Shown here: positions 1-27,343 of the stretch, piece after piece | How positions within the stretch are numbered: the first letter of the stretch is position 1 | Layout of the letters: every line of letters starts with the position of its first letter | IMG/VR virus record: IMGVR_UViG_2734482779_000006 | Coordinates: 1-27,343 of that record | Length of the DNA stretch: 27,343 nt | Reading direction: 5' to 3' (one strand) | Source: a virus | Taxonomy: Duplodnaviria > Heunggongvirae > Uroviricota > Caudoviricetes | Program-made: the position numbers and the translations under genes | Notes under the pieces: model-generated | What the model was told of the DNA's origin: nothing | The model's input: only the letters and a program-made list of their open reading frames with translations | Databases searched by the model: none

Positions 1-675
1 ATGATTATACATCATATCGCTAATAAACATTTAAATAATGCCGTTTACTGCAAAGGTGGCAGTGATGGCGGCTCTAAAGCCCAGGCACGCGCAACTGAAA
101 AGGGCATCGAACTGCAGCGTGAAATGTGGCAGACGAACATGCAAAACCTTGCACCGTTCACGCCACTCGCTCAGCAGTACGTATCAGAGTTGCAGAATCT
201 TTCCTCTCTTCAGGGGCAAGGTCAGGCGCTTAACCAGTATTACAACTCCCAGCAGTATAAAGACCTTGCAGGGCAGGCGCGTTACCAGAGTCTGGCAGCA
301 GCAGAGGCAACGGGTGGATTAGGCTCTACAGCAACAGGAAACCAGTTAGCAGCAATCGCACCTACACTCGGTCAAAACTGGCTGTCAGGTCAGATGAACA
401 ACTACAACAATCTGGCAAACATTGGCCTTGGTGCTCTTACAGGTCAGGCAAACGCTGGGCAGAACTACGCTAACAACGTCAGCCAATTGTATCAACAGCA
501 GGCGGCAGCATCTGCGGCGAATGCTAACCGACCATCAGGACTGCAATCAGCCTTGGGAGGTGCCATGAGCGGTGCGGCATCAGGGGCGATGATTGGCTCT
601 GTGGTGCCAGGAATAGGTACGGCTGTTGGCGCTATTGGTGGCGGCATTATCGGTGGTCTTGGATCATTGTTTTAA
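1..675 (+). CDS. Gly/Gln-rich virion protein, probable P22 gp7-like ejection (E) protein; may be 5'-partial at the window edge
   Basis: ORF begins at window position 1; low-complexity Q/N/G-rich sequence with Gly-rich C-terminus; first of three consecutive same-strand genes upstream of sieA-mnt-arc-ant-tailspike, which is the P22 late-operon order 7-20-16; size 224 aa is close to P22 gp7. Confidence 0.5.
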   Translation: MIIHHIANKHLNNAVYCKGGSDGGSKAQARATEKGIELQREMWQTNMQNLAPFTPLAQQYVSELQNLSSLQGQGQALNQYYNSQQYKDLAGQARYQSLAAAEATGGLGSTATGNQLAAIAPTLGQNWLSGQMNNYNNLANIGLGALTGQANAGQNYANNVSQLYQQQAAASAANANRPSGLQSALGGAMSGAASGAMIGSVVPGIGTAVGAIGGGIIGGLGSLF

Positions 676-684
676 GGTGGGAAT

Positions 685-2016
685 ATGGCTACTTGGCAAC
701 AAGGAATCAACTCAGGCGGCTTTCTTGCTGGTATCGGTGGGCAAAACTCAAATGCGCCAAAGGCAAGTGATGTAAGTGAGGCGTTGGCCTATATTCGCCA
801 GAACAACGAAATGGAGCGTTCAGGTCGCAATAACATCGGCCTTCAGGCGTTGCAGGGACTTGGTAGTGTCGCTCAAACATATCAAGCTGCAAAGCAACAG
901 GAAGCGGATGCTGCATTCCAAAAAGAATATGCGGCAGCCATCCAGTCCGGTGATCGACAGCAGGTTCGAGATCTGATGACCAAATATCCTGGTCAATTAG
1001 AGAAGATTCAGTCTGGTATGAAGTGGGCAGACGAAGACCAGCGTGATGAAATTGGCAATCTAGCGGCAGGCGGTCAAATTGCCTCCATGATGGGTGGTGA
1101 TGCATTTAGCAAGTGGATTGGAAACAATGCAACCAGATTGTCTAATCAGGGGGTAGACCCACAACAACTCCTCAGCATGTATCAAAAAGACCCACAAGCA
1201 ACATCACAACTTATCGGACAATATGGTCAGTTTGCATTAGGCCATGAAAAGTATTGGGATTTGCAGGACAAGATGGTTGGTCGCCAACTTGAGAAAGGGC
1301 GATTGGATGAAAGCATCCGTCAGGCTGATATGGAGAATGCGAGAGGATGGGCAAATATCCAGAACGCTCAACTAGACAGGGCTCAGCGGGCACAAATGCA
1401 TAATGATAACGTCGCCCTGAAGTTGCAGGAATTAGGGATGAAACAACAGGAAAGCGGAAAGATTGACCCAAAACTTGTTCGAGATCTGAATAGTGATATT
1501 AATGGGTTCTCAAAGAATTATTCTGCAATGCGCAGTGCTTCTGACAACCTACAAGCCCTTGGGAAGCGCAACACTCCAGCCGCGCAGTTGGGAATGATTT
1601 TCAACTATATGAAATCGCTGGATCCGCAATCTGTGGTACGCGAAGGTGAGCAAGTGCAGGTAAAACGCACTGATGGAATATTCGGCACACTTGGTAACTA
1701 TGTTAGCCAATTATCTAACGGCAAGATGCTGAATAATGAGCAAGTCCAAGACTTAATCAACACCTCAAAACTGATGGCAAATACTGAAGGCGAAAAGTTT
1801 AACCAGCAAATGGATGATTATCTTTCAACTTATGGAGATTCTCTCCCCAGCGGACTAACTAAGCAATTGCAATCCAGAAAAGCCAAGCTGTATGAAGATA
1901 TTCAGCAGCCTGCGCAACAACAGAGCAATAACCAACAACCGACAAATACCCAACAGCAGCAGAGTCAATCCGGATCATATACCTCAAAATCAGGCATTCA
2001 ATTTACGGTGGAATGA
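685..2016 (+). CDS. probable P22 gp20-like ejection protein
   Basis: 443-aa ORF with RBS AAGGTGGG upstream of ATG 685; synteny position between gp7-like and gp16-like genes; Q-rich C-terminus. Confidence 0.5.
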
Positions 2017-3854
2017 TGAAAGTAACTGCAAACGGAAAGACATTTACCTTCCCTGATGGTACGAGCACGGAAGATATTGGCACCGCCATTGATGAGTATT
2101 TTGCTGGTCAGGCTGTTCAGCAACAAACAGTTAATCAGGCCAATAATGAACCAGCGCGTGAAGAACCATCATTGATGCAACAAGCTGGCGATTGGCTCAC
2201 TGGTGGTCAAAGTGCAGGGCAAATTGCAGAACAGGCTGGTCGTGGTCTGGTAAACATACCATTTGACGTATTGCAGGGTGGCGCAAGTCTGATTAATGCA
2301 ATCAGTCAGGGGCTTGGTGGGCCAAAAGTTTTGGATGATGTTTATCGTCCAGTAGACAGACCGACAGACCCCTACGCTCAAGTTGGAGAAACAATTGGCG
2401 GGTATTTAGTTCCAGGAGTTGGAACGGCAGGAAGCATGGCTATTGGATCACTGGCAGAGGCCGCAAATCAGAAAGGCGATTTCGCACAAAATGCAGCTAA
2501 AAATGCCGGAGTTAACCTTGCCGCTCAGGGTGTTCTTTCCGCAGCAGCAAAGGGAATAGGGCGTGGAATAACGGCTATAAAAGGTGATATTGCGCCAGAA
2601 GTGGCGAAGAAAATTGCCACATCAGAATCGATGGGCGTGACACCAATGACATCTGATGTTATCACGCCGAAAAATGCTTTCACTCGTGGCCTTACTCAGG
2701 ATGCCGAGGGGGCTTTGCTCGGGACAGGCTCAAAGCGAGCTGAGCAATATGCAACGCGTAGTAAGCTGGTAAGTAATTATTTTGACCGTTTTGGTGAGTA
2801 CAACCCTGATGATGTGGTGAAATCTCTGACCACCACGTTAAGGGGGCGGAAGGATGCTGCTGGCGCTGTTATCAATGACGTCACCAATAAAATGGGTAAT
2901 GCCGCAGTTGATACTACAAATACCATGAATGCTCTGAATACAGCGATCGCAAGACAGGAACGGCTTGGGACTTCTGCCAATCAAAGCCTGCTTACATCCT
3001 TGCGTAACCTACGTGAAGAATTAGCAAACCCTGCAACTGATTTGGATGTTACGTTTGATCTCTTGCGCCAGCACAGAACAGCATTTAGATCTAATGTTCA
3101 GGGAGATGCCATGGTCTTCCCCAACCAGGCAAAAGCAGCTACCAATATGGTAGAGAATGCAATGTCAAAAGACCTTCGTAACGCAGTTGCTAAAAACCTC
3201 GGTGCTTCAGACGCAGCAAAATACCTTAAAGCAAATTCCGATTATGCAAACGTTTATAATAAGGTGCTTAATAAAAACATTGCTAACAAGCTCAACAAGG
3301 CAAGCAGTGAAGCCAGTCCTGAACTTATAAATACTGTTGTATTAAGCAGAAAACCATCTGACGTGAAACGAATCTGGAGCGCATTGGATGATAAAGGGAA
3401 AGATGCTATGCGTGCAGCTTACGTCAGCAAAATAGCGGAAAAGGCCGGTGACTCTCCAGCCAAGTTCATCACGGAAGTTAATAAGCTGAAATCTCAGTCA
3501 GGCGGTGAAATTTACAACACTATTTTTTCTGGAAAGCACATGAAAGAACTTGATGCTCTTCATGAAGTTCTACAGCAAACAGCAAGATCAGACACCGCAA
3601 ATGTAGTAACTCAGACGGGGCAATCGCAAGCCAACAGGATAAGGACGATTGGCGCAACTACGACTCTTGGCGTATCAATGGGGCTTGAGGCTGGTTTCGG
3701 TGCAATGATGCGCTTGTATGAATCCAAAGCAGCAAGGAATGCGCTCTTACGTCTGGCAAACACTAAAGCTGGAACGCCAGCTTATGAAAGAGCGCTAAAT
3801 CAGGCGGCTACTGCCGTGCGCCCGCTCTTAGTTAACGAAGCTACCCGGCAGTAG
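2013..3854 (+). CDS. probable P22 gp16-like ejection protein
   Basis: 613-aa ORF; start ATG overlaps upstream stop (ATGA at 2013-2016), indicating translational coupling; size and position match P22 gp16 (about 609 aa). Confidence 0.5.
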
Positions 3855-3876
3855 CACTGTAAGCCAAGGACGGCAT

Positions 3877-4371
3877 TTATTTTATAGTTTTTATGAATTC
3901 TTTATTAAATCCCTTCGCTTCTCCTGGGTATCTTCCGAAGACAATTTTTATAAAAACAGAAAAAATAAAGATAGCAACGCTTAACAACAATTGCAGTATC
4001 ATTGGAACCCAAAGAACTACAGGCTCTATATTCATGAAACCAAATATTCTTCCGGCGATCATGGCGAAGTACCACACTGTTATCAGCAAACTTAGTGGCA
4101 TATGAATTACTGATATTACCAATCCAAGAGCATCAGTAATTCTGTTTTCAAATTTTTCAGGGGAAAACTTTTCTTTAAGGTAATTCAGTGCGCAGGCCTC
4201 ATTCTCTGGATTTTCAGCATTTTTCCCTATAGCAATAGAAATCTCAGATATCCTTGATTCAATTCTTTTACGTTTAATAAAACTAGAAAAAAAGAACCAC
4301 GCAATCTGCAACCCTATCCCCAGAAATAGAGTTGCGGCAACTAGCACAGCGTAACTCATAGAATCAGACAC
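3877..4371 (-). CDS. small inner-membrane protein, SieA-like superinfection-exclusion candidate
   Basis: Several hydrophobic helices; sits immediately after the gp16-like gene on the opposite strand, where P22 carries sieA; start uncertain (in-frame GTG at 4371 with AGGAGG 5 nt upstream, or ATG at 4359). Confidence 0.4.
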
Positions 4372-4435
4372 ACCAACCTCCTTAGTTTTGTGCAGGATAC
4401 CAGATGATAATGTGTAGTTGGAGTAGCGCGGTTGT

Positions 4436-4526
4436 AATGCAAGCATTTTGTTTTGGTTTTATGCTTGCTTGTATGTGTGTACAGTGTATATAATGCAAGC
4501 ATATATCACAACAAGGTGCTTGCATT
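4436..4526. promoter_or_regulatory. divergent promoter/operator region with four copies of the palindromic motif TGCAAGCA/TGCTTGCA
   Basis: Motif at 4438-4445, 4462-4468, 4494-4501 and 4517-4524; sigma70-like -35 TTGCTT (4465-4470) and -10 TATAAT (4489-4494) overlap copies 2 and 3; copy 4 overlaps the RBS AAGGTG of the 4527 gene. Confidence 0.5.
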
Positions 4527-5519
4527 ATGACAGAAAAGAAAAGTAGTGAAGGGAAAGCTAAGGGCGGGATCGCTCGCGCAAAGTCGCTGACTAAAGAGCA
4601 GCGTTCTGAAATAGCAAAGAAAGCAGCGGCTGCAAGATGGAAGGATAAACCATTAATTGCCACGCATAAGGGATCGTTCCAGCATGAATTCGGGATTGAT
4701 GTTGAGTGCTATGTGTTAAATGATGATAACAAAACTGCCGTTATTAGCCAGAGAGGCATGGGAGAAGCGATTGGTCTTGGCGAAGGTGGCAGCAGGTTGC
4801 CAAAGTTTATTCAGGGGAAAACTATTTCTCAGTATATTGGGCATGAATTAAGGGCAAAACTTGAAAATCCTCTTATTTTTCAATACAAACAGGCGGGCAC
4901 GAACACTCCAGCTAATCCTGTAATACATGGCTACGATGTAACAATATTAATTGATTTATGTCGAGCAATCTCTAATGCTAAAGCTGAAGGTAAGTTGCTT
5001 TCCAGTCAGGAAGGGATTGCTAAGCAAGCCAGAATCATTATTGATGCATCAGCCAAGGCGGGCATTCAGGGGCTTGTTTATGCTTTGGCAGGGTATGACA
5101 GAACAAAAGAAGAGGTAATTCAAGCATATAAGCGATATGTTGCTGAAGAGGCTCGTGAGTATGAAAGAGAGTTCACCCCTGAACTTTATGAGCATTGGTA
5201 TCGTTTGTATGGTATAGACAAACCAGTTAGAGGGCGACCATGGGCGTTTAAATATCTTACGATAGATCACATTTATTACCCATTAGCCAGAAGTGAAGGA
5301 AAGGTATTTAATTTAGCAAAAACTTCAAAAGAAGAGAAAGGCAGCAAAAACGATAAAATACACCAGTTTTTATCAGAGGTTGGAGTTAAGGCTCTTAGAA
5401 CCCAAATAGGTAAGGTTACTGGTATTGCAATGGTTTCTGATACTCGAGAAGAGTATGAGAAATACATAGATGAAAAGGTTATTGGACAAAGAACCATAGA
5501 CTTAAAAGATAAAGAATAA
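4527..5519 (+). CDS. hypothetical phage accessory protein with a basic K/A/R-rich N-terminal segment
   Basis: 330-aa ORF with good RBS and a downstream intrinsic terminator; N-terminus KGGIARAKSLTKEQRSEIAKKAAAARW suggests nucleic-acid binding; located between sieA-like and mnt. Confidence 0.6.
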   Translation: MTEKKSSEGKAKGGIARAKSLTKEQRSEIAKKAAAARWKDKPLIATHKGSFQHEFGIDVECYVLNDDNKTAVISQRGMGEAIGLGEGGSRLPKFIQGKTISQYIGHELRAKLENPLIFQYKQAGTNTPANPVIHGYDVTILIDLCRAISNAKAEGKLLSSQEGIAKQARIIIDASAKAGIQGLVYALAGYDRTKEEVIQAYKRYVAEEAREYEREFTPELYEHWYRLYGIDKPVRGRPWAFKYLTIDHIYYPLARSEGKVFNLAKTSKEEKGSKNDKIHQFLSEVGVKALRTQIGKVTGIAMVSDTREEYEKYIDEKVIGQRTIDLKDKE

Positions 5520-5520
5520 G

Positions 5521-5548
5521 AAAAACCCACCGTCAGGTGGGTTTTTTG
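5521..5548. terminator. bidirectional intrinsic terminator
   Basis: Stem ACCCACC/GGTGGGT with loop GTCA, flanked by an A-run upstream and a T-run downstream; lies between convergent genes ending at 5519 and 5533. Confidence 0.6.
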
Positions 5549-5784
5549 TTTTCTTGCATGTTCCTCAGCGTCTCAAGCAGCGCCTCTTTGAATTTGTCAG
5601 CTTCTTGCTGAGCAAATGACTCAACTGACTTTGGCGACCTATCTTCATCAATCGCGGCCTGCAAAATCATGACGATCTCGGAGTTAACAGAGCGACCATT
5701 TTTTGATGCTCTGACAGCAAGAGCCTCACGTAAAGATTCAGGGATTCTTACCGTAGTTGGAGAAATTGACACACCCTTTGCCAT
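5533..5784 (-). CDS. mnt: Mnt-like ribbon-helix-helix repressor
   Basis: 83 aa, the same length as P22 Mnt; conserved RHH core (RIPESLREALAVRASKNGRSVNSEIV against P22 FRMPMEVREKLKFRAEANGRSMNSELL); divergent from arc as in P22 immI. Confidence 0.8.
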   Translation of the reverse strand: MAKGVSISPTTVRIPESLREALAVRASKNGRSVNSEIVMILQAAIDEDRSPKSVESFAQQEADKFKEALLETLRNMQENKKPT

Positions 5785-5898
5785 ATCACACCTTTGGTAT
5801 TCAATTTGATATCAAAGTGTATGCAAAAAAATTTTGACTAGATATACTCACTTTGCTATCTTTTGTATTCGAAAAGAGTTGTTTGTGTGGAGGGTAAC
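5785..5898. promoter_or_regulatory. divergent mnt/arc promoter-operator region
   Basis: Perfect 12-bp palindrome TTTGATATCAAA at 5805-5816 next to the mnt start; -35 TTGACT at 5834-5839 with candidate -10 TATCTT at 5857-5862 facing arc. Confidence 0.45.
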
Positions 5899-6051
5899 AT
5901 GGAGAAAGAAATAAGTAAGATTTTGGTAAGGATGCCGCAGTCGTTAAAGGATGCTATCGGTAGCAGGGCAAAGGAAGAGTGCAGGTCGTTTAACTCAGAG
6001 GTTATCAAGCGCCTGATAGACAGCCTGAAGAGAGAGGGGGTGGCGATATGA
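5899..6051 (+). CDS. arc: Arc-like ribbon-helix-helix repressor
   Basis: 50 aa from ATG 5899 (GGAGGG RBS); RMPQSLKDAIGSRAKEECRSFNSEVIKRLIDSLKREG aligns with P22 Arc RWPREVLDLVRKVAEENGRSVNSEIYQRVMESFKKEG. Confidence 0.75.
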   Translation: MEKEISKILVRMPQSLKDAIGSRAKEECRSFNSEVIKRLIDSLKREGVAI

Positions 6052-6230
6052 ATAAAGAAGATGGCTTTAAGTGCTCCTTCTGCGGAAAGCCTCAGCATGA
6101 ATGTGCAATGTTGATTCGCGCTAAAGCAGAGATATTTATCTGTAGTGGTTGTGTATCTCTTTGCGTTGAAGCGATGGGGAAAGAGTTAAATTCTAGAAAA
6201 ACAATGTTAGATGTGAACATAAAACAGTGA
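6048..6230 (+). CDS. small zinc-ribbon protein resembling the ClpX N-terminal zinc-binding domain
   Basis: 60 aa; CSFCGKPQHE...IFICSGCVSLC matches the ClpX motif CSFCGKSQHE...YICDECVDLC (C4 zinc site); start ATG overlaps the arc stop (ATGA at 6048-6051). Confidence 0.6.
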   Translation: MNKEDGFKCSFCGKPQHECAMLIRAKAEIFICSGCVSLCVEAMGKELNSRKTMLDVNIKQ

Positions 6231-6292
6231 AGCCCCAACTGCGGTAACAGTCAGGGCTTCGGTTGTCGGTAAATCCGTGGAGAAAAACCAAC

Positions 6293-7195
6293 ATGAATAG
6301 TATAGCAATTTTAGAAGCAGTAAACACCTCTTACGTACCTTTCAATGGTCAGCAGATTATCACCGCCATGGCTGCCGGAGTTGCATATGTTGCGATGAAG
6401 CCAATCGTTGAAAACCTCGGAATGAGCTGGGGTACTCAGCAACAAAAACTTATGAAACAACTAGATAAGTTCAACTGTATTCATATGAATATGGTTGCTG
6501 CTGATGGAAAGCTTCGTAAGTTACTCTGCCTTCCTTTGAAGAAGTTAAATGGGTGGCTGTTCAGCATTAACCCTGAGAAAGTTCGTGCTGACATCCGCGA
6601 TAAACTTATTCAGTACCAGGAAGAATGCTTTACTGTGCTGCATGACTACTGGACGAAGGGAAAGGCAGAAAATGCACGTAAGAAAACATCTGTTGATGAC
6701 AGGACTCCGCTTCGTGATGCTGTAAATATGCTAGTCAGCAAAAAGCATCTAATGTACCCAGAAGCTTATGCAATGATTCATCAGCGTTTCAATGTGGAAA
6801 GTATTGAAGAGCTTGATGCATCTCAGATACCGCAAGCCGTAGAGTACATCCACAGGGTAGTGCTTGAAGGTGAGTTCATTGGCAAACAAGAGAAGAAGAC
6901 CAACGAGCTTTCTGCAAAAGAAGCAAACAGTCTTGTATGGTTATGGGATTATGCCAACCGCTCACAGGCATTATTCCGCGAACTGTATCCGGCATTAAAA
7001 CAAATTCAATCGAACTATTCCGGCAGATGCTACGACTACGGTCATGAATTCTCGTATGTTCTCGGAATGGCGAGAGACGTTTTAATAAACCACACACGAG
7101 ATGTTGATATTAATGAGCCAGACGGACCAACGAATCTTTCCGCATGGATGAGACTTAAGAATAAAGAATTGCCTCCTTCAGTACATAACTACTGA
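6293..7195 (+). CDS. ant: Ant antirepressor
   Basis: N-terminus [22 protein letters not shown] matches the P22 Ant N-terminus as recalled; the true start is ATG 6293 rather than the TTG at 6263; followed by an intrinsic terminator. Confidence 0.85.
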
Positions 7196-7214
7196 CAGAT
7201 AACCAACGCAACGA

Positions 7215-7238
7215 CCCAGCTTCGGCTGGGTTTTTTTA
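7215..7238 (+). terminator. rho-independent terminator after ant
   Basis: Hairpin CCCAGC-TTCG-GCTGGG followed by TTTTTTT. Confidence 0.7.
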
Positions 7239-7305
7239 TGCCCAAAATTCACCGTAGCTACGCTGCGGCGATTCCTTGTATCTGGAGCAAATTAAATGAC
7301 AGACA

Positions 7306-7794
7306 TTATCTAAAACAAGCAAACTCGCCATGATATTTTTCCCTGAATGCAATAGACATCAATTCGGCCAGCTCAATATCATCGGTATACCCAAGGCAAA
7401 TAGACTTACCTTTTAGTTTGAACATAACTTTATATGTGTTTTTCCCTTTAAGAAGATGAACTCCTTTTATACCTGTATTGGATGATGAAACGCTGTTGGT
7501 TTTATTCTGACCTCTGGTTACTTCTCTTAGGTTTGAAATTCTATTGTCATTTTTAACCCCGTTAATATGGTCAATTAACCCTTTAGGCCAGCATCCTTTC
7601 ATATAAAACCAAGCAAGTCGGTGGCAAAGATACGATTTTCCATTAATCCGTATTGATAAGTAGTCGGCCTGTGAGTTCGTCTTAAATCCAGCAACCTTTC
7701 CGATACTGGAGCTACCAGAAGCTATCTTCCAAGTGAAGACGCCTGTTTCTGGGTTGTAGTTGAGTGAAGAGGTTAATTCTTTATGAGTAATCAT
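7306..7794 (-). CDS. HNH homing-type endonuclease (HNH_3/AP2-like)
   Basis: Motifs CHRLAW...GLIDHINGVKNDNRISNLR typical of phage HNH endonucleases; ATG at 7794 has better RBS spacing (AAGGA plus 6 nt) than the ATG at 7800. Confidence 0.75.
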   Translation of the reverse strand: MITHKELTSSLNYNPETGVFTWKIASGSSSIGKVAGFKTNSQADYLSIRINGKSYLCHRLAWFYMKGCWPKGLIDHINGVKNDNRISNLREVTRGQNKTNSVSSSNTGIKGVHLLKGKNTYKVMFKLKGKSICLGYTDDIELAELMSIAFREKYHGEFACFR

Positions 7795-7820
7795 ATTCAT
7801 TCCTTAAATAGAGATTCACT

Positions 7821-9953
7821 ATGTCAAATATTGTGCCAAATGTTATAATTTCAATGCCAAGTCAACTATTTACGTTAGCCAGAAAATTCCAAGCCGCAAG
7901 CAATGGCAAGATATTCATTGGTAAGATAGATTCCGATCCTACGCTCCCACAGAATCAAGTGCAGGTTTATGTGGAGAATGAAGACGGTTCTCACGTTCCT
8001 GTTTCGCAACCAATCATCATTAACGCTGCTGGTTATCCTGTATATAACGGACAGATTGCCAAATTCGTTACCGTGCAAGGCCATTCTATGGCTGTTTATG
8101 ATGCGTATGGTGCACAGCAGTTTTACTACCCAAACATTCTGAAATATAACCCTGACCAATTAGAGTTGAGATTAATTGGACCGGATGGTTTTAAATACAT
8201 AGGGAGATGCAAAAATATTAATGATTTACGTCTAATAGAACCAACAATTGAAAGTCAATTAATAAATGTTATTGAGCATAGTGATGGTGTTGGTATCGGT
8301 GGCGGTTTTTTTGAGTATGATTCAACAGATAATACTTCAGAAGATGATGATGGAATGATAATTGTCACGCCTGGTGGAAAGCGTTGGAAAAGGATATGCA
8401 ATAAAGTGTATGCTGATTATTACGGAATTGTTCCAGATGGAGTAACGGATTATCATGATAAATTGAACAAAGCACTGCAAGCGGCAAAAATGGCAACGGT
8501 GAAAGAGCTTATTCTTTCTGAAGGTACTTACGGGATTAACTCTGCACTGAAAGTACCATCTCACGTTAGATTGCGTGGGGTGGGGAAATTTAAGACCGTT
8601 ATTCTAGCACTACCAACAATGCCGATAATTGAAAACTGTATTCAGAACGAGCTTTATGAATACAGGGTATTCAGGACAAACTACGATACTTCTATCCACA
8701 TAGAAGACTTATGTGTAGATGCTAACAATCGAGCAAGAAATCCGTCAGAAACATGGATGGATGCCACACAGGGGACTACTATTTTATTTTCTACTGTTAG
8801 CCACAGTTCCATCAAAAACGTTTACTGTAAGCGTGGTTTGCAGCATGGTATAGATATTTGTGCCGGGTATTATTTCGATGATGGAAATATTGATAATAAT
8901 GCAGTTGGCGGTAGCTATGACATTGTTGTTGAAGACACTTTTGTTCAAAACAGTCAACTTGACGATCTCATTACAACGCATAATAGCAGTGATATTGTAA
9001 TTAACCGCTGCCGAGTATGGAACGATGACCCATCTCAAGTATGGAATGATAACCAACACGGAATTGAAATTGATGAAGGAAGTTATAACGTCACAGTAAT
9101 GGATTGTTATGCTGAAAATGTTATCACTGGGTTTCAACAAAAAGGTCACTCCACTACAATGCCTGCTAGAAGTGTCCGATTCATTCGTTGTTATGCAAAA
9201 GATTGTGTTTACAGTTTCCAAATTGAACATCGAAACTCACAAACAATACCTTCTGGGCAACATCAACAAGCGCGTAATTCAGTGATTGAGGATTGTACGT
9301 CTGATAACGCAAATAATATTAAATATCAGGCTCTTCACGCTCGCGCGCTTCTTGTTTTAGGTTTTTTTGGTGTTTATGTGCGAAATCTGAGAGTTATAGG
9401 AGGGTCAGGAAATATATATTTAACTGGTGGTGCTAAATATATAAATATCGATGGTGTTCAGTGGACTGGAGGGTATGATGGAGCATCAAGCACCACACAG
9501 GAAGGGTTGATACATATAGAAACTAACGCAGCAGTTGATGATTATTGCATTCGTGATTTTATATGTGAAGATACGGTTACCGTGCCACTTATAAGAGACC
9601 TTACTGACACCACTGTTCAGCGAGAAATATCAAATGTTCGTGGGTATGGCGGGGATAATTCAATCCCAATGATCGCTATTGCGCCGCAGTCTGGTGATAA
9701 TATATCTAATATATCTAATGCGGGTACGTGGGCCTGCGCCATTAGAGATATGGCTAGAGAGGTAGGACAAGGTGATTACGCTCAAAGTGTATCCTTCCAG
9801 AATGGTTTCATTTTTATTTCAGGTAATGGCACCCCAAATGGGGTTATATCTGGCAAACCTGGTGCCGTGTATGTTAACACGGCGAGTGGATTTCAGTATC
9901 TTTGCACGGCTATAGGCAAAAATAACTGGGTTCCAATTACAACCGGAGTTTGA
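7821..9953 (+). CDS. tailspike protein with P22-type N-terminal head-binding domain
   Basis: First ~110 aa ([49 protein letters not shown]...[15 protein letters not shown]...LKYNPDQ) closely parallel the P22 gp9 N-terminus; the remainder is a long divergent receptor-binding region; 710 aa. Confidence 0.9.
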
Positions 9954-10012
9954 TGGTTAAAAATATCACACGCAAAGCTTTGCATCGGTTTGCAAGGTTT
10001 TGCGCCAATTCC

Positions 10013-11170
10013 CTATGATACATTCCCATCAAGCCAGTCCGCCCACCATTGCATCATTTCTCTGCGCTTATCCAGATACTGAGCATGGTTGTAAATCCCG
10101 CGTACAGATCCGCCGTTGGCATGTGCCAGTTGCACTTCAATAGCATCAGCAGGCCATTCGTGCTCGTTCATAATTGTGCTGAATTCATGCCTGAATCCGT
10201 GACCGCTTTCCAGACCTTCATAGCCGATTTGTTTGATCACAAGCAATACCGCGTTCTCGCAGATTGGCTTCTTCTTATCGTTGCGACCGGCAAAAACAAA
10301 CTCTGATACTGGTTTAGTGATTGAGCTTAGCGTAGTGAGAAGTTCAATCACCTGGTCTGACATAGGAACCACATGAATTTTGCGTCCTTTCATCACACTG
10401 GCGTCGATGGTGATAATCCTGTTTTCAAAATCGACGTTCTTCCATTGCATGGAACGAAGCTCTTTAGTTCTTAGGGCTGTATAGCGTAAAACCTTGGTGG
10501 CAATGAGCGATACGATACTTCCTGAAAATGTTGCCAGTGCTTTGTTGAATGCCGGGATCTGGTCTGCAGGAAGAAACGGGAAGTTCTTCTTGCGGTATCC
10601 CTTCATGGCGTCAGCAAGGTCAGGTGCCGGGTTATATTTAGCCCTTCCGGTGACAATAGCGTAACGGAAAACCTCGCCGCATCTTCTGCGTGCTTTGTTG
10701 GCTCGCTCCATTGCCCCGCGATCTTCAAATCTGCGGATTACTTCCAACAGTTGCATCGGCTCAATATCCTGAATTTCAAGGCCGCCGATGATGGGTAAAA
10801 TGTCGTCATCAAACATTTTTGCAAGTTCATTTGCATAGCCTACTGACCAGACTTGCTTCTTGTGCTCGTACCATTCCTTGTAAATGGCGCTAAAGGAGTT
10901 GTTGTTAGACGAAGCCTTTTTCGCCTTTACCGGATCGATGCCAACCGAGATGTCTTTCCTCGCGGTCCATGCTTTATCCCTTGCCTCCTGCAAAGTCATA
11001 AGCGGATATTTTCCGACGGTCAGGATTTTCTCCTTACCGTCAATCTTGTAGCGAAGCTGCCATACCTTTTTCCCGGATACAGGGACATAAAGGTACAGTC
11101 CATTACCATCGAGAAGGCGGTATGGTTTTTCTTTCGGCTTTGCTGCTTCAATCTGCTTAACGGTGAGCAT
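10013..11170 (-). CDS. intS: IntS-type tyrosine integrase (P4-like, argW-specific)
   Basis: 385 aa from MLTVKQIEAAKPKEKPYRLLDGNGLYLYV (integrase N-terminal arm-binding type); catalytic motifs GHGFRHEFST and LAHANGGSVRGIYNHAQY; the 16-bp argW-derived att core lies about 160 bp upstream. Confidence 0.9.
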   Translation of the reverse strand: MLTVKQIEAAKPKEKPYRLLDGNGLYLYVPVSGKKVWQLRYKIDGKEKILTVGKYPLMTLQEARDKAWTARKDISVGIDPVKAKKASSNNNSFSAIYKEWYEHKKQVWSVGYANELAKMFDDDILPIIGGLEIQDIEPMQLLEVIRRFEDRGAMERANKARRRCGEVFRYAIVTGRAKYNPAPDLADAMKGYRKKNFPFLPADQIPAFNKALATFSGSIVSLIATKVLRYTALRTKELRSMQWKNVDFENRIITIDASVMKGRKIHVVPMSDQVIELLTTLSSITKPVSEFVFAGRNDKKKPICENAVLLVIKQIGYEGLESGHGFRHEFSTIMNEHEWPADAIEVQLAHANGGSVRGIYNHAQYLDKRREMMQWWADWLDGNVS

Positions 11171-11330
11171 GGGTAAAAATCCGGTGGGTAAAATTATTTT
11201 ATCCACTTTTTACCCGTCATGTAGTGCGGCTGTCAACGATCTGACGCGAACCATGACGAACTGTAAATCTACGGAAGGCTTGATATTCAGGGGATTTTGC
11301 GGACTGGTACGGATGGGAGCGAACTGATAA

Positions 11331-11346
11331 ATGGTGTCCCCTGCAG
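11331..11346. repeat. att core direct repeat ATGGTGTCCCCTGCAG, identical to the argW 3' end at 23971-23986
   Basis: Exact 16-bp match to the tRNA acceptor/T-arm 3' end; positioned upstream of the intS start in the same way that argW sits upstream of the second integrase. Confidence 0.65.
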
Positions 11347-11568
11347 AAATCATCTTAATTATTATCGTATTGATTTATATGTTATTTATTTTGGCTGTCT
11401 TGTTTTTGTACCCGTTTTGTACCCGTTTTATTCTATTCCCAATTTAAACTTCGATTCTGAAAAGGTGAGTGGGGGAGGTTATCATTTTATGTATCATTGT
11501 TGTAGACACAGAATAATTACTCGCCTATCCTCACTGTATACACACCATAGATACAGGAGTTAACCCAC

Positions 11569-11817
11569 ATGCGCACACAGGTTGTATTGCAAAAATGGGG
11601 TAACAGCATTGCCCTTCGACTAACGGGAAACCTTAAAACCGTTCCGGGTTTTTCAGTGGGTGATATCGTCAACGTTGAAATTAGTGAAAAAGGGCTTTTT
11701 GTAGAAAAGCCTGCACGCCGTCGCCTGAGTGAAGCCGAACTACTCGCCGGGATAACGCCAGTTACAGCGCACGCTGACGAAATTGCCACCCCATTCAATG
11801 AGGAGGTTGATTACTGA
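11569..11817 (+). CDS. MazE/ChpS-family antitoxin (AbrB/SpoVT fold)
   Basis: 82 aa; KWGNSIALRL motif and acidic C-terminus typical of MazE/ChpBI; stop overlaps the toxin start. Confidence 0.8.
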   Translation: MRTQVVLQKWGNSIALRLTGNLKTVPGFSVGDIVNVEISEKGLFVEKPARRRLSEAELLAGITPVTAHADEIATPFNEEVDY

Positions 11818-12161
11818 TGTTTGTACCTAAGCGTGGTGATATTTGCTGGCTGGATTTTGAGCCGCAGAAAGGAAAAGAGATCGGAAAGTATCGCCCGGCA
11901 CTCATACTGTCCCATGAGCAATATAACCGACTCACCGGGTTTGTCATATGCTGCCCCATAAGTACGAGCATACGAAATGCTCCCACAGAAGTTCCGGTAA
12001 CAAATCTGGACGCCCCCAGCGTGGTAGCAACCACACTCATTCAAACCCTTGACTGGCGTCAGCGGAAAGCGCGCTTAATCACAGAGGCAGAAGATGGGGT
12101 ATTTAATGATGTGCTTGAAAGAGTCATTACTCTGATTGGTGGAGAGCATCTGCTTAAGTAA
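11817..12161 (+). CDS. MazF/PemK-family endoribonuclease toxin
   Basis: 114 aa; PKRGDICWLDFEPQKGKEIGKYRPALIL matches the MazF/ChpBK N-terminal signature; start overlaps the antitoxin stop by 1 nt. Confidence 0.85.
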   Translation: MFVPKRGDICWLDFEPQKGKEIGKYRPALILSHEQYNRLTGFVICCPISTSIRNAPTEVPVTNLDAPSVVATTLIQTLDWRQRKARLITEAEDGVFNDVLERVITLIGGEHLLK

Positions 12162-12204
12162 AAGGAGGGCTGAGAAGCCCTCAACGTTACCGGAAATTTC
12201 CTTG

Positions 12205-13476
12205 CTATTCTTTCCAGTCAATCCCATCCAGTAAGCACCCTGCCTCATATTGCCCCACCACCCAGTCAAGGTTACAGGACTCATAGAACGAGAGGCGATT
12301 ATACTGAGGCTCGTTTTTTACCAGGCCACGAACGGAACCACGCTGCCAGTACAGACACAGATTGGCAAGAGGTGTGATCAATACAGCATTGTCCGGGAAA
12401 AATGGAACGGTTACAGCCGGGAGATTCCCCAGAACGGGATTTTTAATGATTTCCTCGTTAAGCAAAATTTCCTGATTCATCTGCGATGGATCAAGACGGT
12501 TTATCAAAGGCCATTGTTTACGGACCAGCGTATTGTGACTGCATACGGCCACAATGCCTTCCTGCCACTGTTCATCAATCATGGATTGCCAGGCATCCAG
12601 AACGAGCGCATCTATCGTATGGTGTGTACCGCGTGTATTACTTTTCGGTGATGAAACAGAAAGGCCGCTGATAACCCTTCCCGCCGCTTCATTTCGAAAC
12701 TTCTGCAACCAGCCCACGCCACAATCGTCACGCCCCGGATATGTTTTAGGGTCAGATTTGGCGGCATAATGTGTGCCGTTAAAACCAATCTGAATTAAAT
12801 CCAGCCATTTCCGGCGTTCAAAAGCGGCCCGCGCACTTCCTTCAAGGCCGTTTGCGGATGCGTGAGCATCGGCATTGTCGTAGTTCAACGCAAAATCAAA
12901 ATTAACCTGCTCGCAGCGGTAGCCCCTTGAAACCAGTGAATGCGCCTGTAGTGGCGAACGGCGCTCGTGAGGTGGCGATGTACGTGCCAACGACCCCGAA
13001 GCGTCTACCAGCACAACCCGACCTGATATATCCGTAACAGGCACGGGAGTTATTTCAGCAAGGAAATTTGCCTGCCATCCACTGGCAAGCGTTGCACTCT
13101 GGCGAGGAACGGGTTCAACTTCTGACGAATAGCGCGCAGTGTCACCGGAAAAGTGCAAATCCTTCGGATGCTTTCCGGTTATCGACTCGATAGCGCAATT
13201 GAAAACCATCTGAGACTGTTGATTTCGTTGTGATACAACAGAATCAGCAGTGCAATTATAACGCTCAATGCCGTCGTTATTACCCCCACCGCTTGCAGTA
13301 TGCAGGGTGTGAAGCTCAAGCTCACGCTCCAGTTTTTGATATTCATTGTCCAGCGCGCGACGCGTCTCATCGCTTATGCTTGCTGTGTTTGCTTTCAGGC
13401 GATTCCGGGACATTAATCCCCTGAGTCGGCTCACTATATCAGCGCCGTGCAAATGTGGAGTATTCAGACCGCCCAT
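12205..13476 (-). CDS. candidate P2-family major capsid protein (gpN-like)
   Basis: 423 aa from the ATG overlapping the upstream stop (TAATG at 13474-13478); segments NFDF...GFNG...GWLQKFRNEA...GNLPAVTVPFFPDNAVLITPLANL...NYxSxNLDWVVGQYEAGCL resemble my recollection of P2-family capsid proteins; sits in a late-type operon downstream of an Ogr/Delta gene; needs confirmation. Confidence 0.45.
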   Translation of the reverse strand: MGGLNTPHLHGADIVSRLRGLMSRNRLKANTASISDETRRALDNEYQKLERELELHTLHTASGGGNNDGIERYNCTADSVVSQRNQQSQMVFNCAIESITGKHPKDLHFSGDTARYSSEVEPVPRQSATLASGWQANFLAEITPVPVTDISGRVVLVDASGSLARTSPPHERRSPLQAHSLVSRGYRCEQVNFDFALNYDNADAHASANGLEGSARAAFERRKWLDLIQIGFNGTHYAAKSDPKTYPGRDDCGVGWLQKFRNEAAGRVISGLSVSSPKSNTRGTHHTIDALVLDAWQSMIDEQWQEGIVAVCSHNTLVRKQWPLINRLDPSQMNQEILLNEEIIKNPVLGNLPAVTVPFFPDNAVLITPLANLCLYWQRGSVRGLVKNEPQYNRLSFYESCNLDWVVGQYEAGCLLDGIDWKE

Positions 13477-14186
13477 TACTGCCACCCCCGGCAGAGTTCT
13501 CTGCCCTCCGCAAGGTCGCGCATTTTTTCTGGATTCTGTCGCGCCGCGCTCCATTGTACAGGTGAAGGGGCGCTCCTGATTGCGCAGCTTACTGAATCCG
13601 GGAGTTTCTCCGGGCAATAACGCAGCGGGCTGGAGGTGTCGCTTTCGGTATCGTTAATCCGGCCGCGAATCATCCCGACACTTTCAGCAGTATCTGCCGC
13701 TTTCAGTGTTTCGCATATTTTCTTTTCTGCGTTATACAGCGGCTGGCCAAGCAGCTCACATAAACCACGAATCAATAACAGAACAGGGGTCAGCTCGTTA
13801 ATCAGTTCGGGAAGTGCTTTTGCAAATATCTCTGCCCGCAACTTATTATCAATACTTTCGTAAGCACAACCAGCCTCTGCCGCGTTATAACGACACTCCA
13901 GTAGCCTGATGCGCGCCTCATCATGCAGCACCCGCAGACGCTCAAGATTTTCTCGCGCCACACCCGCCTGAATGGATAATTTCGCGGAGGCTTCCGTTTT
14001 TACTCCCAGCGCAGACAGGATTGAGTTCTGCCAGTCACGATCGAGAGACTCCAGTTCCCCTTTCGTCTGTTCGATAGTCGCTTCCAGATTGGTGACTAAT
14101 GATTCCTGTTCACTGAGCTTTGCCCTGGCTGTATCAAACTGTGCTTTACATACCTGATGTTCGGCGCTTGCCTGAGTTATATCCAT
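13476..14186 (-). CDS. coiled-coil protein, candidate capsid scaffolding or size-determination protein (gpO/Sid-like)
   Basis: 236 aa, strongly helical and heptad-like N-terminal half; translationally coupled to the capsid-like gene; size close to P4 Sid (244 aa as recalled). Confidence 0.4.
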   Translation of the reverse strand: MDITQASAEHQVCKAQFDTARAKLSEQESLVTNLEATIEQTKGELESLDRDWQNSILSALGVKTEASAKLSIQAGVARENLERLRVLHDEARIRLLECRYNAAEAGCAYESIDNKLRAEIFAKALPELINELTPVLLLIRGLCELLGQPLYNAEKKICETLKAADTAESVGMIRGRINDTESDTSSPLRYCPEKLPDSVSCAIRSAPSPVQWSAARQNPEKMRDLAEGRELCRGWQ

Positions 14187-14350
14187 TATTTGCTCCTGTA
14201 ATACATTTTTTACTTACGCCGATTTTTTCCATATTGCGTAATACATTCCAGCCGATTTTGTTCTCGTAATACGCTCACAATACTGTTGTATTACGCTTTC
14301 TTATATCGCGGGTGTTAAATCCCGACATAAACAATCAGGGAGGCAACACG

Positions 14351-14584
14351 ATGAAAAAACAAAAGAAAATGCGATGCGTATTACGCTGTATTCGTATTCC
14401 GCTCGAAATCGACCATAAAATAAATCAGATATGTAAGGACAGAGAGATGAACTACTCCCAGTGCGTCAGGATGTTTATCAGTCAGGGAATTAAGGCTGGG
14501 GAAAAGCATGAAGAAGACCGCAACGGGCGCAATGTCGCGGGGGATGTGTGGGCCTGGGCAAATGACCAGAACCACACGACATAA
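14351..14584 (+). CDS. small ribbon-helix-helix (CopG/Arc-like) DNA-binding protein
   Basis: 77 aa from ATG 14351 (GGGAGG RBS); RCIRIPLEIDHKINQICKDREMNYSQCVRMFISQG fits a beta-strand then helix-helix RHH pattern; divergent from the scaffold/capsid operon. Confidence 0.5.
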   Translation: MKKQKKMRCVLRCIRIPLEIDHKINQICKDREMNYSQCVRMFISQGIKAGEKHEEDRNGRNVAGDVWAWANDQNHTT

Positions 14585-14634
14585 TACAGAAATAACGCAG
14601 CCGGTCACACTCGCTGGCTGTGTTATACAAATCA

Positions 14635-14817
14635 CTATGAAGTTTTCGACTTCCTGCGCTTAGTGATGCGTACAAACGACTCAAGCGTACAAAAACAGGC
14701 CCCGCACTCAATATTATTGCACTGGTAATACGTTTTGTAGATGTTTTGTTCGTGTTCTTCCAACGAACGACCACGGGTGCGGGCTGAAGCGCCACAGGCC
14801 GGGCAAGGGAAAGACAT
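14635..14817 (-). CDS. Ogr/Delta-family zinc-finger late transcription activator
   Basis: CPACGASARTR...YYQCNNIECGACF is the C-x2-C...C-x4-C Ogr/Delta zinc finger; AGGAG RBS 6 nt upstream of ATG 14817. Confidence 0.8.
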   Translation of the reverse strand: MSFPCPACGASARTRGRSLEEHEQNIYKTYYQCNNIECGACFCTLESFVRITKRRKSKTS

Positions 14818-15387
14818 ATCACGCTCCTCTTACTGGTGTGAAATTTAACCTATTATATCTTCCGCCGCCTCCTCTGGCTGTATCAAATAAATCCGCAACG
14901 GTCGCTGCGTATTACGCGCAGGCACACCGTTCCCATACTCACTCCTCACATTCCCCGTATCAGTTCTCTCTTGCAGTAAGAACGGCTCTGGCTGGCGATA
15001 AAACTAACCCGGTCGGGCATTCCCACAGTCTTTAGCGAAAGATGTAATTTACCCCCTGAAACGCGGGCTGTTCCCCCGTCACCTGCGCGCGAAAAACTCA
15101 CCGTTTTTTGTGCACGCACGAAATCGCCCTCCGGGCGCGCCCGTACTGGGCCGGATGGGCAAAAAGTTACTCTAAAAAATTGTGCAAATTTGTGCACTTT
15201 TGTGCAAACGGGAAGAGGCTGTTTAAAGGCGGTTTTTTGCGTTTTTTTGGTAGCTGTAACGTGATGCGTATTACGTTTTTATTCGCTTCTATGTGAAGAG
15301 ATAACAATGATTTCATTCAATTTATTGTGTTGCACTTTTGTTGCTGGTCTTGCCAGTGTTTTTTTGCCTCTACCTCAAAATCCGGTA

Positions 15388-15690
15388 GGGGGTGCGCAAA
15401 CGGGTTACAAAGGTTACAGCCCCCTAAAACACATATTAACACCATGATTTTAAATGAAATTGTTTGTAACCTTTTTGAGGTTACAGAAGGTTACACGAGG
15501 TTACACCAATTAAAAACATATTAATTATCAATTAGTTATAAGCGTGCTCTGTAACCATGCGTAACCTCTGCATAAAGGTTACATGTAACCCTGTTGTAAC
15601 CCATTTTGTAACCTTTTAAAGGTGTTATAATATATTGATATATAATATATTTTTCTGTTTGTAACCTTTGTAACCCGTTTGCGCACCCCC
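15388..15690. repeat. 30-bp perfect inverted repeat (15388-15417 and 15661-15690) flanking an array of about 14 GGTTAC/GTAACC hexamer iterons
   Basis: Left arm GGGGGTGCGCAAACGGGTTACAAAGGTTAC is the exact reverse complement of the right arm; hexamers between the arms often fall at 10-11 bp phasing; AT-rich core TATAATATATTGATATATAATATA at about 15626-15650. Confidence 0.7.
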
Positions 15691-15940
15691 CCCCGGACTT
15701 TAGCGCGCGCCTTTAAAATGTTAATTAAACTAACTTACTATGTGTCACTCTCATTAACTTTCTGTGACTAAAATGTGTCTCGTCACTGTGGAACTCTTTC
15801 TGATAATCAGGGGGCAAAAAATTGATGGCGGCACCACTGCAATATGGCCACCATTGCATTGCTGTTACCGTTGGTTCTGGCCAACAAAAAAGGCCAGTGG
15901 AAAACTGACCTCTTTTGCTGTGAATGTAGTGTTCTGCGGG

Positions 15941-16942
15941 TTACTCTGCTGGCTCTTTTTCTTTGGCGATATTCGCATTAGCCACTGGATTAAACTTCAG
16001 GACATCAGACAAATAATCAGGCGCAAAATGTGCGTATATCATTGTTTGTTGAATATTTGCATGCCCTAAAACTCGCTGAAGAGCAATTATACTCCCTCCA
16101 TTCATCATAAAATGCGTAGCGAATGTATGCCGTAATACATGAACAGCTTGCCCCTTTGGCAGATCTGGCTTTACAGCGCGAAGCATTTTACGGTATTCAC
16201 CATAATCAACATCAAACAACCCCCCCGAATCTTTTGTTTTGATTTCGCGAACAACTTCATTTGAAATGGGAACAATGCGGACTTTACCGTTTTTGGTTTT
16301 GTTAAATATCACACGATTATCAATGATGTGTTCTGCTCGCAAGCTTTTTGCCTCTCCCCATCTGGCCCCCGTACTAAGGCACAGCAATGTAATTCGACGC
16401 GCATCACCATTAGAAAAATTCAACAAACGAATAATTTCTTCATGTGTCAGATATGTCATTTCTGAAATCTTTCGTTTCATAGCGGGAACAGAACGAACAG
16501 GATTTTTACTATGAAATTCTCCACTCTGGATCAACATGGTGAACATTCCAGCCAATTCCGCTTCATCTCGCTGAATTGTAGAAATTTTGACTCCTGCTCC
16601 CAATCTCTCGCTGCGATACATAGCCATAAACCGCGCATTTATTTGTTCTGCTCGCGGATCTCCCATTTCTTTAATTACTTTCTTTAGTCTTAATTTAACA
16701 TTGTCAGCGTATGGTTTGTTGCGTCCACCCAGTTTCCACCACAGCTCCAAGAGTTCAGAAATGCGCCTGTGATCAGCTGGCTTTTCAAGCCACTCTTTAT
16801 CATTCATATGGCTAAGAACATATCGCTCAAAAGCTAAGGCATCTGCTTTCTTTTTAAAAAGCCGCTGAATTCTGCGTCCATACCGCCCGTTTGGCCTGAT
16901 ATCTACCTTATAGGAGCCATCATCACGCTTTTTAACGGACAT
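15941..16942 (-). CDS. P2-type tyrosine integrase/recombinase
   Basis: 333 aa from ATG 16942 (AGGAGGG RBS 9 nt upstream, 3 nt after the primase stop); N-terminus MSVKKRDDGSYKVDIRPNGRYGRR is typical of P2-family integrases; catalytic HVLRHTFATHF and LGHANIQQTMIYAHF. Confidence 0.85.
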   Translation of the reverse strand: MSVKKRDDGSYKVDIRPNGRYGRRIQRLFKKKADALAFERYVLSHMNDKEWLEKPADHRRISELLELWWKLGGRNKPYADNVKLRLKKVIKEMGDPRAEQINARFMAMYRSERLGAGVKISTIQRDEAELAGMFTMLIQSGEFHSKNPVRSVPAMKRKISEMTYLTHEEIIRLLNFSNGDARRITLLCLSTGARWGEAKSLRAEHIIDNRVIFNKTKNGKVRIVPISNEVVREIKTKDSGGLFDVDYGEYRKMLRAVKPDLPKGQAVHVLRHTFATHFMMNGGSIIALQRVLGHANIQQTMIYAHFAPDYLSDVLKFNPVANANIAKEKEPAE

Positions 16943-16944
16943 AT

Positions 16945-19614
16945 TTAGCGTCCCTCCTTGTAGCTGAATATCCAGCATTTCAATACTTCATTTTCTTTAG
17001 CCTGGGCTACCCCCCTTCCGGTGTTCGCCTGTTTGACTACCTCGCTACGGACTGACTTGTACCCAATCAGTGGCCGAGAACGACCAGTCTTGAGAAGCTT
17101 TATCATTTCGGGATTGGTTTGGATCTTCACATGGTGAATAGCGGCAACCTGCTCCAGTTGCGGGATACTAACGGCAAGCCCATTCTGGGATCCCTTGCCA
17201 AAGTGGTTTACGCCGTATGCTGTTATGCCGTCCAGATAGTCGAACGCCTCCCAGAACGCTATTACTTCCGGCAAGTCATCCGTTACCGCTTTAGCTTGTT
17301 CCGCTGCCATTCGTTCCAGTTCCTGGCATGTGGCATTAAGCCATTCATCCGGGATATCAATAACGCATTTCAGCGCCCTGACCAGCGCAATAAGTTGCGC
17401 GTGATTTTTGGCAATACGCTGATGACGAATATTTTCGCAACCATAAAGGCGGGTTGTTTCAGGATCAGATAGTGCCATAAACGTCTCCATAATCGCCCGT
17501 TCCTGACTTACTGCCCGATGGATAAAACCTGATACCTGCTCAACGGGGTAAAGCTCCAGCCGTTTTGCTGCCAATCGGCTATCTGGTGAGTGGCGTTTTT
17601 TATCGGTGTATACGCGTACCAGACGCTCAATAATTGCCGATGAGGCGTTTACCGTGGCATTCTGCGCAATCACGATAGCCCCCTTAAAAACGGGGTCATA
17701 TGTGGCGTTATCATTGGTTTTAACGCCACGCACCCCAATACCGCCACCGTTATAGAGGCTTTTCAGGTTATCGAAATCAAACGCCCCCCTTTTTTGTGCG
17801 TTATCGCCCCTGTCCGCTTCAATCAGAACAACAGGTAATCCAGCAACCTGTCCAAAAGTTCGCTTCCAGCCTGATTCTGAGCCTTTGGTTGGATCAACAC
17901 CTTCATAGTTGTCACGGCCACACAAACGCCAGCAAAAATCAATTAACGTTGTTTTACCCGTACCTGGCTCTCCGGTAATCTCAAGAAAGGGGTAAGATGT
18001 GTTTTTCTGCCTGATTTGTTCGCTGAACAACGAACCCAACCAGAAAGCCAGGGTAATAATTCCCTTTTCACCAAACGCCAGCCAGAGATCTTCCACCCAG
18101 GATGTTGTAAATTCATCCGGTTTTTTATAGTTAATCTGCAATATTGGTTTTTTATTCAATGGTTTTGCGTTTACGCCATCAATTTCAAAATAATCCTCTT
18201 CATTGATTTCGTAGGTTTTACCATTACAAACCGCGATATCATTAAACAACCACGCACCAATCTCTTTGTTGTATCCGATAAAATCCTGACCGATAACACT
18301 TTTTATTGCGGGAAGGTCATTTTTTATTAATGCGTCAAGGTGCGCAGTTGTTCCGGTATAAATACCGCCTTTTGCTACGTGCAACAGACGTTTTTTAAAT
18401 TCAGATGCGGATGTTAATTGCCCTGATGTAAAGGTGTTTTTCACCGTAGCACCATCCGGGAATGTAATGCGGAAGTAATACCATGCTTCATCCGTATCAT
18501 TGTTTCGAATGTAATAAAGCGGCACTGGGTTACAGTTTGCGATTTCTTTTACAGCGCCGGATTCCTTGAGTGCAATTTTGCGCGCTTCATCTTCGTCAAC
18601 ATTTCGCTCATTAATGACACGCTCAACAGCCTTCATATGGCGCTCAATATCCAGCTTGAACCAGAACACACGGTTATCAAAGGGAAAATGAAATTCCTTT
18701 CGCTCACGAAAGGAAAACATTATTAGTGCCTTATCTCTCGGAGATTTCGCCAGCAATAAATCACCGTAATAACGGTATCTTTTCACATCATGGCCACGTA
18801 GCTTTCCGGCGATGTGTAAATCATTCCAGTCGCGTTTATTGTTGTTTTCACCCGGTAACGCCGCTGCCGTTCTCCAGCCGCCTTCGGCGCTGCGTTCTGC
18901 ATGTTTTTTTGCGTAACGCTCACCCGCACGCCCGTTATCCAGCGCCCACACAATAACCGGACGGGGATTATCTCCGCACAGCTTCGCCAGTTCTTCCAGC
19001 GCCTTATCAGGGTAGTTCACGGCAGACATGACAGAAACGGCCGCAATGCCATTCTGGTTAAGGCTGATGGCATCAAAGACACCCTCACAAATCCAGATTT
19101 CTTTGGCCTTGCTTAAATCTGCTCCCGGATAAGCCCACCACAGCCCCTTGTAGCTGCCGGAAAAATTCGCCTTGCGCGCGAAGCGTTCCGGTCGGTCTAT
19201 GATGCGCTCCCACCACACACCGTCAGCCAGCGTAAAACGCACGGTAGCAGCTTGTTCGCCGCTTTCCTTGTCCTGGTATCGCTCCTGAGTAAATGCGCCC
19301 TTCAGTGGCTCCACAGCAATATTGCGCGCCTCCTGAAGATAAGCTGCCGCCGCTGCGTATGGATCGTCTTTCGTGCTGATATAGCGATCTGACCATGATG
19401 AAAACACATCCGGGTAAAGTTCTTTGGTCAGCAGGTCTGTACCGCATTTATTTTCACGCCCGCAGTGTACGATGTACGGCCTTTCAAGGCTGGTAAACAG
19501 CTCCTTCTTTCCACATTGCGGACAAACACCATACCGAAGGTAGTTATTTTCTTCTTTGAAGTTGTAATCACGGATAAGACGGTTAATAATCTCTTTTCTG
19601 GTATCAGGCTTCAT
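16945..19614 (-). CDS. P4 alpha-like primase-helicase
   Basis: 889 aa; N-terminal zinc-binding CPQCGKK...HCGRENKC; Walker A GEPGTGKTT in the C-terminal helicase region; location and size typical of satellite-phage alpha proteins. Confidence 0.9.
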   Translation of the reverse strand: MKPDTRKEIINRLIRDYNFKEENNYLRYGVCPQCGKKELFTSLERPYIVHCGRENKCGTDLLTKELYPDVFSSWSDRYISTKDDPYAAAAAYLQEARNIAVEPLKGAFTQERYQDKESGEQAATVRFTLADGVWWERIIDRPERFARKANFSGSYKGLWWAYPGADLSKAKEIWICEGVFDAISLNQNGIAAVSVMSAVNYPDKALEELAKLCGDNPRPVIVWALDNGRAGERYAKKHAERSAEGGWRTAAALPGENNNKRDWNDLHIAGKLRGHDVKRYRYYGDLLLAKSPRDKALIMFSFRERKEFHFPFDNRVFWFKLDIERHMKAVERVINERNVDEDEARKIALKESGAVKEIANCNPVPLYYIRNNDTDEAWYYFRITFPDGATVKNTFTSGQLTSASEFKKRLLHVAKGGIYTGTTAHLDALIKNDLPAIKSVIGQDFIGYNKEIGAWLFNDIAVCNGKTYEINEEDYFEIDGVNAKPLNKKPILQINYKKPDEFTTSWVEDLWLAFGEKGIITLAFWLGSLFSEQIRQKNTSYPFLEITGEPGTGKTTLIDFCWRLCGRDNYEGVDPTKGSESGWKRTFGQVAGLPVVLIEADRGDNAQKRGAFDFDNLKSLYNGGGIGVRGVKTNDNATYDPVFKGAIVIAQNATVNASSAIIERLVRVYTDKKRHSPDSRLAAKRLELYPVEQVSGFIHRAVSQERAIMETFMALSDPETTRLYGCENIRHQRIAKNHAQLIALVRALKCVIDIPDEWLNATCQELERMAAEQAKAVTDDLPEVIAFWEAFDYLDGITAYGVNHFGKGSQNGLAVSIPQLEQVAAIHHVKIQTNPEMIKLLKTGRSRPLIGYKSVRSEVVKQANTGRGVAQAKENEVLKCWIFSYKEGR

Positions 19615-19660
19615 ATATAAATCCTCTCCCCCCCCCTGTAAAAATACAGGGGGTTATTCT
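19615..19660 (-). other. stem-loop plus G9 tract in the primase 5' leader
   Basis: On the minus strand CCCCCTGTA-TTTTT-ACAGGGGG hairpin followed by GGGGGGGGGAGAGGA and the ATG; no U-tract, so not a canonical terminator. Confidence 0.4.
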
Positions 19661-19966
19661 TTATAATTGTTTATTGCTTTCTGAAATCCCCACAAACCGT
19701 GCAGCATGTAGAGAGAAAGGGCGCTCAGAGTAATAAATATTGCCTTTTATTCTTTCCAGTTCGCGCAACAAAATGCGCAAAATCGCCTTCATTTGTGAAC
19801 CTGATACAATGTCAGCGCCAGGAGTATCTATTGCAATGTCAGAGAAATAAGATAATAAATCAAGTGTTAAAATAACATCACAAAGAGAGTTATTTGCATC
19901 ATCGGAGATAAATCCAACATATTTAGATAAAATATCATGAATAAACATATTCTGATTTTCAGACAT
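19661..19966 (-). CDS. hypothetical protein (satellite early region)
   Basis: 101-aa ORF directly upstream of the primase leader; no recognisable motif. Confidence 0.4.
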   Translation of the reverse strand: MSENQNMFIHDILSKYVGFISDDANNSLCDVILTLDLLSYFSDIAIDTPGADIVSGSQMKAILRILLRELERIKGNIYYSERPFSLHAARFVGISESNKQL

Positions 19967-20033
19967 AAAAGCTCCCCGACCCGTTAAGGCCGAAATATAA
20001 AATTAATTCAGTTATCAGTTGGCAATTCGGGAA

Positions 20034-20252
20034 TCAGGCAGAAAGCTGCGTAACCTTCAACGCCCTGAAATGTGTCATTCCCAGCTCTTCCAGCCCTTCG
20101 GCTGCGCGGCGTATGGCTTCGCCCGGCCCCGTTCCGTATACCGTTGCGTGTGCATGTTTGGTTAACCCGCGCTTATTAACGGCATAACCCAACACAAAGA
20201 AACGTTTTTCACCACTGCCATTATTTTTACGGGATATTGAACGGCTTTTCAT
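20034..20252 (-). CDS. hypothetical small protein
   Basis: 72-aa ORF at the end of a chain of overlapping small genes. Confidence 0.4.
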   Translation of the reverse strand: MKSRSISRKNNGSGEKRFFVLGYAVNKRGLTKHAHATVYGTGPGEAIRRAAEGLEELGMTHFRALKVTQLSA

Positions 20253-20437
20253 TTCTTCACCTTTACCACTGATGCTGTGAGTTCTTCTTCTGGCAATTGA
20301 TATTTCGGCGCAATTTCTTCCGTATACCTGATAGCGTCCCTTGCCGCTTTTCCTTTTGATTTATATTTACGTATCGTGTGGAAGTTTTCTTCCTCTCCTG
20401 TTACCACATTACGCAATTTAATATGGATCTCGTACAT
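20249..20437 (-). CDS. hypothetical small protein
   Basis: 62 aa from internal ATG (MYEIHIKL...); stop overlaps the next start (ATGA). Confidence 0.4.
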   Translation of the reverse strand: MYEIHIKLRNVVTGEEENFHTIRKYKSKGKAARDAIRYTEEIAPKYQLPEEELTASVVKVKK

Positions 20438-20439
20438 CG

Positions 20440-20622
20440 TTACCCCTCCATGATTTTTACTGCGCATTTGTGGGTTAATCGCCCCTGTTTGTCATTGCGG
20501 GAATATGCCATACGACAGGCATCACGCCATGCATCGTCATAAGTCGGGTATTCCCGGGCATGAATCATCTGGCGAACGTCGCCGTTCTGGCAGTTAATCA
20601 GGGTGATAAGGAGCTTAAACAT
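20440..20622 (-). CDS. hypothetical small protein
   Basis: 60 aa from ATG 20622 with GGGAGG RBS 7 nt upstream (MFKLLITLINCQNGDV...). Confidence 0.4.
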   Translation of the reverse strand: MFKLLITLINCQNGDVRQMIHAREYPTYDDAWRDACRMAYSRNDKQGRLTHKCAVKIMEG

Positions 20623-20788
20623 GGCACGCCTCCCGGACACGAATACGGGCAACAAAGACCAGACGGGATGCCGGAAGCAGGGCGCGCGCTTCGCGCTCAC
20701 TGGCAGCGGTAACGGTATGAAGGCGGATATTTTTACCGTGGCACTGCATAAAGCGCCAGATAAAATCAGGGCGTGTTGATATAGCCAT
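20615..20788 (-). CDS. hypothetical small protein
   Basis: 57 aa from ATG 20788 (GGGAG RBS); the longer 175-aa version upstream is low-complexity and unlikely to be coding. Confidence 0.3.
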   Translation of the reverse strand: MAISTRPDFIWRFMQCHGKNIRLHTVTAASEREARALLPASRLVFVARIRVREACHV

Positions 20789-21204
20789 ATGAAAGGCTCC
20801 CAATTCAAGTTTAAGAAGCCTCACTACAACGCTGTCAAACGTGGTGGCGAGACGTAACAGGGTTGACAGACTGGCAAATTGGGAAACCAGCGAGCATAAA
20901 GCTCCCCCATTACGCCCCGCCATAATACGGGAAAGGGTGGTATTACGGGCACAAAAAAACCGCATTACGGAATACAAGCGGCTACCCGCCAATTTATTCA
21001 GGCTGTCAAACCCGGCACCTGTTTTATGAGGTGCGGGCAAACGATACGCCATGACAAAAAAGCGAGTCAAGCAATATTGCAAATTATTTTGGCGCGATTG
21101 CGCTGAGTGATTGATTTTTAAGAGTAAAAAAGCCATAATCATTTCTGCCTATTATTTCTTATTGTTGGTTTCAGGTGCACTAAATGCACATCCTTGACTG
21201 GTTG

Positions 21205-21236
21205 GCTCGCTAGCTTTAGCGAGCTTCTTTTTTTTG
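21205..21236 (+). terminator. plus-strand intrinsic terminator inside the satellite leader region
   Basis: GCTCGCTA-GCTT-TAGCGAGC hairpin followed by TTCTTTTTTTTG; orientation is antisense to the satellite genes. Confidence 0.5.
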
Positions 21237-21697
21237 CTCTGCTGCCAGTACCCGGCCTCCTTCCCTCACATGTAGTAATGTGCCCGCTCCAGTCAGCTGG
21301 ATAATGCTGTATTCCCGGACATCCGGTTATGATGTTTAAAGCGTTTGTTTGTTTATGCCACGTGGAGAATATCCCCATGTCGCCATTACTTGTATTTATC
21401 ATAACAGTTTACCCAATCCGGTTAATGTAACCGGAATAACTCAATTTCATACACTGTAAATAAATGCTGATTTTGAACTTAGCTCCTTGGAATATATTTC
21501 TTACGTGTGATGTACAGGTGAAAATATCCCTCTGATAGTCCATTTTCTTTTATTGGGTCACATCTGTTTACTCCGGTTCCCTTAACAAGGGTAGAGCATC
21601 TTTTAAACCATGAATGCATCTTTGGTTAAGTGATGTTTCTTATTGAATGAAATGTTTAGGCGCATATCGCGCCATGCTGACTATAAAGTGAAAATAA

Positions 21698-21919
21698 TTA
21701 AGCCTGAAAACGTTGTTGTTTTCTTTCTTCTATCCAGTCGATAATTTCCTCTTCAACCCATGCAACCGCACGAGGGCCTATTTTTATTGGTTTGGGGAAT
21801 ATATCAGATTTTATATCTTCGTAAATTCGAGCTCTCGATCTCCCTGTGATTTCAATGACTCTGGGGAGTCTTATTAATTTTTGAATCCGCCTTTCGCTGG
21901 TCTGTGAGTATGCTGACAT
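21698..21919 (-). CDS. AlpA/Vis-family transcriptional regulator or excisionase
   Basis: IRLPRVIEITGRSRARIYEDIKSDIFPKPIKIGPRAVAWVEEEIIDWIEER follows the AlpA pattern RLPxVxxxTGxxRxTIY...FPxP...GxRxVxWxExEIxxW. Confidence 0.8.
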   Translation of the reverse strand: MSAYSQTSERRIQKLIRLPRVIEITGRSRARIYEDIKSDIFPKPIKIGPRAVAWVEEEIIDWIEERKQQRFQA

Positions 21920-22448
21920 ATTGGCCTCCTGTATATGCTGAACACTTTATGTTAGCTCACAGTGGGAGCATGTAAGATCTCGCGGTCGTCTGCGGGACGA
22001 GAAAAATCATAAACAACGAAAAGCGGATTTGTAAATCTGGTCGATTTTCAGACGGGGTTGACATGGACAGTTAGATTTGTTCCATGTGTGAAATATACAT
22101 TTTAGGACCACTTTAAGCCGCTTTAAACCGCCTGGAAGCGACAAAGAATAACAAGTTAGTGCCAGAAAGGTTTGCTGACTTACCCTTTCAGGCACCAGGA
22201 AAGCCCGTTCTGGGGGATGTAATGCTTGCGAACGCTGGAATAGTGGTTTCTGAAAACAAAAAAAGAATTGAAAATGTGATACATATCACAAAATGATATC
22301 GATAAAATAGTTTGATTTTTTTTGTTTTTATTAAAAGCACTGGTTAATTGTGAAAAATTAATTATAAATCAAATAGATATATCTGTTTTTTTAGGGTAAA
22401 AATCACTAGGTGCTTTTAGTGAGGTCTTATTCTATTGATTTTAAAAGA

Positions 22449-22482
22449 TAAAAAAATCGGCGTGTCCACATATTGTCCACGC
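22449..22482 (-). terminator. rho-independent terminator downstream of the satellite integrase
   Basis: On the minus strand GGCGTGGACA...TGTGGACACGCC hairpin followed by GATTTTTTT. Confidence 0.6.
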
Positions 22483-22530
22483 CTTGAGCTTAATTCAGCC
22501 GCTTGGGGTAGTTTAGTTTGTTGAGTTGAT

Positions 22531-23793
22531 TCAGTCTGTTTCGTTAGCCCATTTAAAATCATAGGGGGCAATATATGCCGTCTTGCAGGTGTCGAGATAA
22601 TCAGCCCACCATTGCAACATTCGGCGGCGTTCCTGCATATGTTCAGCTCTGTGAATGTATGCAGCCCGGACACTGCCTCTTTCCCTGTGACTCATCTGAA
22701 GCTCAACGGCTTCTCTTGTCCACCTGCCTGACTCTGTCAGCGCCGAACAGGCCATAGCTCTGAATCCGTGGCCACAAATATCTTTTTTTGTGTCGTATCC
22801 CATGTGGCGTAATGCCTTGTTAATGGTGTTTTCGCTCATTGGTTTTATCTGGTAATGGTCGCCGGGGAAAATAAACAATTCATCACCGGATATATTTCTT
22901 ATATCGTCAAGAAGCTGCATGGCCTGAGTGGGCAAAGGGATGGCGTGAGGGGTTCCCATTTTCGTTCCACGATATGAATATTTTACGCCTTCTATTTTTT
23001 CGCGTTCTGCTGGTATTACCCACATTGATTTATCAAAGTCAATTTCATTCCAACGAGCAAAACGCAATTCACTTGAGCGAATAAAAATTAATAAATTTAA
23101 TTTTAGTGCAAATTGCGTTAATAACCGTCCATTCATCTTGTGGTGGTAATCATTTATTTTGCCAAGTAATTCAGGTAATCGCTCAAGGGGAAGAGCGGGG
23201 CGATGTTTGGTTTTATTAGTTTCGATTGCACCGTTCAGTTCCTGCGCTGGATTGTATTTAATCATTCCATTCTGTACAGCGTAGCGCATAATGGCGTTCA
23301 TTCGCTGCTTGTTACGTGATGCTGTCTCAAGCACTCCTTTATCTTCCATTTTGCGTAAAGGAATCAGTAGATCCATGGTTGTGATCTCGTTAATTGGCCT
23401 TTTACCAAGAATGGGGAAGATGTGGTTTTCCAGGTCTTTTAAGACTTTTTGCGCGTGTAATTCGCTCCAGCCCTTTTTCCGGCTGTGCCATTCTCTGGCA
23501 ACGTCTTCAAAAAGCACTATTTGAGGTTTTGGTGTGTGCAGTGGGTCAATGCCTTTAGCCAGGCTCGCCAGATATTCATCACGAGCGTTCCTTGCCTGTG
23601 CAAGTGTTACGGCAGGATAAATGCCTAAAGCTCGGGTCGTTTCTTTACCGTTGATAACCTTGCGAAAGCGCCAGTATTTTGAGCCGTTGGGGTGAACATA
23701 GAGATACAGGCCTTTCCCGTCACGAAGTTTTTTAATTTTGTTGTTGTCCTTATCTGGTTTGGCGTTACGTACAGCTACATCAGTCAGTTTCAT
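22531..23793 (-). CDS. IntS-family tyrosine integrase of the P4-like satellite
   Basis: 420 aa from MKLTDVAVRNAKP (GGAGGA RBS); N-terminal arm-binding type; catalytic GHGFRAMACS and SVRAAYIHRAEH; C-terminal MLQWWADYLD parallels intS MMQWWADWLD; immediately downstream of argW. Confidence 0.9.
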   Translation of the reverse strand: MKLTDVAVRNAKPDKDNNKIKKLRDGKGLYLYVHPNGSKYWRFRKVINGKETTRALGIYPAVTLAQARNARDEYLASLAKGIDPLHTPKPQIVLFEDVAREWHSRKKGWSELHAQKVLKDLENHIFPILGKRPINEITTMDLLIPLRKMEDKGVLETASRNKQRMNAIMRYAVQNGMIKYNPAQELNGAIETNKTKHRPALPLERLPELLGKINDYHHKMNGRLLTQFALKLNLLIFIRSSELRFARWNEIDFDKSMWVIPAEREKIEGVKYSYRGTKMGTPHAIPLPTQAMQLLDDIRNISGDELFIFPGDHYQIKPMSENTINKALRHMGYDTKKDICGHGFRAMACSALTESGRWTREAVELQMSHRERGSVRAAYIHRAEHMQERRRMLQWWADYLDTCKTAYIAPYDFKWANETD

Positions 23794-23971
23794 TATGTTG
23801 ATCCTCCAGACGGGTACAAATAAAAATCGAACCAAGCGTACCCGTTTTTATACCCATTTTAATATGGGCTTCAGGCAAATTTAACGAGAGATAACGAGAC
23901 AATGGAAGAGATTTAACTCATTGAAAAACAATGGGTAATGGTTTTTTCTGAGAGATTGCGAGAAGTTGCGA

Positions 23972-24046
23972 TGGTGTCCCCTGCAGGAATCGAACCTGCA
24001 ATTAGCCCTTAGGAGGGGCTCGTTATATCCATTTAACTAAGAGGAC
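23972..24046 (-). tRNA. argW: tRNA-Arg (anticodon CCU)
   Basis: 75-nt sequence GTCCTCTTAGTTAAATGGATATAACGAGCCCCTCCTAAGGGCTAATTGCAGGTTCGATTCCTGCAGGGGACACCA on the minus strand; cloverleaf with CCU anticodon and encoded CCA end. Confidence 0.9.
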
Positions 24047-24121
24047 AATGCGGCATGAGTATACCCGCTAATGGAGTGCGGGGTAAGTACGCTGCCGCTC
24101 GATTGCTTAAACCCTCGCCAT

Positions 24122-25054
24122 TTATGCTGGGTTTTTATCATTTTTCTTAATGTTTTCCGCACGTTCTGCTTTTTGGCGTGCTTCTGCTTTACGCTTGTTG
24201 CTCATGTCGTTACGAATCTGTGCATGACTCATTAACGCGAAGATAAAGGTGCCGCCGCAGATGTTCCCCGCTAAAGTAGGTAGTGCGAAGGGCCAGATGA
24301 AATCGCTCCAGTGCAGCGTGCCGTTAAACACCAGATAGAGGATTTCAACAGAACCGACAACGATGTGGGTGGTGTCACCCAGTGCAATAAGCCAGGTCAT
24401 CAATATAATCACCACAATCTTTGCCGCACCCGCAGCAGGAAACATCCAAACCATAGTGGCGATCAGCCAGCCGGAAATGATCGCGTTGGCAAACATCTCG
24501 CTGGGGGTGTTCTTCATCACATCCATGCCGATTTTGACAAATGCATCGCGAGTTTCTTCATTGAAGATAGGCATATATTCAAATGCCCATGCAGCAATAC
24601 CTGTCCCGAGAATATTACCCAGCAGCACGACGCCCCATAATCGCATAAGTAAGCCGACGTTGCTCATTGTCGGTTTTTGCATGACGGGTAGTACCGCAGT
24701 CACGGTGTTTTCGGTAAATAATTGCTGGCGGGCCATTATGACGATAATAAAACCAAAGGTATAACCGAGATTCTCCAGTAAGAAGCTGCCCGGCACACCT
24801 TCCAGTTCGACATGAAATATCCCTTTTGCCAGTAACGAAGCGCCCATCGACAGACCCGCCGCAATGGCTGACCACAGTAGCGCCATTGCGTCGCGTTCCA
24901 GCTCTTTTTCACCATCCTGGCGGATATGCTCATGAATTGCCATCGCCCGGGAGGGGAGTCGGTCTTCATCTATTTCTATTTTTTTGCCGCGCTCTTTTTC
25001 TTCGCTCTCAACTTCAATTTCGTCGCTGTGTTGATCAATTTTGTCGTTGTCCAT
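24122..25054 (-). CDS. yfdC: inner-membrane protein YfdC (formate/nitrite transporter family)
   Basis: 310 aa, multiple transmembrane helices; position beside argW and mlaA matches the E. coli K-12 map. Confidence 0.8.
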   Translation of the reverse strand: MDNDKIDQHSDEIEVESEEKERGKKIEIDEDRLPSRAMAIHEHIRQDGEKELERDAMALLWSAIAAGLSMGASLLAKGIFHVELEGVPGSFLLENLGYTFGFIIVIMARQQLFTENTVTAVLPVMQKPTMSNVGLLMRLWGVVLLGNILGTGIAAWAFEYMPIFNEETRDAFVKIGMDVMKNTPSEMFANAIISGWLIATMVWMFPAAGAAKIVVIILMTWLIALGDTTHIVVGSVEILYLVFNGTLHWSDFIWPFALPTLAGNICGGTFIFALMSHAQIRNDMSNKRKAEARQKAERAENIKKNDKNPA

Positions 25055-25347
25055 GGTCTCTTCTCTTGAATTAGCACGTATAGCTAAAGCGTAGCGGCTT
25101 TTTTGCTCGCAACTGGCGGGAGTTACTCTGAAAATGTAGAAAAGGCTGCGTTTGCCTTTTTCTGTTTCTATAGAATCAAGTAGCCTACAGGGCGGCGATT
25201 ACCAGGCTATGATCAAATCAGCAAATCAGGGCGTCTGGACATCAGTTGACGTGCTGTTACAATCGCCCACACCTAAACAGGCGGATACGGTATCGTTCCG
25301 TCATGGATGGCAAACTGCATAAGCCATAAAAAAACAGGGAGACATTT

Positions 25348-26103
25348 ATGAAGCTTCGCCTGTCGGCGCTTGCTCTGGGAACTACGCTTCTGGTGGGGTG
25401 TGCGAGTTCCGGTACAGATCAGCAAGGGCGTTCTGACCCGTTAGAAGGGTTCAACCGCACCATGTACAACTTCAACTTCAACGTATTAGACCCGTATATT
25501 GTTCGACCGGTCGCTGTCGCCTGGCGTGATTATGTTCCGCAACCGGCGCGTAATGGTTTGAGCAACTTTACTGGCAACCTTGAAGAACCTGCGGTGATGG
25601 TTAACTACTTCTTGCAGGGCGACCCTTATCAGGGGATGGTCCACTTTACCCGCTTTTTCCTGAACACCATTTTGGGGATGGGCGGCTTTATTGATGTTGC
25701 AGGGATGGCGAACCCGAAACTGCAACGGACTGAACCTCACCGCTTCGGTAGTACGCTTGGTCATTATGGCGTGGGTTATGGGCCTTACGTTCAGTTACCG
25801 TTCTACGGTAGCTTCACGCTGCGTGATGACGGTGGTGATATGGCGGATGGTCTTTACCCGGTTCTTTCCTGGCTGACCTGGCCGATGTCTGTGGGTAAAT
25901 GGACGCTTGAAGGGATCGAAACCCGCGCTCAGCTGCTGGATTCCGATGGTCTGCTGCGTCAGTCGTCCGATCCTTATATTATGGTGCGCGAAGCGTACTT
26001 CCAGCGTCATGATTTCATCGCTAATGGCGGCGAACTCAAACCGCAGGAAAATCCGAACGCACAAGCGATTCAGGATGATTTAAAAGATATTGATTCTGAA
26101 TAA
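25348..26103 (+). CDS. mlaA: outer-membrane lipoprotein MlaA (VacJ)
   Basis: 251 aa with lipoprotein signal peptide and lipobox LLVGC; the full sequence matches my recollection of E. coli MlaA; followed by a terminator. Confidence 0.9.
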   Translation: MKLRLSALALGTTLLVGCASSGTDQQGRSDPLEGFNRTMYNFNFNVLDPYIVRPVAVAWRDYVPQPARNGLSNFTGNLEEPAVMVNYFLQGDPYQGMVHFTRFFLNTILGMGGFIDVAGMANPKLQRTEPHRFGSTLGHYGVGYGPYVQLPFYGSFTLRDDGGDMADGLYPVLSWLTWPMSVGKWTLEGIETRAQLLDSDGLLRQSSDPYIMVREAYFQRHDFIANGGELKPQENPNAQAIQDDLKDIDSE

Positions 26104-26112
26104 GAAACAAAT

Positions 26113-26145
26113 AAAAAAGGTGAGTCGCAAAACTCACCTTTTTTG
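26113..26145. terminator. bidirectional intrinsic terminator after mlaA
   Basis: A-run, GGTGAGT-CGCAAA-ACTCACC hairpin, T-run. Confidence 0.7.
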
Positions 26146-26284
26146 TTGTTATCCCTCAATTACCACAAGTAAAAGGAGATAAACCGACAATGACCCGGAC
26201 GTAATGATGTAAAAATACTGATGTTCGTCACTGACTATTTCCGATATTCAGGCGTTGAAAAATCAAAAAACTGGAAAAATAATT

Positions 26285-27343
26285 TTAAATATCATCAAAA
26301 TTAACACCTGGCGCAGATAGTTGATTAATTTCATTTTGATATTTCGCCTGGCGATTTTGAAGTCTTTTTTCAACGTTATCTTCGAGATCCTTAAAGTCTT
26401 TGTGTTTATTTTCAGGATGGTCAACGTCAACTTTGTTAGCGAATAAATTAGAAATTATTTCTTTTACATTGTCGCGTCTAAATTTTGCATCGTCCACTTG
26501 AAAATTATATCTTATTGCTCGACCTAAACGTTTAAAAACTTCGTTAGGTTCTCTCAGTCTTTCCCCGTTGAGCTCGTTTACAACCTGATGATCGGAACCT
26601 GTTGCAAATGATTCTGCCATGATAGCTTTACTGCTTTCAAACCACGCTGAAGCATTCCTGGCTTTTTCACTACAATATTGGGTGAGACTATCACCATTAA
26701 TACGAATTCCTCTTTGAATGTGGTAGTCGTCCTGATCGTAGTAACCGAGAGATAAGTAATCATTTCCGTTTTTATTTTTAATTACAATAGCGAGAGAGTC
26801 GCCTTTTTTATCTTTACCGTACCAGGTAAATAAGTCCGTTGGTTCGCTATTCCCGCTCTCATCAAACTCCGTTACCGTATGTCTGAGTTTGTGTGATATC
26901 TTATCGAAGATAAAACCAGGATCTCCATCATATATTTCTTTTAATGCGCTGAAGATCATTTCCTTGTTATTGATATCATGAGTCTTCTCAACTATGTTGT
27001 CATTAATGATAGTACGGACGAGTTCTTTGTCTTTATAGTTCGCAGGTAATTCTATTGGTTCTTGGTTGTCGATACCAATAGTAATATGGTCTGTATCATT
27101 GGAGCCAATATCAATATAAGTAACTGAGGAATTATTAATATTAAATCTATAAGGATCGTCGTTTACTCGTATGGCGTTTTTTATAAGCTCAAGTAGATGT
27201 TTAATACAGGTGCTTATTCCTTCCTTACCATTAAAAAGGTTTTTGAGCTCTTGTACTAATCCATTAACTTCATCATTGTTATTTTCATTAATGGATTCTG
27301 GGTAAGTTGCGCTGGTATTGTTGATTGAAATAGATGGTAGCAT
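26285..27343 (-). CDS. yfdF: uncharacterized protein YfdF
   Basis: 352-aa ORF starting at the last base of the window; size and position next to mlaA match K-12 yfdF; AT-rich, N/D/K-rich sequence. Confidence 0.6.
   Translation of the reverse strand: MLPSISINNTSATYPESINENNNDEVNGLVQELKNLFNGKEGISTCIKHLLELIKNAIRVNDDPYRFNINNSSVTYIDIGSNDTDHITIGIDNQEPIELPANYKDKELVRTIINDNIVEKTHDINNKEMIFSALKEIYDGDPGFIFDKISHKLRHTVTEFDESGNSEPTDLFTWYGKDKKGDSLAIVIKNKNGNDYLSLGYYDQDDYHIQRGIRINGDSLTQYCSEKARNASAWFESSKAIMAESFATGSDHQVVNELNGERLREPNEVFKRLGRAIRYNFQVDDAKFRRDNVKEIISNLFANKVDVDHPENKHKDFKDLEDNVEKRLQNRQAKYQNEINQLSAPGVNFDDI

Follow-up and report, generated by a model that had tools for sequence, protein, structure and literature searches.

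The 27,343-nt window analysed here (positions 1 to 27,343 of IMG/VR virus record IMGVR_UViG_2734482779_000006, Caudoviricetes) carries, between a sieA-like superinfection exclusion gene and an mnt-like repressor gene, a gene for a 330-aa protein whose promoter is covered by a group of short inverted sites. The questions raised by this locus are to which protein family the gene belongs and which protein reads the sites in front of it. The first-pass annotation, made from the sequence alone, had described an accessory gene in a variable slot, tightly repressed by a regulator that it left unnamed. The features of the region are collected in Table 1.

Table 1. Features of the P63C cassette and of its neighbours in the window.
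Feature	Position	Strand	Details
sieA-like superinfection exclusion gene (left neighbour)	3877..4359	-	160 aa from ATG at 4359; phrog_7745, E 2.8e-106
Cassette-specific regulatory region	4403..4526	+	four candidate operator sites, promoter, ribosome-binding site
Site 1	4437..4446	+	ATGCAAGCAT, forward, upstream of -35; exact 8-mer TGCAAGCA at 4438-4445
Site 2	4461..4470	-	ATGCTTGCTT, reverse, contains -35; 8-mer at 4462-4469 is TGCTTGCT, one mismatch
-35 hexamer	4465-4470	+	TTGCTT, inside site 2; 18-nt spacer to -10
-10 hexamer	4489..4494	+	perfect TATAAT; its final two bases open site 3
Site 3	4493..4502	+	ATGCAAGCAT, forward, covers the -10 end and the predicted start; exact 8-mer TGCAAGCA at 4494-4501
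Shine-Dalgarno (SD) sequence	4513..4516	+	AAGG, sequence reading
Site 4	4516..4525	-	GTGCTTGCAT, reverse, fills the SD-ATG gap; exact reverse-complement 8-mer TGCTTGCA at 4517-4524
P63C-family gene	4527..5519	+	ATG start, 330 aa
N-terminal motif, K10-W38	4554..4640	+	KGGxARAxxLxxExRxxIAxKAAxARW; two predicted helices, candidate operator-binding module
Mixed alpha/beta domain, residues 42-138	4650..4940	+	
All-helical C-terminal domain	4941..5516	+	holds the Pfam P63C match
Two-way intrinsic terminator	5520..5547	.	12-bp stem then T run, on both strands; common to the P63C gene and the convergent mnt-like gene
mnt-like Arc/RHH repressor gene (right neighbour)	5533..5784	-	83 aa; Pfam Arc, E 9e-11

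The 330-aa product, whose basic Lys/Ala-rich N-terminus (MTEKKSSEGKAKGGIARAKSLTKEQRSEIAKKAAAARWKDK) is as first annotated, belongs by sequence to the P63C family (Pfam PF10546, Mx8 p63 C-terminal domain). Residues 202-289 (5130-5393) score 35.9 bits against a gathering cut-off of 26.1, and a match to phrog_2384 (E 5e-103) is colinear over the full length of the protein (residues 6-328 of 330). Identical proteins are named 'P63C domain-containing protein' at NCBI. The search returned 2766 homologues (about 2,800 clusters at 90% identity), including proteins 60-89% identical across 92-100% of the length. The PF10546 model spans only some 90 of the 330 residues; it was recognised in all 73 aligned relatives, and Pfam found no further domain in the protein or in these relatives. 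No match was obtained with the protein in NCBIfam, in the sequences of the PDB or among toxin-antitoxin and Abi models, and no family of the PADLOC-DB 2.0 defence models reached an E value of 0.01 or better. The remote homology search proposed with the first-pass annotation has therefore placed the protein in a family, but it gave neither a defence model nor an informative fold. A literature search on the family and on the site sequence gave no relevant paper and nothing on P63C function, and neither the conserved four-site promoter nor its link to the N-terminal motif was found for PF10546 or PHROG 2384 in annotations and literature. Temperate phages and prophages commonly encode P63C proteins, yet the family has been without a function or a regulatory model since the domain was named.

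The slot occupied by the gene is variable, in agreement with the initial description, and the phrog_7745 and Arc matches bear out the two neighbours that had been proposed. The mnt-like product equals P22 Mnt in length and shares 34% identity with it. Between sieA and mnt, P22 carries orf59a and Escherichia coli LR-64-1 a Panacea-domain gene with a partner, MS 21-1 combines the same P63C gene with a ClpP-like gene, and 611R6 also holds a P63C allele. Homology to the P22 sieA upstream region stops at about 4402, and the block 4369-4642 is approximately 97% identical in E. coli prophages whose leftward genes differ. An atypical base composition of the cassette was looked for and not seen. Taken as a unit, 4403-5547 has its own promoter-like elements and terminator, and its assignment as non-structural cargo is supported.

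The regulatory region holds four sites, as had been noted at first, and they lie within 89 bp; three of them are exact copies of the 8-mer, but the fourth (site 2) differs by one mismatch. The orientations alternate, the start-to-start spacing is 24, 32 and 23 nt, and the sites form two inverted pairs. The three exact 8-mers are the sole copies in the 27.3 kb. This number is in itself not unusual (1.8 are expected, and 26 of 100 shuffled sequences reach three), and the non-random feature is the clustering of all exact copies within 89 bp, not their count. When 10-mers with at most one mismatch are considered, four of the six in the window fall in the cluster, compared with a mean of 1.8 in the whole shuffled window. 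The claim that the sites lie over the promoter was borne out: they overlie the -35, the -10 and start point, and the SD-ATG gap. From the promoter geometry, transcription would begin at about 4500-4502. A simple consensus promoter scan made no call here, because the -35 matches at only three of six positions. Two other promoter readings were discarded, namely a sigma-54 promoter (GG-N8-TTGC, 4455-4468), whose GG is not conserved in other cassettes, and a leftward sieA promoter with site 1 as its -35, for which no acceptable -10 was seen by eye. Tandem repeats were not found.

The same arrangement recurs across the P63C family. Four sites in alternating orientation and near-fixed spacing precede alpha-, beta-, gamma- and deltaproteobacterial P63C genes, with a variant form of the layout in actinobacterial phages, and the layout persists at protein identities as low as about 30% and among gene neighbourhoods that are unrelated. 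The four sites stand before the start codon of five distant homologues, 51-68% identical, whose sources are Massilia, Polynucleobacter, Granulosicoccus and two MAGs, one from Burkholderiales and one deltaproteobacterial; sites also lie upstream of homologues in Pseudomonas, Paracoccus and Burkholderia phages and of ORF23 of ST104, which is 32% identical and found at a different locus. Among viral contigs, 71 distinct P63C upstream regions were collected and all but three have four sites. Conversely, a three-site pattern scanned against 2.9 million viral contigs gave 66 clusters, 63 of which directly precede a P63C gene.

The geometry was measured by strict scoring in 26 non-redundant cassettes. 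The layout is forward-reverse-forward-reverse with spacings of 20-24, 30-32 and 20-26 nt, and in all but one of them the end of site 4 falls from -1 to +1 nt relative to the start codon. In the family as a whole, 16-18 nt separate the TTGCA in site 2 from the -10, the cassettes have in common a TAnnAT directly against site 3, and in homologous cassettes the interval from site 3 to site 4 holds a purine-rich stretch. The core GCAAGC is almost invariant over 104 sites, and the spacers are without information. A conserved partner gene beside the cassettes was sought in 149 loci and none was found; the neighbourhoods range from the P22 immI region to cI-type immunity regions and genomic islands. 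Repeated dyads overlap the core promoter, and they are co-inherited, almost exclusively, with the P63C gene.

The part of the protein that goes with the sites can be delimited. The AlphaFold2 model (pLDDT 90.4) predicts helices at residues 10-20 and 23-38 that form a helical hairpin (pLDDT 84-92 over residues 11-30) and coincide with the N-terminal motif, followed by the alpha/beta and the all-helical domains. In 70 non-redundant lineages, with start codons assigned by anchoring on the protein core, the motif occurs together with at least three sites in 60 and with variant TGCACGCA sites in one; the nine lineages that lack the motif have zero or one site each, and a site cluster without the motif was not encountered among the 70. 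The motif and the sites adjoin on the DNA, and their joint loss could reflect replacement of one 5' block and not functional coupling. In E. coli genomes, the promoter and codons 1 to about 40 form a shared module: it was found in 67 genomes and is joined at codons 39-43 to core alleles only 52% identical, the core allele of the gene in the window being restricted to three E. coli genomes. Small proteins that also contain the motif lack sites of this type upstream, which suggests that the motif alone may not set the specificity.

Comparisons of the fold were of little help in naming the putative DNA-binding part. The motif matched no family in Pfam or the PDB and no known DNA-binding fold (neither HTH nor RHH), a recognised DNA-binding domain was looked for in the 330-aa product and is absent, and a Foldseek search of the model against the PDB gave only E values above 1, with no meaningful structural neighbour. 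The predicted alpha/beta domain bears a weak resemblance to winged-helix DNA binders. A likeness of the motif to the histone H2A tail is weak and probably compositional, and was set aside.

Taken together, we favour, at a probability of roughly 0.6, the reading in which 4403-5547 is a self-contained, horizontally mobile single-gene cassette, lodged between sieA and mnt in a P22-like E. coli prophage, whose P63C product represses its own promoter via the four sites. Autoregulation is the simplest reading since the site cluster travels with the gene family across phyla and unrelated neighbourhoods, and since the sites occur only with the N-terminal motif while no other neighbour is conserved. 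The operators of the first-pass annotation are retained, but the regulator is probably not an outside factor and is most likely the P63C protein itself. That this protein binds the sites, and that the effect is repression, is inferred here from sequence conservation and promoter geometry. The P63C product would bind the four ATGCAAGCAT-type sites through the 30-residue KGG-ARA...ARW two-helix motif, probably the operator-binding module. Occupancy of site 2 on the -35 and of site 3 on the -10 end and start point would exclude RNA polymerase, and site 4 would be occupied between the ribosome-binding site and the ATG. With polymerase excluded, the amount of P63C protein in the lysogen would stay low and buffered.

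The most serious alternative, which we nevertheless regard as unlikely, is that the gene is cargo silenced by a separate trans-acting repressor, either the Mnt-like or Arc-like protein, the main repressor or a host protein. Two Arc/RHH repressor genes are indeed located within 400 bp, a comparable arrangement of P63C, Arc-like, Arc and KilA-N genes recurs in a Paracoccus phage, and an XRE/cI-type gene is near the cassette in 42 of the 149 loci examined. However, none of these neighbours is conserved over the 149 loci, the same sites are found where Mnt and Arc are absent and in genomic islands, and the motif-less homologues are without sites despite comparable hosts. A host factor would need to be universal, because the sites are conserved from gamma- to deltaproteobacteria and have a variant in actinobacteria; we know of no universal host factor with a ATGCAAGCAT-type site.

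Somewhat less probable is that the cluster serves mainly as a DNA decoy or self-marking element, with expression control as a lesser role: sites amplified during prophage replication would titrate the protein and thereby spare replication of the phage itself. [quoted passage not shown] In ST104, a P63C paralogue with four sites fills the same cI-to-gene-24 slot. Against a decoy, the sites coincide exactly with the -35, the -10 and the start codon, at a spacing dictated by promoter geometry, which argues for transcriptional control, and one site sequence is common to all P63C alleles, whereas each aba goes with its cognate BstA. The decoy could coexist with autoregulation.

Still more doubtful is the view that the inverted repeats act as nucleic-acid structure, that is, as an RNA hairpin hiding the ribosome-binding site or start codon, or as a DNA cruciform. 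RNA of 4430-4545 would fold at -49 kcal/mol (z -6.6), in a structure that pairs the outer sites (1 and 4) and the inner sites (2 and 3), and RNA of 4486-4545 would fold at -18 kcal/mol with the ATG buried. Nevertheless, sites 1 and 2 are upstream of the promoter, and the transcript should start at the end of site 3, given that all cassettes have the -10 directly against this site; for RNA that begins at 4500, the predicted structure is not significant (-4.6 kcal/mol, z 0.65). The sites are conserved as sequence and not via compensatory change, and complementarity between the inter-site spacers is at chance level in the 26 cassettes (mean z 0.23). A long conserved hairpin was rejected on the spacers, which are not complementary in other cassettes, and a known RNA family on the Rfam result, which consisted of generic hairpin (miRNA-precursor) matches only, all far below threshold. 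Silencing of a read-through transcript may be a secondary effect of such folding.

The last alternative, in which the P63C protein would not be cargo but a virion, ejection or other core protein conserved in P22-like phages, is prompted by its position directly after the ejection-protein genes (ORFs 685-3854) and had been named at the outset as what would overturn the accessory-gene reading, but it is refuted as a virion or ejection identity and left with a negligible probability by the distribution of the gene, which is absent from P22 and from most P22-like or Lederbergvirus records, is replaced by other genes in the slot of related prophages, and has homologues in siphoviruses, satellites, actinobacteriophages and genomic islands.

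What the P63C product does is a more tentative matter. Family members adjoin prophage repressors, integrases and exclusion genes, and for this reason a function that is directed at DNA and expressed in the lysogen, for example the exclusion of other phages, can be suggested as a working guess. It is genomic position that argues for such a role, which the protein possibly has; defence models and folds give no match. The classic prophage slots that hold the P63C core also hold rexAB, bstA, sieA and toxin-antitoxin cargo. More speculatively, the cassette might be a widespread single-gene prophage system directed against other phages or DNA, in which the motif would be a new sequence-specific module reading ATGCAAGCAT, the four-site cluster would be an autoregulatory operator that doubles as a copy-number or self-recognition element in the manner of BstA-aba, and the divergent core alleles behind the common regulatory module would have different target specificities.

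Independently of function, the P63C gene can be recast as a defined unit consisting of a portable promoter-operator set, a near-invariant 10-bp site and a candidate 30-residue DNA-binding motif, with a domain boundary marked where natural recombination swaps the effector part. If autoregulation is true, the unit would constitute a compact, broad-host-range, self-buffering expression module, and would provide both a new DNA-recognition motif and a lead to the role of the conserved core. If it is false, the deep conservation of the sites still needs another explanation.

Several known systems resemble this cassette in part. Like the Hendrix-type morons (lambda rexAB, P22 sieA/sieB), it is an extra gene with a terminator and promoter-like elements that is inserted between conserved genes, is absent from close relatives and stands beside lysogen-expressed genes. 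The gene is present in some and absent in others among colinear phages, its own terminator lies at 5520-5547, and its promoter-like elements (TATAAT at 4489-4494 with TTGCTT 18 nt upstream) have a geometry that is found family-wide. To our knowledge, classical morons have no promoter-operator set conserved across a family.

The regulatory part recalls the immI region of P22, in which the cassette is located: tight repression would be exerted via dyad operators over promoter elements, and mnt-like and arc-like genes are next door. The P22 proteins Mnt and Arc are dedicated repressors, small and of the RHH type, that act on Pant and Pmnt through different operator sequences. In contrast, the presumed P63C repressor would consist of a 30-residue helical motif followed by a 290-residue remainder, and would act on its own promoter only.

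Autoregulated type II and IV antitoxins and Abi regulators, among them AbiEi with an N-terminal DNA-binding domain that represses its own promoter, share with P63C a putative DNA-binding end joined to a functional domain, inverted repeats over the promoter, enrichment in prophages and mobility. A P63C relative, P0154, has a RelB antitoxin domain at its C-terminus in place of the motif-bearing end. The P63C genes differ in that no conserved partner toxin gene lies next to them and in that the motif is not a known HTH or RHH.

BstA-aba offers the remaining parallel. Like bstA, the P63C gene is a one-gene prophage unit that has its own terminator and occupies a hot spot for lysogeny or immunity functions, both products have a predicted DNA-binding N-terminal part and a second domain, and in both systems a short DNA element overlaps the gene start; no KilA-N match and no relation to BstA in sequence or fold was found for the P63C protein. 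The gene in the window lies in immI and not downstream of the main repressor, the location of its paralogues in ST104, Kuwabara and an Azotobacter prophage. The elements themselves differ in design: aba is one element, whereas the P63C cassette has four 10-bp sites in inverted arrangement, which do not differ between alleles and lie on the promoter elements.

On sequence comparison, the P63C-family gene of the window is most likely an autoregulated prophage cargo cassette, composed of the coding region and a predicted promoter carrying four repeats with a GCAAGC core (sites 1 to 4, the presumed operator). The family and its annotation are already known: Pfam PF10546 (P63C) was matched at residues 202-289 of the 330-aa protein with 35.9 bits (cut-off 26.1), phrog_2384, of unassigned function, matches the full length, and the sole annotation on identical proteins is "P63C domain-containing protein". 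PADLOC, NCBIfam and PDB sequence searches gave no match. The AlphaFold2 model (pLDDT 90.4) has three parts. Positions conserved throughout the family are mainly hydrophobic or glycine and no obvious catalytic constellation was seen among them.

The P22 sieA-mnt interval contains orf59a and non-coding DNA; in E. coli LR-64-1, whose prophage is otherwise near-identical (flanks 99.9% identity), the slot holds a Panacea-domain gene and a 139-aa partner, which look like a toxin-antitoxin-type pair; in MS 21-1 the same P63C gene is accompanied by a ClpP-like gene and the leftward gene differs; and phage vB_EcoP-611R6 carries a P63C allele of only 52% identity. Because slot contents vary among relatives, the P63C gene is considered cargo and not a structural component, which bears out the proposal of an accessory gene in a variable slot. 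The mnt-like gene is followed, in order, by an arc-like gene, a ClpX-type zinc-finger ORF, ant (domains P22_AR_N and P22_AR_C), an HNH endonuclease gene and the tailspike region. The ClpX-type ORF of the window and the ClpP-like protease subunit gene adjoining mnt in the related MS 21-1 prophage therefore constitute Clp-related immI cargo in these E. coli P22-like prophages that is absent from P22.

All four sites lie in the 167-bp gap 5' of the P63C ORF. No further exact copy of the 8-mer occurs elsewhere across the 27.3-kb window; the exact-site count over the whole window is unremarkable, the non-random feature being the clustering inside 89 bp. The first-pass description of a promoter overlaid by four sites holds overall, except that site 2 is mismatched and site 1 is upstream of the promoter. 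An antisense ORF across the promoter and the N-terminal coding part, with a similar ORF in 46 loci, is unlikely to be a gene; most probably it only mirrors the Ala/Lys-rich sequence conserved on the sense strand.

Features of the window and of comparison loci (L-numbers)
Feature	Position	Strand	Remarks
sieA-like gene	3877-4359	-	upstream, divergent; phrog_7745, E 2.8e-106
Antisense ORF	4382-4663	-	93 aa
Promoter/5' module	4403-4656		promoter and first ~40 codons
Site 1	4438		TGCAAGCA, exact
Site 2	4462		TGCTTGCT, one mismatch
-35	4465-4470		putative; TTGCTT, within site 2; 18 nt upstream of TATAAT
-10	4489-4494		putative; perfect TATAAT; end falls within site 3
Site 3	4494		TGCAAGCA, exact
AAGG	4513-4516		one flank of site 4, ATG being the other
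Site 4	4517		TGCTTGCA
P63C-family ORF	4527-5519	+	330 aa
N-terminal helical hairpin	residues 10-38		AlphaFold2 model
Alpha/beta domain	residues 42-138		AlphaFold2 model
All-helical C-terminal domain			AlphaFold2 model
Stem-loop	5520-5547	both	T runs; between P63C ORF and mnt-like gene
Arc/RHH (mnt-like) gene			downstream, convergent with P63C ORF; 83 aa; 34% identity to P22 Mnt
ClpX-type C4 zinc-finger ORF	6048-6230	+	60 aa; between arc and ant; start overlaps arc stop codon
HNH_3 endonuclease gene	7306-7800	-	between ant and tailspike gene, opposite strand; also matches PADLOC homing-endonuclease model
tRNA-Arg (CCT)	23972-24046	-	far past tailspike region
ClpP-like gene, MS 21-1	L001 4205-4741		
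Panacea-domain gene and partner, LR-64-1	L010 2447-3314		
ORF23, phage ST104	L171 2417-3496		
Gene cluster, phage Pkon1	L179 1465-3879		
Small motif proteins	L004 ~6967-7261; L045 ~5978-6215; L075 ~5947-6196	-	
Small motif protein	L098 156-437		
Iteron-like arrays	L107 2660-2760; L114 8800-9060		two related viral contigs
IS1595-family transposase genes	L160 1-408; L163 350-1255; L165 2016-2924; L007 4943-5800; L044/L135		directly 5' of several P63C genes
P0154	L166 950-2053		

Four sites, with order and orientation kept and ending at the start codon, were found upstream of distant homologues in a Burkholderiales MAG (68% identity), a deltaproteobacterial MAG (58%), and Massilia, Polynucleobacter and Granulosicoccus (~52% each). 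The layout also precedes homologues in Pseudomonas phage Lodos, Paracoccus phage Pkon1 and Burkholderia Bups phi1, as well as ORF23 of phage ST104 (32% identity; between cI and gene 24); actinobacterial members have variant sites (TGCACGCA/TGCGTGCA), and those of Burkholderia phage DC1 are 9-mers. In viral contigs, 80 loci gave 71 distinct upstream regions, all but three with sites. Conversely, when viral contigs were screened for three consecutive sites, 66 clusters were returned, 63 of them directly 5' of a P63C gene and the remaining three an unrelated iteron-like repeat. By these comparisons, the sites belong to the P63C gene family.

The deposited start of ST104 ORF23 falls among the four sites; by homology, the start is the ATG directly after site 4, ~12 codons downstream. 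For gp34 of Gordonia phage Petra, two near-sites of GCAAGC type lie just within the annotated coding sequence. Iteron-like arrays of CTGTGCAAGCA located 5' of an 85-87-aa gene contain the 8-mer of the P63C sites but are arranged differently, and P63C genes are absent there.

In 26 non-redundant cassettes scored strictly, start-to-start spacings of the sites were 20-24, 30-32 and 20-26 nt, and site 4 ended at most one base from the ATG in 25. With the 30-32 spacing, 16-18 nt separate the site-2 TTGCA from a TAnnAT directly adjoining site 3; therefore, operator geometry is promoter geometry. Among the 104 oriented sites the GCAAGC core is almost invariant, and flanks and spacers hold no information. 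Taken alone, the window sequence suggests that the sites act as an RNA or cruciform structure, since RNA 4430-4545 would fold at -49 kcal/mol (z -6.6) and Rfam returns generic hairpins, far below threshold; however, the predicted transcript begins where site 3 ends and lacks structure, spacers of other cassettes are not complementary (mean z 0.23), and what is conserved is sequence, not pairing.

The sites track an N-terminal motif, KGGxARAxxLxxExRxxIAxKAAxARW. In 70 non-redundant lineages (two reassigned by eye), 60 combine the motif with three or more sites, in one the motif is accompanied by variant sites, and nine lack the motif and show 0-1 sites, the chance level; a site cluster without the motif was found in none. 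Lineages without the motif retain both other domains, alpha/beta and helical, and occur in several unrelated contexts. No neighbouring gene common to the cassettes was found, the P63C gene being the sole constant, in contexts that include P22-type immI, slots immediately following an immunity repressor (cI-type or actinophage), locations adjoining integrases, and a genomic island that encodes an Mrr-type nuclease. A separate repressor binding the sites is hard to reconcile with their phylogenetic breadth and with the finding that no partner gene is conserved. Because the sites follow the P63C gene and its motif and no neighbour is shared, the regulator left unnamed in the first-pass annotation is most likely the P63C product itself, which would repress its own gene, probably through the N-terminal motif, with two inverted site pairs bracketing and covering the promoter. 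The motif matched no known DNA-binding fold.

As the motif-coding segment adjoins the sites on the DNA, exchange of a single 5' block carrying both could give the appearance of a functional link. The promoter and first ~40 codons behave as one module in E. coli, present in 67 of 5426 complete genomes (the window's core allele in only three) and joined to divergent cores at codon 39-43, the boundary of motif and core. A further caveat to the motif-site link is provided by small hypothetical proteins (76-80 aa) that end in a motif copy (…AVALGRKGGLKGGKARAESLT..R.EIA.KAA.ARW), none of the four having GCAAGC sites upstream; three (L004, L045, L075) are encoded immediately downstream of, and convergent with, a P63C gene.

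Other arrangements were observed around family members. In the alphaproteobacterial siphovirus vB_PkoS_Pkon1 the genes follow the same local order as in the window: a P63C gene, a convergent Arc-like gene, and then genes for an Arc-family repressor, divergent, and a KilA-N protein. Where the motif is missing, the start of the P63C gene overlaps or almost abuts the stop of an IS1595 transposase gene, so that it may be co-expressed with the transposase, as a passenger or accessory gene. Two single metagenomic examples are fusions: P0154, a motif-less core with a near-complete C-terminal RelB antitoxin domain, and P0192, in which a P63C domain is joined to an ABC/AAA_21 (AbiEii-like) ATPase.

Regarding the core, family members recur in lysogen-expressed slots beside repressors, integrases, sieA/sieB and toxin-antitoxin genes, the alternative occupant of the window's slot is a Panacea-domain pair, identity across classes is unusually high (60-70%), and divergent core alleles stand behind one shared regulatory module. 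The presumed tight self-limitation suggests that dosage of the protein is important. Together, these points fit, circumstantially, with exclusion or another DNA-directed accessory function. Annotations and searchable literature gave no description of the four-site promoter-operator conserved in the family, of its association with the N-terminal motif or of the junction between modules at codon 40; these would gain interest should the motif prove to read DNA in a new way or the core to act in defence. By analogy with aba, the 63-bp DNA element that overlaps the start of bstA and suppresses BstA (PMC8585504), the sites could also serve as a decoy, a role compatible with autoregulation.

Follow-up and report, generated by a model that had tools for sequence, protein, structure and literature searches.

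What is a 60-codon reading frame doing between arc and ant, the two immunity genes that only the antisense RNA sar separates in the P22 immI region? The frame lies at positions 6048-6230 (+ strand) of the window, i.e. the whole 27,343-nt stretch of DNA analysed here, and its translation is MNKEDGFKCSFCGKPQHECAMLIRAKAEIFICSGCVSLCVEAMGKELNSRKTMLDVNIKQ. An earlier note had read it as a free mimic of the ClpX zinc-binding domain (ZBD), absent from P22 and translationally coupled between arc and ant. Our analysis shows a real gene of 60 residues, carried by a P22-like E. coli prophage between these immunity genes. The region comprises the following elements:

5533-5784, minus strand: mnt, diverging from arc; maintenance repressor of 83 aa with a ribbon-helix-helix fold (Pfam Arc, E = 9e-11)
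5785-5898, no strand assigned: divergent control region with putative Pant/Pmnt and operators (P22 analogy)
5899-6051, plus strand: arc, 50-aa Arc repressor allele (Pfam PF03869, E = 5.4e-12)
6034-6040, plus strand: Shine-Dalgarno-like GAGGGGG in the 3' end of arc, 7 nt before the ATG of the next gene (sequence)
6048-6230, plus strand: stand-alone ClpX ZBD homologue, 60 aa (Pfam and PDB matches, AF2 model)
6226-6292, minus strand: sar antisense RNA (Rfam RF00262, 88.4 bits, cut-off 43, positions 1-68 of 68)
6229-6260, minus strand: sar terminator hairpin, 14-bp stem with tail ACTGTTTTAT (terminator scan)
6293-7195, plus strand: ant, 300-aa P22-type antirepressor (P22_AR_N, E = 7.5e-45; P22_AR_C, E = 5.4e-30)
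7213-7232, plus strand: terminator-like hairpin 3' of ant (terminator scan; the P22 ant terminator is at the same place)

Judged from these matches, the mnt-arc-sar-ant immI region is complete in this prophage and follows the P22-type order. The Mnt ORF also matches FitA-like_RHH (E = 4.3e-8) and is positioned like P22 mnt. The arc product is listed in RefSeq as 'Arc family DNA-binding protein', and ant matches PHROG 245 (E = 1e-96) with 86.5% nucleotide identity to P22 ant. By analogy to P22, we infer that Pant, Pmnt and their operators are located within 5785-5898, where a consensus scan finds the promoter-like TTGACT-17-TATCTT on the + strand (5834-5862). P22 shares all four elements, identically ordered and oriented; in both regions the sar terminator comes right after the upstream ORF. 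Unlike in P22, a 183-nt arc-coupled ORF stands between arc and sar here. In the P22 record arc stops at 15022, sar spans 15021-15090 and ant starts at 15091. As the arc stop abuts sar, nothing but sar lies between arc and ant, and the gene is indeed missing there.

The ATG of the ORF (6048-6050) shares bases with the arc stop codon TGA (6049-6051) in an ATGA motif, exactly the overlap that had been described. From the end of the ORF at 6230 to the start of ant at 6293 there is a gap of 62 nt, within which the sar target is located. Hence the predicted translational coupling is to arc only and not to ant, so that one half of the coupling claimed earlier stands and the other does not. The 3' end of sar overlaps the final 5 nt of the ORF, and the final codons (ATAAAACAGTGA) serve as template of the sar terminator U-tract. 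The gene is positioned after arc and ahead of the sar terminator. All four aligned phages keep the right junction TGAAGCCCCAACTGC. The target of sar is the ant ribosome-binding site. Since sar acts only there, the ORF should be outside sar control.

The C4 signature in the ORF is no chance match according to profile and sequence searches. Pfam zf-C4_ClpX (PF06689) is hit with 42.2 bits (E = 7.6e-11) against a curated gathering cut-off of 27, whereby residues 8-42 align to positions 2-36 of the 39 in the profile. phmmer against the PDB returns the E. coli ClpX ZBD structures 1OVX (E = 1.7e-7, 34 bits) and 2DS5 (E = 2e-7). The signature reported earlier is thereby confirmed. The NCBIfam ClpX equivalogs reach 29-33 bits at cut-offs of 359-371 with only model positions 3-54 matched, and the AAA+ ATPase module and the IGF loop for ClpP docking are absent from the 60-aa protein. 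The domain call is not new because RefSeq already labels the protein 'ClpX C4-type zinc finger protein'. The short length would suit a chance ORF that is never translated, but such E-values are implausible for a random 60-codon frame, and a start overlapping the arc stop behind a Shine-Dalgarno-like run speaks against it as well. We regard the probability of a chance ORF as negligible.

Residues 8-46 or so make up the domain, and a tail of 15 residues comes after it. With the E. coli ClpX ZBD it shares the motifs CSFCGK.QHE and IC..CV.LC and ~44% identity over 40 residues; in contrast to it, the phage product is a free 60-aa protein with an extra Cys19 and another C-terminal tail. Cysteines C9, C12, C32 and C35 align to ClpX C14, C17, C36 and C39 and follow the ligand pattern CxxC...(18-19 residues)...CxxC. 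F11 corresponds to F16 of the hydrophobic pocket, and the helix hydrophobics L38, V40 and M43 are retained. The pocket residue I46 is replaced by A42 (V42 in variant P0001) and I47 by M43. Moreover, the LIAGP hairpin turn of ClpX reads RAKAE (LIRAKAE) with one additional residue, while almost all aligned ClpX and paralogue sequences keep (L/V)(I/V)AGP.

The structure was modelled with AF2. The model shows the β-hairpin and C-terminal helix of the ZBD with a pLDDT of 91-93 in its core (residues 11-40), and superimposes on 2DS5-2DS8 with an rmsd of 0.8-1.1 Å, a target-normalised TM of 0.76-0.86 and a probability of 1.0, as expected from the structural similarity that had been proposed. It was built on an input alignment of ClpX N-termini and is therefore tilted towards the ZBD fold; these were 55-66 aa sequences from a large protein search which first appeared as 'single-domain ZBD proteins', were rejected as N-terminal fragments of ordinary ClpX and were used solely as modelling alignment. 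A single-sequence model, a weak check only, has a pLDDT of 59 with ClpX still top-ranked. Taken together, the product is a free copy of the ClpX N-terminal ZBD fold.

ClpX-like zinc ribbons are not restricted to ClpX but widespread beyond it, both in fusion proteins and in proteins with tandem repeats. An exhaustive search yielded 1,509 clusters, the best matches containing 2-6 repeats. The ORF is matched by five PHROG families (5259, 6797, 12435, 20296 and 3680), and ZBD-like segments are encoded at no fewer than 280 IMG/VR loci; among the best 75 of these, ~35 are small non-ClpX proteins, which temperate phages often encode in their early or immunity regions. The PHROG families and a P2-like 110-aa protein (P88/PhiR44_2) share the zinc ribbon and likewise belong to accessory or early regions of temperate phages. 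Their identity to the ORF is at most about 57%. In contrast to the ORF they mostly keep LIAGP and bear an N-terminal helical extension, and none of those surveyed has arc or ant as a neighbour. The best full-length tblastn phage match, MT835703 ('Bacteriophage sp.'), proved to be a bacterial tig-clpP-clpX locus and was discarded. PADLOC-DB 2.0 gives no match at E ≤ 0.1 for the ORF, the P2-like protein or a 67-aa ribbon described below, and a defence-system role was rejected on these grounds.

The fold could be a compact, zinc-stabilised binding module for some other target (Ant, a repressor or a host protein) that does not compete with ClpX. We hold this for only slightly less probable than the reading preferred below. 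The adaptor-binding face is only partly conserved, with the AGP turn lost and Ala in place of I46, and ribbons of this type occur widely outside ClpX. Phage versions are mostly fused to helical extensions, and the variability of these extensions suggests diverse partners. On the other hand, the ORF is as similar to the bona fide enterobacterial ClpX ZBD as to any single-domain paralogue except P0136, it retains F16 and the hydrophobic helix positions, and its gene context points to no alternative partner.

The earlier note had asked for the arc-ant intergenic regions of related phages, and the survey finds the ZBD gene missing in P22 and ε34, whereas phiv205-1, S.Kent 1-2-1 and CUS-3 carry other ORFs instead. 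In P22-like immI regions, the junction between arc and sar is a polymorphic cargo slot. Related E. coli phages fill it with further small ORFs coupled to arc, of which there are at least three: a Cys-free 57-aa protein, an 89-aa membrane protein and, in CUS-3-type phages, a 67-aa C4 zinc ribbon. As unrelated ORFs fill the slot, it does not require a ClpX-related function. Rather than being integral to the arc-ant circuit, the ZBD gene is one cargo ORF among at least four alternatives. The 67-aa ribbon matches PHROG 5259 like the ZBD ORF and may be its distant relative. A homology to the 57-aa ORF of phiv205-1, suggested by a common '...MLD..KQ*' end, was rejected because BLASTP gave no match; the common AAAACAGTGA templates the U-tract of the sar terminator.

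The gene resembles a moron in its presence/absence among syntenic relatives and in its deviant base composition (38% GC compared to 47% in arc and 53% in the sar region). It differs from one in lacking its own promoter and terminator. The consensus scan found no promoter-like site just upstream of the ORF on the + strand and the terminator scan no + strand terminator between arc and ant, the sole adjoining terminator being that of sar on the opposite strand. It lies in the known hypervariable 'ant moron' between gene 16 and the tailspike gene, which according to Villafane et al. (2008, PMC2629481) is in rapid flux with ten types in sixteen genomes and whose cargo shares presence/absence polymorphism and deviant base composition with the ZBD gene. 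The cargo described in that paper is mostly located beside mnt; the passages used here make no mention of a polymorphic slot within the arc-ant operon, and CUS-3 is stated to be without arc (PMC2629481). The 67-aa ORF falls in the 'boundary sequence' of CUS-3. A ClpP-like gene stands beside mnt in several ZBD loci and is missing from this window. A functional link to it was rejected since it co-occurs equally with the 57-aa and 67-aa cargos.

Among 5,426 complete E. coli genomes searched (blastn, distant mode), 10 contain the ZBD gene, with an identity of 98-100%. Only these ten prophage copies were matched and never clpX itself, so that a recent capture of host clpX was rejected. Variation was surveyed in these ten genomes, four contigs from the protein collection and five IMG/VR loci. 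Over all copies there are six substitutions (C9Y, G13stop, S33N, G34S, A42V and N57S), none of them synonymous. With six protein-changing versus no synonymous substitutions among copies 98-100% identical, dN/dS is uninformative and gives no evidence of constraint; purifying selection on the gene is not demonstrated. A zinc ligand is lost in NCCP12480 (C9Y). The O15_8X copy, known from its identity figure alone, has the same 99.4% identity as NCCP12480. MFDS1019527 and a single IMG/VR contig have a premature stop (G13stop). Loss-of-function changes probably affect three of the ten genome copies. Nevertheless, an intact and near-identical ORF occurs in at least six flank combinations, comprising two arc alleles, at least three ant types and at least three mnt-side cargos, which suggests recent spread rather than simple decay.

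These data bear on whether the gene is a passenger that currently does little or nothing. It would then be a recently acquired moron fragment which is carried along by recombination, both at the 3' end of arc and at the sar terminator, and which is decaying in prophages. The exclusively protein-changing substitutions, the lost ligand, the premature stops and the rarity of the gene would fit, as would the sister 67-aa ribbon, whose copy in O157:H7 EC4115 is frameshifted by a 1-nt insertion. Yet the absence of synonymous changes among six does not reach significance (P about 0.19 for neutral evolution), and both the spread of the intact ORF across flanks and the retained perfect translational coupling with its Shine-Dalgarno-like run speak against a passenger. 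We therefore consider it unlikely. The 67-aa ribbon was rejected as evidence on constraint, given the EC4115 frameshift and one synonymous and one non-synonymous difference between the two intact copies compared.

The reading we prefer, at a probability of roughly one in three, is that the protein acts as a free N-domain decoy which competes for ClpX adaptors or substrates. The ClpX N-domain is a hub through which SspB, RssB and UmuD as well as phage λ O and MuA reach ClpXP. Isolated ZBD has reportedly served as competitor in ClpXP biochemistry, in work attributed to Wojtyra et al. in 2003. In vitro, isolated ZBD in trans inhibits the sigma-S turnover by ClpXP that RssB mediates (PMC7226468). 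That competitor, which titrates RssB, is motor-less and free like the ORF product; however, it is a laboratory construct of ClpX, whereas the ORF is a diverged natural phage version. Degradation of λ O and FtsZ is blocked when the N-domain site is occupied (PMC3983244), and the F16/I46 hydrophobic pocket is used by TF, λ O, SspB and RssB (PMC7804408).

In this reading the arc-sar slot took up the gene as cargo of low GC content. Pant would transcribe it along with arc and ant, and its translation would depend on the coupling to arc. Since it has no own promoter, the product would appear during the Arc-limited burst that immediately follows infection, or upon failure of Mnt repression. The protein, presumably zinc-bound and possibly dimeric, would then, like isolated ZBD in vitro, bind ligands that otherwise dock on the ClpX N-domain. 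Candidates on the adaptor side are tails of the SspB/RssB/UmuD type; on the substrate side they include FtsZ or an initiator resembling λ O. Their ClpXP-dependent delivery or degradation would decrease for a short window, with a putative benefit to the phage. ClpXP degrons read by the pore (ssrA-like C-terminal AA) would be unaffected by an N-domain decoy. A role against the TA defence system CmdTAC, which requires ClpX, was dismissed because its degron is of this type and a decoy would not obviously block it. As counterpoints to a decoy we note the lost AGP turn, the replacement of I46 by Ala, the rarity of the gene and the unrelated ORFs in the slot.

A further rival reading is that the protein heterodimerises with the ClpX N-domain, either as a poison partner disrupting the ZBD dimers or as an adaptor-like tether that delivers a bound client to ClpX. 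The ClpX ZBD works as a dimer (PMC7804408). Moreover, L38, V40 and M43 are kept, and the 15-residue tail could carry a signal. The ClpX ZBD dimer is, however, said to be stable and constitutive (reportedly Donaldson et al. and Wojtyra et al., both 2003), which makes an exchange with a 44%-identical partner doubtful and the heterodimer quite improbable.

Returning to the decoy, the most far-reaching form of the proposal is a natural docking-domain decoy, produced alongside Arc during the first minutes of infection, that transiently re-programmes the input of ClpXP, with the CUS-3-type 67-aa ribbon as a second and more diverged version. We hold this for rather unlikely. If true, a phage initiator, sigma-S, UmuD' or FtsZ might be spared, or a host response depending on ClpX adaptors might be blunted, and the protein would be the first known protease modulator to mimic the substrate-docking domain of a protease. 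Phage modulators of proteolysis include T4 PinA and T7 Gp4.5 (Lon), λ CIII (FtsH) and λ RexB (ClpP-dependent O turnover). Under the decoy proposal the ORF product would resemble them as a small early protein that reshapes host proteolysis. To our knowledge none of them mimics a protease docking domain, and we know of none that targets the ClpX N-domain. In the P1 immI region, icd is a small ORF upstream of ant; the two overlap, and translation of icd is coupled to that of ant. The ZBD ORF is like icd in being a small ORF upstream of ant in an immI region controlled by an antisense RNA, but is predicted to be coupled to arc, ends 62 nt from ant and has another fold.

The literature search yielded no paper on stand-alone ClpX-ZBD proteins or phage ClpX inhibitors and no report of a natural free-ZBD inhibitor. 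This agrees with the earlier statement that no function had been described, as no functional study was found. A phage gene of this sort, located as it is in the antirepressor operon that has been studied best, would allow molecular mimicry directed at a host protease to be put to a direct test. It would also be the first functional handle on the uncharacterised stand-alone and tandem ClpX-like ribbons of phages and bacteria. Independent of any function, the contents of the arc-sar slot are often left unannotated. DNA of the 67-aa ORF is present in 372 E. coli genomes and unannotated throughout among the matches listed, and a 205-nt span at this ribbon is common to all O157-type matches listed.

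The immunity region (immI) of this P22-like E. coli prophage carries an additional small ORF, called the ZBD ORF hereafter owing to its similarity to ClpX's N-terminal zinc-binding domain (ZBD). The relevant features are:

5533-5784, divergent: Mnt-like ORF
5899-6051, ORF directly upstream: Arc repressor (Pfam Arc, E 5.4e-12)
7 nt 5' of the ZBD ORF ATG: GAGGGGG run, read from the sequence
6048-6230, plus strand: ZBD ORF, 60 residues, MNKEDGFKCSFCGKPQHECAMLIRAKAEIFICSGCVSLCVEAMGKELNSRKTMLDVNIKQ
6226-6292, minus strand: sar antisense RNA (Rfam, full-length match, 88 bits)
6293-7195, downstream ORF: P22-type antirepressor, ant (P22_AR_N, E 7.5e-45; PHROG 245, E 1e-96)

An earlier note was correct in describing an extra 60-aa gene whose ATG lies on the arc stop, as the sequence reads ATGA at the junction with ORF 5899-6051. 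P22 itself has no such insertion: in its annotated record sar abuts the arc stop and ant follows directly. The proposed location between arc and ant holds and can be refined to the position between arc and the sar terminator (arc-sar slot). Translational coupling stands for arc, given the ATGA overlap, and falls for ant. GC content is 38% in the ZBD ORF versus 47% in arc and 53% in the sar region.

The C4 signature of the ClpX N-domain is well borne out. The ORF matches Pfam zf-C4_ClpX with 42.2 bits (E 7.6e-11, curated cut-off 27) and only the first ~50 model positions of the NCBIfam ClpX equivalogs. Using phmmer against all PDB sequences, ClpX was the only protein retrieved, the isolated E. 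coli ZBD coming first (1OVX, E 1.7e-7; 2DS5, E 2e-7). The aligned ligand cysteines C9, C12, C32 and C35 correspond to C14, C17, C36 and C39 of ClpX, with ~44% identity to the E. coli ZBD across 40 residues. Beside these matches, a chance ORF appears extremely improbable. The single-sequence AlphaFold model is poor (pLDDT 59), with ClpX still top-ranked. A model built from an alignment of ClpX N-termini reaches pLDDT 91-93 for residues 11-40 and superimposes on 2DS5/6/7/8 at 0.8-1.1 Å (target-normalised TM 0.76-0.86). Since the alignment biases the model towards the ZBD fold, this superposition is consistent with the sequence evidence and not independent proof. A protein of this fold might form a heterodimer with ClpX's own N-domain, which we consider quite improbable.

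The similarity is not complete. The near-universal LIAGP hairpin turn of ClpX is replaced by RAKAE plus one extra residue. The hydrophobic side pocket of ClpX consists of F16 and I46 and is used by TF, lambda O, SspB and RssB (PMC7804408). The ZBD ORF keeps F16, and Ala takes the place of I46 (Val in natural variant P0001). Alongside the altered turn and the half-retained pocket, the protein may be a ZBD-fold binding module for an unrelated partner, a reading we rate only slightly below the decoy role discussed further on.

The window matches an E. coli P22-like prophage, and strain AR_0118 shows 100% identity to a 471-bp query (arc, ZBD gene and ant start). Besides 10 of 5,426 complete E. coli genomes, the ZBD gene was found in 4 contigs of a large protein collection and 5 IMG/VR contigs, all copies being 98-100% identical. 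An index of 5.8 billion proteins returned only its own cluster, and in an exhaustive search of 1.84 billion representatives no other protein exceeded ~54% identity. As there is no nucleotide match to host clpX, the gene is not a recent copy of it. The flanks of this nearly invariant gene are shuffled: arc occurs in two alleles, ant in three or more types (P22-type, a type with 44-48% identity, KilA-N type), and the mnt side carries three or more kinds of cargo (P63C proteins, a ClpP-like protein, a Panacea/SocA-like pair). It thus behaves like a cassette of recent spread within the 'ant moron', whose rapid flux Villafane et al. 2008 had already reported (PMC2629481; also PMC8022706).

Over all copies six substitutions occur (C9Y, G13stop, S33N, G34S, A42V, N57S), C9Y affecting a zinc ligand, and none is synonymous (P about 0.19, compatible with neutrality). 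Purifying selection hence gains no support from them. Three of the 10 complete-genome copies are probably inactive, judging from sequence: NCCP12480 with verified C9Y, O15_8X, counted on identity alone (99.4%, as NCCP12480), and MFDS1019527 with a stop codon, where ant is also interrupted by IS2. A passenger gene lacking a present function seems unlikely to us even so, given the persistence of the intact ORF in several flank combinations.

The survey of arc-ant intervals in other P22-like phages, as the earlier note had asked for, revealed a polymorphic slot. In the identical position, from the arc stop to the sar terminator, other phages sharing this arc allele have different ORFs:

Cargo ORFs of the arc-sar slot (counts from 5,426 complete E. 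coli genomes)
60 aa, ZBD homologue: window; 10 genomes
57 aa, no Cys, PHROG 17642: phiv205-1; 93 genomes
89 aa, membrane protein, PHROG 27312: S.Kent 1-2-1
67 aa, C4 zinc ribbon, PHROG 7150: 10035776-3 and CUS-3 'boundary sequence'; homologous DNA in 372 genomes

The U-tract of the sar terminator (6219-6260) is templated by the terminal codons of the resident cargo ORF (…AAAACAGTGA). This explains the common 'KQ*' ending of cargos in the absence of homology, and the cargo 3' end is therefore constrained by the termination signal of an antisense RNA.

The 67-aa ribbon (MSKECCFCGISESDADQTYIYSKETGRMLCSDCV...) overlaps arc with its start in E. coli 10035776-3 (L006 999-1202) and in phage CUS-3 (L017 2501-2701, within the 'bsq2 boundary sequence'), and carries no annotation among the matches listed. 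PHROG 5259 is common to both ribbons (E 6.7e-5; for the ZBD ORF the best PHROG, E 1.2e-7). Direct comparison of the two gives borderline values (BLASTP E 0.024; 32% probability in hhalign), and the 67-aa protein is possibly a remote relative. Of its matching records, 304/373 fall within 95-99% identity; at 96.6%, all 19 among the matches listed have the same 205-nt span, mostly from O157:H7. In the one copy inspected (EC4115, O157:H7; L098 1340-1775), a T-run at codon 6-7 has gained 1 nt, which shifts the reading frame. There the mnt-arc-ribbon-ant cassette resides in a lambdoid prophage, not a P22-like phage, flanked by tail genes (minor tail protein L and C40 peptidase). Just 5' of the ribbon in CUS-3, an unannotated 46-aa arc allele (MKVKTLRMPEKLEK...) is located at about L017 2340-2500; the 2008 comparison (PMC2629481) gives arc as apparently absent from this phage.

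Scans found neither a promoter-like site directly 5' of the ZBD ORF nor a plus-strand terminator from arc to ant, which argues for transcription from Pant together with arc and ant. By analogy to P22, translation would proceed through coupling to arc, and the protein would be made in a short Arc-limited burst after infection or upon loss of Mnt repression; late read-through would transcribe the ORF as well. Since the ant ribosome-binding site is the sole pairing target of sar, the ORF would escape sar control. SspB, RssB and UmuD dock on the N-domain of ClpX (residues 1-61), which also makes contact with lambda O, MuA and FtsZ. Occupation of its SspB site blocks degradation of lambda O and FtsZ (PMC3983244), and isolated ZBD in trans slows RssB-dependent sigma-S turnover (PMC7226468). 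The titration by a free copy suggested in the earlier note is thus plausible, with in vitro precedent. In its simplest mode, the diverged phage ZBD would be a decoy competing for at least one ligand of the N-domain, to which we assign a probability of roughly 35%. Caution is called for by the altered hairpin turn, I46A, the fact that no constraint could be demonstrated, and the other, unrelated cargos of the slot. CmdTAC defence requires ClpX, and its degron is read by the pore, not the N-domain; an anti-defence variant of the decoy is attractive, if weak. In the literature searched, neither stand-alone ZBD proteins nor phage inhibitors of ClpX are the subject of a functional study. The domain call is not new, the RefSeq name being 'ClpX C4-type zinc finger protein'. 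The new element is its setting, as a ClpX N-domain mimic here occupies a cargo slot that is coupled to arc within the immI operon.

ZBD-like zinc ribbons are common outside ClpX (1,509 representative clusters in the exhaustive search at E <= 1e-3). The top matches are tandem arrays of 2-6 repeats, an architecture seen in many metagenomic proteins (P0002-P0030); these would represent 'single-chain ZBD dimers', and our literature search found no report on tandem ClpX-like ribbons. At least 280 IMG/VR loci match the ZBD. The best 75 distant ones comprise ~40 full-length ClpX genes and ~35 small proteins of 67-183 aa, in which the ZBD is usually C-terminal behind a helical extension. P2-like phages contribute a conserved 110-aa family from their gpA-Q accessory region (PHROG 6797; phage PhiR44_2, L007 2324-2656; ~18 IMG/VR loci, L034 among them). 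Its N-terminal part is helical, and its ZBD, at the C-terminus, is canonical (E 1e-13 vs the ClpX model). Its gene lies between gpA and portal, adjoining a ParM-like gene. Among 141 flanking ORFs from 23 loci with small ZBD-like proteins, S24/HTH repressors (4), integrases (4), Mu-like GemA/DUF3164 (2), recombination genes and methylases recur, all typical of the early and immunity regions of temperate phages. Arc and Ant are absent from the 25 most frequent neighbour families listed for these loci, and none of these proteins is represented by a PADLOC model.

A 178-aa ClpP-like gene occurs in many related immI regions (L004 651-1187, minus strand; also L001, L006, L009-L012 and L021). As it overlaps the mnt stop, it is presumably expressed from the prophage with Mnt. 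It matches Pfam CLP_protease (E 4e-12), the nearest solved structure being a ClpP paralogue of Pseudomonas plecoglossicida (9UXT, E 4e-35). Several loci combine it with the ZBD gene, but it also accompanies other cargos, and the window lacks it. Other ZBD-bearing prophages (L005 304-1171, L014 1102-1969, L020) encode on the mnt side a protein with a Panacea/SocA-like antitoxin domain (E 1.8e-24) and, after it, one of 139 aa that weakly matches NsnC of PADLOC, likely a toxin-antitoxin or defence pair. Further features of the window are:

3877-4446, minus strand: SieA-like superinfection-exclusion gene (PHROG 7745, E 1e-108)
4527-5519, plus strand: 330-aa P63C-domain protein (PHROG 2384)
7306-7800, minus strand: HNH endonuclease gene (HNH_3, E 4e-15; PHROG 99)
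10013-11206: P22-like prophage integrase
12205-23835: second mobile element, directly after this integrase
20840-21034: C4 antisense RNA and isrK (Rfam), in the second element
23975-24046: tRNA, abutted by the second element

The SieA-like and P63C genes form the mnt-side cargo of the ant moron. The HNH gene, an insertion on the opposite strand, separates ant from the tailspike gene, and the related prophage of AR_0118 has more HNH/NUMOD4 genes within its head gene cluster. The second element looks like a P4-like satellite; it encodes a protein with a P2-family capsid domain, an 889-aa Toprim primase and two integrases, and also abuts the host formate/nitrite-transporter and mlaA genes.

Follow-up and report, generated by a model that had tools for sequence, protein, structure and literature searches.

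A P4-like satellite and a P22-like prophage lie in series at the tRNA gene argW because a single published 16-bp site serves both of their related integrases. They are probably two independent elements, each inserted site-specifically at the 3' end of argW to form an ordinary tandem, and the satellite is probably helped by a P2-family phage of the P88 type, not by its neighbour. The tandem in the window (the whole stretch of DNA analysed, 27,343 nucleotides) is real but ordinary, and the more interesting by-product is a capsid-bearing satellite subfamily. An earlier reading of the sequence alone (the sequence-only reading) had already separated two integrative elements in tandem at argW, each bounded by the core and equipped with its own integrase of the P4 or IntS type, and our analysis agrees with it.

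The common core at argW and the two integrases

The tandem is defined by the following features.

1-9953, plus strand: P22-like prophage late and immI-type region (PHROGs; continues past the window edge)
10013-11170, minus strand: intS, integrase of the KplE1/HK620/Sf6/CUS-3 recombination module (Pfam; annotated intS in homologues)
11171-11330: attL arm of intS, including its promoter region and arm sites of the GGGTAAAA type; 98.2% identical to K-12
11331-11346: middle core copy, exact match; hybrid of satellite attR and intS-prophage attL
11352-11430: satellite distal arm, with a tandem TTTTGTACCCG pair at 11405-11430; identical in the satellite-only genome L002
22531-23793, minus strand: satellite integrase, 420 aa, P4 type (Pfam Arm-DNA-bind_3, Phage_int_M and Phage_integrase)
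23794-23970: satellite int-proximal arm, with TACCC(G/A) repeats at 23816, 23839, 23851 and 23937
23971-23986: core copy next to argW (satellite attL), exact match
23972-24046, minus strand: argW, tRNA-Arg(CCT) (ARAGORN); its 3' end is the attachment target common to both elements

The sequence ATGGTGTCCCCTGCAG occurs exactly twice in the window (11331-11346 and 23971-23986); allowing up to 2 mismatches added no third copy, and 100 dinucleotide shuffles gave no match. This bears out the earlier statement that the 3' 16 bp of argW recur exactly upstream of intS. To be precise, the 16-mer is made up of 15 nt of the argW 3' end and 1 nt downstream, and beyond it the match runs on as (G/A)AATC to 21 bp with one mismatch. 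The arrangement was also said to be the same upstream of both integrases, and this holds because the core lies 161 bp from the start of intS (ATG 11170) and 178 bp from that of the satellite integrase (ATG 23793) and both genes are oriented as argW. Related genomes, in which the repeat might have been absent, keep the distal copy, in some of them with the C-run shorter by 1 nt. The repeat itself had been described before: its reverse complement is the attachment core published for KplE1/CPS-53, CTGCAGGGGACACCAT (PMC2951348), and the intS side of the arrangement is therefore already known biology.

On its left side, the middle site is 98% identical to attL of K-12, the homology ending at 11351, and on its right side it is identical to the distal end of the satellite-only insertion in L002. 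The L002 satellite is flanked by the same chromosomal DNA that in L001 borders the prophage at its far end; L001 has three core copies in all, the far one adjoining torI. In the window, the far end of the prophage falls outside; torI with a second core copy is seen in L001 and near attP in free phage contigs.

Both integrases share the domains Arm-DNA-bind_3, Phage_int_M and Phage_integrase, they align over 400 residues with 33% identity (E 6e-72; 42% in the arm, 38% in the central and 34% in the catalytic domain), and their C-terminal tails read WWADYLD and WWADWLD. Alignment and Pfam domains thus support the common arm-binding N-terminus and WWAD(W/Y)LD C-terminus noticed in the sequence-only reading. 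Its term paralogous is correct as to homology but overstated, since it suggests recent kinship; the satellite integrase is nearer to P4 Int (53% identity, E 9e-135), to which IntS is 35% identical, and IntS is 98-99% identical to the Int of free phage contigs of about 40 kb. The TACCC(G/A) motif scan gave 4 copies per 300 bp in the int-proximal arm of the satellite vs 1.35 per kb in the window, and GGGTAAAA-type motifs were located at 11175, 11190 and 11211 in the intS arm; TAAA is present in the published P' sites of IntS. A GGGTA/TACCC core is common to the arm motifs of both integrases, with tandem pairs in both elements, but the full motifs differ, being GGGTAAAA for IntS and GGGTAC/GGGTAT for the satellite.

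With regard to the prophage, its assignment to the P22 family was confirmed by the ejection proteins gp7, gp20 and gp16, by sieA, mnt/arc and ant, and by a tailspike with the P22 head-binding N-terminus; an HNH gene lies in the same region (PHROG matches E 1e-88 to 1e-280). The DNA is 84% identical to P22 across gp16-ant, and the prophage part as a whole gives mosaic matches to Kapi1, CUS-3, phiv205-1 and P22. The marks of the IntS-TorI module are also present, namely the 16-nt core, intS transcribed away from it and attL overlapping the promoter. A search of viral contigs found the predicted attP of the IntS phage in 14, of which 11 measure 37-41 kb; all four that were inspected have the order torI - attP - intS, three with a tailspike match ahead.

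A P22-like phage with an IntS-TorI module of the KplE1/HK620/Sf6 type, its attP between torI and intS, would duplicate the 16-bp core on insertion and leave intS, with the promoter inside attL, beside a reconstituted argW. The satellite, whose attP would carry the same argW-derived core and which would rely on its own P4-type integrase and AlpA/Vis, may then have inserted at the core copy nearest argW, giving the order argW - satellite - hybrid core - intS prophage - third core, the last outside the window. The core is common to both elements because the subfamily of both integrases targets the part of tRNA genes between T-loop and 3' end, and the same 16-21 bp are presumably what each element must carry. 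Neither element has lost an arm, and each should therefore excise alone.

Occupancy of argW in complete E. coli genomes

Among 5,426 complete E. coli genomes, intS directly adjoins argW in about 1,919 (a background of about 36%) and the satellite integrase does so in 27, of which 11 are tandems. This tandem frequency matches that of independent occupancy, with no enrichment (Fisher OR 1.25, p 0.55). The satellite takes the argW-proximal position in every tandem found, in at least four different combinations (the window, ETEC4067, E94 and STEC308), though this regularity is statistically weak because 11 tandem genomes represent few independent events. The intS prophage is missing beside 16 of the 27 argW satellites, L002 being an example, and the same satellite cargo is found at hpt with another integrase (L003 and L081), so that satellite and prophage are two independent units. 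An internal att copy resembling the terminal ones is the normal signature of a tandem (PMC10111431, PMC8628076; TIGER/Islander surveys), and such a copy is present here, each unit being also found alone.

The order of arrival may have been the reverse, the satellite coming first and the IntS phage later entering the distal core of the satellite, not argW itself. The final order would be identical and the sequence does not date the events; moreover, the native chromosomal side flanks the distal satellite core, which IntS might prefer. We nevertheless regard this order as unlikely, as the intS prophage is decayed in ETEC4067, E94 and STEC308 (IS elements, pseudogenes) and is therefore presumably the older partner, and as intS lysogens are about 70 times commoner than satellite carriers, which makes it likelier that a satellite met a lysogen.

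Recombination cross-talk is a second alternative, in which IntS/TorI would act on the satellite arms, or the reverse, and induction of the prophage would co-excise or mobilise the satellite as a composite. The identical core, the TACCC(G/A) = GGGTA tandem pairs and the likeness of the arm domains speak for it, but the difference of the full arm motifs and a separate directionality factor in each element make it quite improbable, as does the search of viral contigs, which gave no composite satellite-prophage junction vs the 14 with the IntS-phage attP. Thus, of the circular junctions through which the sequence-only reading had hoped to see each element excise, those of the IntS phage were recovered but none of the composite, and none of the satellite in viral or metagenome contigs, so that satellite mobility is read from comparative placement only.

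The satellite and its candidate helper

The satellite extends over 12.6 kb (11347-23970) and carries, besides its integrase and arms, the following genes and sites.

11569-12161, plus strand: MazE/MazF toxin-antitoxin pair at the distal end (PemK_toxin; annotation of homologues)
12205-13476, minus strand: P2-family major capsid paralogue, 423 aa (PF05125, E 7.6e-72), with an N-terminal extension of about 85 aa
13476-14186, minus strand: 236-aa protein, possibly a distant homologue of Sid; its gene is translationally coupled to that of the capsid
14635-14817, minus strand: Ogr/Delta-type zinc-finger activator, 60 aa (PF04606, E 2.4e-11)
15047-15209: non-coding block common with P88-like Peduoviridae (about 80% identity), candidate cos/packaging site
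15403-15675: iteron cluster (GGTTACA; 13 of the 17 heptamer copies in the window), candidate replication origin
15941-16978, minus strand: second tyrosine recombinase, paralogue of P2-family Int (51% identical to P2 Int, E 1e-110)
16945-19614, minus strand: Toprim primase, 889 aa, alpha-analogous replicase (Toprim_2/3)
20615-21142, minus strand: Icd-like protein (NCBIfam NF033153)
21698-21919, minus strand: AlpA/Vis-like regulator (PF05930, E 5.5e-17; 36% identical to P4 ORF88)

The AlpA/Vis-like regulator is the probable excision factor of the satellite. The BLAST match of the primase to P4 alpha is limited to 27 aa, and the primases of relatives combine Zn_Ribbon_Prim, Toprim_3 and DUF927, the last where P4 has D5_N/DUF5906/Pox_D5. 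Three genes link the satellite to P2-family phages. The Ogr/Delta-type finger is 37-39% identical to P2 Ogr and P4 Delta; the second recombinase is 55-58% identical to the Int of Klebsiella, Yersinia and P88-like P2-family phages; and the capsid paralogue is 34% identical to P2 gpN, falls below 60% identity in all 496 matching phage records and has, as the best among the matches listed, P2-type major capsid proteins at 33-39%. The 236-aa protein resembles P4 Sid in length and in its place next to delta, but the sequence match is weak (BLASTP 26% over 151 aa, E 0.22; hhalign E 0.004, probability 8%), and its descent from a distant Sid is possible but doubtful.

The homologues of P2-type Int, gpN and Ogr, together with a satellite status read from sequence, would also suit the decayed remnant of a P2-like prophage or an integrative island of a generic kind. 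This is still less probable than cross-talk, since the same compact arrangement of intact ORFs occupies various sites in E. coli, Salmonella and Klebsiella, since identities of no more than 34-58% between the P2-type proteins and any phage protein exclude recent decay, and since AlpA, a primase-type replicase, iterons and a conserved non-coding block shared with phages are the standard make-up of a satellite.

The satellite would exploit a P2-family phage by means of the Ogr/Delta activator, the diverged gpN-type capsid and the packaging-site-like block. This 160-bp block matches P88-like Peduoviridae only (about 80% identity to P88, 520873, 503458 and P884B11), in which it is located about 290 bp beyond the portal gene, the portal-proximal position of cos, and it is kept in the Salmonella and Klebsiella relatives of the satellite. 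It is flanked by variable cargo, in agreement with a published account (PMC13586616) that places the defence hotspots of P2 and P4 beside cos. The ends of the P884B11 record fall inside the block and may be arbitrary. The 19-nt cos sequence of P2/P4 is absent from the satellite, and no P2-type TGT-N12-ACA late-promoter dyad was found ahead of the capsid operon. An extra copy of the block is commoner in satellite carriers (39/56 vs 1067/5370), an excess confounded by second satellites and clonal pig ETEC strains. A copy of the block that is not of the satellite type occurs in 1,067 of the 5,426 genomes, and the one such copy checked belongs to a P2-family prophage; on this basis, as many as about 20% of E. 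coli genomes may harbour P88-like phages.

The sequence-only reading had hinted, from the common site and integrase family, at the P22-like neighbour as helper, and a functional pairing of this kind, with site and integrases keeping the partners together, is very hard to maintain: the elements adjoin, share the core and have arm domains 42% identical and partly similar arm motifs, but tandems occur at the background rate, most argW satellites lack the neighbour and the same satellite occurs at hpt, the adjoining intS prophage is degraded in the complete genomes inspected, and the satellite has P2-family or P88-like genes and a block in cos position instead of any detected TerS or pac-type function for a headful packager.

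Returning to a P88-type helper, it is possible, if rather doubtful, that the satellite represents an undescribed P4-type subfamily of E. coli, Salmonella and Klebsiella, in which an own diverged P2-family capsid with the extension of about 85 aa replaces Psu and the packaging-site block is shared with P88-like Peduoviridae. The own subunit would build or re-size the head, and portal, terminase and tail would come from the P88-like helper. If true, satellites on the side of P2/P4 would have a minimal 'capsid-forming' strategy of their own. The cis-acting block and P2-type genes predict mobilisation by P88-like phages. Many members also carry the P2-type Int paralogue, and the subfamily is probably under-called by the seven-gene P4 model. 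The tandem matters mainly for annotation, as what is called an intS 'prophage' at argW can conceal another element, presumably mobile in its own right; given the hybrid nature of the middle core copy, callers of prophages and islands should report them as separate units. The tandem also illustrates cleanly how two integrases with no more than 33% identity converge on a single tRNA core.

Comparison with known satellites and tandem islands

The satellite shares with P4/P2 the P4-type integrase, Vis/AlpA, the Ogr/Delta finger, insertion at the 3' end of a tRNA gene, a Toprim primase as replicase, an iteron origin (a candidate here) and a non-coding block in cos position common with P2-family phages. 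On the other hand, Psu was not detected (no PF07455, no tblastn match, hhalign E 0.85), its position being taken by the capsid paralogue, and neither was epsilon/Ash (no Pfam or BLAST match among the small ORFs scanned). A Klebsiella relative of the satellite carries Phage_ASH. Sid is at best very distant, the helicase half of the replicase is different, Delta of P4 has 166 aa vs the single 60-aa finger here, P4 lacks both the gpN-type capsid paralogue and the P2-type Int paralogue, the P2/P4 cos 19-mer is missing, and the phage-shared block is of the P88 type. Thus, the earlier label P4-like stands for Int, AlpA/Vis and the finger, but not for Psu, epsilon or the C-terminal half of the primase, and doubtfully for Sid; the satellite is P4-like only loosely.

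Like cfPICIs, it is a small integrase-AlpA-primase island encoding a capsid homologue of phage origin. The cfPICIs have a full head module of protease, portal or connectors, adaptors, TerS and TerL (PMC10085698), whereas in the argW satellite the capsid paralogue is the only component of a complete head module (capsid, protease, connectors/adaptors, TerS, TerL) detected, accompanied by one upstream protein of 236 aa, and the two are of the P2 type.

The prophage has in common with KplE1 (CPS-53), HK620, Sf6 and CUS-3 the identical 16-nt core, the orientation of intS as argW, an attL that overlaps the promoter and is 98% identical to K-12, and an attP between torI and intS. It differs in that the attL of the window adjoins the distal arm of another element, not argW. 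K-12 retains a 10-kb remnant, whereas the visible prophage part of the window looks intact, without gtr genes. Finally, the arrangement resembles tandem islands and PICIs in that two elements stand in series with an internal att copy between them, but here the partners are not two like elements: one is a satellite, the other a podovirus prophage of full size, and their integrases share only 33% identity.

Two elements in tandem at argW

The only tRNA gene in the window is tRNA-Arg(CCT), assigned by ARAGORN, and the stretch around it is laid out as follows.

1-9953: part of a P22-like prophage that runs off the window end; it encodes the ejection proteins gp7, gp20 and gp16, together with SieA, Mnt/Arc and Ant, an HNH endonuclease, and a tailspike that carries the P22 head-binding domain
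10013-11170 (-): intS
11331-11346: 16-bp core, middle copy
11347-23970: satellite, 12.6 kb
23971-23986: 16-bp core, argW copy
23972-24046 (-): tRNA-Arg(CCT), argW

The core, ATGGTGTCCCCTGCAG, takes in four T-stem bases of argW, the 3' acceptor strand with discriminator base and CCA, and a single nucleotide just downstream of the gene; beyond it the two copies differ at one position and then share AATC. The exact repeat proposed from the sequence alone is real: a window search with up to two mismatches gave no further copy, and shuffles of the window gave no match. The similar arrangement upstream of the integrases also holds, since both genes lie on the minus strand with a core copy 161 bp from the intS ATG (11170) and 178 bp from the satellite int ATG (23793). 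The two integrases can be aligned over their whole length (33% identity, E 6e-72), carry the same set of three Pfam domains (42% identity in the arm-binding domain), and end in WWADYLD and WWADWLD, in agreement with the shared architecture suggested for them.

Both the repeat and the intS side have been described before. In reverse complement (CTGCAGGGGACACCAT), the repeat equals the core that bounds the KplE1/CPS-53 prophage of E. coli K-12 in duplicate (PMC2951348), and is thus the known KplE1 core. The KplE1 integrase IntS and directionality factor TorI form a module common to HK620, Sf6 and CUS-3, in which attL overlaps the intS promoter (PMC2951348; PMC3509656). Window positions 11131-11351 are 98.2% identical to K-12 strains; the homology ends at 11351, where K-12 goes on into argW. 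The gene content of 1-9953, with mosaic matches to Kapi1, CUS-3, phiv205-1 and P22, confirms the assignment to the P22 family for the part of the prophage in the window. The HNH endonuclease gene (7306-7800, -) sits between ant and the tailspike gene, on the opposite strand.

The satellite is a separate element, because strain HCP5S3_I2 carries the 12.6-kb satellite at argW without any intS prophage. Its distal end reads TGGTGT-CCCTGCAGAAATC; the sequence right of the distal core is identical to the window from 11347 onward, and that to the left is the chromosomal flank found after the far prophage core copy in ETEC4067, a tandem strain with three core copies, the far one adjoining torI. From these flank comparisons, the middle site of the window is an exact hybrid of a left IntS attL arm and a right satellite distal arm. 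The core at 11331-11346 has CCCC, while the middle core of ETEC4067 and the distal core of HCP5S3_I2 have CCC; this polymorphism may mark the position of strand exchange or independent insertion events.

Among 5,426 complete E. coli genomes examined with junction queries, the intS/core junction matched 1,930, 11 of which have the full junction from intS through the core to the satellite end. The junction of satellite int and argW was present in 27 genomes, and the satellite arm was found away from argW in none of the 5,426. At least four kinds of tandem were seen.

Window: tailspike directly before intS
ETEC4067: gtr genes, IS1, pseudogenes
E94: wzy-like gene; IS5 splits satellite int
STEC308: truncated intS and rearranged satellite variant

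The satellite is the argW-proximal partner in every tandem examined, and the intS prophage is decayed in the three complete tandem genomes inspected, with IS1 or IS5 insertions, truncated genes or truncated intS. These facts are consistent with the prophage having arrived first and the satellite having entered the regenerated tRNA end later. Arrival of the satellite first and the IntS phage afterwards would yield an identical map, though we regard this order as unlikely. Island mapping routinely turns up tandem arrays that contain an internal att copy (PMC10111431; PMC8628076), and the case at argW is an ordinary insertion in tandem at a tRNA hotspot. Satellite-only strains carry a DUF4942 fragment and csc sucrose-utilisation genes on the far argW flank (5639-5791 and upstream in the HCP5S3_I2 locus), a further sign that argW is a general insertion hotspot.

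Arm sites and excision

Each element keeps both of its arms. Repeats of the GTACCCGTTTT type occur in the satellite arms, among them a tandem pair at 11405-11430 and two copies close to int (23839/23851). In the IntS arms the motif is TTTTACCC(G/A), which is equivalent to GGGTAAAA; it forms a tandem pair at the far end in ETEC4067 and three sites near intS, in agreement with the published P' sites containing TAAA. The arm repeat of P4 itself (TGGGGGCA) is unrelated to either motif. When the int-proximal arms of the satellite and intS were aligned, similarity was limited to the core plus a short TACCC motif. Because of the shared GGGTA core and the 42% identity of the arm-binding domains, there is a small chance of cross-recognition between the two recombination systems.

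The excision junctions that the sequence-only reading had pointed to were recovered for one element. The predicted attP of the IntS phage (the intS arm, the core and then ACATCTACTT; junction CTGATAA-core-ACATCTAC) matched 14 IMG/VR contigs, 11 of them of 37-41 kb. The four inspected all have the order intS - attP - torI, with IntS 98-99% and TorI 100% identical, and three of the four have a tailspike match upstream. In contrast to these 14, the composite junction gave no match in viral contigs, and the predicted satellite attP (AGTTGCG-core-AAATCATC) gave none in viral contigs or metagenomes. We infer that the satellite excises.

Gene content of the satellite

Comparison of the satellite with P4 and P2 gave the following matches.

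Satellite Int: 53% identical to P4 Int (for reference, IntS is 35% identical to P4 Int)
AlpA: 36% identical to P4 ORF88/Vis
60-aa zinc finger: 37-39% identical to P2 Ogr and P4 Delta
12205-13476 (-): capsid paralogue, 423 aa, 34% identical to P2 gpN, E 8e-63
13476-14186 (-): 236-aa protein
15941-16978 (-): 345-aa recombinase after the primase, 51% identical to P2 Int, E 1e-110

The name 'P4-like' given from the sequence alone is thus appropriate in part: the P4-type Int, AlpA and the Ogr/Delta finger are matched, but Psu, epsilon and cI gave no BLAST or Pfam match in the satellite. Of the seven defining components, two gave no match when tested and two others gave equivocal ones, so that the name is a fair working label rather than strict membership. 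The 889-aa Toprim primase has the primase half alone in common with P4 alpha. The 236-aa protein matched Sid weakly (BLASTP E 0.22; hhalign E 0.004, probability 8%), and its comparison with Psu gave nothing. The 345-aa recombinase, a second tyrosine recombinase in the satellite, is replaced by HicAB in the Salmonella relatives.

Thirteen GGTTACA/TGTAACC heptamers cluster at 15403-15675, bracketed by the inverted repeat GGGGGTGCGCAAACGGGTTACA; the arrangement resembles an iteron origin that the Toprim primase would use. Motifs of the type GTAATACG/CGTATTAC recur at 14198-14377, 14908 and 15267, upstream of the operon of the 236-aa and capsid genes and in the surroundings of a short divergent ORF (14312-14584, +); they may serve some regulator as operators. 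A MazE/MazF toxin-antitoxin pair (11569-12161, +) occupies the extreme distal end, with the capsid gene on one side and the att core on the other, and is kept in the Salmonella relatives and in copies at the hpt site. In these copies, between hpt and gcd (for example in OkiPb01677), the satellite cargo (window 11485-21282) lies behind another integrase, of 399 aa, with an additional 350-aa protein and another HTH regulator. ETEC4067 has two satellite copies, one at argW and one at hpt. The change of integrase between the two sites is of the kind of integrase-module swapping reported for P4-like satellites (PMC8628076).

The satellite holds more interest than the tandem, as a P4-type element that has a capsid paralogue of P2 type. 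This protein is of a diverged P2-family major capsid type with an N-terminal extension of ~85 aa, for which no homology was found to P2 gpO, gpM and gpP or P4 Sid and Psu, and its gene shows translational coupling to the 236-aa gene upstream. It belongs to a clade of long homologues (393-497 aa) in E. coli, Salmonella, Klebsiella, Erwinia and Pectobacterium; the Klebsiella and Salmonella members lie in an equally compact layout that matches that of the satellite: AlpA, primase, variable cargo, Ogr_Delta, a ~240-aa protein and capsid. In literature searches of incomplete coverage, no account was found of a P2 capsid gene in a P4-type satellite. Three IMG/VR contigs (11-15 kb) with the paralogue were set aside as packaging evidence, their identifiers indicating apparent provirus calls from isolate genomes.

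Candidate packaging block and helper

A non-coding block at 15047-15209, with three TTGTGCA repeats, is ~80% identical to a non-coding block that, among the phages of the collection, was confined to P88-like Peduoviridae and their close relatives (P88, 520873, 503458, 500465-2, P884B11, Shae_phiSM and phiT5282H). In P88 and the P2-family prophage of O157:H7 strain 493/89 it lies ~290 bp past the portal gene, the same portal-proximal position as P2 cos, and the linear P884B11 record ends inside it. It is kept in satellites of Salmonella (79%) and Klebsiella (72%), where it adjoins variable cargo, which matches the published location of P2 and P4 hotspots beside cos (PMC13586616). Judging from position and conservation, the block may function as cos or in packaging. 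The P2/P4 cos 19-mer GGCGAGGCGGGGAAAGCAC was not found at up to three mismatches, nor were P2/P4 cos regions by short-word BLAST. The P2 late-promoter dyad TGT-N12-ACA is absent upstream of the capsid operon, its one satellite copy being at 19865. The block occurs in 1,123 of the 5,426 E. coli genomes, in 56 as the satellite type (≥92% identity) and in the rest at roughly 60-90%. Co-occurrence of the satellite with P88-like prophages, counted through extra copies of the block (OR 9.3), was set aside, as the extra copy in ETEC4067 is the second satellite at hpt.

The idea that the shared site bears on a P22-like helper did not hold up. Tandems account for 11 of the 27 satellite carriers (41%) against ~36% intS occupancy overall, with no association (Fisher, OR 1.25, p 0.55), and co-location at argW carries no information on the helper. 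P22 packages by headful, so a P22-like helper would require piracy of the pac/TerS type, as in SaPI/PICI strategies; no gene for this was found in the satellite. The block, together with the homologues of Ogr/Delta, gpN and P2-family Int (the 345-aa recombinase shares 55-58% identity with the Int proteins of other P2-family phages, P88-like included), suggests that the helper is probably a P88-like phage of the P2 family. The classical expectation of a P2-family helper for P4-type satellites stands and can be narrowed to P88-like phages. The P2 and P4 records begin with an identical 19-mer, their common cos sequence; likewise, the satellite and the P88-like phages share the block.

Follow-up and report, generated by a model that had tools for sequence, protein, structure and literature searches.

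A MazEF-like toxin–antitoxin pair at the end of a P4-like satellite in Escherichia coli argW, with a predicted role in satellite addiction

Two small overlapping genes lie at positions 11569–12161 of a 27,343-nucleotide stretch of viral DNA (hereafter the window, meaning the whole stretch analysed), and they raise the question of what they encode, which mobile element owns them and what that element gains by carrying them. A first-pass annotation had read them as mazEF-like cargo at the end of a satellite, and had suggested either island stabilisation or abortive infection as their role. The existence of the pair is not in itself news, since it is a routinely annotated PemK/MazF module. In the literature, we found no description of MazEF in P4-like or PICI satellites, and none appears in the satellite surveys of 2021, 2023 and 2026.

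The toxin gene (mazF; 11817–12161, plus strand) encodes 114 residues with the PemK/MazF endoribonuclease fold, an SH3-like barrel domain. The protein matches the Pfam family PF02452 (PemK_toxin) over residues 5–105 of its 114, at 7.7e-25 and 87.7 bits against a cut-off of 23.1, and PHROG 1936, ‘MazF-like growth inhibitor’, at 2.8e-27. It also matches 25 solved MazF/Kid/EndoA chains at E < 1e-3, among them Klebsiella pneumoniae MazF (7bye, 1.1e-20) and E. coli MazF (1ub4_A, 2.6e-16). In the 7bye alignment, R26 of the toxin lies opposite R28, and S49, which is followed by T50, lies opposite T51; R28 and T51 are critical in the K. pneumoniae enzyme, and their E. coli MazF equivalents are R29 and T52 (PMC8086154). 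Judged from this alignment, R26 and S49 occupy the catalytic positions; the catalytic arginine is kept, and the second position carries a conservative change from threonine to serine. A CCP[IV]STS motif in the toxin is invariant across five homologues. We considered whether the toxin is an equivalog of E. coli chromosomal MazF or ChpBK and rejected both, as its NCBIfam scores fall below the respective cut-offs (NF007386 MazF, 91 bits against 120; NF007320 ChpB, 49.3 against 129). Because it scores below the MazF equivalog cut-off, cleavage specificity is not transferable to it from E. coli MazF. By sequence comparison it is a member of a distinct MazF subfamily, found also in Salmonella, Brenneria, Photorhabdus, Yersinia and Vibrio, the last of which holds the wider subfamily in abundance.

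The antitoxin gene (mazE; 11569–11817, plus strand) encodes 82 residues, of which the N-terminal half is of the AbrB/MazE type and the C-terminal tail is acidic. Its PDB matches are MazE chains only, at 8.7e-5 to 3.6e-4 as a single sequence and 1.2e-5 to 4.3e-5 as a profile, with the alignment to these proteins covering residues 6–70. No Pfam family is matched at 0.01, and the NCBIfam models for MazE (3.5e-4; 20.9 bits against a cut-off of 113) and ChpS (4e-3) are both hit below their cut-offs; RefSeq labels the protein ‘AbrB/MazE/SpoVT family DNA-binding domain-containing protein’. The resemblance that assigns it to the AbrB/MazE type, with a probable toxin-binding C-terminal tail, is real but weak. 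For the pair as a whole, the matches to solved MazF and MazE proteins are decisive for the MazEF family assignment at the level of sequence.

The antitoxin gene comes first, with both genes on the plus strand, and at their junction (...GATTACTGATGTTT...) the mazE stop codon TGA (11815–11817) and the mazF start codon ATG (11817–11819) share one nucleotide in the string TGATG. A Shine-Dalgarno sequence, AGGAG (11555–11559), stands 9 nt before the mazE start, and GAGGAGG stands 11 nt 5' of the mazF start. Both the family name and the one-nucleotide overlap given in the first-pass annotation are thereby upheld, the open reading frames lying where it had placed them. Homologues in five other contexts, six with the window, keep the same gene lengths and the same overlap; in those comparisons synonymous sites are saturated while dN is only 0.04–0.25, which sets the pair well beyond chance open reading frames. 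Pairwise dN/dS against these homologues is 0.02–0.12 for mazF and at most 0.08 for mazE where computable, and by this estimate purifying selection is strong on both (dN/dS ≤ 0.12).

A candidate promoter and operator region, marked by a promoter scan, an inverted repeat and the alignment, occupies 11485–11568 on the plus strand and is carried with the pair. The scan places a candidate −35 element, TAGACA, at 11503–11508 and a candidate −10 element, TATCCT, at 11526–11531, both on the plus strand; two conserved boxes of the TGTAGAYAC type, TGTAGACAC (11501–11509) and TGTATACAC (11536–11544), accompany them, and an outer inverted repeat (11490–11511/11534–11555) flanks the site. When the copies from satellites, plasmids and Brenneria are compared, these boxes and the −10 region are the conserved columns in flanks of which nothing else can be aligned, and we interpret the boxes as a putative operator. 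We envision that the AbrB-type N-terminal half of MazE would bind the boxes overlapping the pair's own promoter, that its acidic C-terminal tail would wrap around the MazF dimer, that translation of the two genes would be coupled through the TGATG overlap, and that MazF would act as a sequence-specific endoribonuclease through R26 and S49. Toxicity, antitoxin lability, operator binding and biological role are in this sense predictions.

Which element, then, owns the pair? A 12.6-kb P4-like satellite spans 11331–23991, inserted at the E. coli argW tRNA gene. Its distal att repeat, ATGGTGTCCCCTGCAGAAATC (11331–11351), duplicates the 3' end of argW and forms a direct repeat, identical at 20 of 21 bases, with the proximal att copy at 23971–23991 inside argW (tRNA-Arg(CCT), 23972–24046); its P4-type integrase gene lies at 22531–23835 on the minus strand. 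The pair starts 218 bp inward of the distal repeat. On its other side lies a P2-family major-capsid homologue (12205–13476, minus strand; PF05125, 7.6e-72; 423 residues in RefSeq, in an open reading frame that extends to 13617), which is convergent with mazF and 44 bp away. Since the att repeat occupies 11331–11351 and the capsid homologue ends at 12205, the two genes are the last between them, and the terminal position claimed earlier stands. The distal att is also the junction with a P22-like prophage remnant on the left. That P22-like/IntS prophage was tried as the owner and rejected: the att repeat separates it from the pair, and the pair travels to a second site, hpt–gcd, where that prophage is absent.

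In common with P4, the satellite has immunity RNAs of the P4 type (C4/CI, isrK), and it likewise encodes a large primase, an Icd-like protein and an Ogr/Delta activator. Among its proteins, no HMM match to psu or sid was found, nor did the satellite contain, with up to three mismatches allowed, the 19-mer that we take to be the P2/P4 cos sequence. On these counts, no canonical P4 architecture was found.

Of 5426 complete E. coli genomes, 57 carry the pair and equally many the capsid-like gene; in every match listed, about 44 bp separate the pair from the P2-type capsid homologue of the satellite. At hpt–gcd it is again terminal, in a satellite whose integrase is only 25% identical to that of the argW copy, so that pair and late genes are co-inherited 57:57 over at least two integration sites. 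Host-core status was rejected on this distribution, the pair being found in 57 of the 5426 genomes and solely with the satellite; that it is island-specific, as first proposed, holds at the second site too. Homology to the hpt–gcd copies begins only at 11485. The preceding segment, 11352–11484, is an integrase-specific attP arm with two tandem 11-mers (TTTTGTACCCG, 11404–11425), a similar arm repeat (GTACCCGTTTT) lies beside the integrase gene near 23843, and the hpt-site copy has arm repeats of its own (ATATTGATACAC) at both ends. As these alignments are read here, copies at other sites have exchanged the attP arm along with the integrase and kept the pair. Some E. coli genomes hold two satellite copies, each with the same pair.

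The convergence of mazF with the capsid-like late gene invites a regulatory reading, in which helper infection would drive late-operon transcription against mazF and cut the supply of MazE, and freed MazF would shift host and helper mRNA pools toward satellite transcripts. The 44-bp spacing would suit such a switch, as would the fact that MazF-type toxins have been recruited twice independently in the satellite family. We nevertheless regard it as very improbable. A G+C-rich hairpin at 12165–12182, detected by a terminator scan with its T-tract on the minus strand and terminator-like for the satellite late operon, divides the two transcription units, and it is kept between the convergent genes of two Salmonella satellites although the stem sequences differ. 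Convergence is moreover not general, because in one relative (L027) the canonical mazEF reads in the same direction as the late operon. Nor are candidate cleavage motifs of MazF, Kid and ChpBK (ACA, ACT, TAC, TTACT and TACAT) depleted in satellite genes relative to synonymous-codon shuffles, with all |z| ≤ 2.

The relatives of the pair indicate how it moves. Compared with Salmonella satellites, MazF is 78% and MazE 71% identical, against 51% for the capsid-like protein, 34% for a 236-residue protein and 45% for Ogr; the pair is, in these protein comparisons, better conserved than the neighbouring satellite genes. With one E. coli satellite, only 48% identical in its capsid-like protein, the window shares a block of 91% nucleotide identity limited to 11485–12315. 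Outside satellites, the closest relatives are plasmid-borne: MazF at 93% identity is found on 15 E. coli plasmids, and the subfamily on 47 PLSDB plasmids. In the one plasmid examined, pTB-nb2, the pair lies directly 3' of MobA/relaxase genes (MazF 93%, MazE 76% identical). A Brenneria chromosomal islet holds the same pair with no satellite, and among 50,697 phage records there was no close relative.

Such mobility could mean that the pair is a purely selfish cassette, of no benefit to satellite or host, which lodged in the recombination-prone end next to att, persists because loss of the antitoxin is lethal, and spreads by recombination between satellites and plasmids. Its transfer as a unit, exemplified by the 91% block, its presence on plasmids and in the satellite-free islet, and the existence of decay intermediates are all compatible with this. 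The reading overlaps so heavily with addiction that the two are hard to tell apart. We consider it improbable, given that all 57 E. coli members keep the pair across an integrase swap and that unrelated toxin–antitoxin modules occupy the same slot in separate lineages.

That slot, between the capsid-like gene and att, was followed into a diverged satellite family reached through capsid homologues in the 41–51% identity band; as a locus query, the capsid-like protein mostly retrieved true P2-type capsids, and a search for distant homologues of the 236-residue protein gave only near-identical E. coli proteins. Among nine diverged variants, seven carry a toxin–antitoxin module and two are empty. 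The contents are this mazEF, mazE alone, a truncated mazE and mazF with relB/parE, a canonical mazEF, hok/sok, or nothing, and no cargo other than toxin–antitoxin was seen in the nine. The canonical, E. coli-type mazEF of L027 is 38% identical over 84 aligned residues and lies in the opposite orientation. In L022 mazF is deleted and mazE retained, whereas in L011 and L014 MazE is reduced to its toxin-binding C-terminal 40 residues beside an intact mazF; these decay variants fit a toxin that would be harmful unless held in check. The first-pass annotation had called this the variable end of the element, which is apt for the diverged relatives, where the module differs or is missing, and does not hold within the window's own lineage, where the pair is invariant (57 of 57). 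Klebsiella and Pectobacterium relatives have no cargo in the slot; that they manage in this way counts against an addiction role.

Because two unrelated MazEF types, relB/parE and hok/sok share one slot across lineages, selection for toxin–antitoxin modules at this position, rather than accident, is suggested. A stronger version of this idea would make the end slot a dedicated toxin–antitoxin hotspot, to which MazF RNases were recruited at least twice independently for a part in the conflict between satellite, helper and phage, either as an abortive-infection switch or as a helper-triggered shut-off that aids packaging, and not for mere addiction. On present sequence comparisons we think this unlikely.

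We therefore return to the two roles first suggested for the pair, between which the evidence leans mildly to stabilisation. Addiction and abortive infection predict identical sequence features. The reading we favour, to which we assign about an even chance, is that of a functional, autoregulated type II MazEF (PemK/MazF) module of the argW P4-like satellite, with addiction most likely as its main role. The antitoxin is presumably the labile partner; if the satellite were lost or its transcription stopped, MazF would be freed and growth would cease, and it is because satellite-free cells would arrest in this way that addiction appears the most likely main role. The module would then penalise satellite loss, and protection from phage would be a possible by-product. 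Where a genome holds two satellites with the same pair, addiction by either copy alone would be blunted.

Abortive infection, which we hold to be possible but doubtful, would start instead from a phage, helper or not, that shuts off transcription or triggers proteolysis; MazE would decay, MazF would cleave RNA, and sister cells carrying the satellite would be spared, by analogy with the systems of the P4 psu–int hotspot and of PICI accessory regions. Circularisation of the element would leave the slot flanked by the late genes and, beyond att, by int, an arrangement topologically like the P4 hotspot, and the contents of the slot differ among relatives. The hok/sok module, found in the same slot of relatives, has been linked to exclusion of T4. 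P4 gop-beta-cII, which is toxin–antitoxin-like and sits in a topologically similar place between int and late genes, gives protection from lambda and P1 (PMC9122126), a point in favour of defence. Reports on chromosomal MazEF describe it as a defence against RNA phages (PMC12151602) and, in Bacillus, as one that arbitrium phages modulate (bioRxiv 10.1101/2023.04.27.537455). Against this, PADLOC defence models, searched up to E = 0.01, match neither MazE nor MazF; the supplementary files of PMC9122126 on hotspot gene arrangements in P4-like and P2-like elements contain a single PemK_toxin entry; and a 2026 survey (PMC13586616) makes no mention of MazE, MazF or toxin–antitoxin modules. Turnover in the slot is also low, with the pair in 57 of 57 and toxin–antitoxin cargo only, whereas the P4 hotspot has hundreds of arrangements. 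Typical defence genes (such as AIPR and DUF4238) occupy a second slot in the relatives, from int2/primase to ogr, and not the end slot. Finally, the closest non-satellite relatives of the pair are on plasmids, following a relaxase gene in the one examined.

Taken together, the locus offers a clean natural case of a toxin–antitoxin pair that is fixed, terminal and co-inherited with a phage satellite across integrase swaps and species, and for this reason both stabilisation and defence are directly testable by defined deletions. The four different modules seen in the slot (two MazEF types, RelB/ParE and Hok/Sok), with no other cargo, suggest a position-specific demand. P4-type immunity and a P2 capsid homologue occur together in the satellite lineage itself, which has no Psu or Sid match and is little described. 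Should the role prove anti-phage or helper-related, MazF RNases would join the repertoire of satellite-borne conflict systems.

Known systems frame these readings. With the MazEF modules of K. pneumoniae (7BYE, PMC8086154) and E. coli K-12 (1UB4) the pair shares the toxin fold family, an antitoxin match of about 1e-4, the antitoxin-first order, similar sizes (82 plus 111–114 residues), the AbrB-type N-terminal half with an acidic tail, and the catalytic arginine (R26, equivalent to R28 in K. pneumoniae and R29 in E. coli). It differs from E. coli-type MazF in its 38% identity over 84 aligned residues and in Ser49, which replaces the catalytic threonine; and whereas E. coli MazEF resides at the chromosomal relA–mazEF locus, this pair resides on a mobile satellite. 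The defence hotspot of P4-like satellites lies between psu and int, adjoining cos, and its prototype cargo, gop-beta-cII, behaves as a toxin–antitoxin (PMC9122126). The likeness is that of a cargo slot in a P2-dependent-looking satellite, running from late genes to integrase when circular and with toxin–antitoxin-like prototype cargo; the differences are that att separates the slot from int, that HMM searches for psu and sid and a search for the cos 19-mer found nothing in this satellite, and that its family's slot repertoire is small and toxin–antitoxin only, PemK being almost absent from the published hotspot tables. Membership of the P4 psu–int hotspot proper was rejected on the missing psu, sid and cos matches, and the position is analogous in topology only. 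PemI/PemK of R100 and Kis/Kid of R1 are likewise modules of mobile elements in which an AbrB-type antitoxin accompanies a toxin of the PemK/MazF superfamily, although the similarity of Kid to the satellite toxin is only distant (3.1e-6). Because the carrier here is an integrated satellite rather than a replicating plasmid, as for those two, ‘loss’ would mean excision without re-integration or packaging. Type II toxin–antitoxin modules have been proposed to counter the loss or deletion of integrated elements in MosAT of the SXT ICE and in Vibrio superintegron cassettes, and the satellite pair resembles these in type and in its integrated setting, while differing in toxin family and carrier.

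The two genes lie on the plus strand and encode a mazE-like antitoxin of 82 aa (11569-11817) and a mazF-like toxin of 114 aa (11817-12161). At their junction (GATTAC TGATG TTT) one base serves both the TGA stop (11815-11817) and the ATG start (11817-11819), so the 1-nt stop-start overlap described in the first-pass annotation is read directly from the sequence; AGGAG lies 9 nt ahead of the mazE start and GAGGAGG 11 nt 5' of the mazF start. The toxin matches PF02452 (PemK/MazF toxin) in Pfam over nearly its full length (7.7e-25), PHROG 1936 'MazF-like growth inhibitor' (2.8e-27) and 25 solved MazF/Kid/EndoA chains in the PDB, led by K. pneumoniae MazF (7bye, 1.1e-20), Deinococcus MazF (8.6e-19) and E. 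coli MazF (1ub4_A, 2.6e-16). For the antitoxin no Pfam match was found at 0.01; its PDB matches, aligned over residues 6-70, are MazE antitoxins only (8.7e-5 to 3.6e-4 with the single sequence as query, 1.2e-5 to 4.3e-5 with a five-sequence profile), and its NCBIfam matches, MazE (3.5e-4) and ChpS (4e-3), are both under the cut-off. The mazEF-like identity proposed earlier is thereby borne out. The toxin scores 91 bits against the NCBIfam MazF equivalog, under the cut-off of 120 bits, which marks it as a paralogous subfamily and not an orthologue of chromosomal MazF or ChpBK. The pair is already annotated by RefSeq as a PemK/MazF-superfamily module, and "mazEF-like" is the right naming level.

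To examine selection, the pair was compared with five copies, from a second E. coli site (L002), an E. coli plasmid (L003), two Salmonella satellites (L012, L015) and a Brenneria chromosome (L017). Codon numbers (82 and 114) and the overlap are the same in every copy. Against saturated synonymous sites (dS >1.8 or not computable), dN is only 0.04-0.25; dN/dS, where it could be calculated, is 0.006-0.12 for both mazE and mazF. Aligned to 7bye, toxin residues R26 and S49 stand opposite R28 and T51, both critical by mutagenesis in K. pneumoniae MazF (PMC8086154), and the CCP[IV]STS motif is invariant among the homologues compared.

The carrier is a 12.6-kb element (11331-23991) at argW of E. coli. 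The single tRNA found by ARAGORN, tRNA-Arg(CCT) (argW; 23972-24046, minus strand), has its 3' end (23971-23991) repeated at 11331-11351 with 20/21 bases identical. Between these att repeats lie a P4-type integrase (22531-23835), an Icd-like protein, a C4/CI-type antisense RNA (20840-20927), isrK RNA (20953-21034), an 889-aa primase, a second, central integrase of P2/186 type (Int_N + Phage_integrase, 15941-16978), an Ogr/Delta zinc-finger activator (14635-14817), a 236-aa coiled-coil protein (13476-14186) and a P2-family major-capsid homologue with an N-terminal extension of ~120 aa (12205-13476). By its regulation and replication genes it is a P4-like satellite, but not a canonical P4; among its proteins Psu and Sid had no match, and the P2/P4 cos 19-mer was not found in the element. 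Members of this family are present in E. coli, Salmonella, Klebsiella, Pectobacterium and Erwinia. GGTTACA/TGTAACC repeats cluster densely at 15377-15701, beside the central integrase gene, among them inverted arms of 42 nt with 93% complementarity; L002 has similar repeats (17956-18256), and the cluster may be an origin or recombination site. To the left of the att repeat (1-11330), in tandem at argW, is an unrelated P22-like prophage remnant with an IntS integrase (10013-11206, minus strand), a sar antisense RNA (6226-6292, minus strand) and, per the annotation of the near-identical strain E94, tailspike/ejection-protein genes. The pair forms the last genes of the satellite, 218 bp inside the distal repeat, which confirms its proposed terminal position between the capsid-like gene and att.

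We find the pair to be island-specific, as had been suggested, and host-core status is excluded: only 57 of 5426 complete E. coli genomes carry it in their chromosomes, at a nucleotide identity of at least 95%, beside the capsid-like gene. The capsid-like and 236-aa genes are likewise present in 57 of these genomes, by megablast and by sensitive blastn, and among the matches listed the pair always ends ~44 bp from the capsid-like gene. In ETEC6333 the element occupies the hpt-gcd interval, where its integrase is a different one (25% identical) and it has an att repeat and arm repeats of its own; here too the pair is terminal, at 255 bp from att. The argW and hpt copies are homologous from 11485 onward, just 5' of the pair's promoter; 11352-11484, with its tandem TTTTGTACCCG repeats, is thus the integrase-specific attP arm, and the pair belongs to the satellite body. 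Some genomes (ETEC1732, ETEC1734 and ETEC4067) hold two satellite copies, one apparently at argW and the other near the hpt-gcd position, with the same mazEF in each; cross-neutralisation between two such copies would weaken addiction for either.

The first-pass annotation had placed the pair in the variable end of the element. Within the lineage of the window this end is not variable (57/57 members carry the pair), whereas slot contents differ among diverged relatives, so that across the family as a whole the slot does vary. Relatives were sampled by capsid homologues in the 41-51% identity band (true P2 capsids are at most ~40% identical), and slot content was taken as the DNA between the capsid-gene stop and host DNA. 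In one E. coli relative (L029, capsid 48%) the same mazEF lies in a 91% nucleotide block confined to window 11485-12315; in another (L022 8426-8530, capsid 47%) mazE is intact at ~95% nucleotide identity and mazF has an internal deletion (window 11854-12137, codons 13-107), leaving an orphan antitoxin. Salmonella L012/L013 (capsid 51%) carry mazEF. In Salmonella L011/L014 (capsid 51%) an inserted relB/parE replaces the mazE promoter and N-terminal half (L011 7830-8345), leaving the C-terminal 40 codons with a TTG start beside an intact mazF identical to that of the full-mazE satellites. Salmonella L027 (capsid 50%) has a different, canonical mazEF (6450-7033), co-directional with the capsid gene and opposite in orientation to the window pair; its 111-aa MazF is of E. 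coli K-12 type (4e-59 to 1ub4_A) and 38% identical to that of the window, and the module is an independent acquisition. E. coli L024/L025 (capsid 43%) carry hok (PF01848, 5.1e-7) and a sok-like RNA (RF01794, 3.7e-8; 44.5 bits, under the gathering score of 59) at L024 8887-9174, and the slot is empty in Klebsiella L018/L019 (capsid 44%) and Pectobacterium L028 (capsid 48%). Every cargo seen in the end slot of the relatives examined is a toxin-antitoxin module. Between Salmonella relatives of the same gene order and the window, identity is 78% for MazF and 71% for MazE against 51% for the capsid-like protein, 45% for Ogr and 34% for the 236-aa protein, and the window primase has no match in these relatives, which have a different primase type; the pair is better conserved than its neighbours. 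A second variable slot, between primase/second integrase and ogr, holds in relatives either further toxin-antitoxin pairs (HicA/HicB with a MazE-like gene, or a HigBA-like Gp49/HI1420 pair) or genes typical of defence, for an AIPR abortive-infection protein or DUF4238 (L027 2031-2987; L011/L014 11609-12293; L028 1274-3040; L019 3946-4893); in the window (~14946-15940) it contains only an 83-aa ORF and repeats.

A sigma-70-like site (TAGACA-17 nt-TATCCT, 11503-11531) lies 38 bp 5' of mazE, enclosed by a 22-nt imperfect inverted repeat (11490-11511/11534-11555). An alignment of the sequences 5' of the pair in satellites of E. coli and Salmonella, in the plasmid and in Brenneria showed as conserved columns two TGTAGAYAC boxes (11501-11509, 11536-11544) and the -10 region, in otherwise unalignable surroundings. 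This conservation suggests that the promoter and a candidate operator, to which MazE would bind, belong to the pair itself. mazF and the convergent capsid-like gene are separated by a G+C-rich hairpin (12165-12182) whose T-tract lies on the minus strand; the Salmonella satellites keep it with different stem sequences. A regulatory role triggered by the helper is very improbable given that this conserved terminator-like hairpin parts the two transcription units, that the L027 cassette is co-directional, and that satellite genes show no depletion of cleavage motifs.

Across Gammaproteobacteria the toxin subfamily is widely distributed (Salmonella 78-83%, Brenneria 80%, Photorhabdus 79%, Yersinia 75%, Vibrio ~67%), and among 50,697 phage records no relative exceeded 43% identity. 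In Brenneria the copy lies within a small chromosomal islet that has no satellite. Other E. coli carriers of the pair are plasmids only (16 records in RefSeq complete genomes, 15 in PLSDB), with 76.5% nucleotide identity to the window (MazF 93%, MazE 76%); in pTB-nb2 the pair lies directly 3' of MobA/relaxase genes, and the subfamily is found on 47 PLSDB plasmids, about half conjugative. That the pair is a purely selfish cassette is unlikely, and this reading is not cleanly separable from addiction.

In MazEF and Kis/Kid, the operon is repressed by a dimer of the AbrB-type antitoxin, whose C-terminal tail neutralises the dimeric endoribonuclease; once the labile antitoxin is lost, the RNase is free. 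By analogy, a MazE dimer would repress the window operon, its C-terminal tail would hold the MazF dimer inactive, and loss of labile MazE would release MazF. We put at about even odds that the main role is such addiction, stabilising the satellite, because the pair is co-inherited with the element across integrase swaps, is more conserved than adjoining genes, occupies a slot with only toxin-antitoxin modules, has its closest relatives on plasmids, and decays only in ways that disarm the toxin or retain the toxin-binding part of MazE. Our literature search found no description of MazEF on this type of satellite; the added value lies in a terminal slot with toxin-antitoxin modules only, for which two MazEF types were recruited independently, in a lineage that combines P4-type immunity and a P2 capsid homologue. 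Abortive-infection defence, the main rival to addiction, is possible but rather doubtful: MazEF has been reported as defence in other settings (PMC12151602; bioRxiv 10.1101/2023.04.27.537455), whereas PADLOC gave no match for either protein, PemK is nearly absent from published P4/P2 hotspot tables and slot turnover is low. In its favour, the slot resembles in topology the P4 hotspot, where the prototype cargo gop-beta-cII, itself toxin-antitoxin-like, protects against lambda and P1 (PMC9122126).

Follow-up and report, generated by a model that had tools for sequence, protein, structure and literature searches.

A satellite-type island at argW pairs a P2-family capsid paralog gene with a Sid-like gene

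Introduction

Redirecting capsid size is the key stratagem of phage satellites and, to our knowledge, only a few ways of achieving it have been described: Sid, CpmAB, Ccm, and TcaP. An island at the tRNA-Arg gene argW, within a viral stretch of 27,343 nucleotides analyzed here (the window), raises the question of what an element of this kind does with a capsid-like gene of its own, read in tandem with a gene for a helical partner. A first-pass annotation had described the locus as a P4-like satellite with an Ogr/Delta-driven pair of scaffold-like and capsid-like genes. The ogr-type, 236-aa, and 423-aa genes all lie on the minus strand where that annotation had placed them (Table 1); the order it gave omitted a gene of opposite orientation between ogr and the 236-aa gene.

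Table 1 Coordinates of features of the argW island in the window
Feature	Coordinates	Strand	Basis or remark
Distal att repeat ATGGTGTCCCCTGCAG, left satellite border	11331..11346		16-bp exact match to the tRNA-Arg 3′ end
MazE/MazF toxin-antitoxin pair, cargo at satellite end	11569..12161	+	phrog_1936 MazF-like, E 2.8e-27; PGAP names of identical genes
Terminator-like hairpin GAGGGCTTCTCAGCCCTC, then T-run	12165..12185	-	Consensus scan match only; ~20 nt past capsid-gene stop
423-aa P2-family major capsid protein paralog	12205..13476	-	PF05125, phrog_70, gpN alignment, AlphaFold2 and Foldseek
236-aa Sid-like helical protein	13476..14186	-	Stop overlaps capsid gene start (TAATG)
Palindromic (C/T)GTA-A-TAC(G/A) operator-like motif cluster	14197..14401		Further copies at 14909 and 15268
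TGT-N15-ACA dyad, candidate Ogr/Delta-activated late promoter	14259..14279	-	Geometry as in P88 and P4 Psid; putative function
77-aa divergent gene, possible ribbon-helix-helix regulator	14351..14584	+	Weak CopG-like match, E 0.033
Ogr/Delta zinc-finger transcription activator homolog, 60 aa	14635..14817	-	PF04606, E 2.4e-11
Conserved non-coding block, candidate cos packaging site	15040..15206	-	Common to P88-like phages
Second tyrosine integrase, 345 aa	15941..16978	-	PF24624 and PF00589; just downstream of primase gene
889-aa primase/helicase-type replication protein	16945..19614	-	phrog_1139, E 2.4e-301; Toprim domain
175-aa Icd-like/repressor-like protein	20615..21142	-	PHROG repressor families, ~1e-9; PGAP name
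AlpA-family regulator/excisionase	21698..21919	-	PF05930, E 5.5e-17
P4-type tyrosine integrase, 434 aa, adjoins argW	22531..23835	-	Arm-DNA-bind_3, Phage_int_M, Phage_integrase
tRNA-Arg(CCT) argW, right border	23971..24046	-	ARAGORN; carries proximal att repeat, 23971-23986

A P2-family capsid paralog directly follows a Sid-like gene

The likeness of the 423-aa protein to P2-family capsid proteins, suggested at first pass, was confirmed. The protein matched the Pfam family Phage_cap_P2 (PF05125, E 5.5e-72; 243 bits against a cutoff of 27) and the PHROG family ‘major head protein’ (phrog_70, E 3.9e-76). Residues 86-419 aligned to residues 3-340 of P2 gpN with 34% identity, and the AlphaFold2 model matched gpN as found in 7jw1, a structure of the P4 procapsid (Foldseek E 8.4e-29). 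The protein is thus a genuine, full-length capsid homolog of the gpN family with the HK97 fold, to which a conserved and clade-specific N-terminal helical extension of ~85 aa is added. A gpO-like origin of this extension was considered and rejected, as neither the gpO of P2 nor that of P88 resembled it and PHROG yielded no match. Phylogenetic analysis placed the satellite capsid paralogs in a satellite-only monophyletic clade (100/100 bootstrap) apart from all phage major capsid proteins (MCPs). Its members share 51% identity with one another and 34% with any phage MCP. Divergence of the clade is thus high; compared with gpN, the ‘sir loop’ is altered and the C-terminal tail is missing. Both genes of the pair are under purifying selection with intact open reading frames, and dN/dS for the 423-aa gene was 0.08-0.34.

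The stop codon (TAA) of the 236-aa gene and the ATG of the capsid gene share the sequence TAATG, as the first-pass annotation had noted. In all relatives examined, the two genes are neighbors or overlap, and the capsid gene always comes directly after its partner. Searches of Pfam, PHROG, NCBIfam, PADLOC, and PDB sequences with the 236-aa protein returned no meaningful match. AlphaFold2 predicts an all-helical structure that includes a long hairpin, and the protein's top PDB match was Sid by two methods, bearing in mind that long helical hairpins yield many moderate structural matches. Profile comparison aligned the 236-aa family with Sid in register, including the hairpin-tip motif DW..A.GV (hhalign E 1.3e-4, probability 53%), against a Sid profile for which the phage collection offered P4 alone and E. 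coli offered genes nearly all >95% identical; direct BLASTP against Sid gave E 0.22. The same family yielded an hhalign E of 0.28 with Psu. A reading of this protein as an internal, gpO-like scaffold was rejected, with a BLASTP E of 0.011 over a short C-terminal stretch and an hhalign E of 0.72. We conclude that the 236-aa protein resembles Sid, the external scaffold of P4, through a remote similarity with weak homology at the sequence level.

A late-promoter dyad precedes the gene pair

Because the opposed 77-aa gene, which carries a CDS annotation in every relative, intervenes, ogr and the pair constitute separate transcription units. The 60-aa Ogr/Delta protein aligns with the N-terminal half of Delta from P4 at 39% identity. 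Ahead of the pair we identified a P2-family late-promoter dyad whose center lies 82.5 nt upstream of the Sid-like ATG; the corresponding spacing is 82.5 nt for the P88 promoter upstream of the protease gene and 81.0 nt for P4 Psid. An exact TGT-N12-ACA upstream of the 236-aa gene was absent in the window, the dyad there being of the N15 form as in P88, and the dyad is also present in relatives L009 and L007. Judged by its sequence and spacing, this candidate promoter is consistent with control of the pair by Ogr/Delta, in line with the drive originally proposed.

The argW element is a satellite-type island

The island spans 12,656 bp (~12.7 kb) between 16-bp att repeats; the distal one is the sole exact 16-bp copy that the window contains of the 3′ end of tRNA-Arg. 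The pair sits at the end of a backbone of integrase, AlpA, primase, and second integrase. By gene content, neither this island nor those of its relatives contains portal, terminase, protease/scaffold, head-tail connector, or tail genes. We found the same layout at seven loci in four chromosomal integration sites of E. coli, Salmonella, and Klebsiella; the pair therefore recurs and is not limited to argW, extending over four sites and three genera. The module was present in 57 of 5,426 complete E. coli genomes, with diverged relatives in Salmonella, Klebsiella, Erwinia, and Pectobacterium, making this a fairly common satellite family. A search of IMG/VR for virome signs of packaging returned two records, both from isolate genomes. 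Since the module ends ~12-kb int-alpA-primase islands at four sites without other structural genes, the argW element is a satellite-type island rather than a decayed P2 prophage.

With P4 it shares the form of a ~12-kb integrative island at a tRNA gene, a P4-type integrase, AlpA, an Ogr/Delta homolog, a cos-like site of helper type, a protein of ~240 aa with a Sid-like fold whose ATG lies ~82 nt from a late-promoter dyad, and a satellite/helper genome ratio of ~0.35 (0.353 relative to P88; 0.346 for P4/P2). Unlike P4, it carries a capsid gene, a P88-type cos-like block in place of the P2/P4-type cos, and a single-domain Ogr/Delta protein of 60 aa where Delta has 166 aa. P4 also has Psu and epsilon: no ORF scanned matched the Psu family (PF07455; P4 Psu itself 1.3e-88), and no Phage_ASH match occurred among window ORFs, while some relatives carry PF10554. 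P4 alpha is not homologous by sequence to the 889-aa primase, with which it aligned at the Walker-A (E 6e-4) and a Toprim fragment (E 0.017) and nothing more; the primase, from another PHROG family (phrog_1139), is functionally analogous to alpha. P4-like satellites are defined by seven components, of which at most two may be missing (PMC8628076; SatelliteFinder, PMC10085698). The island has the integrase, Delta (Ogr/Delta), and AlpA-type regulator; it falls outside the definition because three components (Psu, alpha, and epsilon/Ash) were not found and Sid is only remotely similar. Accordingly, the initial designation as a P4-like satellite holds for the satellite nature of the island and not for its membership in the P4-like class so defined.

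A cos-like block points to P88-like helpers

A non-coding block of ~165 bp is kept in all satellite relatives, with conservation stronger than that of the proteins. It is 78-82% identical to its counterparts in Xuanwuvirus phages; in P88 it adjoins the portal gene, and the ends of the linear record NC_049391 lie inside it. We presume this block to be a P88-type cos, on the basis of its position and these record ends rather than of mapped termini. The block of a Klebsiella satellite found its best match in Klebsiella phages. The best phage matches of the second integrase (57-58%) are the same P88-like phages that have the cos-like block. Furthermore, a P88-like portal gene was detected in 36-38 of the 57 satellite genomes, compared with 19.5% of genomes that lack the satellite (p of about 1e-12 to 1e-14 by Fisher's test, uncorrected for clonality), leaving about one-third of satellite-bearing genomes with no detectable P88-like portal gene. 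Strains ETEC1732 and HCP5S3_I2 are examples in which island and P88-like prophage occur together.

The P2/P4 cos 19-mer was absent from the window at ≤3 mismatches. When the junction of the P4 cos and the left end of P2 served as blastn queries, the window likewise gave no match; P2 itself is therefore an unlikely helper. A P22-like helper was also discarded: the P22-like genes next to the island (1-11206) are part of another prophage, integrated in tandem, and have no tie to the module. Given the cos-like block held in common, the affinities of the second integrase, and the genome co-occurrence, the helpers are probably P88-like myoviruses (Xuanwuvirus, P2-family), in place of the P2-like or P22-like phages first suggested.

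Capsid homologs occur in other satellites

The first-pass annotation had set the capsid gene against classical P4-type satellites, which borrow the helper capsid protein. Carriage of such a gene by a satellite has precedents: SaPIbov5 (with Ccm), PmCI172, and most Gram-negative phage-inducible chromosomal islands (PICIs) encode a helper-type capsid homolog (PMC8569155, PMC6092414, PMC10111431). Like the argW island, SaPIbov5 combines a helper cos with a diverged HK97-fold capsid homolog bearing an N-terminal extension (PMC8569155). Ccm redirects capsid assembly of the helper phi12; it comes from a siphovirus system of Gram-positive hosts, represents another capsid lineage, and acts alone, without a Sid-like partner, and its occupancy of pentamers has been demonstrated. 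Gram-negative PICIs of the EcCICFT073 type and PmCI172 share the int-alpA-primase backbone, unidirectional genes, a ‘late zone’ with a capsid homolog, and occasional extra helper-related integrases (PMC6092414, PMC10111431). They differ in that their helpers are lambdoid or Mu-like and their capsid genes are of the lambda-E/HK97 type, with no Ogr/Delta and no Sid-like gene; cf-PICIs additionally encode portal, protease, connectors, and terminase, all absent from the argW island. In open-access papers and bioRxiv we found no description of Xuanwuvirus/P88 satellites or of P2-family capsid genes in satellites.

Proposed role of the module and alternatives

On balance, we favor a reading in which the region serves a 12.66-kb integrative satellite of P88-like helpers as its morphogenesis module and redirects helper capsid assembly to small heads. 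In the helper's late phase, Ogr-type activators of the helper, the satellite, or both would turn on the P2-type late promoter before the coupled pair, and the two products would act jointly on capsid assembly. The Sid-like protein may form an external size-determining cage, as in P4, and the capsid paralog would become part of the shell, whether by taking defined positions among subunits of the helper, as Ccm does in SaPIbov5, or by serving as the main shell protein; both proposed roles have precedents in Sid (PMC7552001) and Ccm (PMC8569155). Identity between the paralog and the MCP of P88 is as low as 34%, so co-assembly is not assured. The resulting small heads would have room for one satellite genome, ~0.35 the size of the helper's, and would keep helper DNA out; the helper terminase would package satellite DNA via the P88-type cos-like site, and portal, protease/scaffold, head completion proteins, and tail would come from the helper. 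We infer these functional steps, particle size and particle proteins included. A stronger version, which we entertain only tentatively, is that the paralog builds the whole small shell, with its conserved N-terminal extension as an internal, built-in scaffold like the HK97 delta domain, a co-evolved Sid-like protein as the cage outside, and portal, protease, terminase, head completion proteins, and contractile tail from the P88-like helper.

The paralog could instead be a dispensable backup, a captured late capsid gene with little role in transfer, leaving any size redirection to the Sid-like protein alone on the helper capsid. Sid alone suffices for P4, and a capsid gene is found in 21 of 29 reference Gram-negative PICIs, where, as PMC10111431 reports from PMC6092414, its knockout is tolerated and the gene dispensable for transfer. 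We nonetheless regard this as rather unlikely for the argW family, in which the paralog is under purifying selection, always lies right after the Sid-like gene, and has a conserved, clade-specific extension; because the clade is old and monophyletic, the paralog is not a recent capture. Slightly less probable still is a decoy, by which the paralog, with the 236-aa protein, would co-polymerize with incoming P2-family capsid protein into dead ends and thereby defend host and island against phages. The divergence of the clade, with its altered ‘sir loop’ and lost tail, fits such a poison, as do the toxin-antitoxin cargo, the frequent interference of satellites with their helpers, and the inability of Ccm by itself to form capsids (PMC8569155). 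Against it, the island holds a full satellite set (integrase, AlpA, its own replicon, and a helper-type cos-like site and late promoter) and has a size suited to a one-third-size head, no PADLOC defense model matched either the 423-aa or the 236-aa protein, and interference can coexist with size redirection. Finally, the PGAP label of the 423-aa gene, ‘P2 family phage major capsid protein’, might suggest a decayed fragment of an ordinary P2-like prophage. This is highly improbable: none of the seven loci in four integration sites has flanking structural genes, the reading frames are undisrupted and dN/dS is well below 1, P2 has a different gene order, and the clade stands apart from all phage MCPs. 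The first-pass argument that the locus is no simple prophage remnant holds on these grounds, the recurrent int-alpA-primase islands among them.

Returning to the favored morphogenesis module, this satellite family appears to unite two of the known solutions within a single, translationally coupled operon: a capsid paralog and an external scaffold of the Sid type. The module touches the question, posed with the Sid structure, of whether the Sid/Psu fold also occurs beyond P4 elements, and it makes cooperation between a capsid paralog and an external scaffold tractable to study in E. coli. P88-like prophages are prominent in porcine ETEC/STEC; if the satellite assignment is right, these prophages, carried by about one-fifth of complete E. 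coli genomes, gain a dedicated satellite. Should the paralog build its own shell, the island would be intermediate between P4, which steals everything, and cf-PICIs, which steal only tails, and its partner would be the first Sid-fold scaffold known to act on a non-helper capsid protein.

Operator-like motifs

The operator-like motif GCGTAATAC occurred four times against 0.15 expected, and a Salmonella relative carries the same motif, TGTAATACA, at the same places.

A capsid paralog and a Sid-like gene are paired in the argW island

The 16-bp direct repeat ATGGTGTCCCCTGCAG occurs twice in the window, one copy forming the 3′ end of tRNA-Arg(CCT), and thereby sets the limits of a 12,656-bp island. 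Starting at the tRNA, its genes are those for a P4-type integrase and AlpA (PF05930, E = 5.5e-17), next an Icd-like protein with small ORFs and an 889-aa primase-type protein (phrog_1139) that could not be aligned with P4 alpha. A second integrase gene, a non-coding block, ogr with a small divergent gene, the Sid-like gene, the capsid gene and MazEF follow in that order. Portal, terminase, protease and tail genes were all absent from the island. The first-pass annotation had placed the ogr/delta gene directly ahead of an overlapping scaffold-like and capsid-like pair; the coordinates and the overlap were correct, and all three genes lie on the minus strand, but a small gene on the opposite strand intervenes, so that ogr lies outside the operon of the pair. 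A terminator-like hairpin is located 3′ of the capsid-paralog gene.

Coordinates of the island, its module and adjoining features in the window
Feature	Position	Strand	Remarks
End of P22-like prophage	1-11206		own integrase at 10013-11206
16-bp repeat	11331-11346		
423-aa ORF (capsid paralog)	12205..13476	minus	ATG and upstream TAA overlap as TAATG
236-aa ORF (Sid-like)	13476..14186	minus	
TGT-N15-ACA dyad	upstream of Sid-like gene		centre 82.5 nt from Sid-like ATG
(C/T)GTA-A-TAC(G/A) motif	14197-14401 (cluster); 14909, 15268, 16131, 20940		
77-aa small divergent gene	14351..14584	opposite to ogr and pair	between ogr and pair
ogr/delta	14635..14817	minus	60 aa; PF04606, E = 2.4e-11
Non-coding block	15040-15206		~165 bp; kept in all satellite relatives
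TGCACAA repeats	15140-15206	minus	three direct copies, 10-11 bp spacing
Second integrase	15941-16978		
16-bp repeat	23971-23986		3′ end of tRNA-Arg(CCT)

Pfam Phage_cap_P2 (E = 5.5e-72) and phrog_70 'major head protein' both recognise the 423-aa protein, which shares 34% identity with the P2 major capsid protein gpN across gpN residues 3–340 and also aligns with gpN as resolved in the P4 procapsid (7jw1; E = 1.3e-55). Foldseek retrieved gpN as the best PDB match of its AlphaFold2 model (pLDDT 79; E = 8.4e-29), followed by other HK97-fold capsids, bearing out its initial reading as a P2-family capsid protein. About 85 extra residues precede the gpN-like part; they are modelled as two long helices (11–31 and 36–61) and a disordered linker, and are not similar to gpO, the scaffold protein of P2 and P88.

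Database searches set a capsid-paralog clade apart from ordinary P2-family capsid proteins: its members (360–497 aa, from E. coli, Salmonella, Klebsiella, Erwinia, Pectobacterium and Symbiopectobacterium) are 41–51% identical to the 423-aa query, compared with 35–40% for the ordinary proteins. The split was recovered in 100/100 neighbour-joining bootstraps, with mean identities of 51% inside the clade, 57% among phage-type proteins of very different hosts and 34% between the groups. Clade members have in common an N-terminal motif (MxFxxRIKxLIxRN ... ENxKLxxEL) and a shortened gpN 'sir loop', and lack the last ~14 gpN residues. Three of the proteins (P0009, P0010 and P0012; 451–497 aa) carry, after the N-terminal helices and ahead of the gpN-like core, long Ser/Pro-rich inserts that are in part repetitive, so that linker length differs greatly from one clade member to another. 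In one assembly, the 534-aa predicted protein P0004 combines Toprim domains with the C-terminal part of the capsid paralog (97% identity) and probably arose by a deletion that joined the primase gene to the capsid gene.

The 236-aa protein had no match in Pfam, PHROG, NCBIfam, PADLOC or PDB sequences, and its family is small: of 1.84 billion representatives, it takes in 18 clusters at the 50% identity level, with lengths of about 240 aa throughout. Its model (pLDDT 80) consists of a long helical hairpin, a poorly predicted linker and short C-terminal helices. Among 350,542 PDB chains, Foldseek ranked P4 Sid (7jw1_E) first (E = 0.064, probability 0.97, 243 aligned columns), with P4 Psu in second place. 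The profile match to Sid improved with profile depth, from E = 0.0023 (4 sequences) to 1.3e-4 (15 sequences), in an alignment that was in register and placed a common DW..A.GV motif at the hairpin tip; profile comparisons with Psu and gpO remained at noise level. As modelled, the protein is Sid-like in fold; it is probably a remote Sid homolog and a candidate member of the Sid family. Sid makes its trimer contact via the stem tip and binds the gpN sir loop with its C-terminal helix (PMC7552001).

The module recurs and is maintained

The 2.6-kb module was present at ≥95% identity in 57 of 5,426 complete E. coli genomes, and the same architecture surrounds diverged capsid-clade members of Klebsiella, Salmonella and a second E. 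coli lineage, which occupy three chromosomal sites other than argW. The relatives run from int through AlpA/HTH, Ash or small ORFs, primase, and a second integrase or toxin–antitoxin cargo to ogr, a small divergent ORF, the ~240-aa gene and the capsid gene, followed by host genes; the ~240-aa gene and the capsid gene were adjacent or overlapping in every relative examined. The capsid-paralog, Sid-like, small divergent and ogr ORFs, the four that make up the module, are intact across the five E. coli variants compared, and dN/dS was 0.08–0.34 for the capsid gene and 0.07–0.36 for the Sid-like gene. Recurrent architecture, intact ORFs and low dN/dS thus rule out a decaying P2 remnant, in agreement with the earlier view that the element is not a simple prophage remnant.

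P88-like phages as putative helpers

Four lines of evidence point to P88-like phages as helpers. A search of the window for a P2/P4-type cos found none. The non-coding block shows 74–81% DNA identity among satellite relatives whose proteins are only ~45% identical, and 78–82% identity over ~160 bp to P88-group phages (Peduoviridae, genus Xuanwuvirus, and related Klebsiella and Enterobacter phages), the Klebsiella satellite's block matching Klebsiella phages best. In P88, the portal gene is on one side of the block and the replication/partition genes are on the other, the location of cos in P2-like phages; the linear record of P88_4B11 both starts and ends inside it, and another record carries it at positions 130–293. 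From shared sequence, position and record ends, we infer that the block is a candidate helper-type cos site. Its TGCACAA repeats are conserved in every satellite as well as in P88, and terminase or a host factor may bind to them.

The best phage relatives of the second integrase (57–58% identity) are the same P88-like phages that share the block, echoing the resemblance to helper integrases reported for the additional 'late-zone' integrases of PICIs (PMC10111431). This gene, carried in addition to the tRNA-site integrase, overlaps the primase gene end and is kept in most relatives; in the Salmonella relative its place is taken by HicAB. When a chimeric query of the module and the P88 portal gene was searched against the 5,426 genomes, the portal gene was found in 36–38 of the 57 module-bearing genomes versus 1,046 of 5,369 others (19.5%), an odds ratio of ~7–8 with Fisher p of ~1e-12 to 1e-14 that overstates independence, as many of these strains are clonally related; a cos-block search agreed (39/56). 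The ratio of island to P88 genome size is 0.353, and that of P4 to P2 is 0.346.

Predicted late promoter and operators

The dyad upstream of the Sid-like gene has a counterpart of the same type and at the same distance upstream of the P88 protease gene, and equivalents in relative loci L007 and L009; the P4 Psid dyad has an N12 spacer at 81.0 nt. This geometry suggests Ogr/Delta-type late activation of the pair. Strongly over-represented palindromic motifs cluster in the interval separating the small divergent and Sid-like genes, and further copies are found upstream of ogr and elsewhere in the island; one lies at the centre of the dyad, and in the Salmonella relative the motif keeps its position. 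They look like a putative operator system layered on the late promoter, for which the 77-aa protein, with its weak CopG-like match, is a plausible candidate binder.

Proposed capsid-size redirection and its alternatives

The best-supported reading of these sequence comparisons is that the module would serve capsid-size redirection for a satellite of P88-like phages. A Sid-type external scaffold would work together with a capsid paralog entering the shell, so that each head would have room for a single 12.7-kb genome running from cos to cos. The shell might be a mixture of helper capsid protein and paralog, by analogy with SaPIbov5 Ccm, which is 24% identical to the capsid protein of its helper, is located in pentamers and does not assemble by itself (PMC8569155), or it might consist wholly of paralog, with the N-terminal extension acting like a delta domain. 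Rival explanations would cast the paralog as a decoy or poison, or as a captured and largely dispensable capsid gene, the latter with a precedent in the dispensable capsid gene reported for Gram-negative PICIs (PMC10111431).

The element resembles P4 in tRNA integration, AlpA, the Delta homolog, the Sid-fold protein, the candidate helper-type cos, the predicted late promoter and size ratio. It nevertheless falls outside the seven-component P4-like definition (PMC8628076, PMC10085698), because Psu, alpha and epsilon were not found in it and its Sid-like protein resembles Sid only remotely. Its backbone and carried capsid gene recall Gram-negative PICIs (PMC6092414, PMC10111431), which differ in helper types and capsid families and are without Ogr or Sid-like genes; capsid-forming PICIs are defined by portal, protease, connector and terminase genes, all missing here. 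Capsid homologs in satellites and Sid-type scaffolds have each been described, and we found no description in open-access literature or bioRxiv of both in one satellite, or of a satellite family of P88-like phages.

Cargo and neighbouring elements

In relative loci L004–L010, a variable cargo slot between the replication genes (primase/second integrase) and ogr holds a DUF4238 protein, an unannotated 347-aa protein or HicAB with a MazE-like gene, and MazEF or hok lies 3′ of the capsid gene. Left of the island, the distal end of a separate P22-like prophage directly adjoins the satellite's att repeat, which suggests tandem integration of the two at argW. This prophage end encodes ejection proteins gp7 and gp20, a P22-type antirepressor, an HNH endonuclease and a tailspike with a P22 head-binding domain; strain HCP5S3_I2 has sucrose (csc) genes and IS4 in its place.

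Follow-up and report, generated by a model that had tools for sequence, protein, structure and literature searches.

A repeat-bounded iteron segment as the probable replication origin of a P4-like, P2-dependent satellite island

We have analysed a stretch of 27,343 nucleotides of viral DNA (IMG/VR record IMGVR_UViG_2734482779_000006), referred to as the window in the following, and find that a segment bounded by long inverted repeats (positions 15388–15690) is very probably where the vegetative replication of a P4-like, P2-dependent satellite island begins. This reading is supported by the co-variation of the segment with the primase-helicase encoded on the island, by synteny, by its architecture and by structural homology. 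Most likely, it is an element of an ordinary kind, the iteron origin of a self-loading helicase, which was previously unmapped in this protein family. An earlier interpretation of the same DNA, which we will call the sequence-only reading, had considered three possibilities: a fim-like promoter switch inverted by the adjacent integrase, the attP of that integrase with its arm-type sites, and an origin bound by the alpha primase-helicase. It is the last of these that the evidence favours, with the correction that the protein is of the phrog_1139 family and not P4 alpha.

The island is a P4-like satellite inserted at tRNA-Arg(CCT), where it was integrated via int1, and the 16-bp direct repeat at its ends is the 3′ end of this tRNA. 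It carries int1 and alpA, an icd-like gene with P4-type immunity RNA (Rfam C4 (C4/CI) at 20840–20927; isrK at 20953–21034), the gene for an 889-residue Toprim protein, and int2, beyond which follow the repeat segment, the cos region, an ogr/delta-like gene, a P2-family capsid homologue and mazEF. The DNA at 15046–15206 is 81% identical to a region beside the portal gene of phage P88, with a core of 44 identical nucleotides, and we therefore regard it as the packaging site and P88-like phages as candidate helpers. P88 has both the cos core and the TGTGCA repeats in common with the island, and encodes a replication endonuclease of the gpA type.

The inverted repeat that closes the segment is perfect over 31/31 positions (GGGGGTGCGCAAACGGGTTACAAAGGTTACA; 15388–15418 and 15660–15690) and continues imperfectly to 42 nt at 93% identity (15377–15418 and 15660–15701). 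Between the 31-bp arms lie 241 bp (15419–15659); the sequence-only reading had recognized the perfect repeat, but had put its arms at 30 bp and the enclosed DNA at 243 bp. Its estimate of about 14 GGTTAC/GTAACC hexamers proved exact, and 14 were counted within 15388–15690, where base composition predicts 0.145. Four of these 14 sit within the repeat arms. The other 27 kb of the window hold 11 further copies, with at most three in the densest 303-bp stretch. Neighbours of the same orientation are 9–12 bp apart, which bears out the phasing at one helical turn that had been pointed out before, and the true repeat unit is the 7-mer (A/G)GGTTACA. These iterons flank AT-rich DNA in opposed directions: forward copies at 15403/15412 and 15479–15499 face reverse copies at 15551/15561, 15585–15608 and 15661/15670, with AT-rich gaps at 15419–15465, 15505–15550 and 15614–15660. 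Iteron origins are recognized by at least six short (5–8 bp) repeats far above chance and by at least two opposed iterons on each side of AT-rich DNA, and the segment has both; the both-sides, opposed-direction criterion was taken from PMC9371898.

The lowest GC content in the composition profile, 18%, is reached at 15610–15669, and the part of this stretch that adjoins the right end site may represent a DNA-unwinding element. The IHF consensus WATCAANNNNTTR has just two matches in the 27-kb window, both of them within the segment, and both are kept in all E. coli variants that were aligned. An Rfam scan found no RNA family in or beside the segment. When folded as a single strand, the segment forms a panhandle of high stability (z = −14), which follows trivially from the inverted repeats and carries no information on function.

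Table 1. Coordinates of the satellite island, the repeat segment and the neighbouring genes within the window.
Feature	Position	Strand	Description
Whole satellite island, ~12.65 kb	11331–23986		16-bp direct repeat ATGGTGTCCCCTGCAG at 11331 and 23971
cos packaging region	15046–15206		Includes TGTGCA repeats 15178–15206; immediately left of the repeat segment, ~180 bp off
Left arm, composite end site	15388–15418		15-nt outer element GGGGGTGCGCAAACG, then two inward iterons GGTTACA at 15403 and 15412
Right arm, mirror-image composite end site	15660–15690		Iterons GTAACC at 15661 and 15670, then CGTTTGCGCACCCCC
Forward GGTTAC	15403, 15412, 15479, 15489, 15499, 15577		
Reverse GTAACC	15466, 15551, 15561, 15585, 15596, 15608, 15661, 15670		
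Inner iteron arrays	15466–15613		Hexamer positions, fixed in 11 aligned variants
Inner arrays, left part			Reverse 15466; forward 15479, 15489, 15499, 10 bp apart
Inner arrays, right part			Reverse 15551, 15561; palindromic pair GGTTACATGTAACC at 15577/15585; reverse 15596, 15608
IHF consensus site 1	15526–15538	+	TATCAATTAGTTA; central AT-rich gap between forward and reverse iteron arrays
IHF consensus site 2	15628–15640	−	TATCAATATATTA; orientation opposite to site 1
Candidate DNA-unwinding element	15610–15659		GC 18%, invariant ATTGATATATAAT; adjoins right end site
int2, P2-family tyrosine integrase	15941–16942	−	Starts 2 nt past the primase-helicase stop codon
Primase-helicase, proposed initiator, 889 aa	16945–19614	−	phrog_1139 (E = 2e-301), Toprim_2
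C-terminal winged-helix-like domain, proposed iteron reader	16948–17274	−	Residues 781–889

The proposed initiator is composed of a zinc-binding domain, a DnaG-type Toprim primase domain, an AAA+ helicase domain (Walker A near residues 548–556) and a C-terminal domain. Its family, phrog_1139, includes phiCTX orf37 and proteins of RSY1, Smp131 and ESSI2_ev239, the last of which is 50% identical to it; the 41 phage records that tblastn matched included none of P4. Four cysteines, the acidic residues of the Toprim domain and the Walker A/B motifs are conserved in an alignment of 36 homologues. A sequence search of the PDB gave no match, and the fold search alone was informative: with an AF2 model of the protein (pLDDT 85.6), Foldseek matched SCCmec Cch (5dgk), SaPIbov1 Rep (8tch), SaPI5 PriRep (7ola/7pds), DnaG and the SV40 LTag helicase (1svl). 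In this model, the C-terminus follows the order H-E-H-H-E-H-E and includes, at residues 782–883, a helix/strand unit with winged-helix topology. Based on the predicted secondary structure and the fold matches of the whole chain, we refer to this domain as winged-helix-like.

DNA searches with the region gave no match in phage and plasmid collections, and the comparison therefore went through proteins. The region itself was found in 67 of 5426 complete E. coli genomes, in six metagenome contigs, in ten IMG/VR contigs and in islands of Yersinia and Salmonella; it is contiguous and never split in all 65–67 E. coli genomes that carry it. An alignment of 11 variants shows fixed hexamer positions and drifting spacers. 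Three types were distinguished, of which A and B have (A/G)GGTTACA iterons with the arms GCGCAAAC and GCGGAAAC, respectively, and C has CGGTTACA in every copy. The comparison with other genomes that carry the island, which had been suggested along with the sequence-only reading, thus uncovers a conserved block, and this block co-varies with the primase-helicase and not with Int2. The primase-helicases form clusters that match iteron types A/B and C, with 95–100% identity within and about 89.5% between clusters. Between types A and C, identity is 91–97% in residues 1–700, 78% in residues 701–780 and 69% in residues 781–889, and of the 54 positions diagnostic of type, 21 lie within residues 799–855 and none before residue 424. 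For instance, HHVKIQTN (types A/B), HRVEIRTD (type C) and HRVDITVS (Yersinia) track the difference between (A/G)GGTTACA and CGGTTACA, and a Yersinia island with CGGTTACA iterons has type-C residues in the C-terminal domain. The hexamer variants thus appear to follow the primase-helicase, and especially its C-terminal domain, in a comparison that comprises few lineages (A/B, C and Yersinia) and in which overall divergence is a confounding factor. Int2, by contrast, occurs in types I, II and III that are shuffled across the iteron types: type II is found with type B iterons in locus L013 and with type C iterons in L003, and type III with type C iterons in L010.

The block also occurs independently of int2. 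Four loci, L021 (Salmonella), L033, L049 and L043, encode a primase-helicase homologue (52–61% identical) and have no int2 between this gene and the repeats. All four have a repeat-bounded GGTTACA block 250–350 bp downstream of the primase-helicase gene, with arrays in both orientations, AT-rich gaps and inverted composite ends. In the window, the segment lies 1.25 kb downstream of this gene, with int2 in between.

Two full phages carry blocks of the same architecture. In phiCTX (GenBank AB008550), the annotated order is int, a terminator, attP with R1/R2 repeats, ‘R3 repeats’ with two IHF sites, and cos; the annotation names these repeats and IHF sites and gives them no function. The R3 region contains 12 GGTAAT/ATTACC hexamers in both orientations and is bounded by inverted GGTAATTTTGGTAAT pairs. 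In ESSI2_ev239, six GTCCAC integrase arm sites surround attP at the 3′ end of int, and a separate block of ATCACA/GTCACA repeats is built like the segment in the window. In both phages, a homologous cognate protein (42–51% identical) goes along with terminal inverted iteron pairs about 230–270 bp apart, inner arrays running both ways and AT-rich gaps, and phiCTX also shares the two IHF sites and the gene order. The iterons differ, being GGTAAT in phiCTX, ATCACA/GTCACA in ESSI2_ev239 and GGTTACA in the window, and the element in the window is not a full phage but a 12.6-kb satellite, whose arms are longer and perfect. Since the order int, attP, repeat region, cos was inherited from phiCTX-type P2-like phages, int2 is a neighbour of the segment through inherited gene order and not a part of the origin.

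A further parallel is provided by the origins of the SaPIs. These have 6–12 penta- or hexanucleotide iterons on both sides of an AT-rich region, in opposed directions and just downstream of rep; the iterons are read by a C-terminal winged-helix domain, and probably one hexamer is loaded per side (PMC9371898). Like SaPI/PICI origins, the segment in the window has multi-copy hexanucleotide iterons in opposed arrays around AT-rich DNA, downstream of the initiator gene on a satellite. The proposed initiator resembles theirs as an AAA+ helicase with a C-terminal winged-helix-like domain, and the SaPI5 initiator is likewise fused to a primase. Unlike in SaPIs, the primase is of the DnaG/Toprim type with a zinc-binding domain, and the proteins have no detectable sequence similarity. 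The window furthermore differs in its 14 iterons in several alternating arrays, its two IHF consensus sites, the long composite inverted ends with a non-iteron outer element that close the origin, and the position of int2 between initiator gene and origin, as well as in its host, E. coli, and its P2-like helper phage.

The likeness to P4 lies in the way of life, as a satellite of P2-like phages with P4-type immunity (C4/CI RNA and icd-like gene), and in the multifunctional protein, in which primase, helicase and the proposed origin-binding function, recognition of short repeats, are combined. In P4, ori and crr are reportedly bound by the C-terminal winged-helix domain of alpha (PDB 1KA8). The window differs from this arrangement in its phrog_1139-type protein and in having one compact origin, not an ori plus a distant crr. 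Membership in the P4 ori/crr group was considered and rejected, given that the protein is not of the P4 alpha family and that the P4 type I repeats TGTTCACC form no cluster in the window, where two scattered copies compare with 0.8 expected. In the searchable literature, we found no description of an origin for phiCTX-type primases or for this group of satellites and no binding or origin-activity experiment for phrog_1139-type proteins, and the Smp131 paper names the primase and discusses no origin.

From these observations, we propose the following mechanism. The C-terminal winged-helix-like domain of the primase-helicase would bind the 7-bp iterons (A/G)GGTTACA, which form opposed arrays about the AT-rich gaps. 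On either side, the origin would be bounded by a composite end site, the two being mirror images some 270 bp apart and each made of an outer CG(C/G)AAAC-type element and two iterons, and the DNA would probably be bent at the two oppositely oriented IHF sites. The initiator would then melt the AT-rich stretch, load itself as a helicase, probably with one hexamer per side, and prime synthesis with its own Toprim domain. The repeat would be perfect because one and the same protein has to find an equivalent site at either end, and selection or gene conversion would keep the two arms alike.

The arms of related loci are consistent with such a constraint. Across lineages, their layout is an outer element, two iterons and a 3-nt spacer, and the two arms of a locus agree at 24/35 (L017) to 33/35 positions, with 29/35 in Yersinia and 30/35 in L033, which lacks int2. 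Changes between lineages are mirrored in both arms: type B has GCGG in place of GCGC, type C has AGCG in place of ACGG and AAC in place of AAA, and L033 has CTTCGG in place of GTGCGC. Judging from these alignments, the mirrored changes represent the concerted evolution of two equivalent sites, which is compatible with selection for identical binding platforms, with gene conversion or with pairing of the arms, and requires no recombinase.

Iteron binding alone does not account for the outer, non-iteron portion of each arm (GGGGGTGCGCAAAC). A more elaborate version of the origin reading, which we consider rather unlikely, accounts for it by making the arms dedicated loading platforms whose outer element is read separately, with Int2 resolving multimers beside the origin. 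The outer element, a (T/G)CGGAAAC-like sequence that is conserved across primase-helicases only 50% identical, could be read by a second, conserved part of the protein, for example the zinc-binding domain of the primase, or by a host factor. Two hexamers could be placed head-to-head about 270 bp apart and joined by two IHF bends. The co-transcribed, helper-type Int2, which has no recognisable attP, could reduce replicated multimers to monomer circles for packaging; such circles are what P2-type terminases prefer. If true, the origin would be of a new, symmetric design and linked to a recombinase.

Int2 is indeed a P2-type tyrosine recombinase, as had been stated from the sequence: it has Int_N and Phage_integrase domains with intact catalytic residues and shares 53% identity with P2 Int and up to 58% with the integrases of Klebsiella P2-like phages. 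At least four types of Int2 exist, which are about 50–59% identical to each other (46–57% in the N-terminal arm-binding domain), and type II has 83–85% identity to the integrase of a P88-like phage. We regard it as very unlikely that the segment is the attP of this integrase, in which the hexamers would be arm-type sites and the region would serve a second integration route. The order of ogr, intergenic region and int does resemble P2, P2-type integrases bind tandem arm repeats about 10–11 bp apart, and in phiCTX, attP sits between int and the repeat region. However, the arm sites of P2-family integrases are GTCCA[CT] tandems at the 3′ end of int (P2-like L006, 705R2 L005, ESSI2_ev239 L007), and such sites are absent from the window between ogr and int2 (14818–15940) as well as from L003 and L013. 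Integrase arm repeats and iteron-like block are distinct in the related phages, where the former are R1/R2 in phiCTX and GTCCAC in ESSI2_ev239. Because these phages keep both classes separate and the stretch between ogr and int2 is devoid of GTCCA[CT], the hexamers of the window correspond to the second repeat class and not to integrase arm sites. Moreover, P2 has a 2+2 arrangement and not 14 sites in symmetric arrays, the hexamers show no co-variation with the Int2 type or its N-terminal arm-binding domain, and the block is present in loci that have no int2. The region is never split in 67 genomes, and the island has its junctions in the two copies of the tRNA-Arg repeat, at 11331 and 23971. 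When E. coli genomes were searched for an attB-like core for Int2, only full-length island copies came up and no short core-only match, at a sensitivity that leaves cores below about 28 bp undetectable. The one GTCCAC tandem, at 22464/22475, was considered as a second arm-site cluster and rejected, as it is the stem of the int1 terminator hairpin.

An inverton is hardly credible either, despite the resemblance to fimS in the form of inverted repeats beside a tyrosine recombinase. Int2 would recombine the 31-bp arms, flip the 241 bp between them and thereby turn an internal promoter toward the ogr/capsid genes or int2. The repeats are perfect and suitably spaced, a catalytically intact tyrosine recombinase is encoded 250 bp away, and a TGnTATAAT-like element is present at about 15629–15637. 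Yet the inner segment is seen in only one orientation relative to both flanks, in all 67 E. coli genomes, all six metagenome contigs, all ten IMG/VR contigs and the loci of Yersinia and Salmonella, even among variants that have diverged to about 68–75% identity, and no inversion was found in the 67 genomes or in about 19 other loci. This is the outcome, in assembled genome, metagenome and IMG/VR sequences, of the search for both orientations by which the sequence-only reading had wanted its fim-like switch to be judged. A synthetic inverted query likewise found no high-identity full-length match in the 5426 genomes, and its only full-length alignments, at 68–71% identity, arise from native loci by way of the quasi-palindrome. 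Some lineages, such as L017 and Yersinia, have imperfect arms, those of L033 are near-perfect without int2, and Int2 scores 17.6 bits against the tyrosine DNA invertase model NF007370, whose cutoff is 221 bits. Of the promoter-like core that had been proposed, the AT-richness holds, but no sigma-70 promoter within the segment passes a consensus scan, and the TATAAT-like element does not persist in diverged variants, type C having lost it. A long perfect inverted repeat beside a recombinase gene hence need not be a switch, which calls for caution in scans for invertons.

Equally implausible is an accessory packaging site, in which the repeats, together with the IHF sites, would serve the terminase as a cosB-like binding region beside cos. 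Lambda cosB comprises terminase-binding R sites plus an IHF site (I1), about 180 bp separate the block from the cos-homologous region, and the R3 repeats and IHF sites of phiCTX sit between attP and cos. P88, however, has the same cos core and TGTGCA repeats without any GGTTAC cluster (at most two per 303 bp), and its terminase therefore cannot depend on the hexamers. Furthermore, the hexamer flank changes with the C-terminus of the satellite's own primase-helicase, and satellites of different iteron types have the same kind of cos. A MITE or IS remnant that landed beside int2 by chance would explain the 31-bp repeats, as its inverted termini, and the small non-coding body, but has a negligible probability, given a single copy per island at a fixed position, no dispersed copies in 5426 E. 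coli genomes, plasmids and phages, no flanking target-site duplication, and the same architecture with different sequence in phiCTX and ESSI2_ev239.

The assignment of the segment as a probable origin leaves the understanding of origins unchanged, as its design follows the precedent of SaPI and P4. It does, however, place a probable replication origin for a widespread and unstudied family, the phiCTX orf37-type primase-helicases, which are carried by P2-like phages and by a group of satellites in E. coli, Yersinia and Salmonella. It also makes a specificity pair available, (A/G)GGTTACA and CGGTTACA, matched to two variants of the C-terminal domain. Searching for homologues of the primase-helicase gave 866 at E <= 1e-20, among them proteins from Escherichia, Salmonella, Yersinia, Providencia and Ralstonia. 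The same primase is also carried by two full P2-like prophages (L022 and L023).

Judged from the comparison of satellite loci, the P2-family integrase gene int2 behaves like a cassette that can be exchanged. The window and the comparison loci L003, L010, L013 and L017 hold at least four types of int2, with a mutual identity of 50-59%, each flanked on one side by the 3' end of the primase-helicase gene, which is conserved, and on the other by a nearly invariant stretch of ~130 bp (see the table). Int2 of type II shares 83-85% identity with the integrase of a P88-like phage of the helper type. Alongside none of the Int2 types did the satellite loci compared yield P2-type arm sites or a recognizable attP.

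The stretch between the proposed replication origin and the int2 terminators is the positional counterpart of attP in the related P2-like phage phiCTX. Its blocks ACTTTAGCGC and CCTTTAAAATGTTAATTAAACT and the palindrome CTGATAATCAG are kept in all variants regardless of the Int2 type, and across the variants compared it neither contains arm repeats nor co-varies with Int2. A pair of GTCCAC motifs in tandem, 11 bp apart, lies close to int1, the integrase gene through which the island is integrated, and resembles P2-type arm sites. We rejected this assignment: on the minus strand, downstream of int1, the pair makes up a hairpin stem with a T-run behind it, and the segment is therefore most likely the int1 terminator.

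Within the proposed origin itself, the outer, non-iteron part of the inverted-repeat arms retains a (T/G)CGGAAAC-like or CATCGG(G/A)A-like motif in the window and in L007 (ESSI2_ev239), L017, L021, L033 and L049. As the primase-helicases of these elements are only 50-60% identical, the outer part of the arms is better conserved than the iterons.

The cos region of the satellite shares with phage P88 an identical core of 44 nt, ATTTACCCCCTGAAACGCGGGCTGTTCCCCCGTCACCTGCGCGC, and three TGTGCA repeats, 10 bp apart. This likeness points to P88-like phages (Xuanwuvirus or Gemsvirus) as candidate helpers. The satellite also encodes its own homolog of the P2-family major capsid protein, in which residues 179-466 match Pfam Phage_cap_P2 (E=8e-72), while the N-terminal extension of ~178 residues has no Pfam match; the scanned set of island proteins yielded no homolog of sid or psu. 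The capsid gene has a different place within the element in the islands L004 and L019. These island versions also carry hok/gef where the satellite in the window has its mazE/mazF-type pair, at the attL end, which marks this position as a site of variable cargo. The C4 and isrK RNAs, located next to each other within an icd-like region, constitute a P4-type RNA immunity module, here paired with a non-P4 replication protein.

Upstream of the satellite, the window contains the end of a P22-like prophage, which abuts the 16-bp att repeat at 11331, so that the two elements lie in tandem; the tRNA is flanked on its other side by yfdC-like and mlaA genes.

Coordinates of the features discussed
Feature	Position	Strand	Remarks
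P22-like prophage, end	1-11330		injection protein, antirepressor, tailspike with head-binding domain, integrase
sar RNA	6226-6292		with prophage antirepressor
Prophage integrase	10013-11206
mazE/mazF-type toxin-antitoxin pair	11569-12161		attL end
Capsid homolog	12205-13617	-	470 aa
Protein adjoining capsid gene	13476-14186		236 aa
Satellite cos region	15046-15206		81% identical to P88, beside P88 portal gene
TGTGCA repeats	15178-15206
Outer arm parts	15388-15402 / 15676-15690
Conserved blocks	15691-15815		between origin and int2 terminators
Palindrome	15800-15810
Near-invariant stretch	15815-15960		final ~7 int2 codons, int2 terminator hairpins
int2	15941-16942	-
C4 antisense RNA and isrK	20840-21034	-	Rfam, 70.5 and 52.3 bits
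GTCCAC pair, most likely int1 terminator	22455-22490	-

Follow-up and report, generated by a model that had tools for sequence, protein, structure and literature searches.

Two conserved, length-variable G-runs in a P4-like satellite of E. coli lie within a putative origin repeat and a primase leader hairpin

Results

A P4-like satellite with a putative analogue of the P4 primase

The window analyzed here, a 27,343-nt stretch of DNA (IMG/VR record IMGVR_UViG_2734482779_000006), contains a 12.5-kb P4-like satellite prophage of E. coli integrated at argW, with a P4-type integrase adjoining tRNA-Arg(CCT). The satellite carries a C4 (P4 CI-type) RNA, an isrK RNA, AlpA, Ogr/Delta, an Icd-like gene (identified by the RefSeq annotation of its homologue) and a MazEF pair, whose toxin was recognized by Pfam as PemK/MazF and whose antitoxin was recognized by RefSeq annotation. 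Part of the region is matched in 1131 of 5426 complete genomes. A substantial fraction of Enterobacterales genomes carry P4-like satellites (PMC8628076). Replication control of those other than P4 is almost unstudied. Three genes on the − strand frame the features considered below:

19661–19966 (−), orf101, the gene upstream of the primase, with its TAA stop 2 nt before the leader hairpin
16945–19614 (−), Zn-finger/Toprim primase with a P-loop domain, 889 aa (phrog_1139, E = 2e-301)
15941–16978 (−), tyrosine recombinase (Int_N + Phage_integrase), directly downstream of the primase

The primase would be the functional analogue of P4 alpha. Its Toprim domains are detected by Pfam, and comparison with alpha yields only short collinear matches in the Zn finger, Toprim and Walker A regions (best E = 6e-4). 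A family search with orf101 returned no match. The longest ORF of the recombinase encodes 345 aa here, versus 333 aa in its RefSeq relatives.

Long G/C runs are over-represented and hold their positions

The initial annotation of this DNA had listed three homopolymeric runs, C9 at 15686–15694 (tract 1), C9 at 19628–19636 (tract 2) and C7 at 16220–16226, and these lengths and coordinates match the sequence exactly. Tracts 1 and 2 read as G9 on the − strand, the coding strand of the satellite. A first-order Markov model of the window predicts 0.05 G/C runs of at least 9 nt and 1.2 of at least 7 nt, versus 2 and 3 observed; runs of at least 6 nt number five in the 12.5-kb satellite versus zero in the ~40 kb of non-satellite DNA compared. 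Both tracts occupy the same positions in every relative examined and are retained across more than 10% sequence divergence. E. coli DNA usually loses long G/C runs, so this persistence hints at selection for the run itself, beyond any structural role. The view that the noncoding tracts occupy functionally meaningful sites is borne out, with tract 1 in the putative origin inverted repeat and tract 2 in the primase leader.

16220–16226 (−), C7 (G7 on the coding strand), a Gly-Gly coding run in the recombinase ORF

The C7 run lies inside the recombinase gene, as proposed; it is neither conserved nor variable. Relatives read CACCCCC, CATCCCC or GTCGCCC at this site, the run reflects a single substitution in the window's lineage, and it is invariant in three elements with identical primases (L023–L025). 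The C7 run is a lineage-specific, incidental coincidence of coding.

Tract 1 lies in one arm of a putative iteron origin

Downstream of the recombinase gene is a set of repeats and associated elements:

15180–15206 (+), three TTGTGCA units with 10-bp spacing, analogous to the 'type 2' repeats of P4 ori
15377–15418, left arm of a 42-nt inverted repeat, with the interrupted run GGTAGGGGG, 93% complementary to the right arm
15403–15675, 13 GGTTACA heptamers in 273 bp, putative iterons, orientation ++-+++-+-----
15594–15653, AT-rich core (82% A+T over 60 nt) adjoining the right arm, candidate unwinding element
15660–15701, right arm of the inverted repeat, containing tract 1, with 241 nt between the arms
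15686–15694 (−), tract 1, G9 on − (C9 on +), within the right arm
15697–15724 (−), speculative sigma-70-like promoter TTAACA-16-TAAAGT, pointing into the putative origin, with its predicted start inside tract 1

Judged by layout, the inverted repeat, the heptamers and the AT-rich core probably constitute an iteron-type satellite origin, in which short repeats in both orientations lie beside an AT-rich segment. GGTTACA occurs 17 times in the window versus 2.7 expected, with 13 copies in this one cluster. The AT-rich core is identical in position and orientation in 24 of 24 loci, and the three TTGTGCA units are invariant in 24 loci. The iteron variants GGTTACA, CGGTTACA and GGTCACA follow the class of the primase C-terminal domain and not that of the integrase: classes A, B and D occur with (G/A)GGTTACA, class C with CGGTTACA and class E with GGTCACA. 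We infer that the heptamers would be bound by the primase C-terminal domain.

This arrangement resembles ori/crr of P4, annotated in NC_001609 as bound by the alpha primase-helicase and as comprising type 1 iterons (TGTTCACC) and three 10-bp type 2 repeats. Both sites are intergenic, beside a replication operon, and combine clustered short iterons in both orientations with an AT-rich segment and three tandem 10-bp repeats ~100–200 bp away; in both, iteron and initiator C-terminus co-vary. In contrast to P4, the satellite iteron is the heptamer GGTTACA, the phrog_1139 primase has only distant similarity to alpha, primase and origin are separated by an additional tyrosine recombinase gene, and the origin is framed by the 42-nt inverted repeat with its G block, whereas nearby runs in P4 reach only G5–G6.

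The proximity of the recombinase gene, 240 bp away, and the long inverted repeats flanking a 241-bp segment could instead mark the repeat not as an origin but as a recombinase target, serving as attP, a resolution site or an invertible switch. We consider this highly improbable, given that the segment between the arms is oriented alike in 24 of 24 loci, that allelic classes of the recombinase reassort freely with respect to the repeat and iteron sequences while the primase C-terminal domain co-varies with them, and that thirteen heptamers with an AT-rich core have the iteron-origin layout of P4 ori.

Within the putative origin, tract 1 had been described as abutting the right inverted repeat, which holds for the perfect 26-nt core but not for the 42-nt arm, which spans the tract. 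The run is present in all 29 relatives with data, where its length ranges from 7 to 10 through indels and reaches 11 through a flanking substitution, and 23 of the 29 keep the 9-nt register of the left arm. The left-arm counterpart of the G9 is GGTAGGGGG, or GGTGGGGGG in some relatives, and this block is stable because it is interrupted. The two arms co-vary among isolates (CCCGTTT/AAACGGG versus CCGCTTT/AAAGCGG; GCGCA/TGCGC versus CCGCA/TGCGG), and the G block is found in all five specificity classes. Selection may hold tract 1 at ~9, such that the right arm stays in register with the left. Tract 1 is unrelated to primase expression and belongs to the architecture of the putative origin, where it is held near 9.

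In the 16 distinct sequences compared, the predicted promoter TTAACA-16-TAAAGT has an invariant −35 hexamer, a −10 hexamer of TAAAGT or TAAAAT, and a spacer of constant length and variable sequence. As tract 1 begins 2 nt past this −10-like hexamer, RNA polymerase would start inside the G-run, as in the reiterative transcription of E. coli pyrBI, codBA and upp and of the G-run of B. subtilis pyrG. Unlike those systems, no regulated gene is evident downstream of the predicted promoter, since its transcript would enter the origin.

Tract 2 closes a hairpin ahead of the primase

The leader between orf101 and the primase holds the second tract:

19632–19653, GC-clamped hairpin CCCCCUGU.A / U.ACAGGGGG, predicted −18.2 kcal/mol, z = −2.5
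19628–19636 (−), tract 2, read as G9 in the mRNA; stem closure takes up its first five Gs, leaving four as a spacer before the Shine-Dalgarno
19622–19627 (−), Shine-Dalgarno AGAGGA, 7 nt ahead of the primase ATG
19562–19590 (+), speculative promoter-like TTGTAA-17-AATAAT in the primase 5' coding region

The primase ATG is at 19614–19612 (−) and the closest G of tract 2 is at −14, which agrees with the 14 nt initially reported; AGAGGA intervenes. A conserved hairpin separates the orf101 stop from the primase Shine-Dalgarno, with tract 2 as its 3' arm and overhang, and a different, non-alignable hairpin (predicted −20.1 kcal/mol, z = −4.9) occupies the same place in a sister lineage. The unpaired Gs of the window's version would space the hairpin from the Shine-Dalgarno, and those of the sister lineage would themselves be the Shine-Dalgarno. 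With a 9–10 bp GC-rich stem between an upstream stop and the next Shine-Dalgarno, and a shape conserved in two sequence versions, the element is reminiscent of intercistronic stem-loops and bidirectional intrinsic terminators that adjust translation initiation at the following cistron. Unlike those elements, its stem is followed on the mRNA strand by GGGGAGAGGA, which lacks the U-tract of a rho-independent terminator; both stem arms end in slippage-prone homopolymers, and the terminator shape is seen only on the antisense strand, where the hairpin is followed by TTATTCTTTA.

The antisense-strand shape raises the alternative that the hairpin is primarily the terminator of a short + strand RNA, with the C-run as its 5' side. 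Transcription from TTGTAA-17-AATAAT to this terminator would give an RNA of ~65 nt covering the primase Shine-Dalgarno and AUG, a form of countertranscript control of an initiator as in IncFII or IncB plasmids. The hairpin is the top terminator-like match of the region, a T-rich tail follows it on the + strand in both lineages (TTATTCTTTA; TTTTTATTAATT), and the promoter-like element lies ~40 nt upstream, with hexamers invariant in 17 sequences. That invariance is uninformative (~0.3 by chance), because the hexamers lie within highly conserved coding sequence; moreover, a 9/12 promoter match is at chance level (6 found versus 10 expected) and an Rfam search gave no match. We therefore regard an antisense terminator as a rather improbable primary role for the hairpin.

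Tract lengths differ between isolates

Both C9/G9 sites are uninterrupted and exceed the ~7–8 nt at which contingency loci slip, and the initial annotation had predicted length heterogeneity at them. Such heterogeneity is present between isolates, even near-clonal strains, part of it perhaps reflecting errors in long-read assembly. Tract 2 is a run of G6–G11 in 28 of 30 sequences and is interrupted in the other two (L009 and L031); lengths are distributed evenly from G6 to G11, and the C-run on the 5' side of the hairpin varies as well, from C3 to C9. The near-clonal strains ETEC1732 and ETEC1734 have tract 2 lengths of 7 and 8, mip270_05 and mip270_22 have 10 and 9, and L023 and L025, with identical primases, have 9 and 8. 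All indels separating near-clonal strains fall within G/C runs. Invariant length, which would have counted against the initial proposal, is thus not what we find at tract 2 (G6–G11) or tract 1 (7–10), and three clonal comparisons show differences. Slippage during replication would be expected of both tracts, as each is an unbroken G/C run of at least 8 nt, and would explain the differences of one to a few bases between isolates.

If instead most of these differences were sequencing or assembly artefacts in long homopolymers, the true tracts would be essentially fixed. Between the clonal strains ETEC1732 and ETEC1734 there are three 1-nt indels, each within a C run; in ETEC1734 one of them (C6 to C5) frameshifts the primase ORF, a pattern typical of uncorrected long-read error. 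However, short-read-style draft and metagenome assemblies differ too (G9 in L023, L024 and L026; G8 in L025 and L027), and most clonal groups share lengths (L004 = L014; L015 = L016 = L017; L010 = L018; L003 = L013). Tract 1, of the same base and similar length, varies far less than tract 2, which is unexpected under pure error. A predominantly artefactual origin is, in our judgment, quite unlikely.

Discussion

Both G-runs are real, conserved, slippage-prone structural elements and at most a rheostat. We lean, by a little more than even chances, toward the reading that they are parts of two conserved nucleic-acid structures, the origin repeat and the leader hairpin, and not dedicated switches.

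The suggestion that tract 2 could act as a stochastic switch for primase expression is not supported by its placement. Because the run sits 5' of the Shine-Dalgarno with a fixed 3' edge, the Shine-Dalgarno-to-AUG spacing is constant and slippage can change neither spacing nor frame. Neither C9 tract falls within an ORF or the Shine-Dalgarno-to-start gap, and a promoter-hexamer scan placed neither within a −35/−10 spacer. Among 30 alleles we found none of OFF type, as each has AGAGGA or at least four unpaired G/purines as its Shine-Dalgarno, and the primase ORF is intact in all save one with a probable sequencing frameshift away from the tract. For the window type, opening the initiation region is modelled to cost 3.3 kcal/mol with G6 and 4.5 with G9, a difference of only ~1.2 kcal/mol. 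Slippage of tract 2 would only shift the hairpin closer to or farther from the Shine-Dalgarno, and we infer a null or graded effect on primase translation instead of an ON/OFF one.

A graded effect could nevertheless make tract 2 a hypermutable rheostat, or contingency locus, in which slippage alters the hairpin-to-Shine-Dalgarno distance or how many Gs stay unpaired. Primase level would then differ heritably and reversibly within a clone, affecting satellite copy number or maintenance of the plasmid state. Consistent with this are the length differences within the three near-clonal pairs, the even spread of tract 2 over G6–G11 in 30 alleles whereas tract 1 stays at 9, and the persistence of a mutable run. 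In the sister lineage the modelled opening cost falls from 9.0 kcal/mol at G7 through 5.9 at G8 to ~2.7 at G9–G11, a span of ~6 kcal/mol between G7 and G9 or longer, so natural alleles could differ several-fold in primase translation. Against it stand the invariant Shine-Dalgarno-to-AUG spacing and the lack of OFF alleles, the separate AGAGGA that buffers the effect in the window's variant, and the L009 and L031 lineages, which have interrupted, stabilized runs with no apparent harm. E. coli is proficient in mismatch repair, and classic homopolymer-based phase variation is rare in it. On balance, a tract 2 rheostat is possible but unlikely.

Comparison with established contingency loci is similarly divided. 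Like the poly-G/C loci of Neisseria, Haemophilus and Campylobacter and the poly-C promoter tracts of Bordetella fim, the satellite tracts are uninterrupted G/C runs of at least 8 nt, with conserved positions beside a gene start and lengths that differ between close isolates. Unlike those loci, the satellite tract lies outside the ORF, the −35/−10 spacer and the Shine-Dalgarno-AUG gap, no OFF alleles are seen, the host is one in which the mechanism is uncommon, and a graded effect at most is predicted.

Extending the idea to both runs gives a paired hypermutable rheostat for satellite replication, which we think very unlikely. Tract 2 would set primase translation through the hairpin-to-Shine-Dalgarno distance, and tract 1, at the start of a conserved promoter firing into the origin, would set origin activation via reiterative transcription or formation of a G-rich RNA:DNA hybrid. 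If this were true, satellite copy number or inducibility would vary heritably and reversibly within clonal E. coli populations.

For a widespread satellite lineage of E. coli, the probable origin is now placed, its iterons are seen to co-evolve with the primase C-terminus, and two mutable G-runs are readily accessible to reporter and replication assays. Should tract 2 not tune primase level, these positions carry a practical warning, as spurious or real 1-nt differences can be expected there between otherwise identical assemblies. If it does, the satellite would be a rare E. coli mobile element in which a homopolymer drives heterogeneity.

G/C runs of the window lie in a P4-like satellite

The C9 runs at 15686-15694 (tract 1) and 19628-19636 (tract 2) and the C7 run at 16220-16226 reported in the initial annotation are all found in the window. 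Two G/C runs of at least nine nucleotides are observed against 0.05 expected under a first-order Markov model of the window, all five runs of at least six fall within 15686-19636 and read as G on the minus strand, and runs of at least six are absent from the ~40 kb of non-satellite DNA compared. This excess, the clustering and the absence elsewhere indicate that the runs are real and non-random. Bases 1-11206 hold the terminal part of a P22-like prophage, and a P4-like satellite spans ~11.3 to 23.8 kb.

Features of the satellite and adjoining prophage
6226-6292, sar RNA, in the P22-like prophage
7821-9953, P22-like tailspike with head-binding domain
10013-11206, P22-like prophage integrase
12205-13617 (-), P2-family major capsid protein homologue (Pfam E = 8e-72 over residues 179-466)
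15.0-15.9 kb, long intergenic region of the satellite
15941-16978 (-), tyrosine recombinase (Int_N + Phage_integrase)
16945-19614 (-), Toprim primase
20840-21034 (-), C4 (P4 CI-type) antisense RNA and isrK RNA, adjacent to each other
22531-23835, P4-type integrase of the satellite, adjoining tRNA-Arg(CCT)
23972-24046 (-), tRNA-Arg(CCT)
Also in the satellite: an Ogr/Delta gene; an AlpA gene; a MazEF pair (toxin PemK/MazF by Pfam, antitoxin by RefSeq annotation of a homologue); small ORFs, one annotated Icd-like by RefSeq in relatives

The adjacent C4 and isrK RNAs confirm a P4-type RNA immunity region in the satellite. Its capsid homologue has an N-terminal extension of ~170 aa, and neither sid nor psu was recognised among the ORFs scanned, a combination that is unusual for a P4-like element. 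Bases 11485-21282 are 98.4% identical to a satellite between hpt and gcd of E. coli ETEC1732, and part of 14500-20500 is matched in 1131 of 5426 complete E. coli genomes. Two mobile elements stand in tandem beside tRNA-Arg(CCT), the P4-like satellite and, directly beyond its far end, the P22-like prophage.

The tyrosine recombinase gene overlaps the 3' end of the primase gene and occurs in three allelic classes with ~45-65% identity between classes among the satellite loci compared (L001-L031). A paper that lists the core components of the P4-like family describes an integrase adjoining alpha as rare (PMC8628076). The recombinase beside the primase might serve in multimer resolution. The C7 run does lie inside the recombinase ORF, as first described, but is not conserved: relatives carry CACCCCC, CATCCCC or GTCGCCC at the site, and C7 occurs only in the window's lineage, where its length is invariant. 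It is an incidental Gly-Gly coding run.

Tract lengths vary among isolates

The comparison covers 30 sequences: the window itself, 19 E. coli genomes from RefSeq, a draft genome of an Escherichia sp., three drafts whose primase is identical, two contigs from metagenomes and four from IMG/VR. The predicted length heterogeneity between isolates was found at both tracts, although part of it may be assembly error. The hairpin between primase and the upstream gene orf101 (19661-19966, minus strand) exists in two sequence versions in two satellite lineages, the window type and the sister type. Tract 2 of the window type is G6 (n=2), G7 (n=6), G8 (n=4) or G9 (n=4), and that of the sister type is G7 (n=4), G8 (n=2), G9 (n=3), G10 (n=1) or G11 (n=2), with interruptions in two further sequences (GGGGTGGAG, GGGGAGGG). 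The 5' C-run of the hairpin varies too, from C3 to C9. Tract 1 keeps register 9 in 23/29 sequences, with indel variants of 7 (n=1), 8 (n=2) and 10 (n=3), and its length is therefore constrained.

In near-clonal strain comparisons, all indels across 6.6 kb fall in G/C runs: ETEC1732/1734 differ in length at tracts 1 and 2, mip270_05/22 and the loci L023/L025 differ at tract 2 within each pair, and OkiPb01677/01692 differ in the hairpin 5' C-run. ETEC1734 also differs from the otherwise identical ETEC1732 by a C6 to C5 change, equivalent to window 17784-17789, that frameshifts the primase (annotated 'frameshifted') and is probably a long-read or assembly error in a homopolymer. Some tract-length differences may therefore be artefacts, and this frameshift is a caution for every tract-length call from long-read genomes. 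A purely artefactual origin of the heterogeneity is nevertheless at odds with tract lengths being common to members of most clonal groups, with the differences seen also among short-read-style assemblies, and with the far lower variability of tract 1, which has the same base and similar length as tract 2.

A scan of genome contigs for distant relatives returned only two loci; one of them, from Thauera and at 44% identity, is without a comparable hairpin or G-run. Among viral contigs, the window-type hairpin pattern matched 0 loci and the sister-type pattern four.

Tract 2 forms part of an intercistronic hairpin

On the mRNA (minus) strand, tract 2 reads ...AAU-UAA-CCCCCUGUAUUUUUACAGGGGG-GGGG-AGAGGA-UUUAUAU-AUG. 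A 9-bp GC-clamped hairpin (predicted -18.2 kcal/mol, z = -2.5 for the window type) starts 2 nt after the orf101 stop. The first five Gs of the tract make up its 3' arm and the other four are unpaired; the Shine-Dalgarno, AGAGGA, and the AUG of the primase come next. In the sister lineage this place is taken by another hairpin that cannot be aligned with the first, CCCCACUGCA-AAAGG-UGCAGUGGGG (predicted -20.1 kcal/mol, z = -4.9). More Gs and AUUUAUAUAUG come directly after it, which leaves the unpaired Gs as the sole Shine-Dalgarno in this type. Both hairpins are without a U-tract on the mRNA strand; on the plus strand both are followed by a T-rich tail and form the best terminator-like site of the region. 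A known RNA family was dropped as an explanation, as an Rfam search with the hairpin gave no credible match at E <= 5. Homology of orf101 to P4 Cnr (ORF106) was dropped, as the two showed no similarity, and orf101 matched no Pfam or PHROG family; a PDB sequence search with the primase gave no matches.

Bases 19562-19665 (+) hold a promoter-like TTGTAA-17-AATAAT and a canonical terminator, with no Rfam family. Together these would yield an antisense RNA of ~65 nt covering the Shine-Dalgarno and start codon of the primase.

Tract 2 had been proposed as a stochastic switch for primase expression. A binary switch is not supported: because the 3' end of the tract is fixed, the Shine-Dalgarno-to-AUG spacing and the reading frame are constant, and all tract-2 alleles retain AGAGGA or at least four unpaired G/purines. 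No -35/-10 pair brackets tract 1 or tract 2, which rejects placement inside a promoter spacer in the style of Bordetella fim. Like contingency loci, the runs are long, uninterrupted and polymorphic between isolates, but they have neither an expression-toggling placement nor, in the sequences compared, coexisting ON and OFF alleles. In ViennaRNA models, opening the Shine-Dalgarno-to-AUG region costs 3.3 kcal/mol at G6 and 4.5 at G9 in the window type, and 9.0 kcal/mol at G7, 5.9 at G8 and ~2.7 at G9-G11 in the sister type, where a shorter run brings the hairpin closer to the Shine-Dalgarno. Given these modelled costs, a graded effect of tract-2 length on primase translation is conceivable, mainly in the sister type.

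Tract 1 lies within a putative iteron origin

Tract 1 had been described as adjoining the right inverted repeat; it is at that repeat, but inside the arm rather than beside it. The arms of the 42-nt repeat (15377-15418 / 15660-15701) are 93% complementary with 241 nt between them. Towards the centre, the left arm reads AAAATCC-GGTAGGGGG-TGCGCAAACGGGTTACAAAGGTTACA and the right arm AAAGTCC-GGGGGGGGG-TGCGCAAACGGGTTACAAAGGTTACA, so that the uninterrupted G9 of tract 1 corresponds to a 9-nt block that the left arm carries in interrupted form. Between the arms lie an 82% A+T core and 13 GGTTACA heptamers (17 in the window versus 2.7 expected), and three TTGTGCA units with 10-bp spacing lie ~200 bp left of the repeat.

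Features at and around the inverted repeat
15342-15365 (+), terminator-like hairpin with T7, just left of the left arm
15697-15724 (-), sigma-70-like TTAACA-16-TAAAGT/TAAAAT, conserved, with varying spacer sequence and constant spacer length
~15885-15920 (-), terminator-like hairpin and T-run following the recombinase gene, recognised by eye (the scan did not flag it)

Tract 1 begins 2 nt downstream of the conserved -10-like hexamer, and a promoter with its predicted start site within the tract, pointing into the origin, is possible. The inward-facing terminator-like hairpins on both sides appear to shield the origin against transcription from its flanks.

The two arms co-vary across relatives. 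The heptamer is replaced by CGGTTACA or GGTCACA according to the allelic class to which the C-terminal ~130 residues of the primase (16945-17340) belong, whereas the recombinase classes reassort independently of heptamer and primase class. No specificity class lacks the tract-1 G block. The segment between the arms has the same orientation in 24/24 loci; with 0 inverted copies, an invertible switch was rejected. Tn7-like or MITE ends were dropped as a reading of the GGTTACA repeats, given the P4-like context and the co-variation of iterons and primase. This co-variation supports our inference, drawn by analogy with P4 alpha, that the region would be the iteron origin of the satellite rather than a site for the recombinase, and that the primase C-terminus would recognise it. 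The putative satellite origin is laid out like P4 ori, where type 1 iterons and three 10-bp type 2 repeats are annotated, but has another iteron and a primase with only distant similarity to alpha.

A search of the available literature returned no paper describing homopolymer tracts for P4-like satellites. We class these features as known kinds, namely structural G-runs that are prone to slippage, an origin of the iteron type and a hairpin between cistrons. The primase C-terminus falls into five classes that co-vary with the iterons (G/A)GGTTACA, CGGTTACA and GGTCACA (loci L029, L005, L010, L021 and L030), and these classes with their matching iterons resemble a naturally occurring series of specificity swaps in origin recognition.

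Follow-up and report, generated by a model that had tools for sequence, protein, structure and literature searches.

Why should a phage satellite that already has an integrase beside argW carry a second tyrosine recombinase in its interior, directly behind the gene for its primase? The question is raised by int2, a gene lying in a window of 27,343 nucleotides (the whole stretch of DNA that was analysed), whose preliminary description had seen there a P2-type integrase coupled to a P4-type primase, and had offered as explanation either a fused composite of P4-like and P2-like modules or a non-integrative role such as inversion or dimer resolution. The features on which the answer given here is built are collected in Table 1.

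The satellite and its replication operon

By its borders and gene content, the element between 11331 and 23991 is a single cos-type satellite of P2/P88-like phages. The 21-nt repeat of the argW end occurs in the window only at the two att core positions of Table 1, which bears out the earlier outline of a 12.6-kb satellite with an integrase beside argW. A hidden att site between the two integrase modules had also been envisaged; with up to 3 mismatches allowed, the window has no third copy of the argW core, so the region is one element and not a tandem. On the other side of the satellite, a P22-like prophage lies in tandem with it and has a third integrase at 10013-11206.

Integration and excision of the satellite are predicted to depend on its terminal P4-like Int plus the AlpA module. 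Arm repeats of this Int (GTACCCG and relatives at 23811-23856, and a GTACCCG doublet at 11408 and 11419) are present on both sides of the att core, and the Int/AlpA module is exchanged as a block between copies at argW and copies at hpt-gcd, int2 staying internal. A terminal module that has arm repeats of its own and moves in one piece makes it improbable that int2 is the integrase of the element itself, and to this extent the proposal of a non-integrative role stands. Upstream of the operon that runs from icd to the primase and int2 sits a C4/CI RNA of P4/P1-type immunity (C4 match of 70.5 bits, for a gathering score of 45), a C4/CI-type antisense RNA by which the satellite would be silenced. 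Similarity assigns the terminal Int, AlpA and this antisense RNA to the P4-like parts, and the primase, int2, the ogr/Delta-like gene, a capsid homologue and cos to parts from P2-like phages; on these assignments the satellite is a mosaic, as the idea of a fused composite had anticipated.

Table 1. Positions of the satellite features in the window.
Feature	Position	Strand	Remarks
att core, 3' end of argW	23971..23991		argW is tRNA-Arg CCT, 23972-24046
Terminal P4-type integrase	22531..23835	minus	53% identical to P4 Int; read as the satellite's own integrase
AlpA-family regulator/excisionase	21698..21919	minus	part of the terminal integration module
C4/CI-type antisense RNA region	20840..21047	minus	C4 20840-20927, isrK-like RNA, a1/b1 target sequences
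Primase-helicase	16945..19614	minus	889 aa; Zn-finger, Toprim_2, Walker A GEPGTGKT
Coupling junction	16940..16959	minus	AAGGAGG 16959-16953, TAA 16947-16945, AT, ATG 16942-16940
int2	15941..16942	minus	333 aa, P2-family heterobivalent tyrosine integrase, allele type A
Intrinsic (bidirectional-type) terminator	15882..15920	minus	17-bp hairpin between A and U tracts
81-nt non-coding block	15805..15885		conservation of 90-100% in all satellites, independent of int2 type
Putative replication origin	15377..15701		13 TGTAACC iterons in two opposed sets; AT-rich stretch
cos-like region	15041..15206		76% identity (170 nt) with the joined ends of the P88_4B11 genome
ogr/Delta-like zinc-finger late-gene activator	14635..14817	minus	by sequence similarity
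Distal att core copy	11331..11351		20/21 nt; closes the 12.6-kb satellite

For the primase-helicase, the assignment to the P4 type had to be abandoned. The protein matches the phrog_1139 profile over residues 3-886 (E 2.4e-301) and shares, along its whole length, 42-50% identity with the primases of phiCTX, RSY1 and ESSI2_ev239 (42% for phiCTX, 50% for ESSI2_ev239 and Serratia P2-like prophage primases), placing it by profile and homology in the phiCTX-type family of P2-like phages (phrog_1139). Membership of the P4 alpha family was rejected: likeness to it is confined to motifs around Walker A and Toprim, BLASTP returning only matches of 27-98 residues (best HSP 29.6 bits), and Pfam gives Toprim_2 and Toprim_3 only, with no match to PF03288, the model used for detecting P4-like satellites (PMC8628076). 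The Zn-finger, Toprim and P-loop helicase motifs, with an iteron field downstream, may be likened to P4 alpha by analogy, not by membership.

Downstream of int2, a terminator is predicted to close the primase-int2 operon; its hairpin (-23.7 kcal/mol, z -4.96) is kept at all loci, a G-U/compensated variant included. The 81-nt block, which contains TGCAAT-N9-ATTGCA at 15838-15858, is not a cos site, nor does it copy a site on the chromosome, no chromosomal counterpart being found in 5426 genomes. The iteron region is read as a putative origin, with the ori/crr iterons of P4 as analogy: TGTAACC has 17 matches in the window vs 2.8 expected, the 42-nt inverted repeats at the borders (15377-15418 and 15660-15701) are 93% complementary, and the Yersinia relative has the same origin design. 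From this putative origin the satellite would replicate with its phiCTX-type primase-helicase. The match of the cos-like region to P88_4B11, a P88-like phage, includes three TTGTGCA repeats.

int2, its alleles and the phage attP

At the junction, 2 nt separate the stop codon of the primase-helicase from the ATG of int2, and the AAGGAGG stands 10 nt 5' of this ATG; a further in-frame ATG upstream, at 16978, gives rise to the 345-aa frame in the mechanical list of open reading frames. No promoter-like or terminator-like site was found at the junction between the two genes. A stop-NN-ATG junction with AAGGAG(G/A) is kept in 12/12 related E. coli loci and in the Yersinia relative, a recurrence indicating that the arrangement of int2 and primase is not due to chance. 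int2 is accordingly placed, on the layout of these sites, as the last gene of the replication operon, translationally coupled to the primase and with the terminator directly after it, and the coupling and co-expression with replication suggested earlier are predicted here as well.

The protein shows the Pfam domains Int_N (PF24624, E 3.3e-25) and Phage_integrase (PF00589, E 6.9e-19), and its identity reaches 53% with P2 Int over residues 1-327, that is, at full length, and up to 58% with other integrases of the Peduoviridae. It retains an intact catalytic set (R-K-H-R-H-Y) and an intact arm-binding domain at the N-terminus, and TGARW, TKNGK, HVLRHT, LGH and YAH align with P2 Int and are conserved across all alleles, the last ~25 residues (PDYLSDVLKFNPVAN...EPAE) being specific to the satellite. 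Domains, catalytic residues and homology concur in identifying int2 as an intact full-length integrase of the P2 type, as had been claimed. At every locus examined it is internal, the element being bordered by the terminal Int at one edge and by MazEF or Hok at the other, and its reading frame is intact in 12/12 E. coli loci and also in Yersinia enterocolitica, so that a second, intact recombinase does lie inside one element. Of 5426 complete E. coli genomes, ~66 carry the satellite core, either at argW or at hpt-gcd, and int2 adjoins the primase in all of these carriers. Sister satellites of Salmonella and Pectobacterium, which have the same primase and origin design, manage without int2, suggesting that its function is accessory.

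At least six int2 alleles can be distinguished, with a mutual identity of only 50-58%, and for three of them (A, B and C) the nearest phage Int comes in each case from a different lineage of P2-like phages. With the Int of the P88-like phage 569R5, type B shares 89% identity as protein and 89.6% as DNA over 926 nt; type C reaches 82% with those of Chuche and P88_4B11, and type A 70-72% with that of a pheA-site prophage. In E. coli genomes, types A and C have no phage copy closer than these, and with only 70-80% identity to the nearest phage Int it is uncertain that these two types share its core specificity. The differences between alleles are concentrated in the core-binding domain (45-70% different among A, B and C), to which site specificity is ascribed in P2-like phages, the arm specificity tgTGGaCa being common to them (PMC3448106). 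Omega is lowest in the catalytic domain (0.02-0.05), higher in the core-binding domain (0.08-0.10) and highest in the arm domain (0.15-0.19), pointing to purifying selection that is strongest in the catalytic domain, and that may partly date from the time of the alleles in phages. Alleles of types A and C are intact and near-identical across many genomes; mosaic alleles, together with a phage allele nested inside type-B diversity, indicate ongoing exchange.

In P2 and the four relatives compared, attP follows int, and the P' arm doublet overlaps the int 3' end. A motif search, in which the positive controls P2, 569R5, P88_4B11 and L005 all displayed the arm doublet at int, found no P2-type doublet at the 3' end of int2. 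Similarity between int2 and phage int breaks off 30 nt ahead of the stop codon of the phage gene, immediately before the arm doublet is reached, and the satellite-specific tail stands in place of that doublet. Moreover, no match to a phage attR was found in the satellite, the DNA downstream of int2 is identical for the E. coli alleles A, B and C, and no region elsewhere in the satellite co-varies with int2 type. An exact P2-type arm doublet is present at 22462-22481, in the argW-type module; it is missing from hpt-gcd satellites and does not track int2 type. From these comparisons, int2 appears as a full-length integrase that has lost its cognate attP and its position at a prophage edge.

Proposed action in trans on the helper, and its alternatives

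The reading proposed here, to which a probability of about 0.4 is given, is that int2 acts in trans on the att sites of the helper and not for the satellite's own integration. In its favour are the constant internal place of int2, the separate and complete terminal module, the pairing of alleles with phage lineages, the loss of a cognate attP, and purifying selection. When the replicative cycle of the satellite starts, int2 would be produced together with the primase and, with helper Cox and host IHF, would recombine helper attL with attR. In P2-type phages int is transcribed from the lysogenic promoter Pc, which is turned off by Cox, so that Int is limiting in P2 after derepression; Int supplied by the satellite would then release the helper genome, to the benefit of its replication and late-gene dosage. 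Alternatively, int2 would set the integration state of the helper to the advantage of the satellite, and its effect on the helper may be of either sign, help or harm. As far as is known, P4 exploits P2 without P2 excision, and the need for helper excision is therefore not obvious.

The cos-like region, by its match to P88_4B11, points to P88-like phages as helpers, and association with possible helpers was also evaluated. A pheA-site P2-like prophage is present in at least 13 of the 66 carrier genomes, vs 2.3% overall, and a second type-B int copy, possibly in a prophage, in 8/22 genomes with a type-B satellite, in 1-4/38 genomes with other satellites and in ~5% of all genomes. Clonal lineages of pig ETEC, and possible gene conversion where two int genes share a genome, confound these co-occurrence counts. 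In ETEC4069 the satellite is of type B, yet the P2-like prophages are only type-A-like and type-C-like, indicating that the matching of int2 and helper types is not strict. It is advanced only tentatively, and a little less readily than the action in trans itself, that P2/P88 satellites have domesticated a helper integrase as an attP-less, exchangeable cassette on the replication operon, controlling helper excision or entrapment, with alleles that track the attachment-site types of helpers. If true, a satellite would carry the recombinase of its host virus, and not merely sense or redirect the proteins of that virus, a mode of interaction undescribed so far.

The evidence for helper sites as target applies equally if int2 acts on helper att/arm sites to the helper's cost, by re-integration, by trapping or by pushing an infecting P2-like phage to lysogeny, as interference or host protection. 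Satellites commonly lower helper yield, and int2 is predicted to be expressed only with the replicative operon of the satellite, between the C4 RNA upstream and the terminator downstream. Nonetheless, Int is required for excision as well as for integration, an extra Int alone is, to our knowledge, not known to block P2 excision, and nothing in the sequence tells help from harm. This antagonism is considered unlikely.

Still less credit is given to a second integration system, in which int2 would serve an alternative site through an overlooked attP, the candidate being the 81-nt block with the arm-like ACATTCACAG right after the stop codon. The succession of int, terminator and conserved non-coding block does resemble the int-then-attP order of P2 and phiCTX, arm specificity is common to the P2 family, and the argW-type module holds the exact doublet already mentioned. 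On the contrary side, all copies examined lie at argW or hpt-gcd and are bounded by the terminal Int, the 81-nt block, besides having no chromosomal counterpart, is the same for A, B and C despite the divergence of their core-binding domains, the phage P' doublet is gone, and the doublet at 22462 is neither shared by hpt-gcd satellites nor dependent on int2 type.

Resolution of replication dimers of a circular satellite, yielding monomers for small capsids or for segregation in a plasmid state, was among the roles first suggested and has failed to gain support. It would explain the coupling to the primase, int2 being co-translated with a replication protein and adjoining the origin, and P2-type packaging uses monomeric circles. 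However, Xer/Cre-type resolvases are devoid of an arm-binding domain, while int2 retains one under selection; a common site is hard to square with divergent core-binding domains and identical flanks, no site co-varying with the allele being found; no plasmid-borne int2 occurs in 72,556 plasmid records or in the plasmids of the 5426 E. coli genomes; and the sister satellites share primase and origin design without int2. Such a role is accordingly held to be improbable.

A similarly low chance is given to int2 having no function for the satellite, as a captured helper gene homogenised by gene conversion with co-resident P2-like prophages and tolerated because its operon is silent in the prophage state. 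Consistent with this are the signs of ongoing exchange in mosaic alleles and in the phage allele within type-B diversity, the co-occurrence of type-B satellites with second type-B copies, and the sister satellites that lack int2. Its conservation speaks against it, considering that (i) int2 is intact in 12/12 E. coli loci and in Yersinia, (ii) all alleles keep the satellite-specific tail and the junction that couples int2 to the primase, (iii) types A and C, for which E. coli offers no close phage donor, are nevertheless intact and near-identical in many genomes, and (iv) the low catalytic-domain omega (0.02-0.05) is found between satellite alleles.

Inversion, the other role first suggested, would have int2 flip the DNA that the 42-nt inverted repeats enclose, 240 nt away from the gene, as in a Fim-type switch, and is very improbable: the repeats enclose the iteron origin and their arms are themselves iterons, these arms are the same for alleles A, B and C in E. 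coli, and whereas such a switch occurs in nature in both orientations, the loci are colinear in all 12 cases from E. coli and in Yersinia. Two independent tandem elements with one integrase each, as might be evoked by the meeting of two integrase families in 12.6 kb and by the truly tandem P22-like prophage, are excluded by the presence of only two argW cores, the occurrence of the MazEF-to-icd block, int2 included, at two chromosomal sites with different terminal modules, and the record of the satellite in IMG/VR as ~12 kb contigs.

Relation to known systems

int2 resembles the Int of Peduoviridae (P2, P88-like/Xuanwuvirus) in its full-length homology (53-89%, depending on the allele), in its architecture of arm-binding N-terminus, Int_N core-binding domain and catalytic domain with all six catalytic residues, and in the concentration of variation in the core-binding domain. 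In those phages, however, int comes after the C repressor at the prophage edge and is followed by attP, with the P' doublet overlapping its last codons, whereas int2 stands mid-satellite, coupled to the primase it follows, with a replaced tail and no arm doublet or cognate core.

With P4 the satellite shares a terminal Int (53% identity), an AlpA/Vis-type regulator, C4/CI immunity with an Icd-like ORF, a Delta/ogr-like activator, a cos related to that of the helper, and an iteron origin next to a primase-helicase operon closed by a terminator. P4-like satellites have a core set of int, psu, delta, sid, alpA, epsilon and alpha (PMC8628076). Integrase, AlpA and Delta of this set are present here; even with the E threshold relaxed to 1, Pfam gives no satellite ORF a match to Psu, epsilon/ASH or PF03288, and no Sid homologue was detected in the satellite, Sid being a protein with no public Pfam model. 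Unlike P4, the satellite has a primase outside the alpha family, Int and primase on the same side and in the same direction, a P2-family capsid homologue of its own, and the internal int2, which P4 lacks. In phiCTX, int and attP come after the primase operon and share its orientation; the phages with such primases differ from the satellite in having int and the primase cistron unfused, and in keeping the attP of int.

The closest parallel for the proposed role is offered by EcCIMP1, a PICI of E. coli, for which it was shown by experiment that AlpA_1 supports excision of the helper Kapi1, while the EcCIMP1 integrase did not complement that of Kapi1 (PMC11773190). In both cases a recombination protein of the satellite, resembling one of the helper, serves or would serve excision of the helper and not that of the satellite itself. 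The protein is in EcCIMP1 an excisionase-like AlpA directed to a P22-like helper, whereas here it would be a complete integrase of the helper's own family, in a role that we infer.

The integrase gene and its primase neighbour

The internal second integrase gene (int2) follows the primase-helicase gene in the arrangement TAA, two bases, ATG, with AAGGAGG as ribosome-binding-type sequence, which bears out the tight junction with an RBS proposed in the preliminary description. Its product carries the Int_N and Phage_integrase domains, and that of the primase gene Toprim_2/Toprim_3 (Pfam). In tblastn searches against phages, int2 is 53% identical to P2 Int over residues 1-327, and at most 58% identical to other Peduoviridae integrases. 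On account of these domains and identities, the label of P2-type integrase is correct. The further claim of a P4-type primase is wrong at the family level, since the protein matches phrog_1139 (E 2.4e-301) and aligns with P4 alpha only in its Walker A and Toprim motifs (29.6 bits at best). In full-length comparisons, the phiCTX, RSY1 and ESSI2_ev239 primases are 42-50% identical to it, and the primase of a P2-like Serratia prophage 50%. A primase search of genome contigs returned two loci only, of which the one in Thauera was too GC-noisy for interpretation.

A P2-like prophage of Serratia marcescens (locus L007), provided with a Cox-C-Int switch, carries at 4289-6946 a phiCTX-type primase 50% identical to that of the satellite in place of P2 gpA; such a phage is thus a possible source, from which the satellite replicase may have been taken. 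The 101-aa ORF upstream of the primase was also considered as the 'Derepression' protein that a Salmonella relative encodes there, and was discarded as it shows no similarity to it.

Bounds, contents and distribution of the element

The last 21 nt of argW recur once in the window, at 11331-11351, and no third copy is present in it at up to 3 mismatches. The repeat pair therefore bounds a 12.6-kb element, whose contents are listed leftward in the table, beginning at argW. GTACCCG-type arm repeats lie on both sides of the att core of the terminal integrase.

Features of the element and of the adjoining prophage end
Feature	Position	Strand	Remarks
argW, tRNA-Arg CCT	23972-24046		
P4-type terminal integrase			nearest argW; 53% identical to P4 Int
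GTGTCCACATATTGTCCACG (TGTCCAC-N4-TGTCCAC)	22462-22481		exact P2-type arm doublet, between terminal integrase and alpA
TGTGATACATATCACA	22275-22290		perfect 16-nt palindrome, in AT-rich stretch upstream of alpA
AlpA			follows terminal integrase
C4/CI-type antisense RNA, isrK-like RNA, a1/b1 targets	20840-21047	minus	C4 70.5 bits
Icd-like ORF, then small ORFs			between C4 RNA and primase
Primase-helicase ORF, 889 aa	19614..16945	minus	after small ORFs; stop TAA at 16947-16945
AAGGAGG (RBS-type)	16959-16953	minus	within final codons of primase
int2 ORF, 333 aa	16942-15941	minus	ATG at 16942, two bases past primase TAA
Strong hairpin terminator	15882-15920		just past int2
81-nt conserved non-coding block	15805-15885		between int2 terminator and origin
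Origin-like field			13 TGTAACC iterons between 42-nt inverted repeats
CGATGCGTATTACGC, 15-nt motif, three copies	14372-14386, 14903-14917, 15262-15276		contains inverted repeat GCGTA-T-TACGC
cos-like region	15041-15206		76% identity over 170 nt to joined ends of P88_4B11 (P88-like)
'Hypothetical protein' of RefSeq relatives	14946-15206		overlaps cos-like region
ogr/Delta-like gene			after cos-like region
236-aa ORF			left of ogr/Delta-like gene
P2-family major capsid homologue (PF05125)	12205-14186	minus	encoded by the satellite itself, after 236-aa ORF
MazE/MazF toxin-antitoxin pair	11569-12161	plus	att-distal end of satellite
P22-like prophage end	1-11206		left of distal att copy
Third integrase	10013-11206		in P22-like prophage end
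HNH endonuclease	7306-7800		in P22-like prophage end

Among complete E. coli genomes, the segment bounded by MazEF and icd, int2 included, is found at two chromosomal sites, argW and hpt-gcd, the copies at the latter having a different terminal Int/HTH module attached. Terminal integrase, regulator and arm sites travel as one module, int2 is never seen in an edge position, and IMG/VR contigs of ~12 kb contain the element. The case named beforehand as refuting, in which a hidden att site would separate two independent tandem elements, is excluded by the single pair of argW-core copies and by the occurrence of the int2 block at two sites.

The int2/ori region is present in ~66 of 5426 complete E. 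coli genomes, always with the primase adjacent and never on a plasmid; the satellite family occurs in ~1% of these genomes. A Yersinia relative (primase 77% identical) shows the same primase-int2 junction; in the Salmonella (primase 61% and 55%) and Pectobacterium (54%) relatives, non-coding DNA directly follows the primase and no integrase is found after it. From this distribution, int2 is an accessory gene that one branch of the satellite family has gained.

Several features of the element deserve separate mention. The C4 and isrK-like RNAs with their a1/b1 targets sit within and upstream of the annotated Icd-like ORF, an RNA immunity of P4/P1 type being here combined with a replicase that is not P4-like. 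The capsid homologue is ~34% identical to the head protein of P88_4B11 and has ~165 extra N-terminal residues; the 236-aa protein preceding it gives weak coiled-coil-like matches. Certain relatives (A36, Yersinia and Salmonella) have this pair adjacent to AlpA instead. The pair may act as a module for capsid size or capsid formation; neither Psu nor Sid was detected in the satellite. The cos-like region comprises three TTGTGCA repeats besides its homology to the P88_4B11 genome ends, and the 'hypothetical protein' overlapping it is probably not a real gene; P2 cos and P4 cos have no match anywhere in the window. One CGATGCGTATTACGC copy precedes the capsid operon, another precedes ogr, and the third separates cos from ori; all three look like candidate operators or activator sites. 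TGTGATACATATCACA is likely an operator of the main leftward operon. The att-distal end looks like a cargo hotspot, because relatives carry Hok/Gef or YoeB/YefM where this satellite has MazE/MazF.

Beyond that end, the distal argW att copy is also the integration point of a P22-like prophage arranged in tandem, whose second att copy falls outside the window; the portion present encodes gp7, a gp20-like translocase, Arc/Mnt, an antirepressor and a tailspike with a head-binding domain. The unoccupied argW site of E. coli A36 (locus L019, 46970-49087), with the order dsdC, tRNA-Arg, yfdC, shows the empty target of this satellite and prophage tandem. Identity of the element with the published PICI EcCIMP1, which has a helper of the P22-like type also represented by the adjoining prophage, was rejected, as EcCIMP1 resides at proA-yagU and has a different content.

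Allelic series of int2 and the DNA that follows it

All 12 extracted loci possess an intact int2 ORF of 1002-1005 nt and the same junction, AAGGAG(G/A), TAA, two bases, ATG. The catalytic residues all align with those of P2 Int, and for pairs of diverged type-B alleles from satellites omega amounts to 0.02-0.05 in the catalytic, 0.08-0.10 in the core-binding and 0.15-0.19 in the arm domain. As far as sequence can tell, int2 is therefore a fixed and functional-looking gene.

Unexpectedly, its slot holds highly different alleles in satellites otherwise 93-97% identical. Types A (that of the window), B and C share only 50-58% identity; two more types occur in the protein database, and one further in Yersinia enterocolitica. 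For types A, B and C, the matching Int belongs in each case to a separate P2-like phage lineage: type B is 89% identical to that of the P88-like phage 569R5 (89.6% at the DNA level, over 926 nt), type C is 82% identical to those of Chuche and P88_4B11, and type A 70-72% to that of a P2-like prophage which occupies pheA in 124 E. coli genomes. No close phage twin of type A or type C was found in E. coli. Differences between alleles are greatest in the core-binding domain, which according to a comparative study sets site specificity in P2-like phages, the arm consensus tgTGGaCa being common to them (PMC3448106). All satellite alleles share a tail absent from the phage genes, PDYL.DA..FNP.AN, terminating in the E. 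coli alleles in EPAE or a near variant.

The alleles of three loci (L008, L009 and L013) are mosaic within the gene, dS between L008 and L009 being 0.01-0.03 in the arm and core-binding domains and about 1.1 in the catalytic one. Origin iteron variants reassort independently of int2 type.

A pair of direct arm repeats overlapping the final int codons is found in P2, in the phages 569R5 and P88_4B11, and in prophages L005, L006 and L007, with the core ~100 nt beyond. Resemblance of satellite int2 to the phage genes ends just ahead of these repeats, and the DNA past its stop is identical among types A, B and C. A copy of the phage attR is lacking, comparison of a type-B satellite with the 569R5 attR/core giving only chance-level 12-13-mers. 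No segment co-varies with int2 type, as the other variable ones, the 350-aa and 101-aa ORFs, do not track it. A P2-like attP after int2, suggested by N(C/A)CACA repeats (15741-15793) and an inverted repeat (15838-15858), was discarded, as other satellites do not conserve the repeats and the block does not change with int2 type. The 81-nt block is confined to 65 satellite-carrying genomes, at one or two places each, and has no chromosomal attB in the 5426 E. coli genomes. It contains TGCAAT-N9-ATTGCA, is 90-100% conserved in the 65 genomes, exceeding int2 itself, and is not cos, the actual cos-like region lying elsewhere.

Regarding arm sites, the pattern of GTGTCCACATATTGTCCACG has its only further occurrences, among all sequences compared, in P' arms, namely those of P2 and P88_4B11. 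In satellites it is restricted to argW-type modules (the window, L001 and three IMG/VR contigs), independently of int2 type, and could be a candidate binding site for int2 or the helper Int. Loose arm-motif pairs occur at chance frequency and were dismissed, as was a 2-mismatch doublet inside type-A int2 (16722), which is due to Trp-Trp codons.

Possible action on the helper and comparison with known systems

Considering that (i) integration of the satellite is covered by a complete module besides int2, which lacks its own site, (ii) the arm-binding and catalytic domains are under selection and the specificity domain comes in helper-like versions, and (iii) int2 is predicted to be made only while the replication operon is active, action of int2 in trans on att sites of the helper would be the simplest reading, to which we attach a probability of about 0.4. 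Excision of the helper prophage by int2 with helper Cox and IHF would be the most plausible form. P2-type phages express int from Pc, a promoter that Cox represses, so Int is limiting after derepression; their prophages are hard to induce for this reason, and their mobilisation in nature is an old puzzle. A precedent for a satellite protein serving helper excision is AlpA_1 of EcCIMP1 (PMC11773190). Partial support comes from a second type-B int copy, counted wherever located and with clonal lineages included, in 8/22 type-B satellite genomes, 1-4/38 other satellite genomes and ~5% of all genomes. Against it, ETEC4069 carries type B, yet its prophages are of the A-like and C-like kinds alone.

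An antagonistic version of such action on the helper is unlikely. Still less probable is a second integration site for the satellite served by int2, as no copy uses one. Equally improbable is the resolution of multimers, the dimer-resolution role envisaged at the outset: int2 keeps its arm domain, no site co-varies with the allele, a plasmid state is not seen, and sister satellites manage without the gene. The same holds for a neutral passenger homogenised by gene conversion, int2 being intact everywhere with coupling and tail conserved. Inversion, the other role put forward initially, is hardly credible for the origin segment, which has a single orientation in 13 loci.

Satellites hijack helper capsids, packaging and regulation. 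A working, attP-less and allele-swapped integrase of helper type would suggest satellite control of helper chromosome exit or entry, and control of this kind would bear on the puzzle of P2-type prophage mobilisation. The literature searched yielded no account of a satellite with an internal integrase of helper type, and the searchable literature none of a satellite family with P4-like control, phiCTX-type replicase and its own capsid homologue. Pipelines for P4-like satellites regard extra integrases as delimitation ambiguity; as satellite finders take them for boundary noise, an internal functional integrase is easily mis-delimited.

Sequence and domains place int2 in the P2-type integrase family, but neither the adjacent attP nor the edge position of that family is found for it. 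The element itself resembles P4-type satellites in its Int, AlpA, C4 RNA, Delta, helper-like cos and iteron origin; by contrast, no Psu, Sid or epsilon homologue was detected in it, nor a primase of the alpha family, and it has a phiCTX-type primase and its own capsid homologue.
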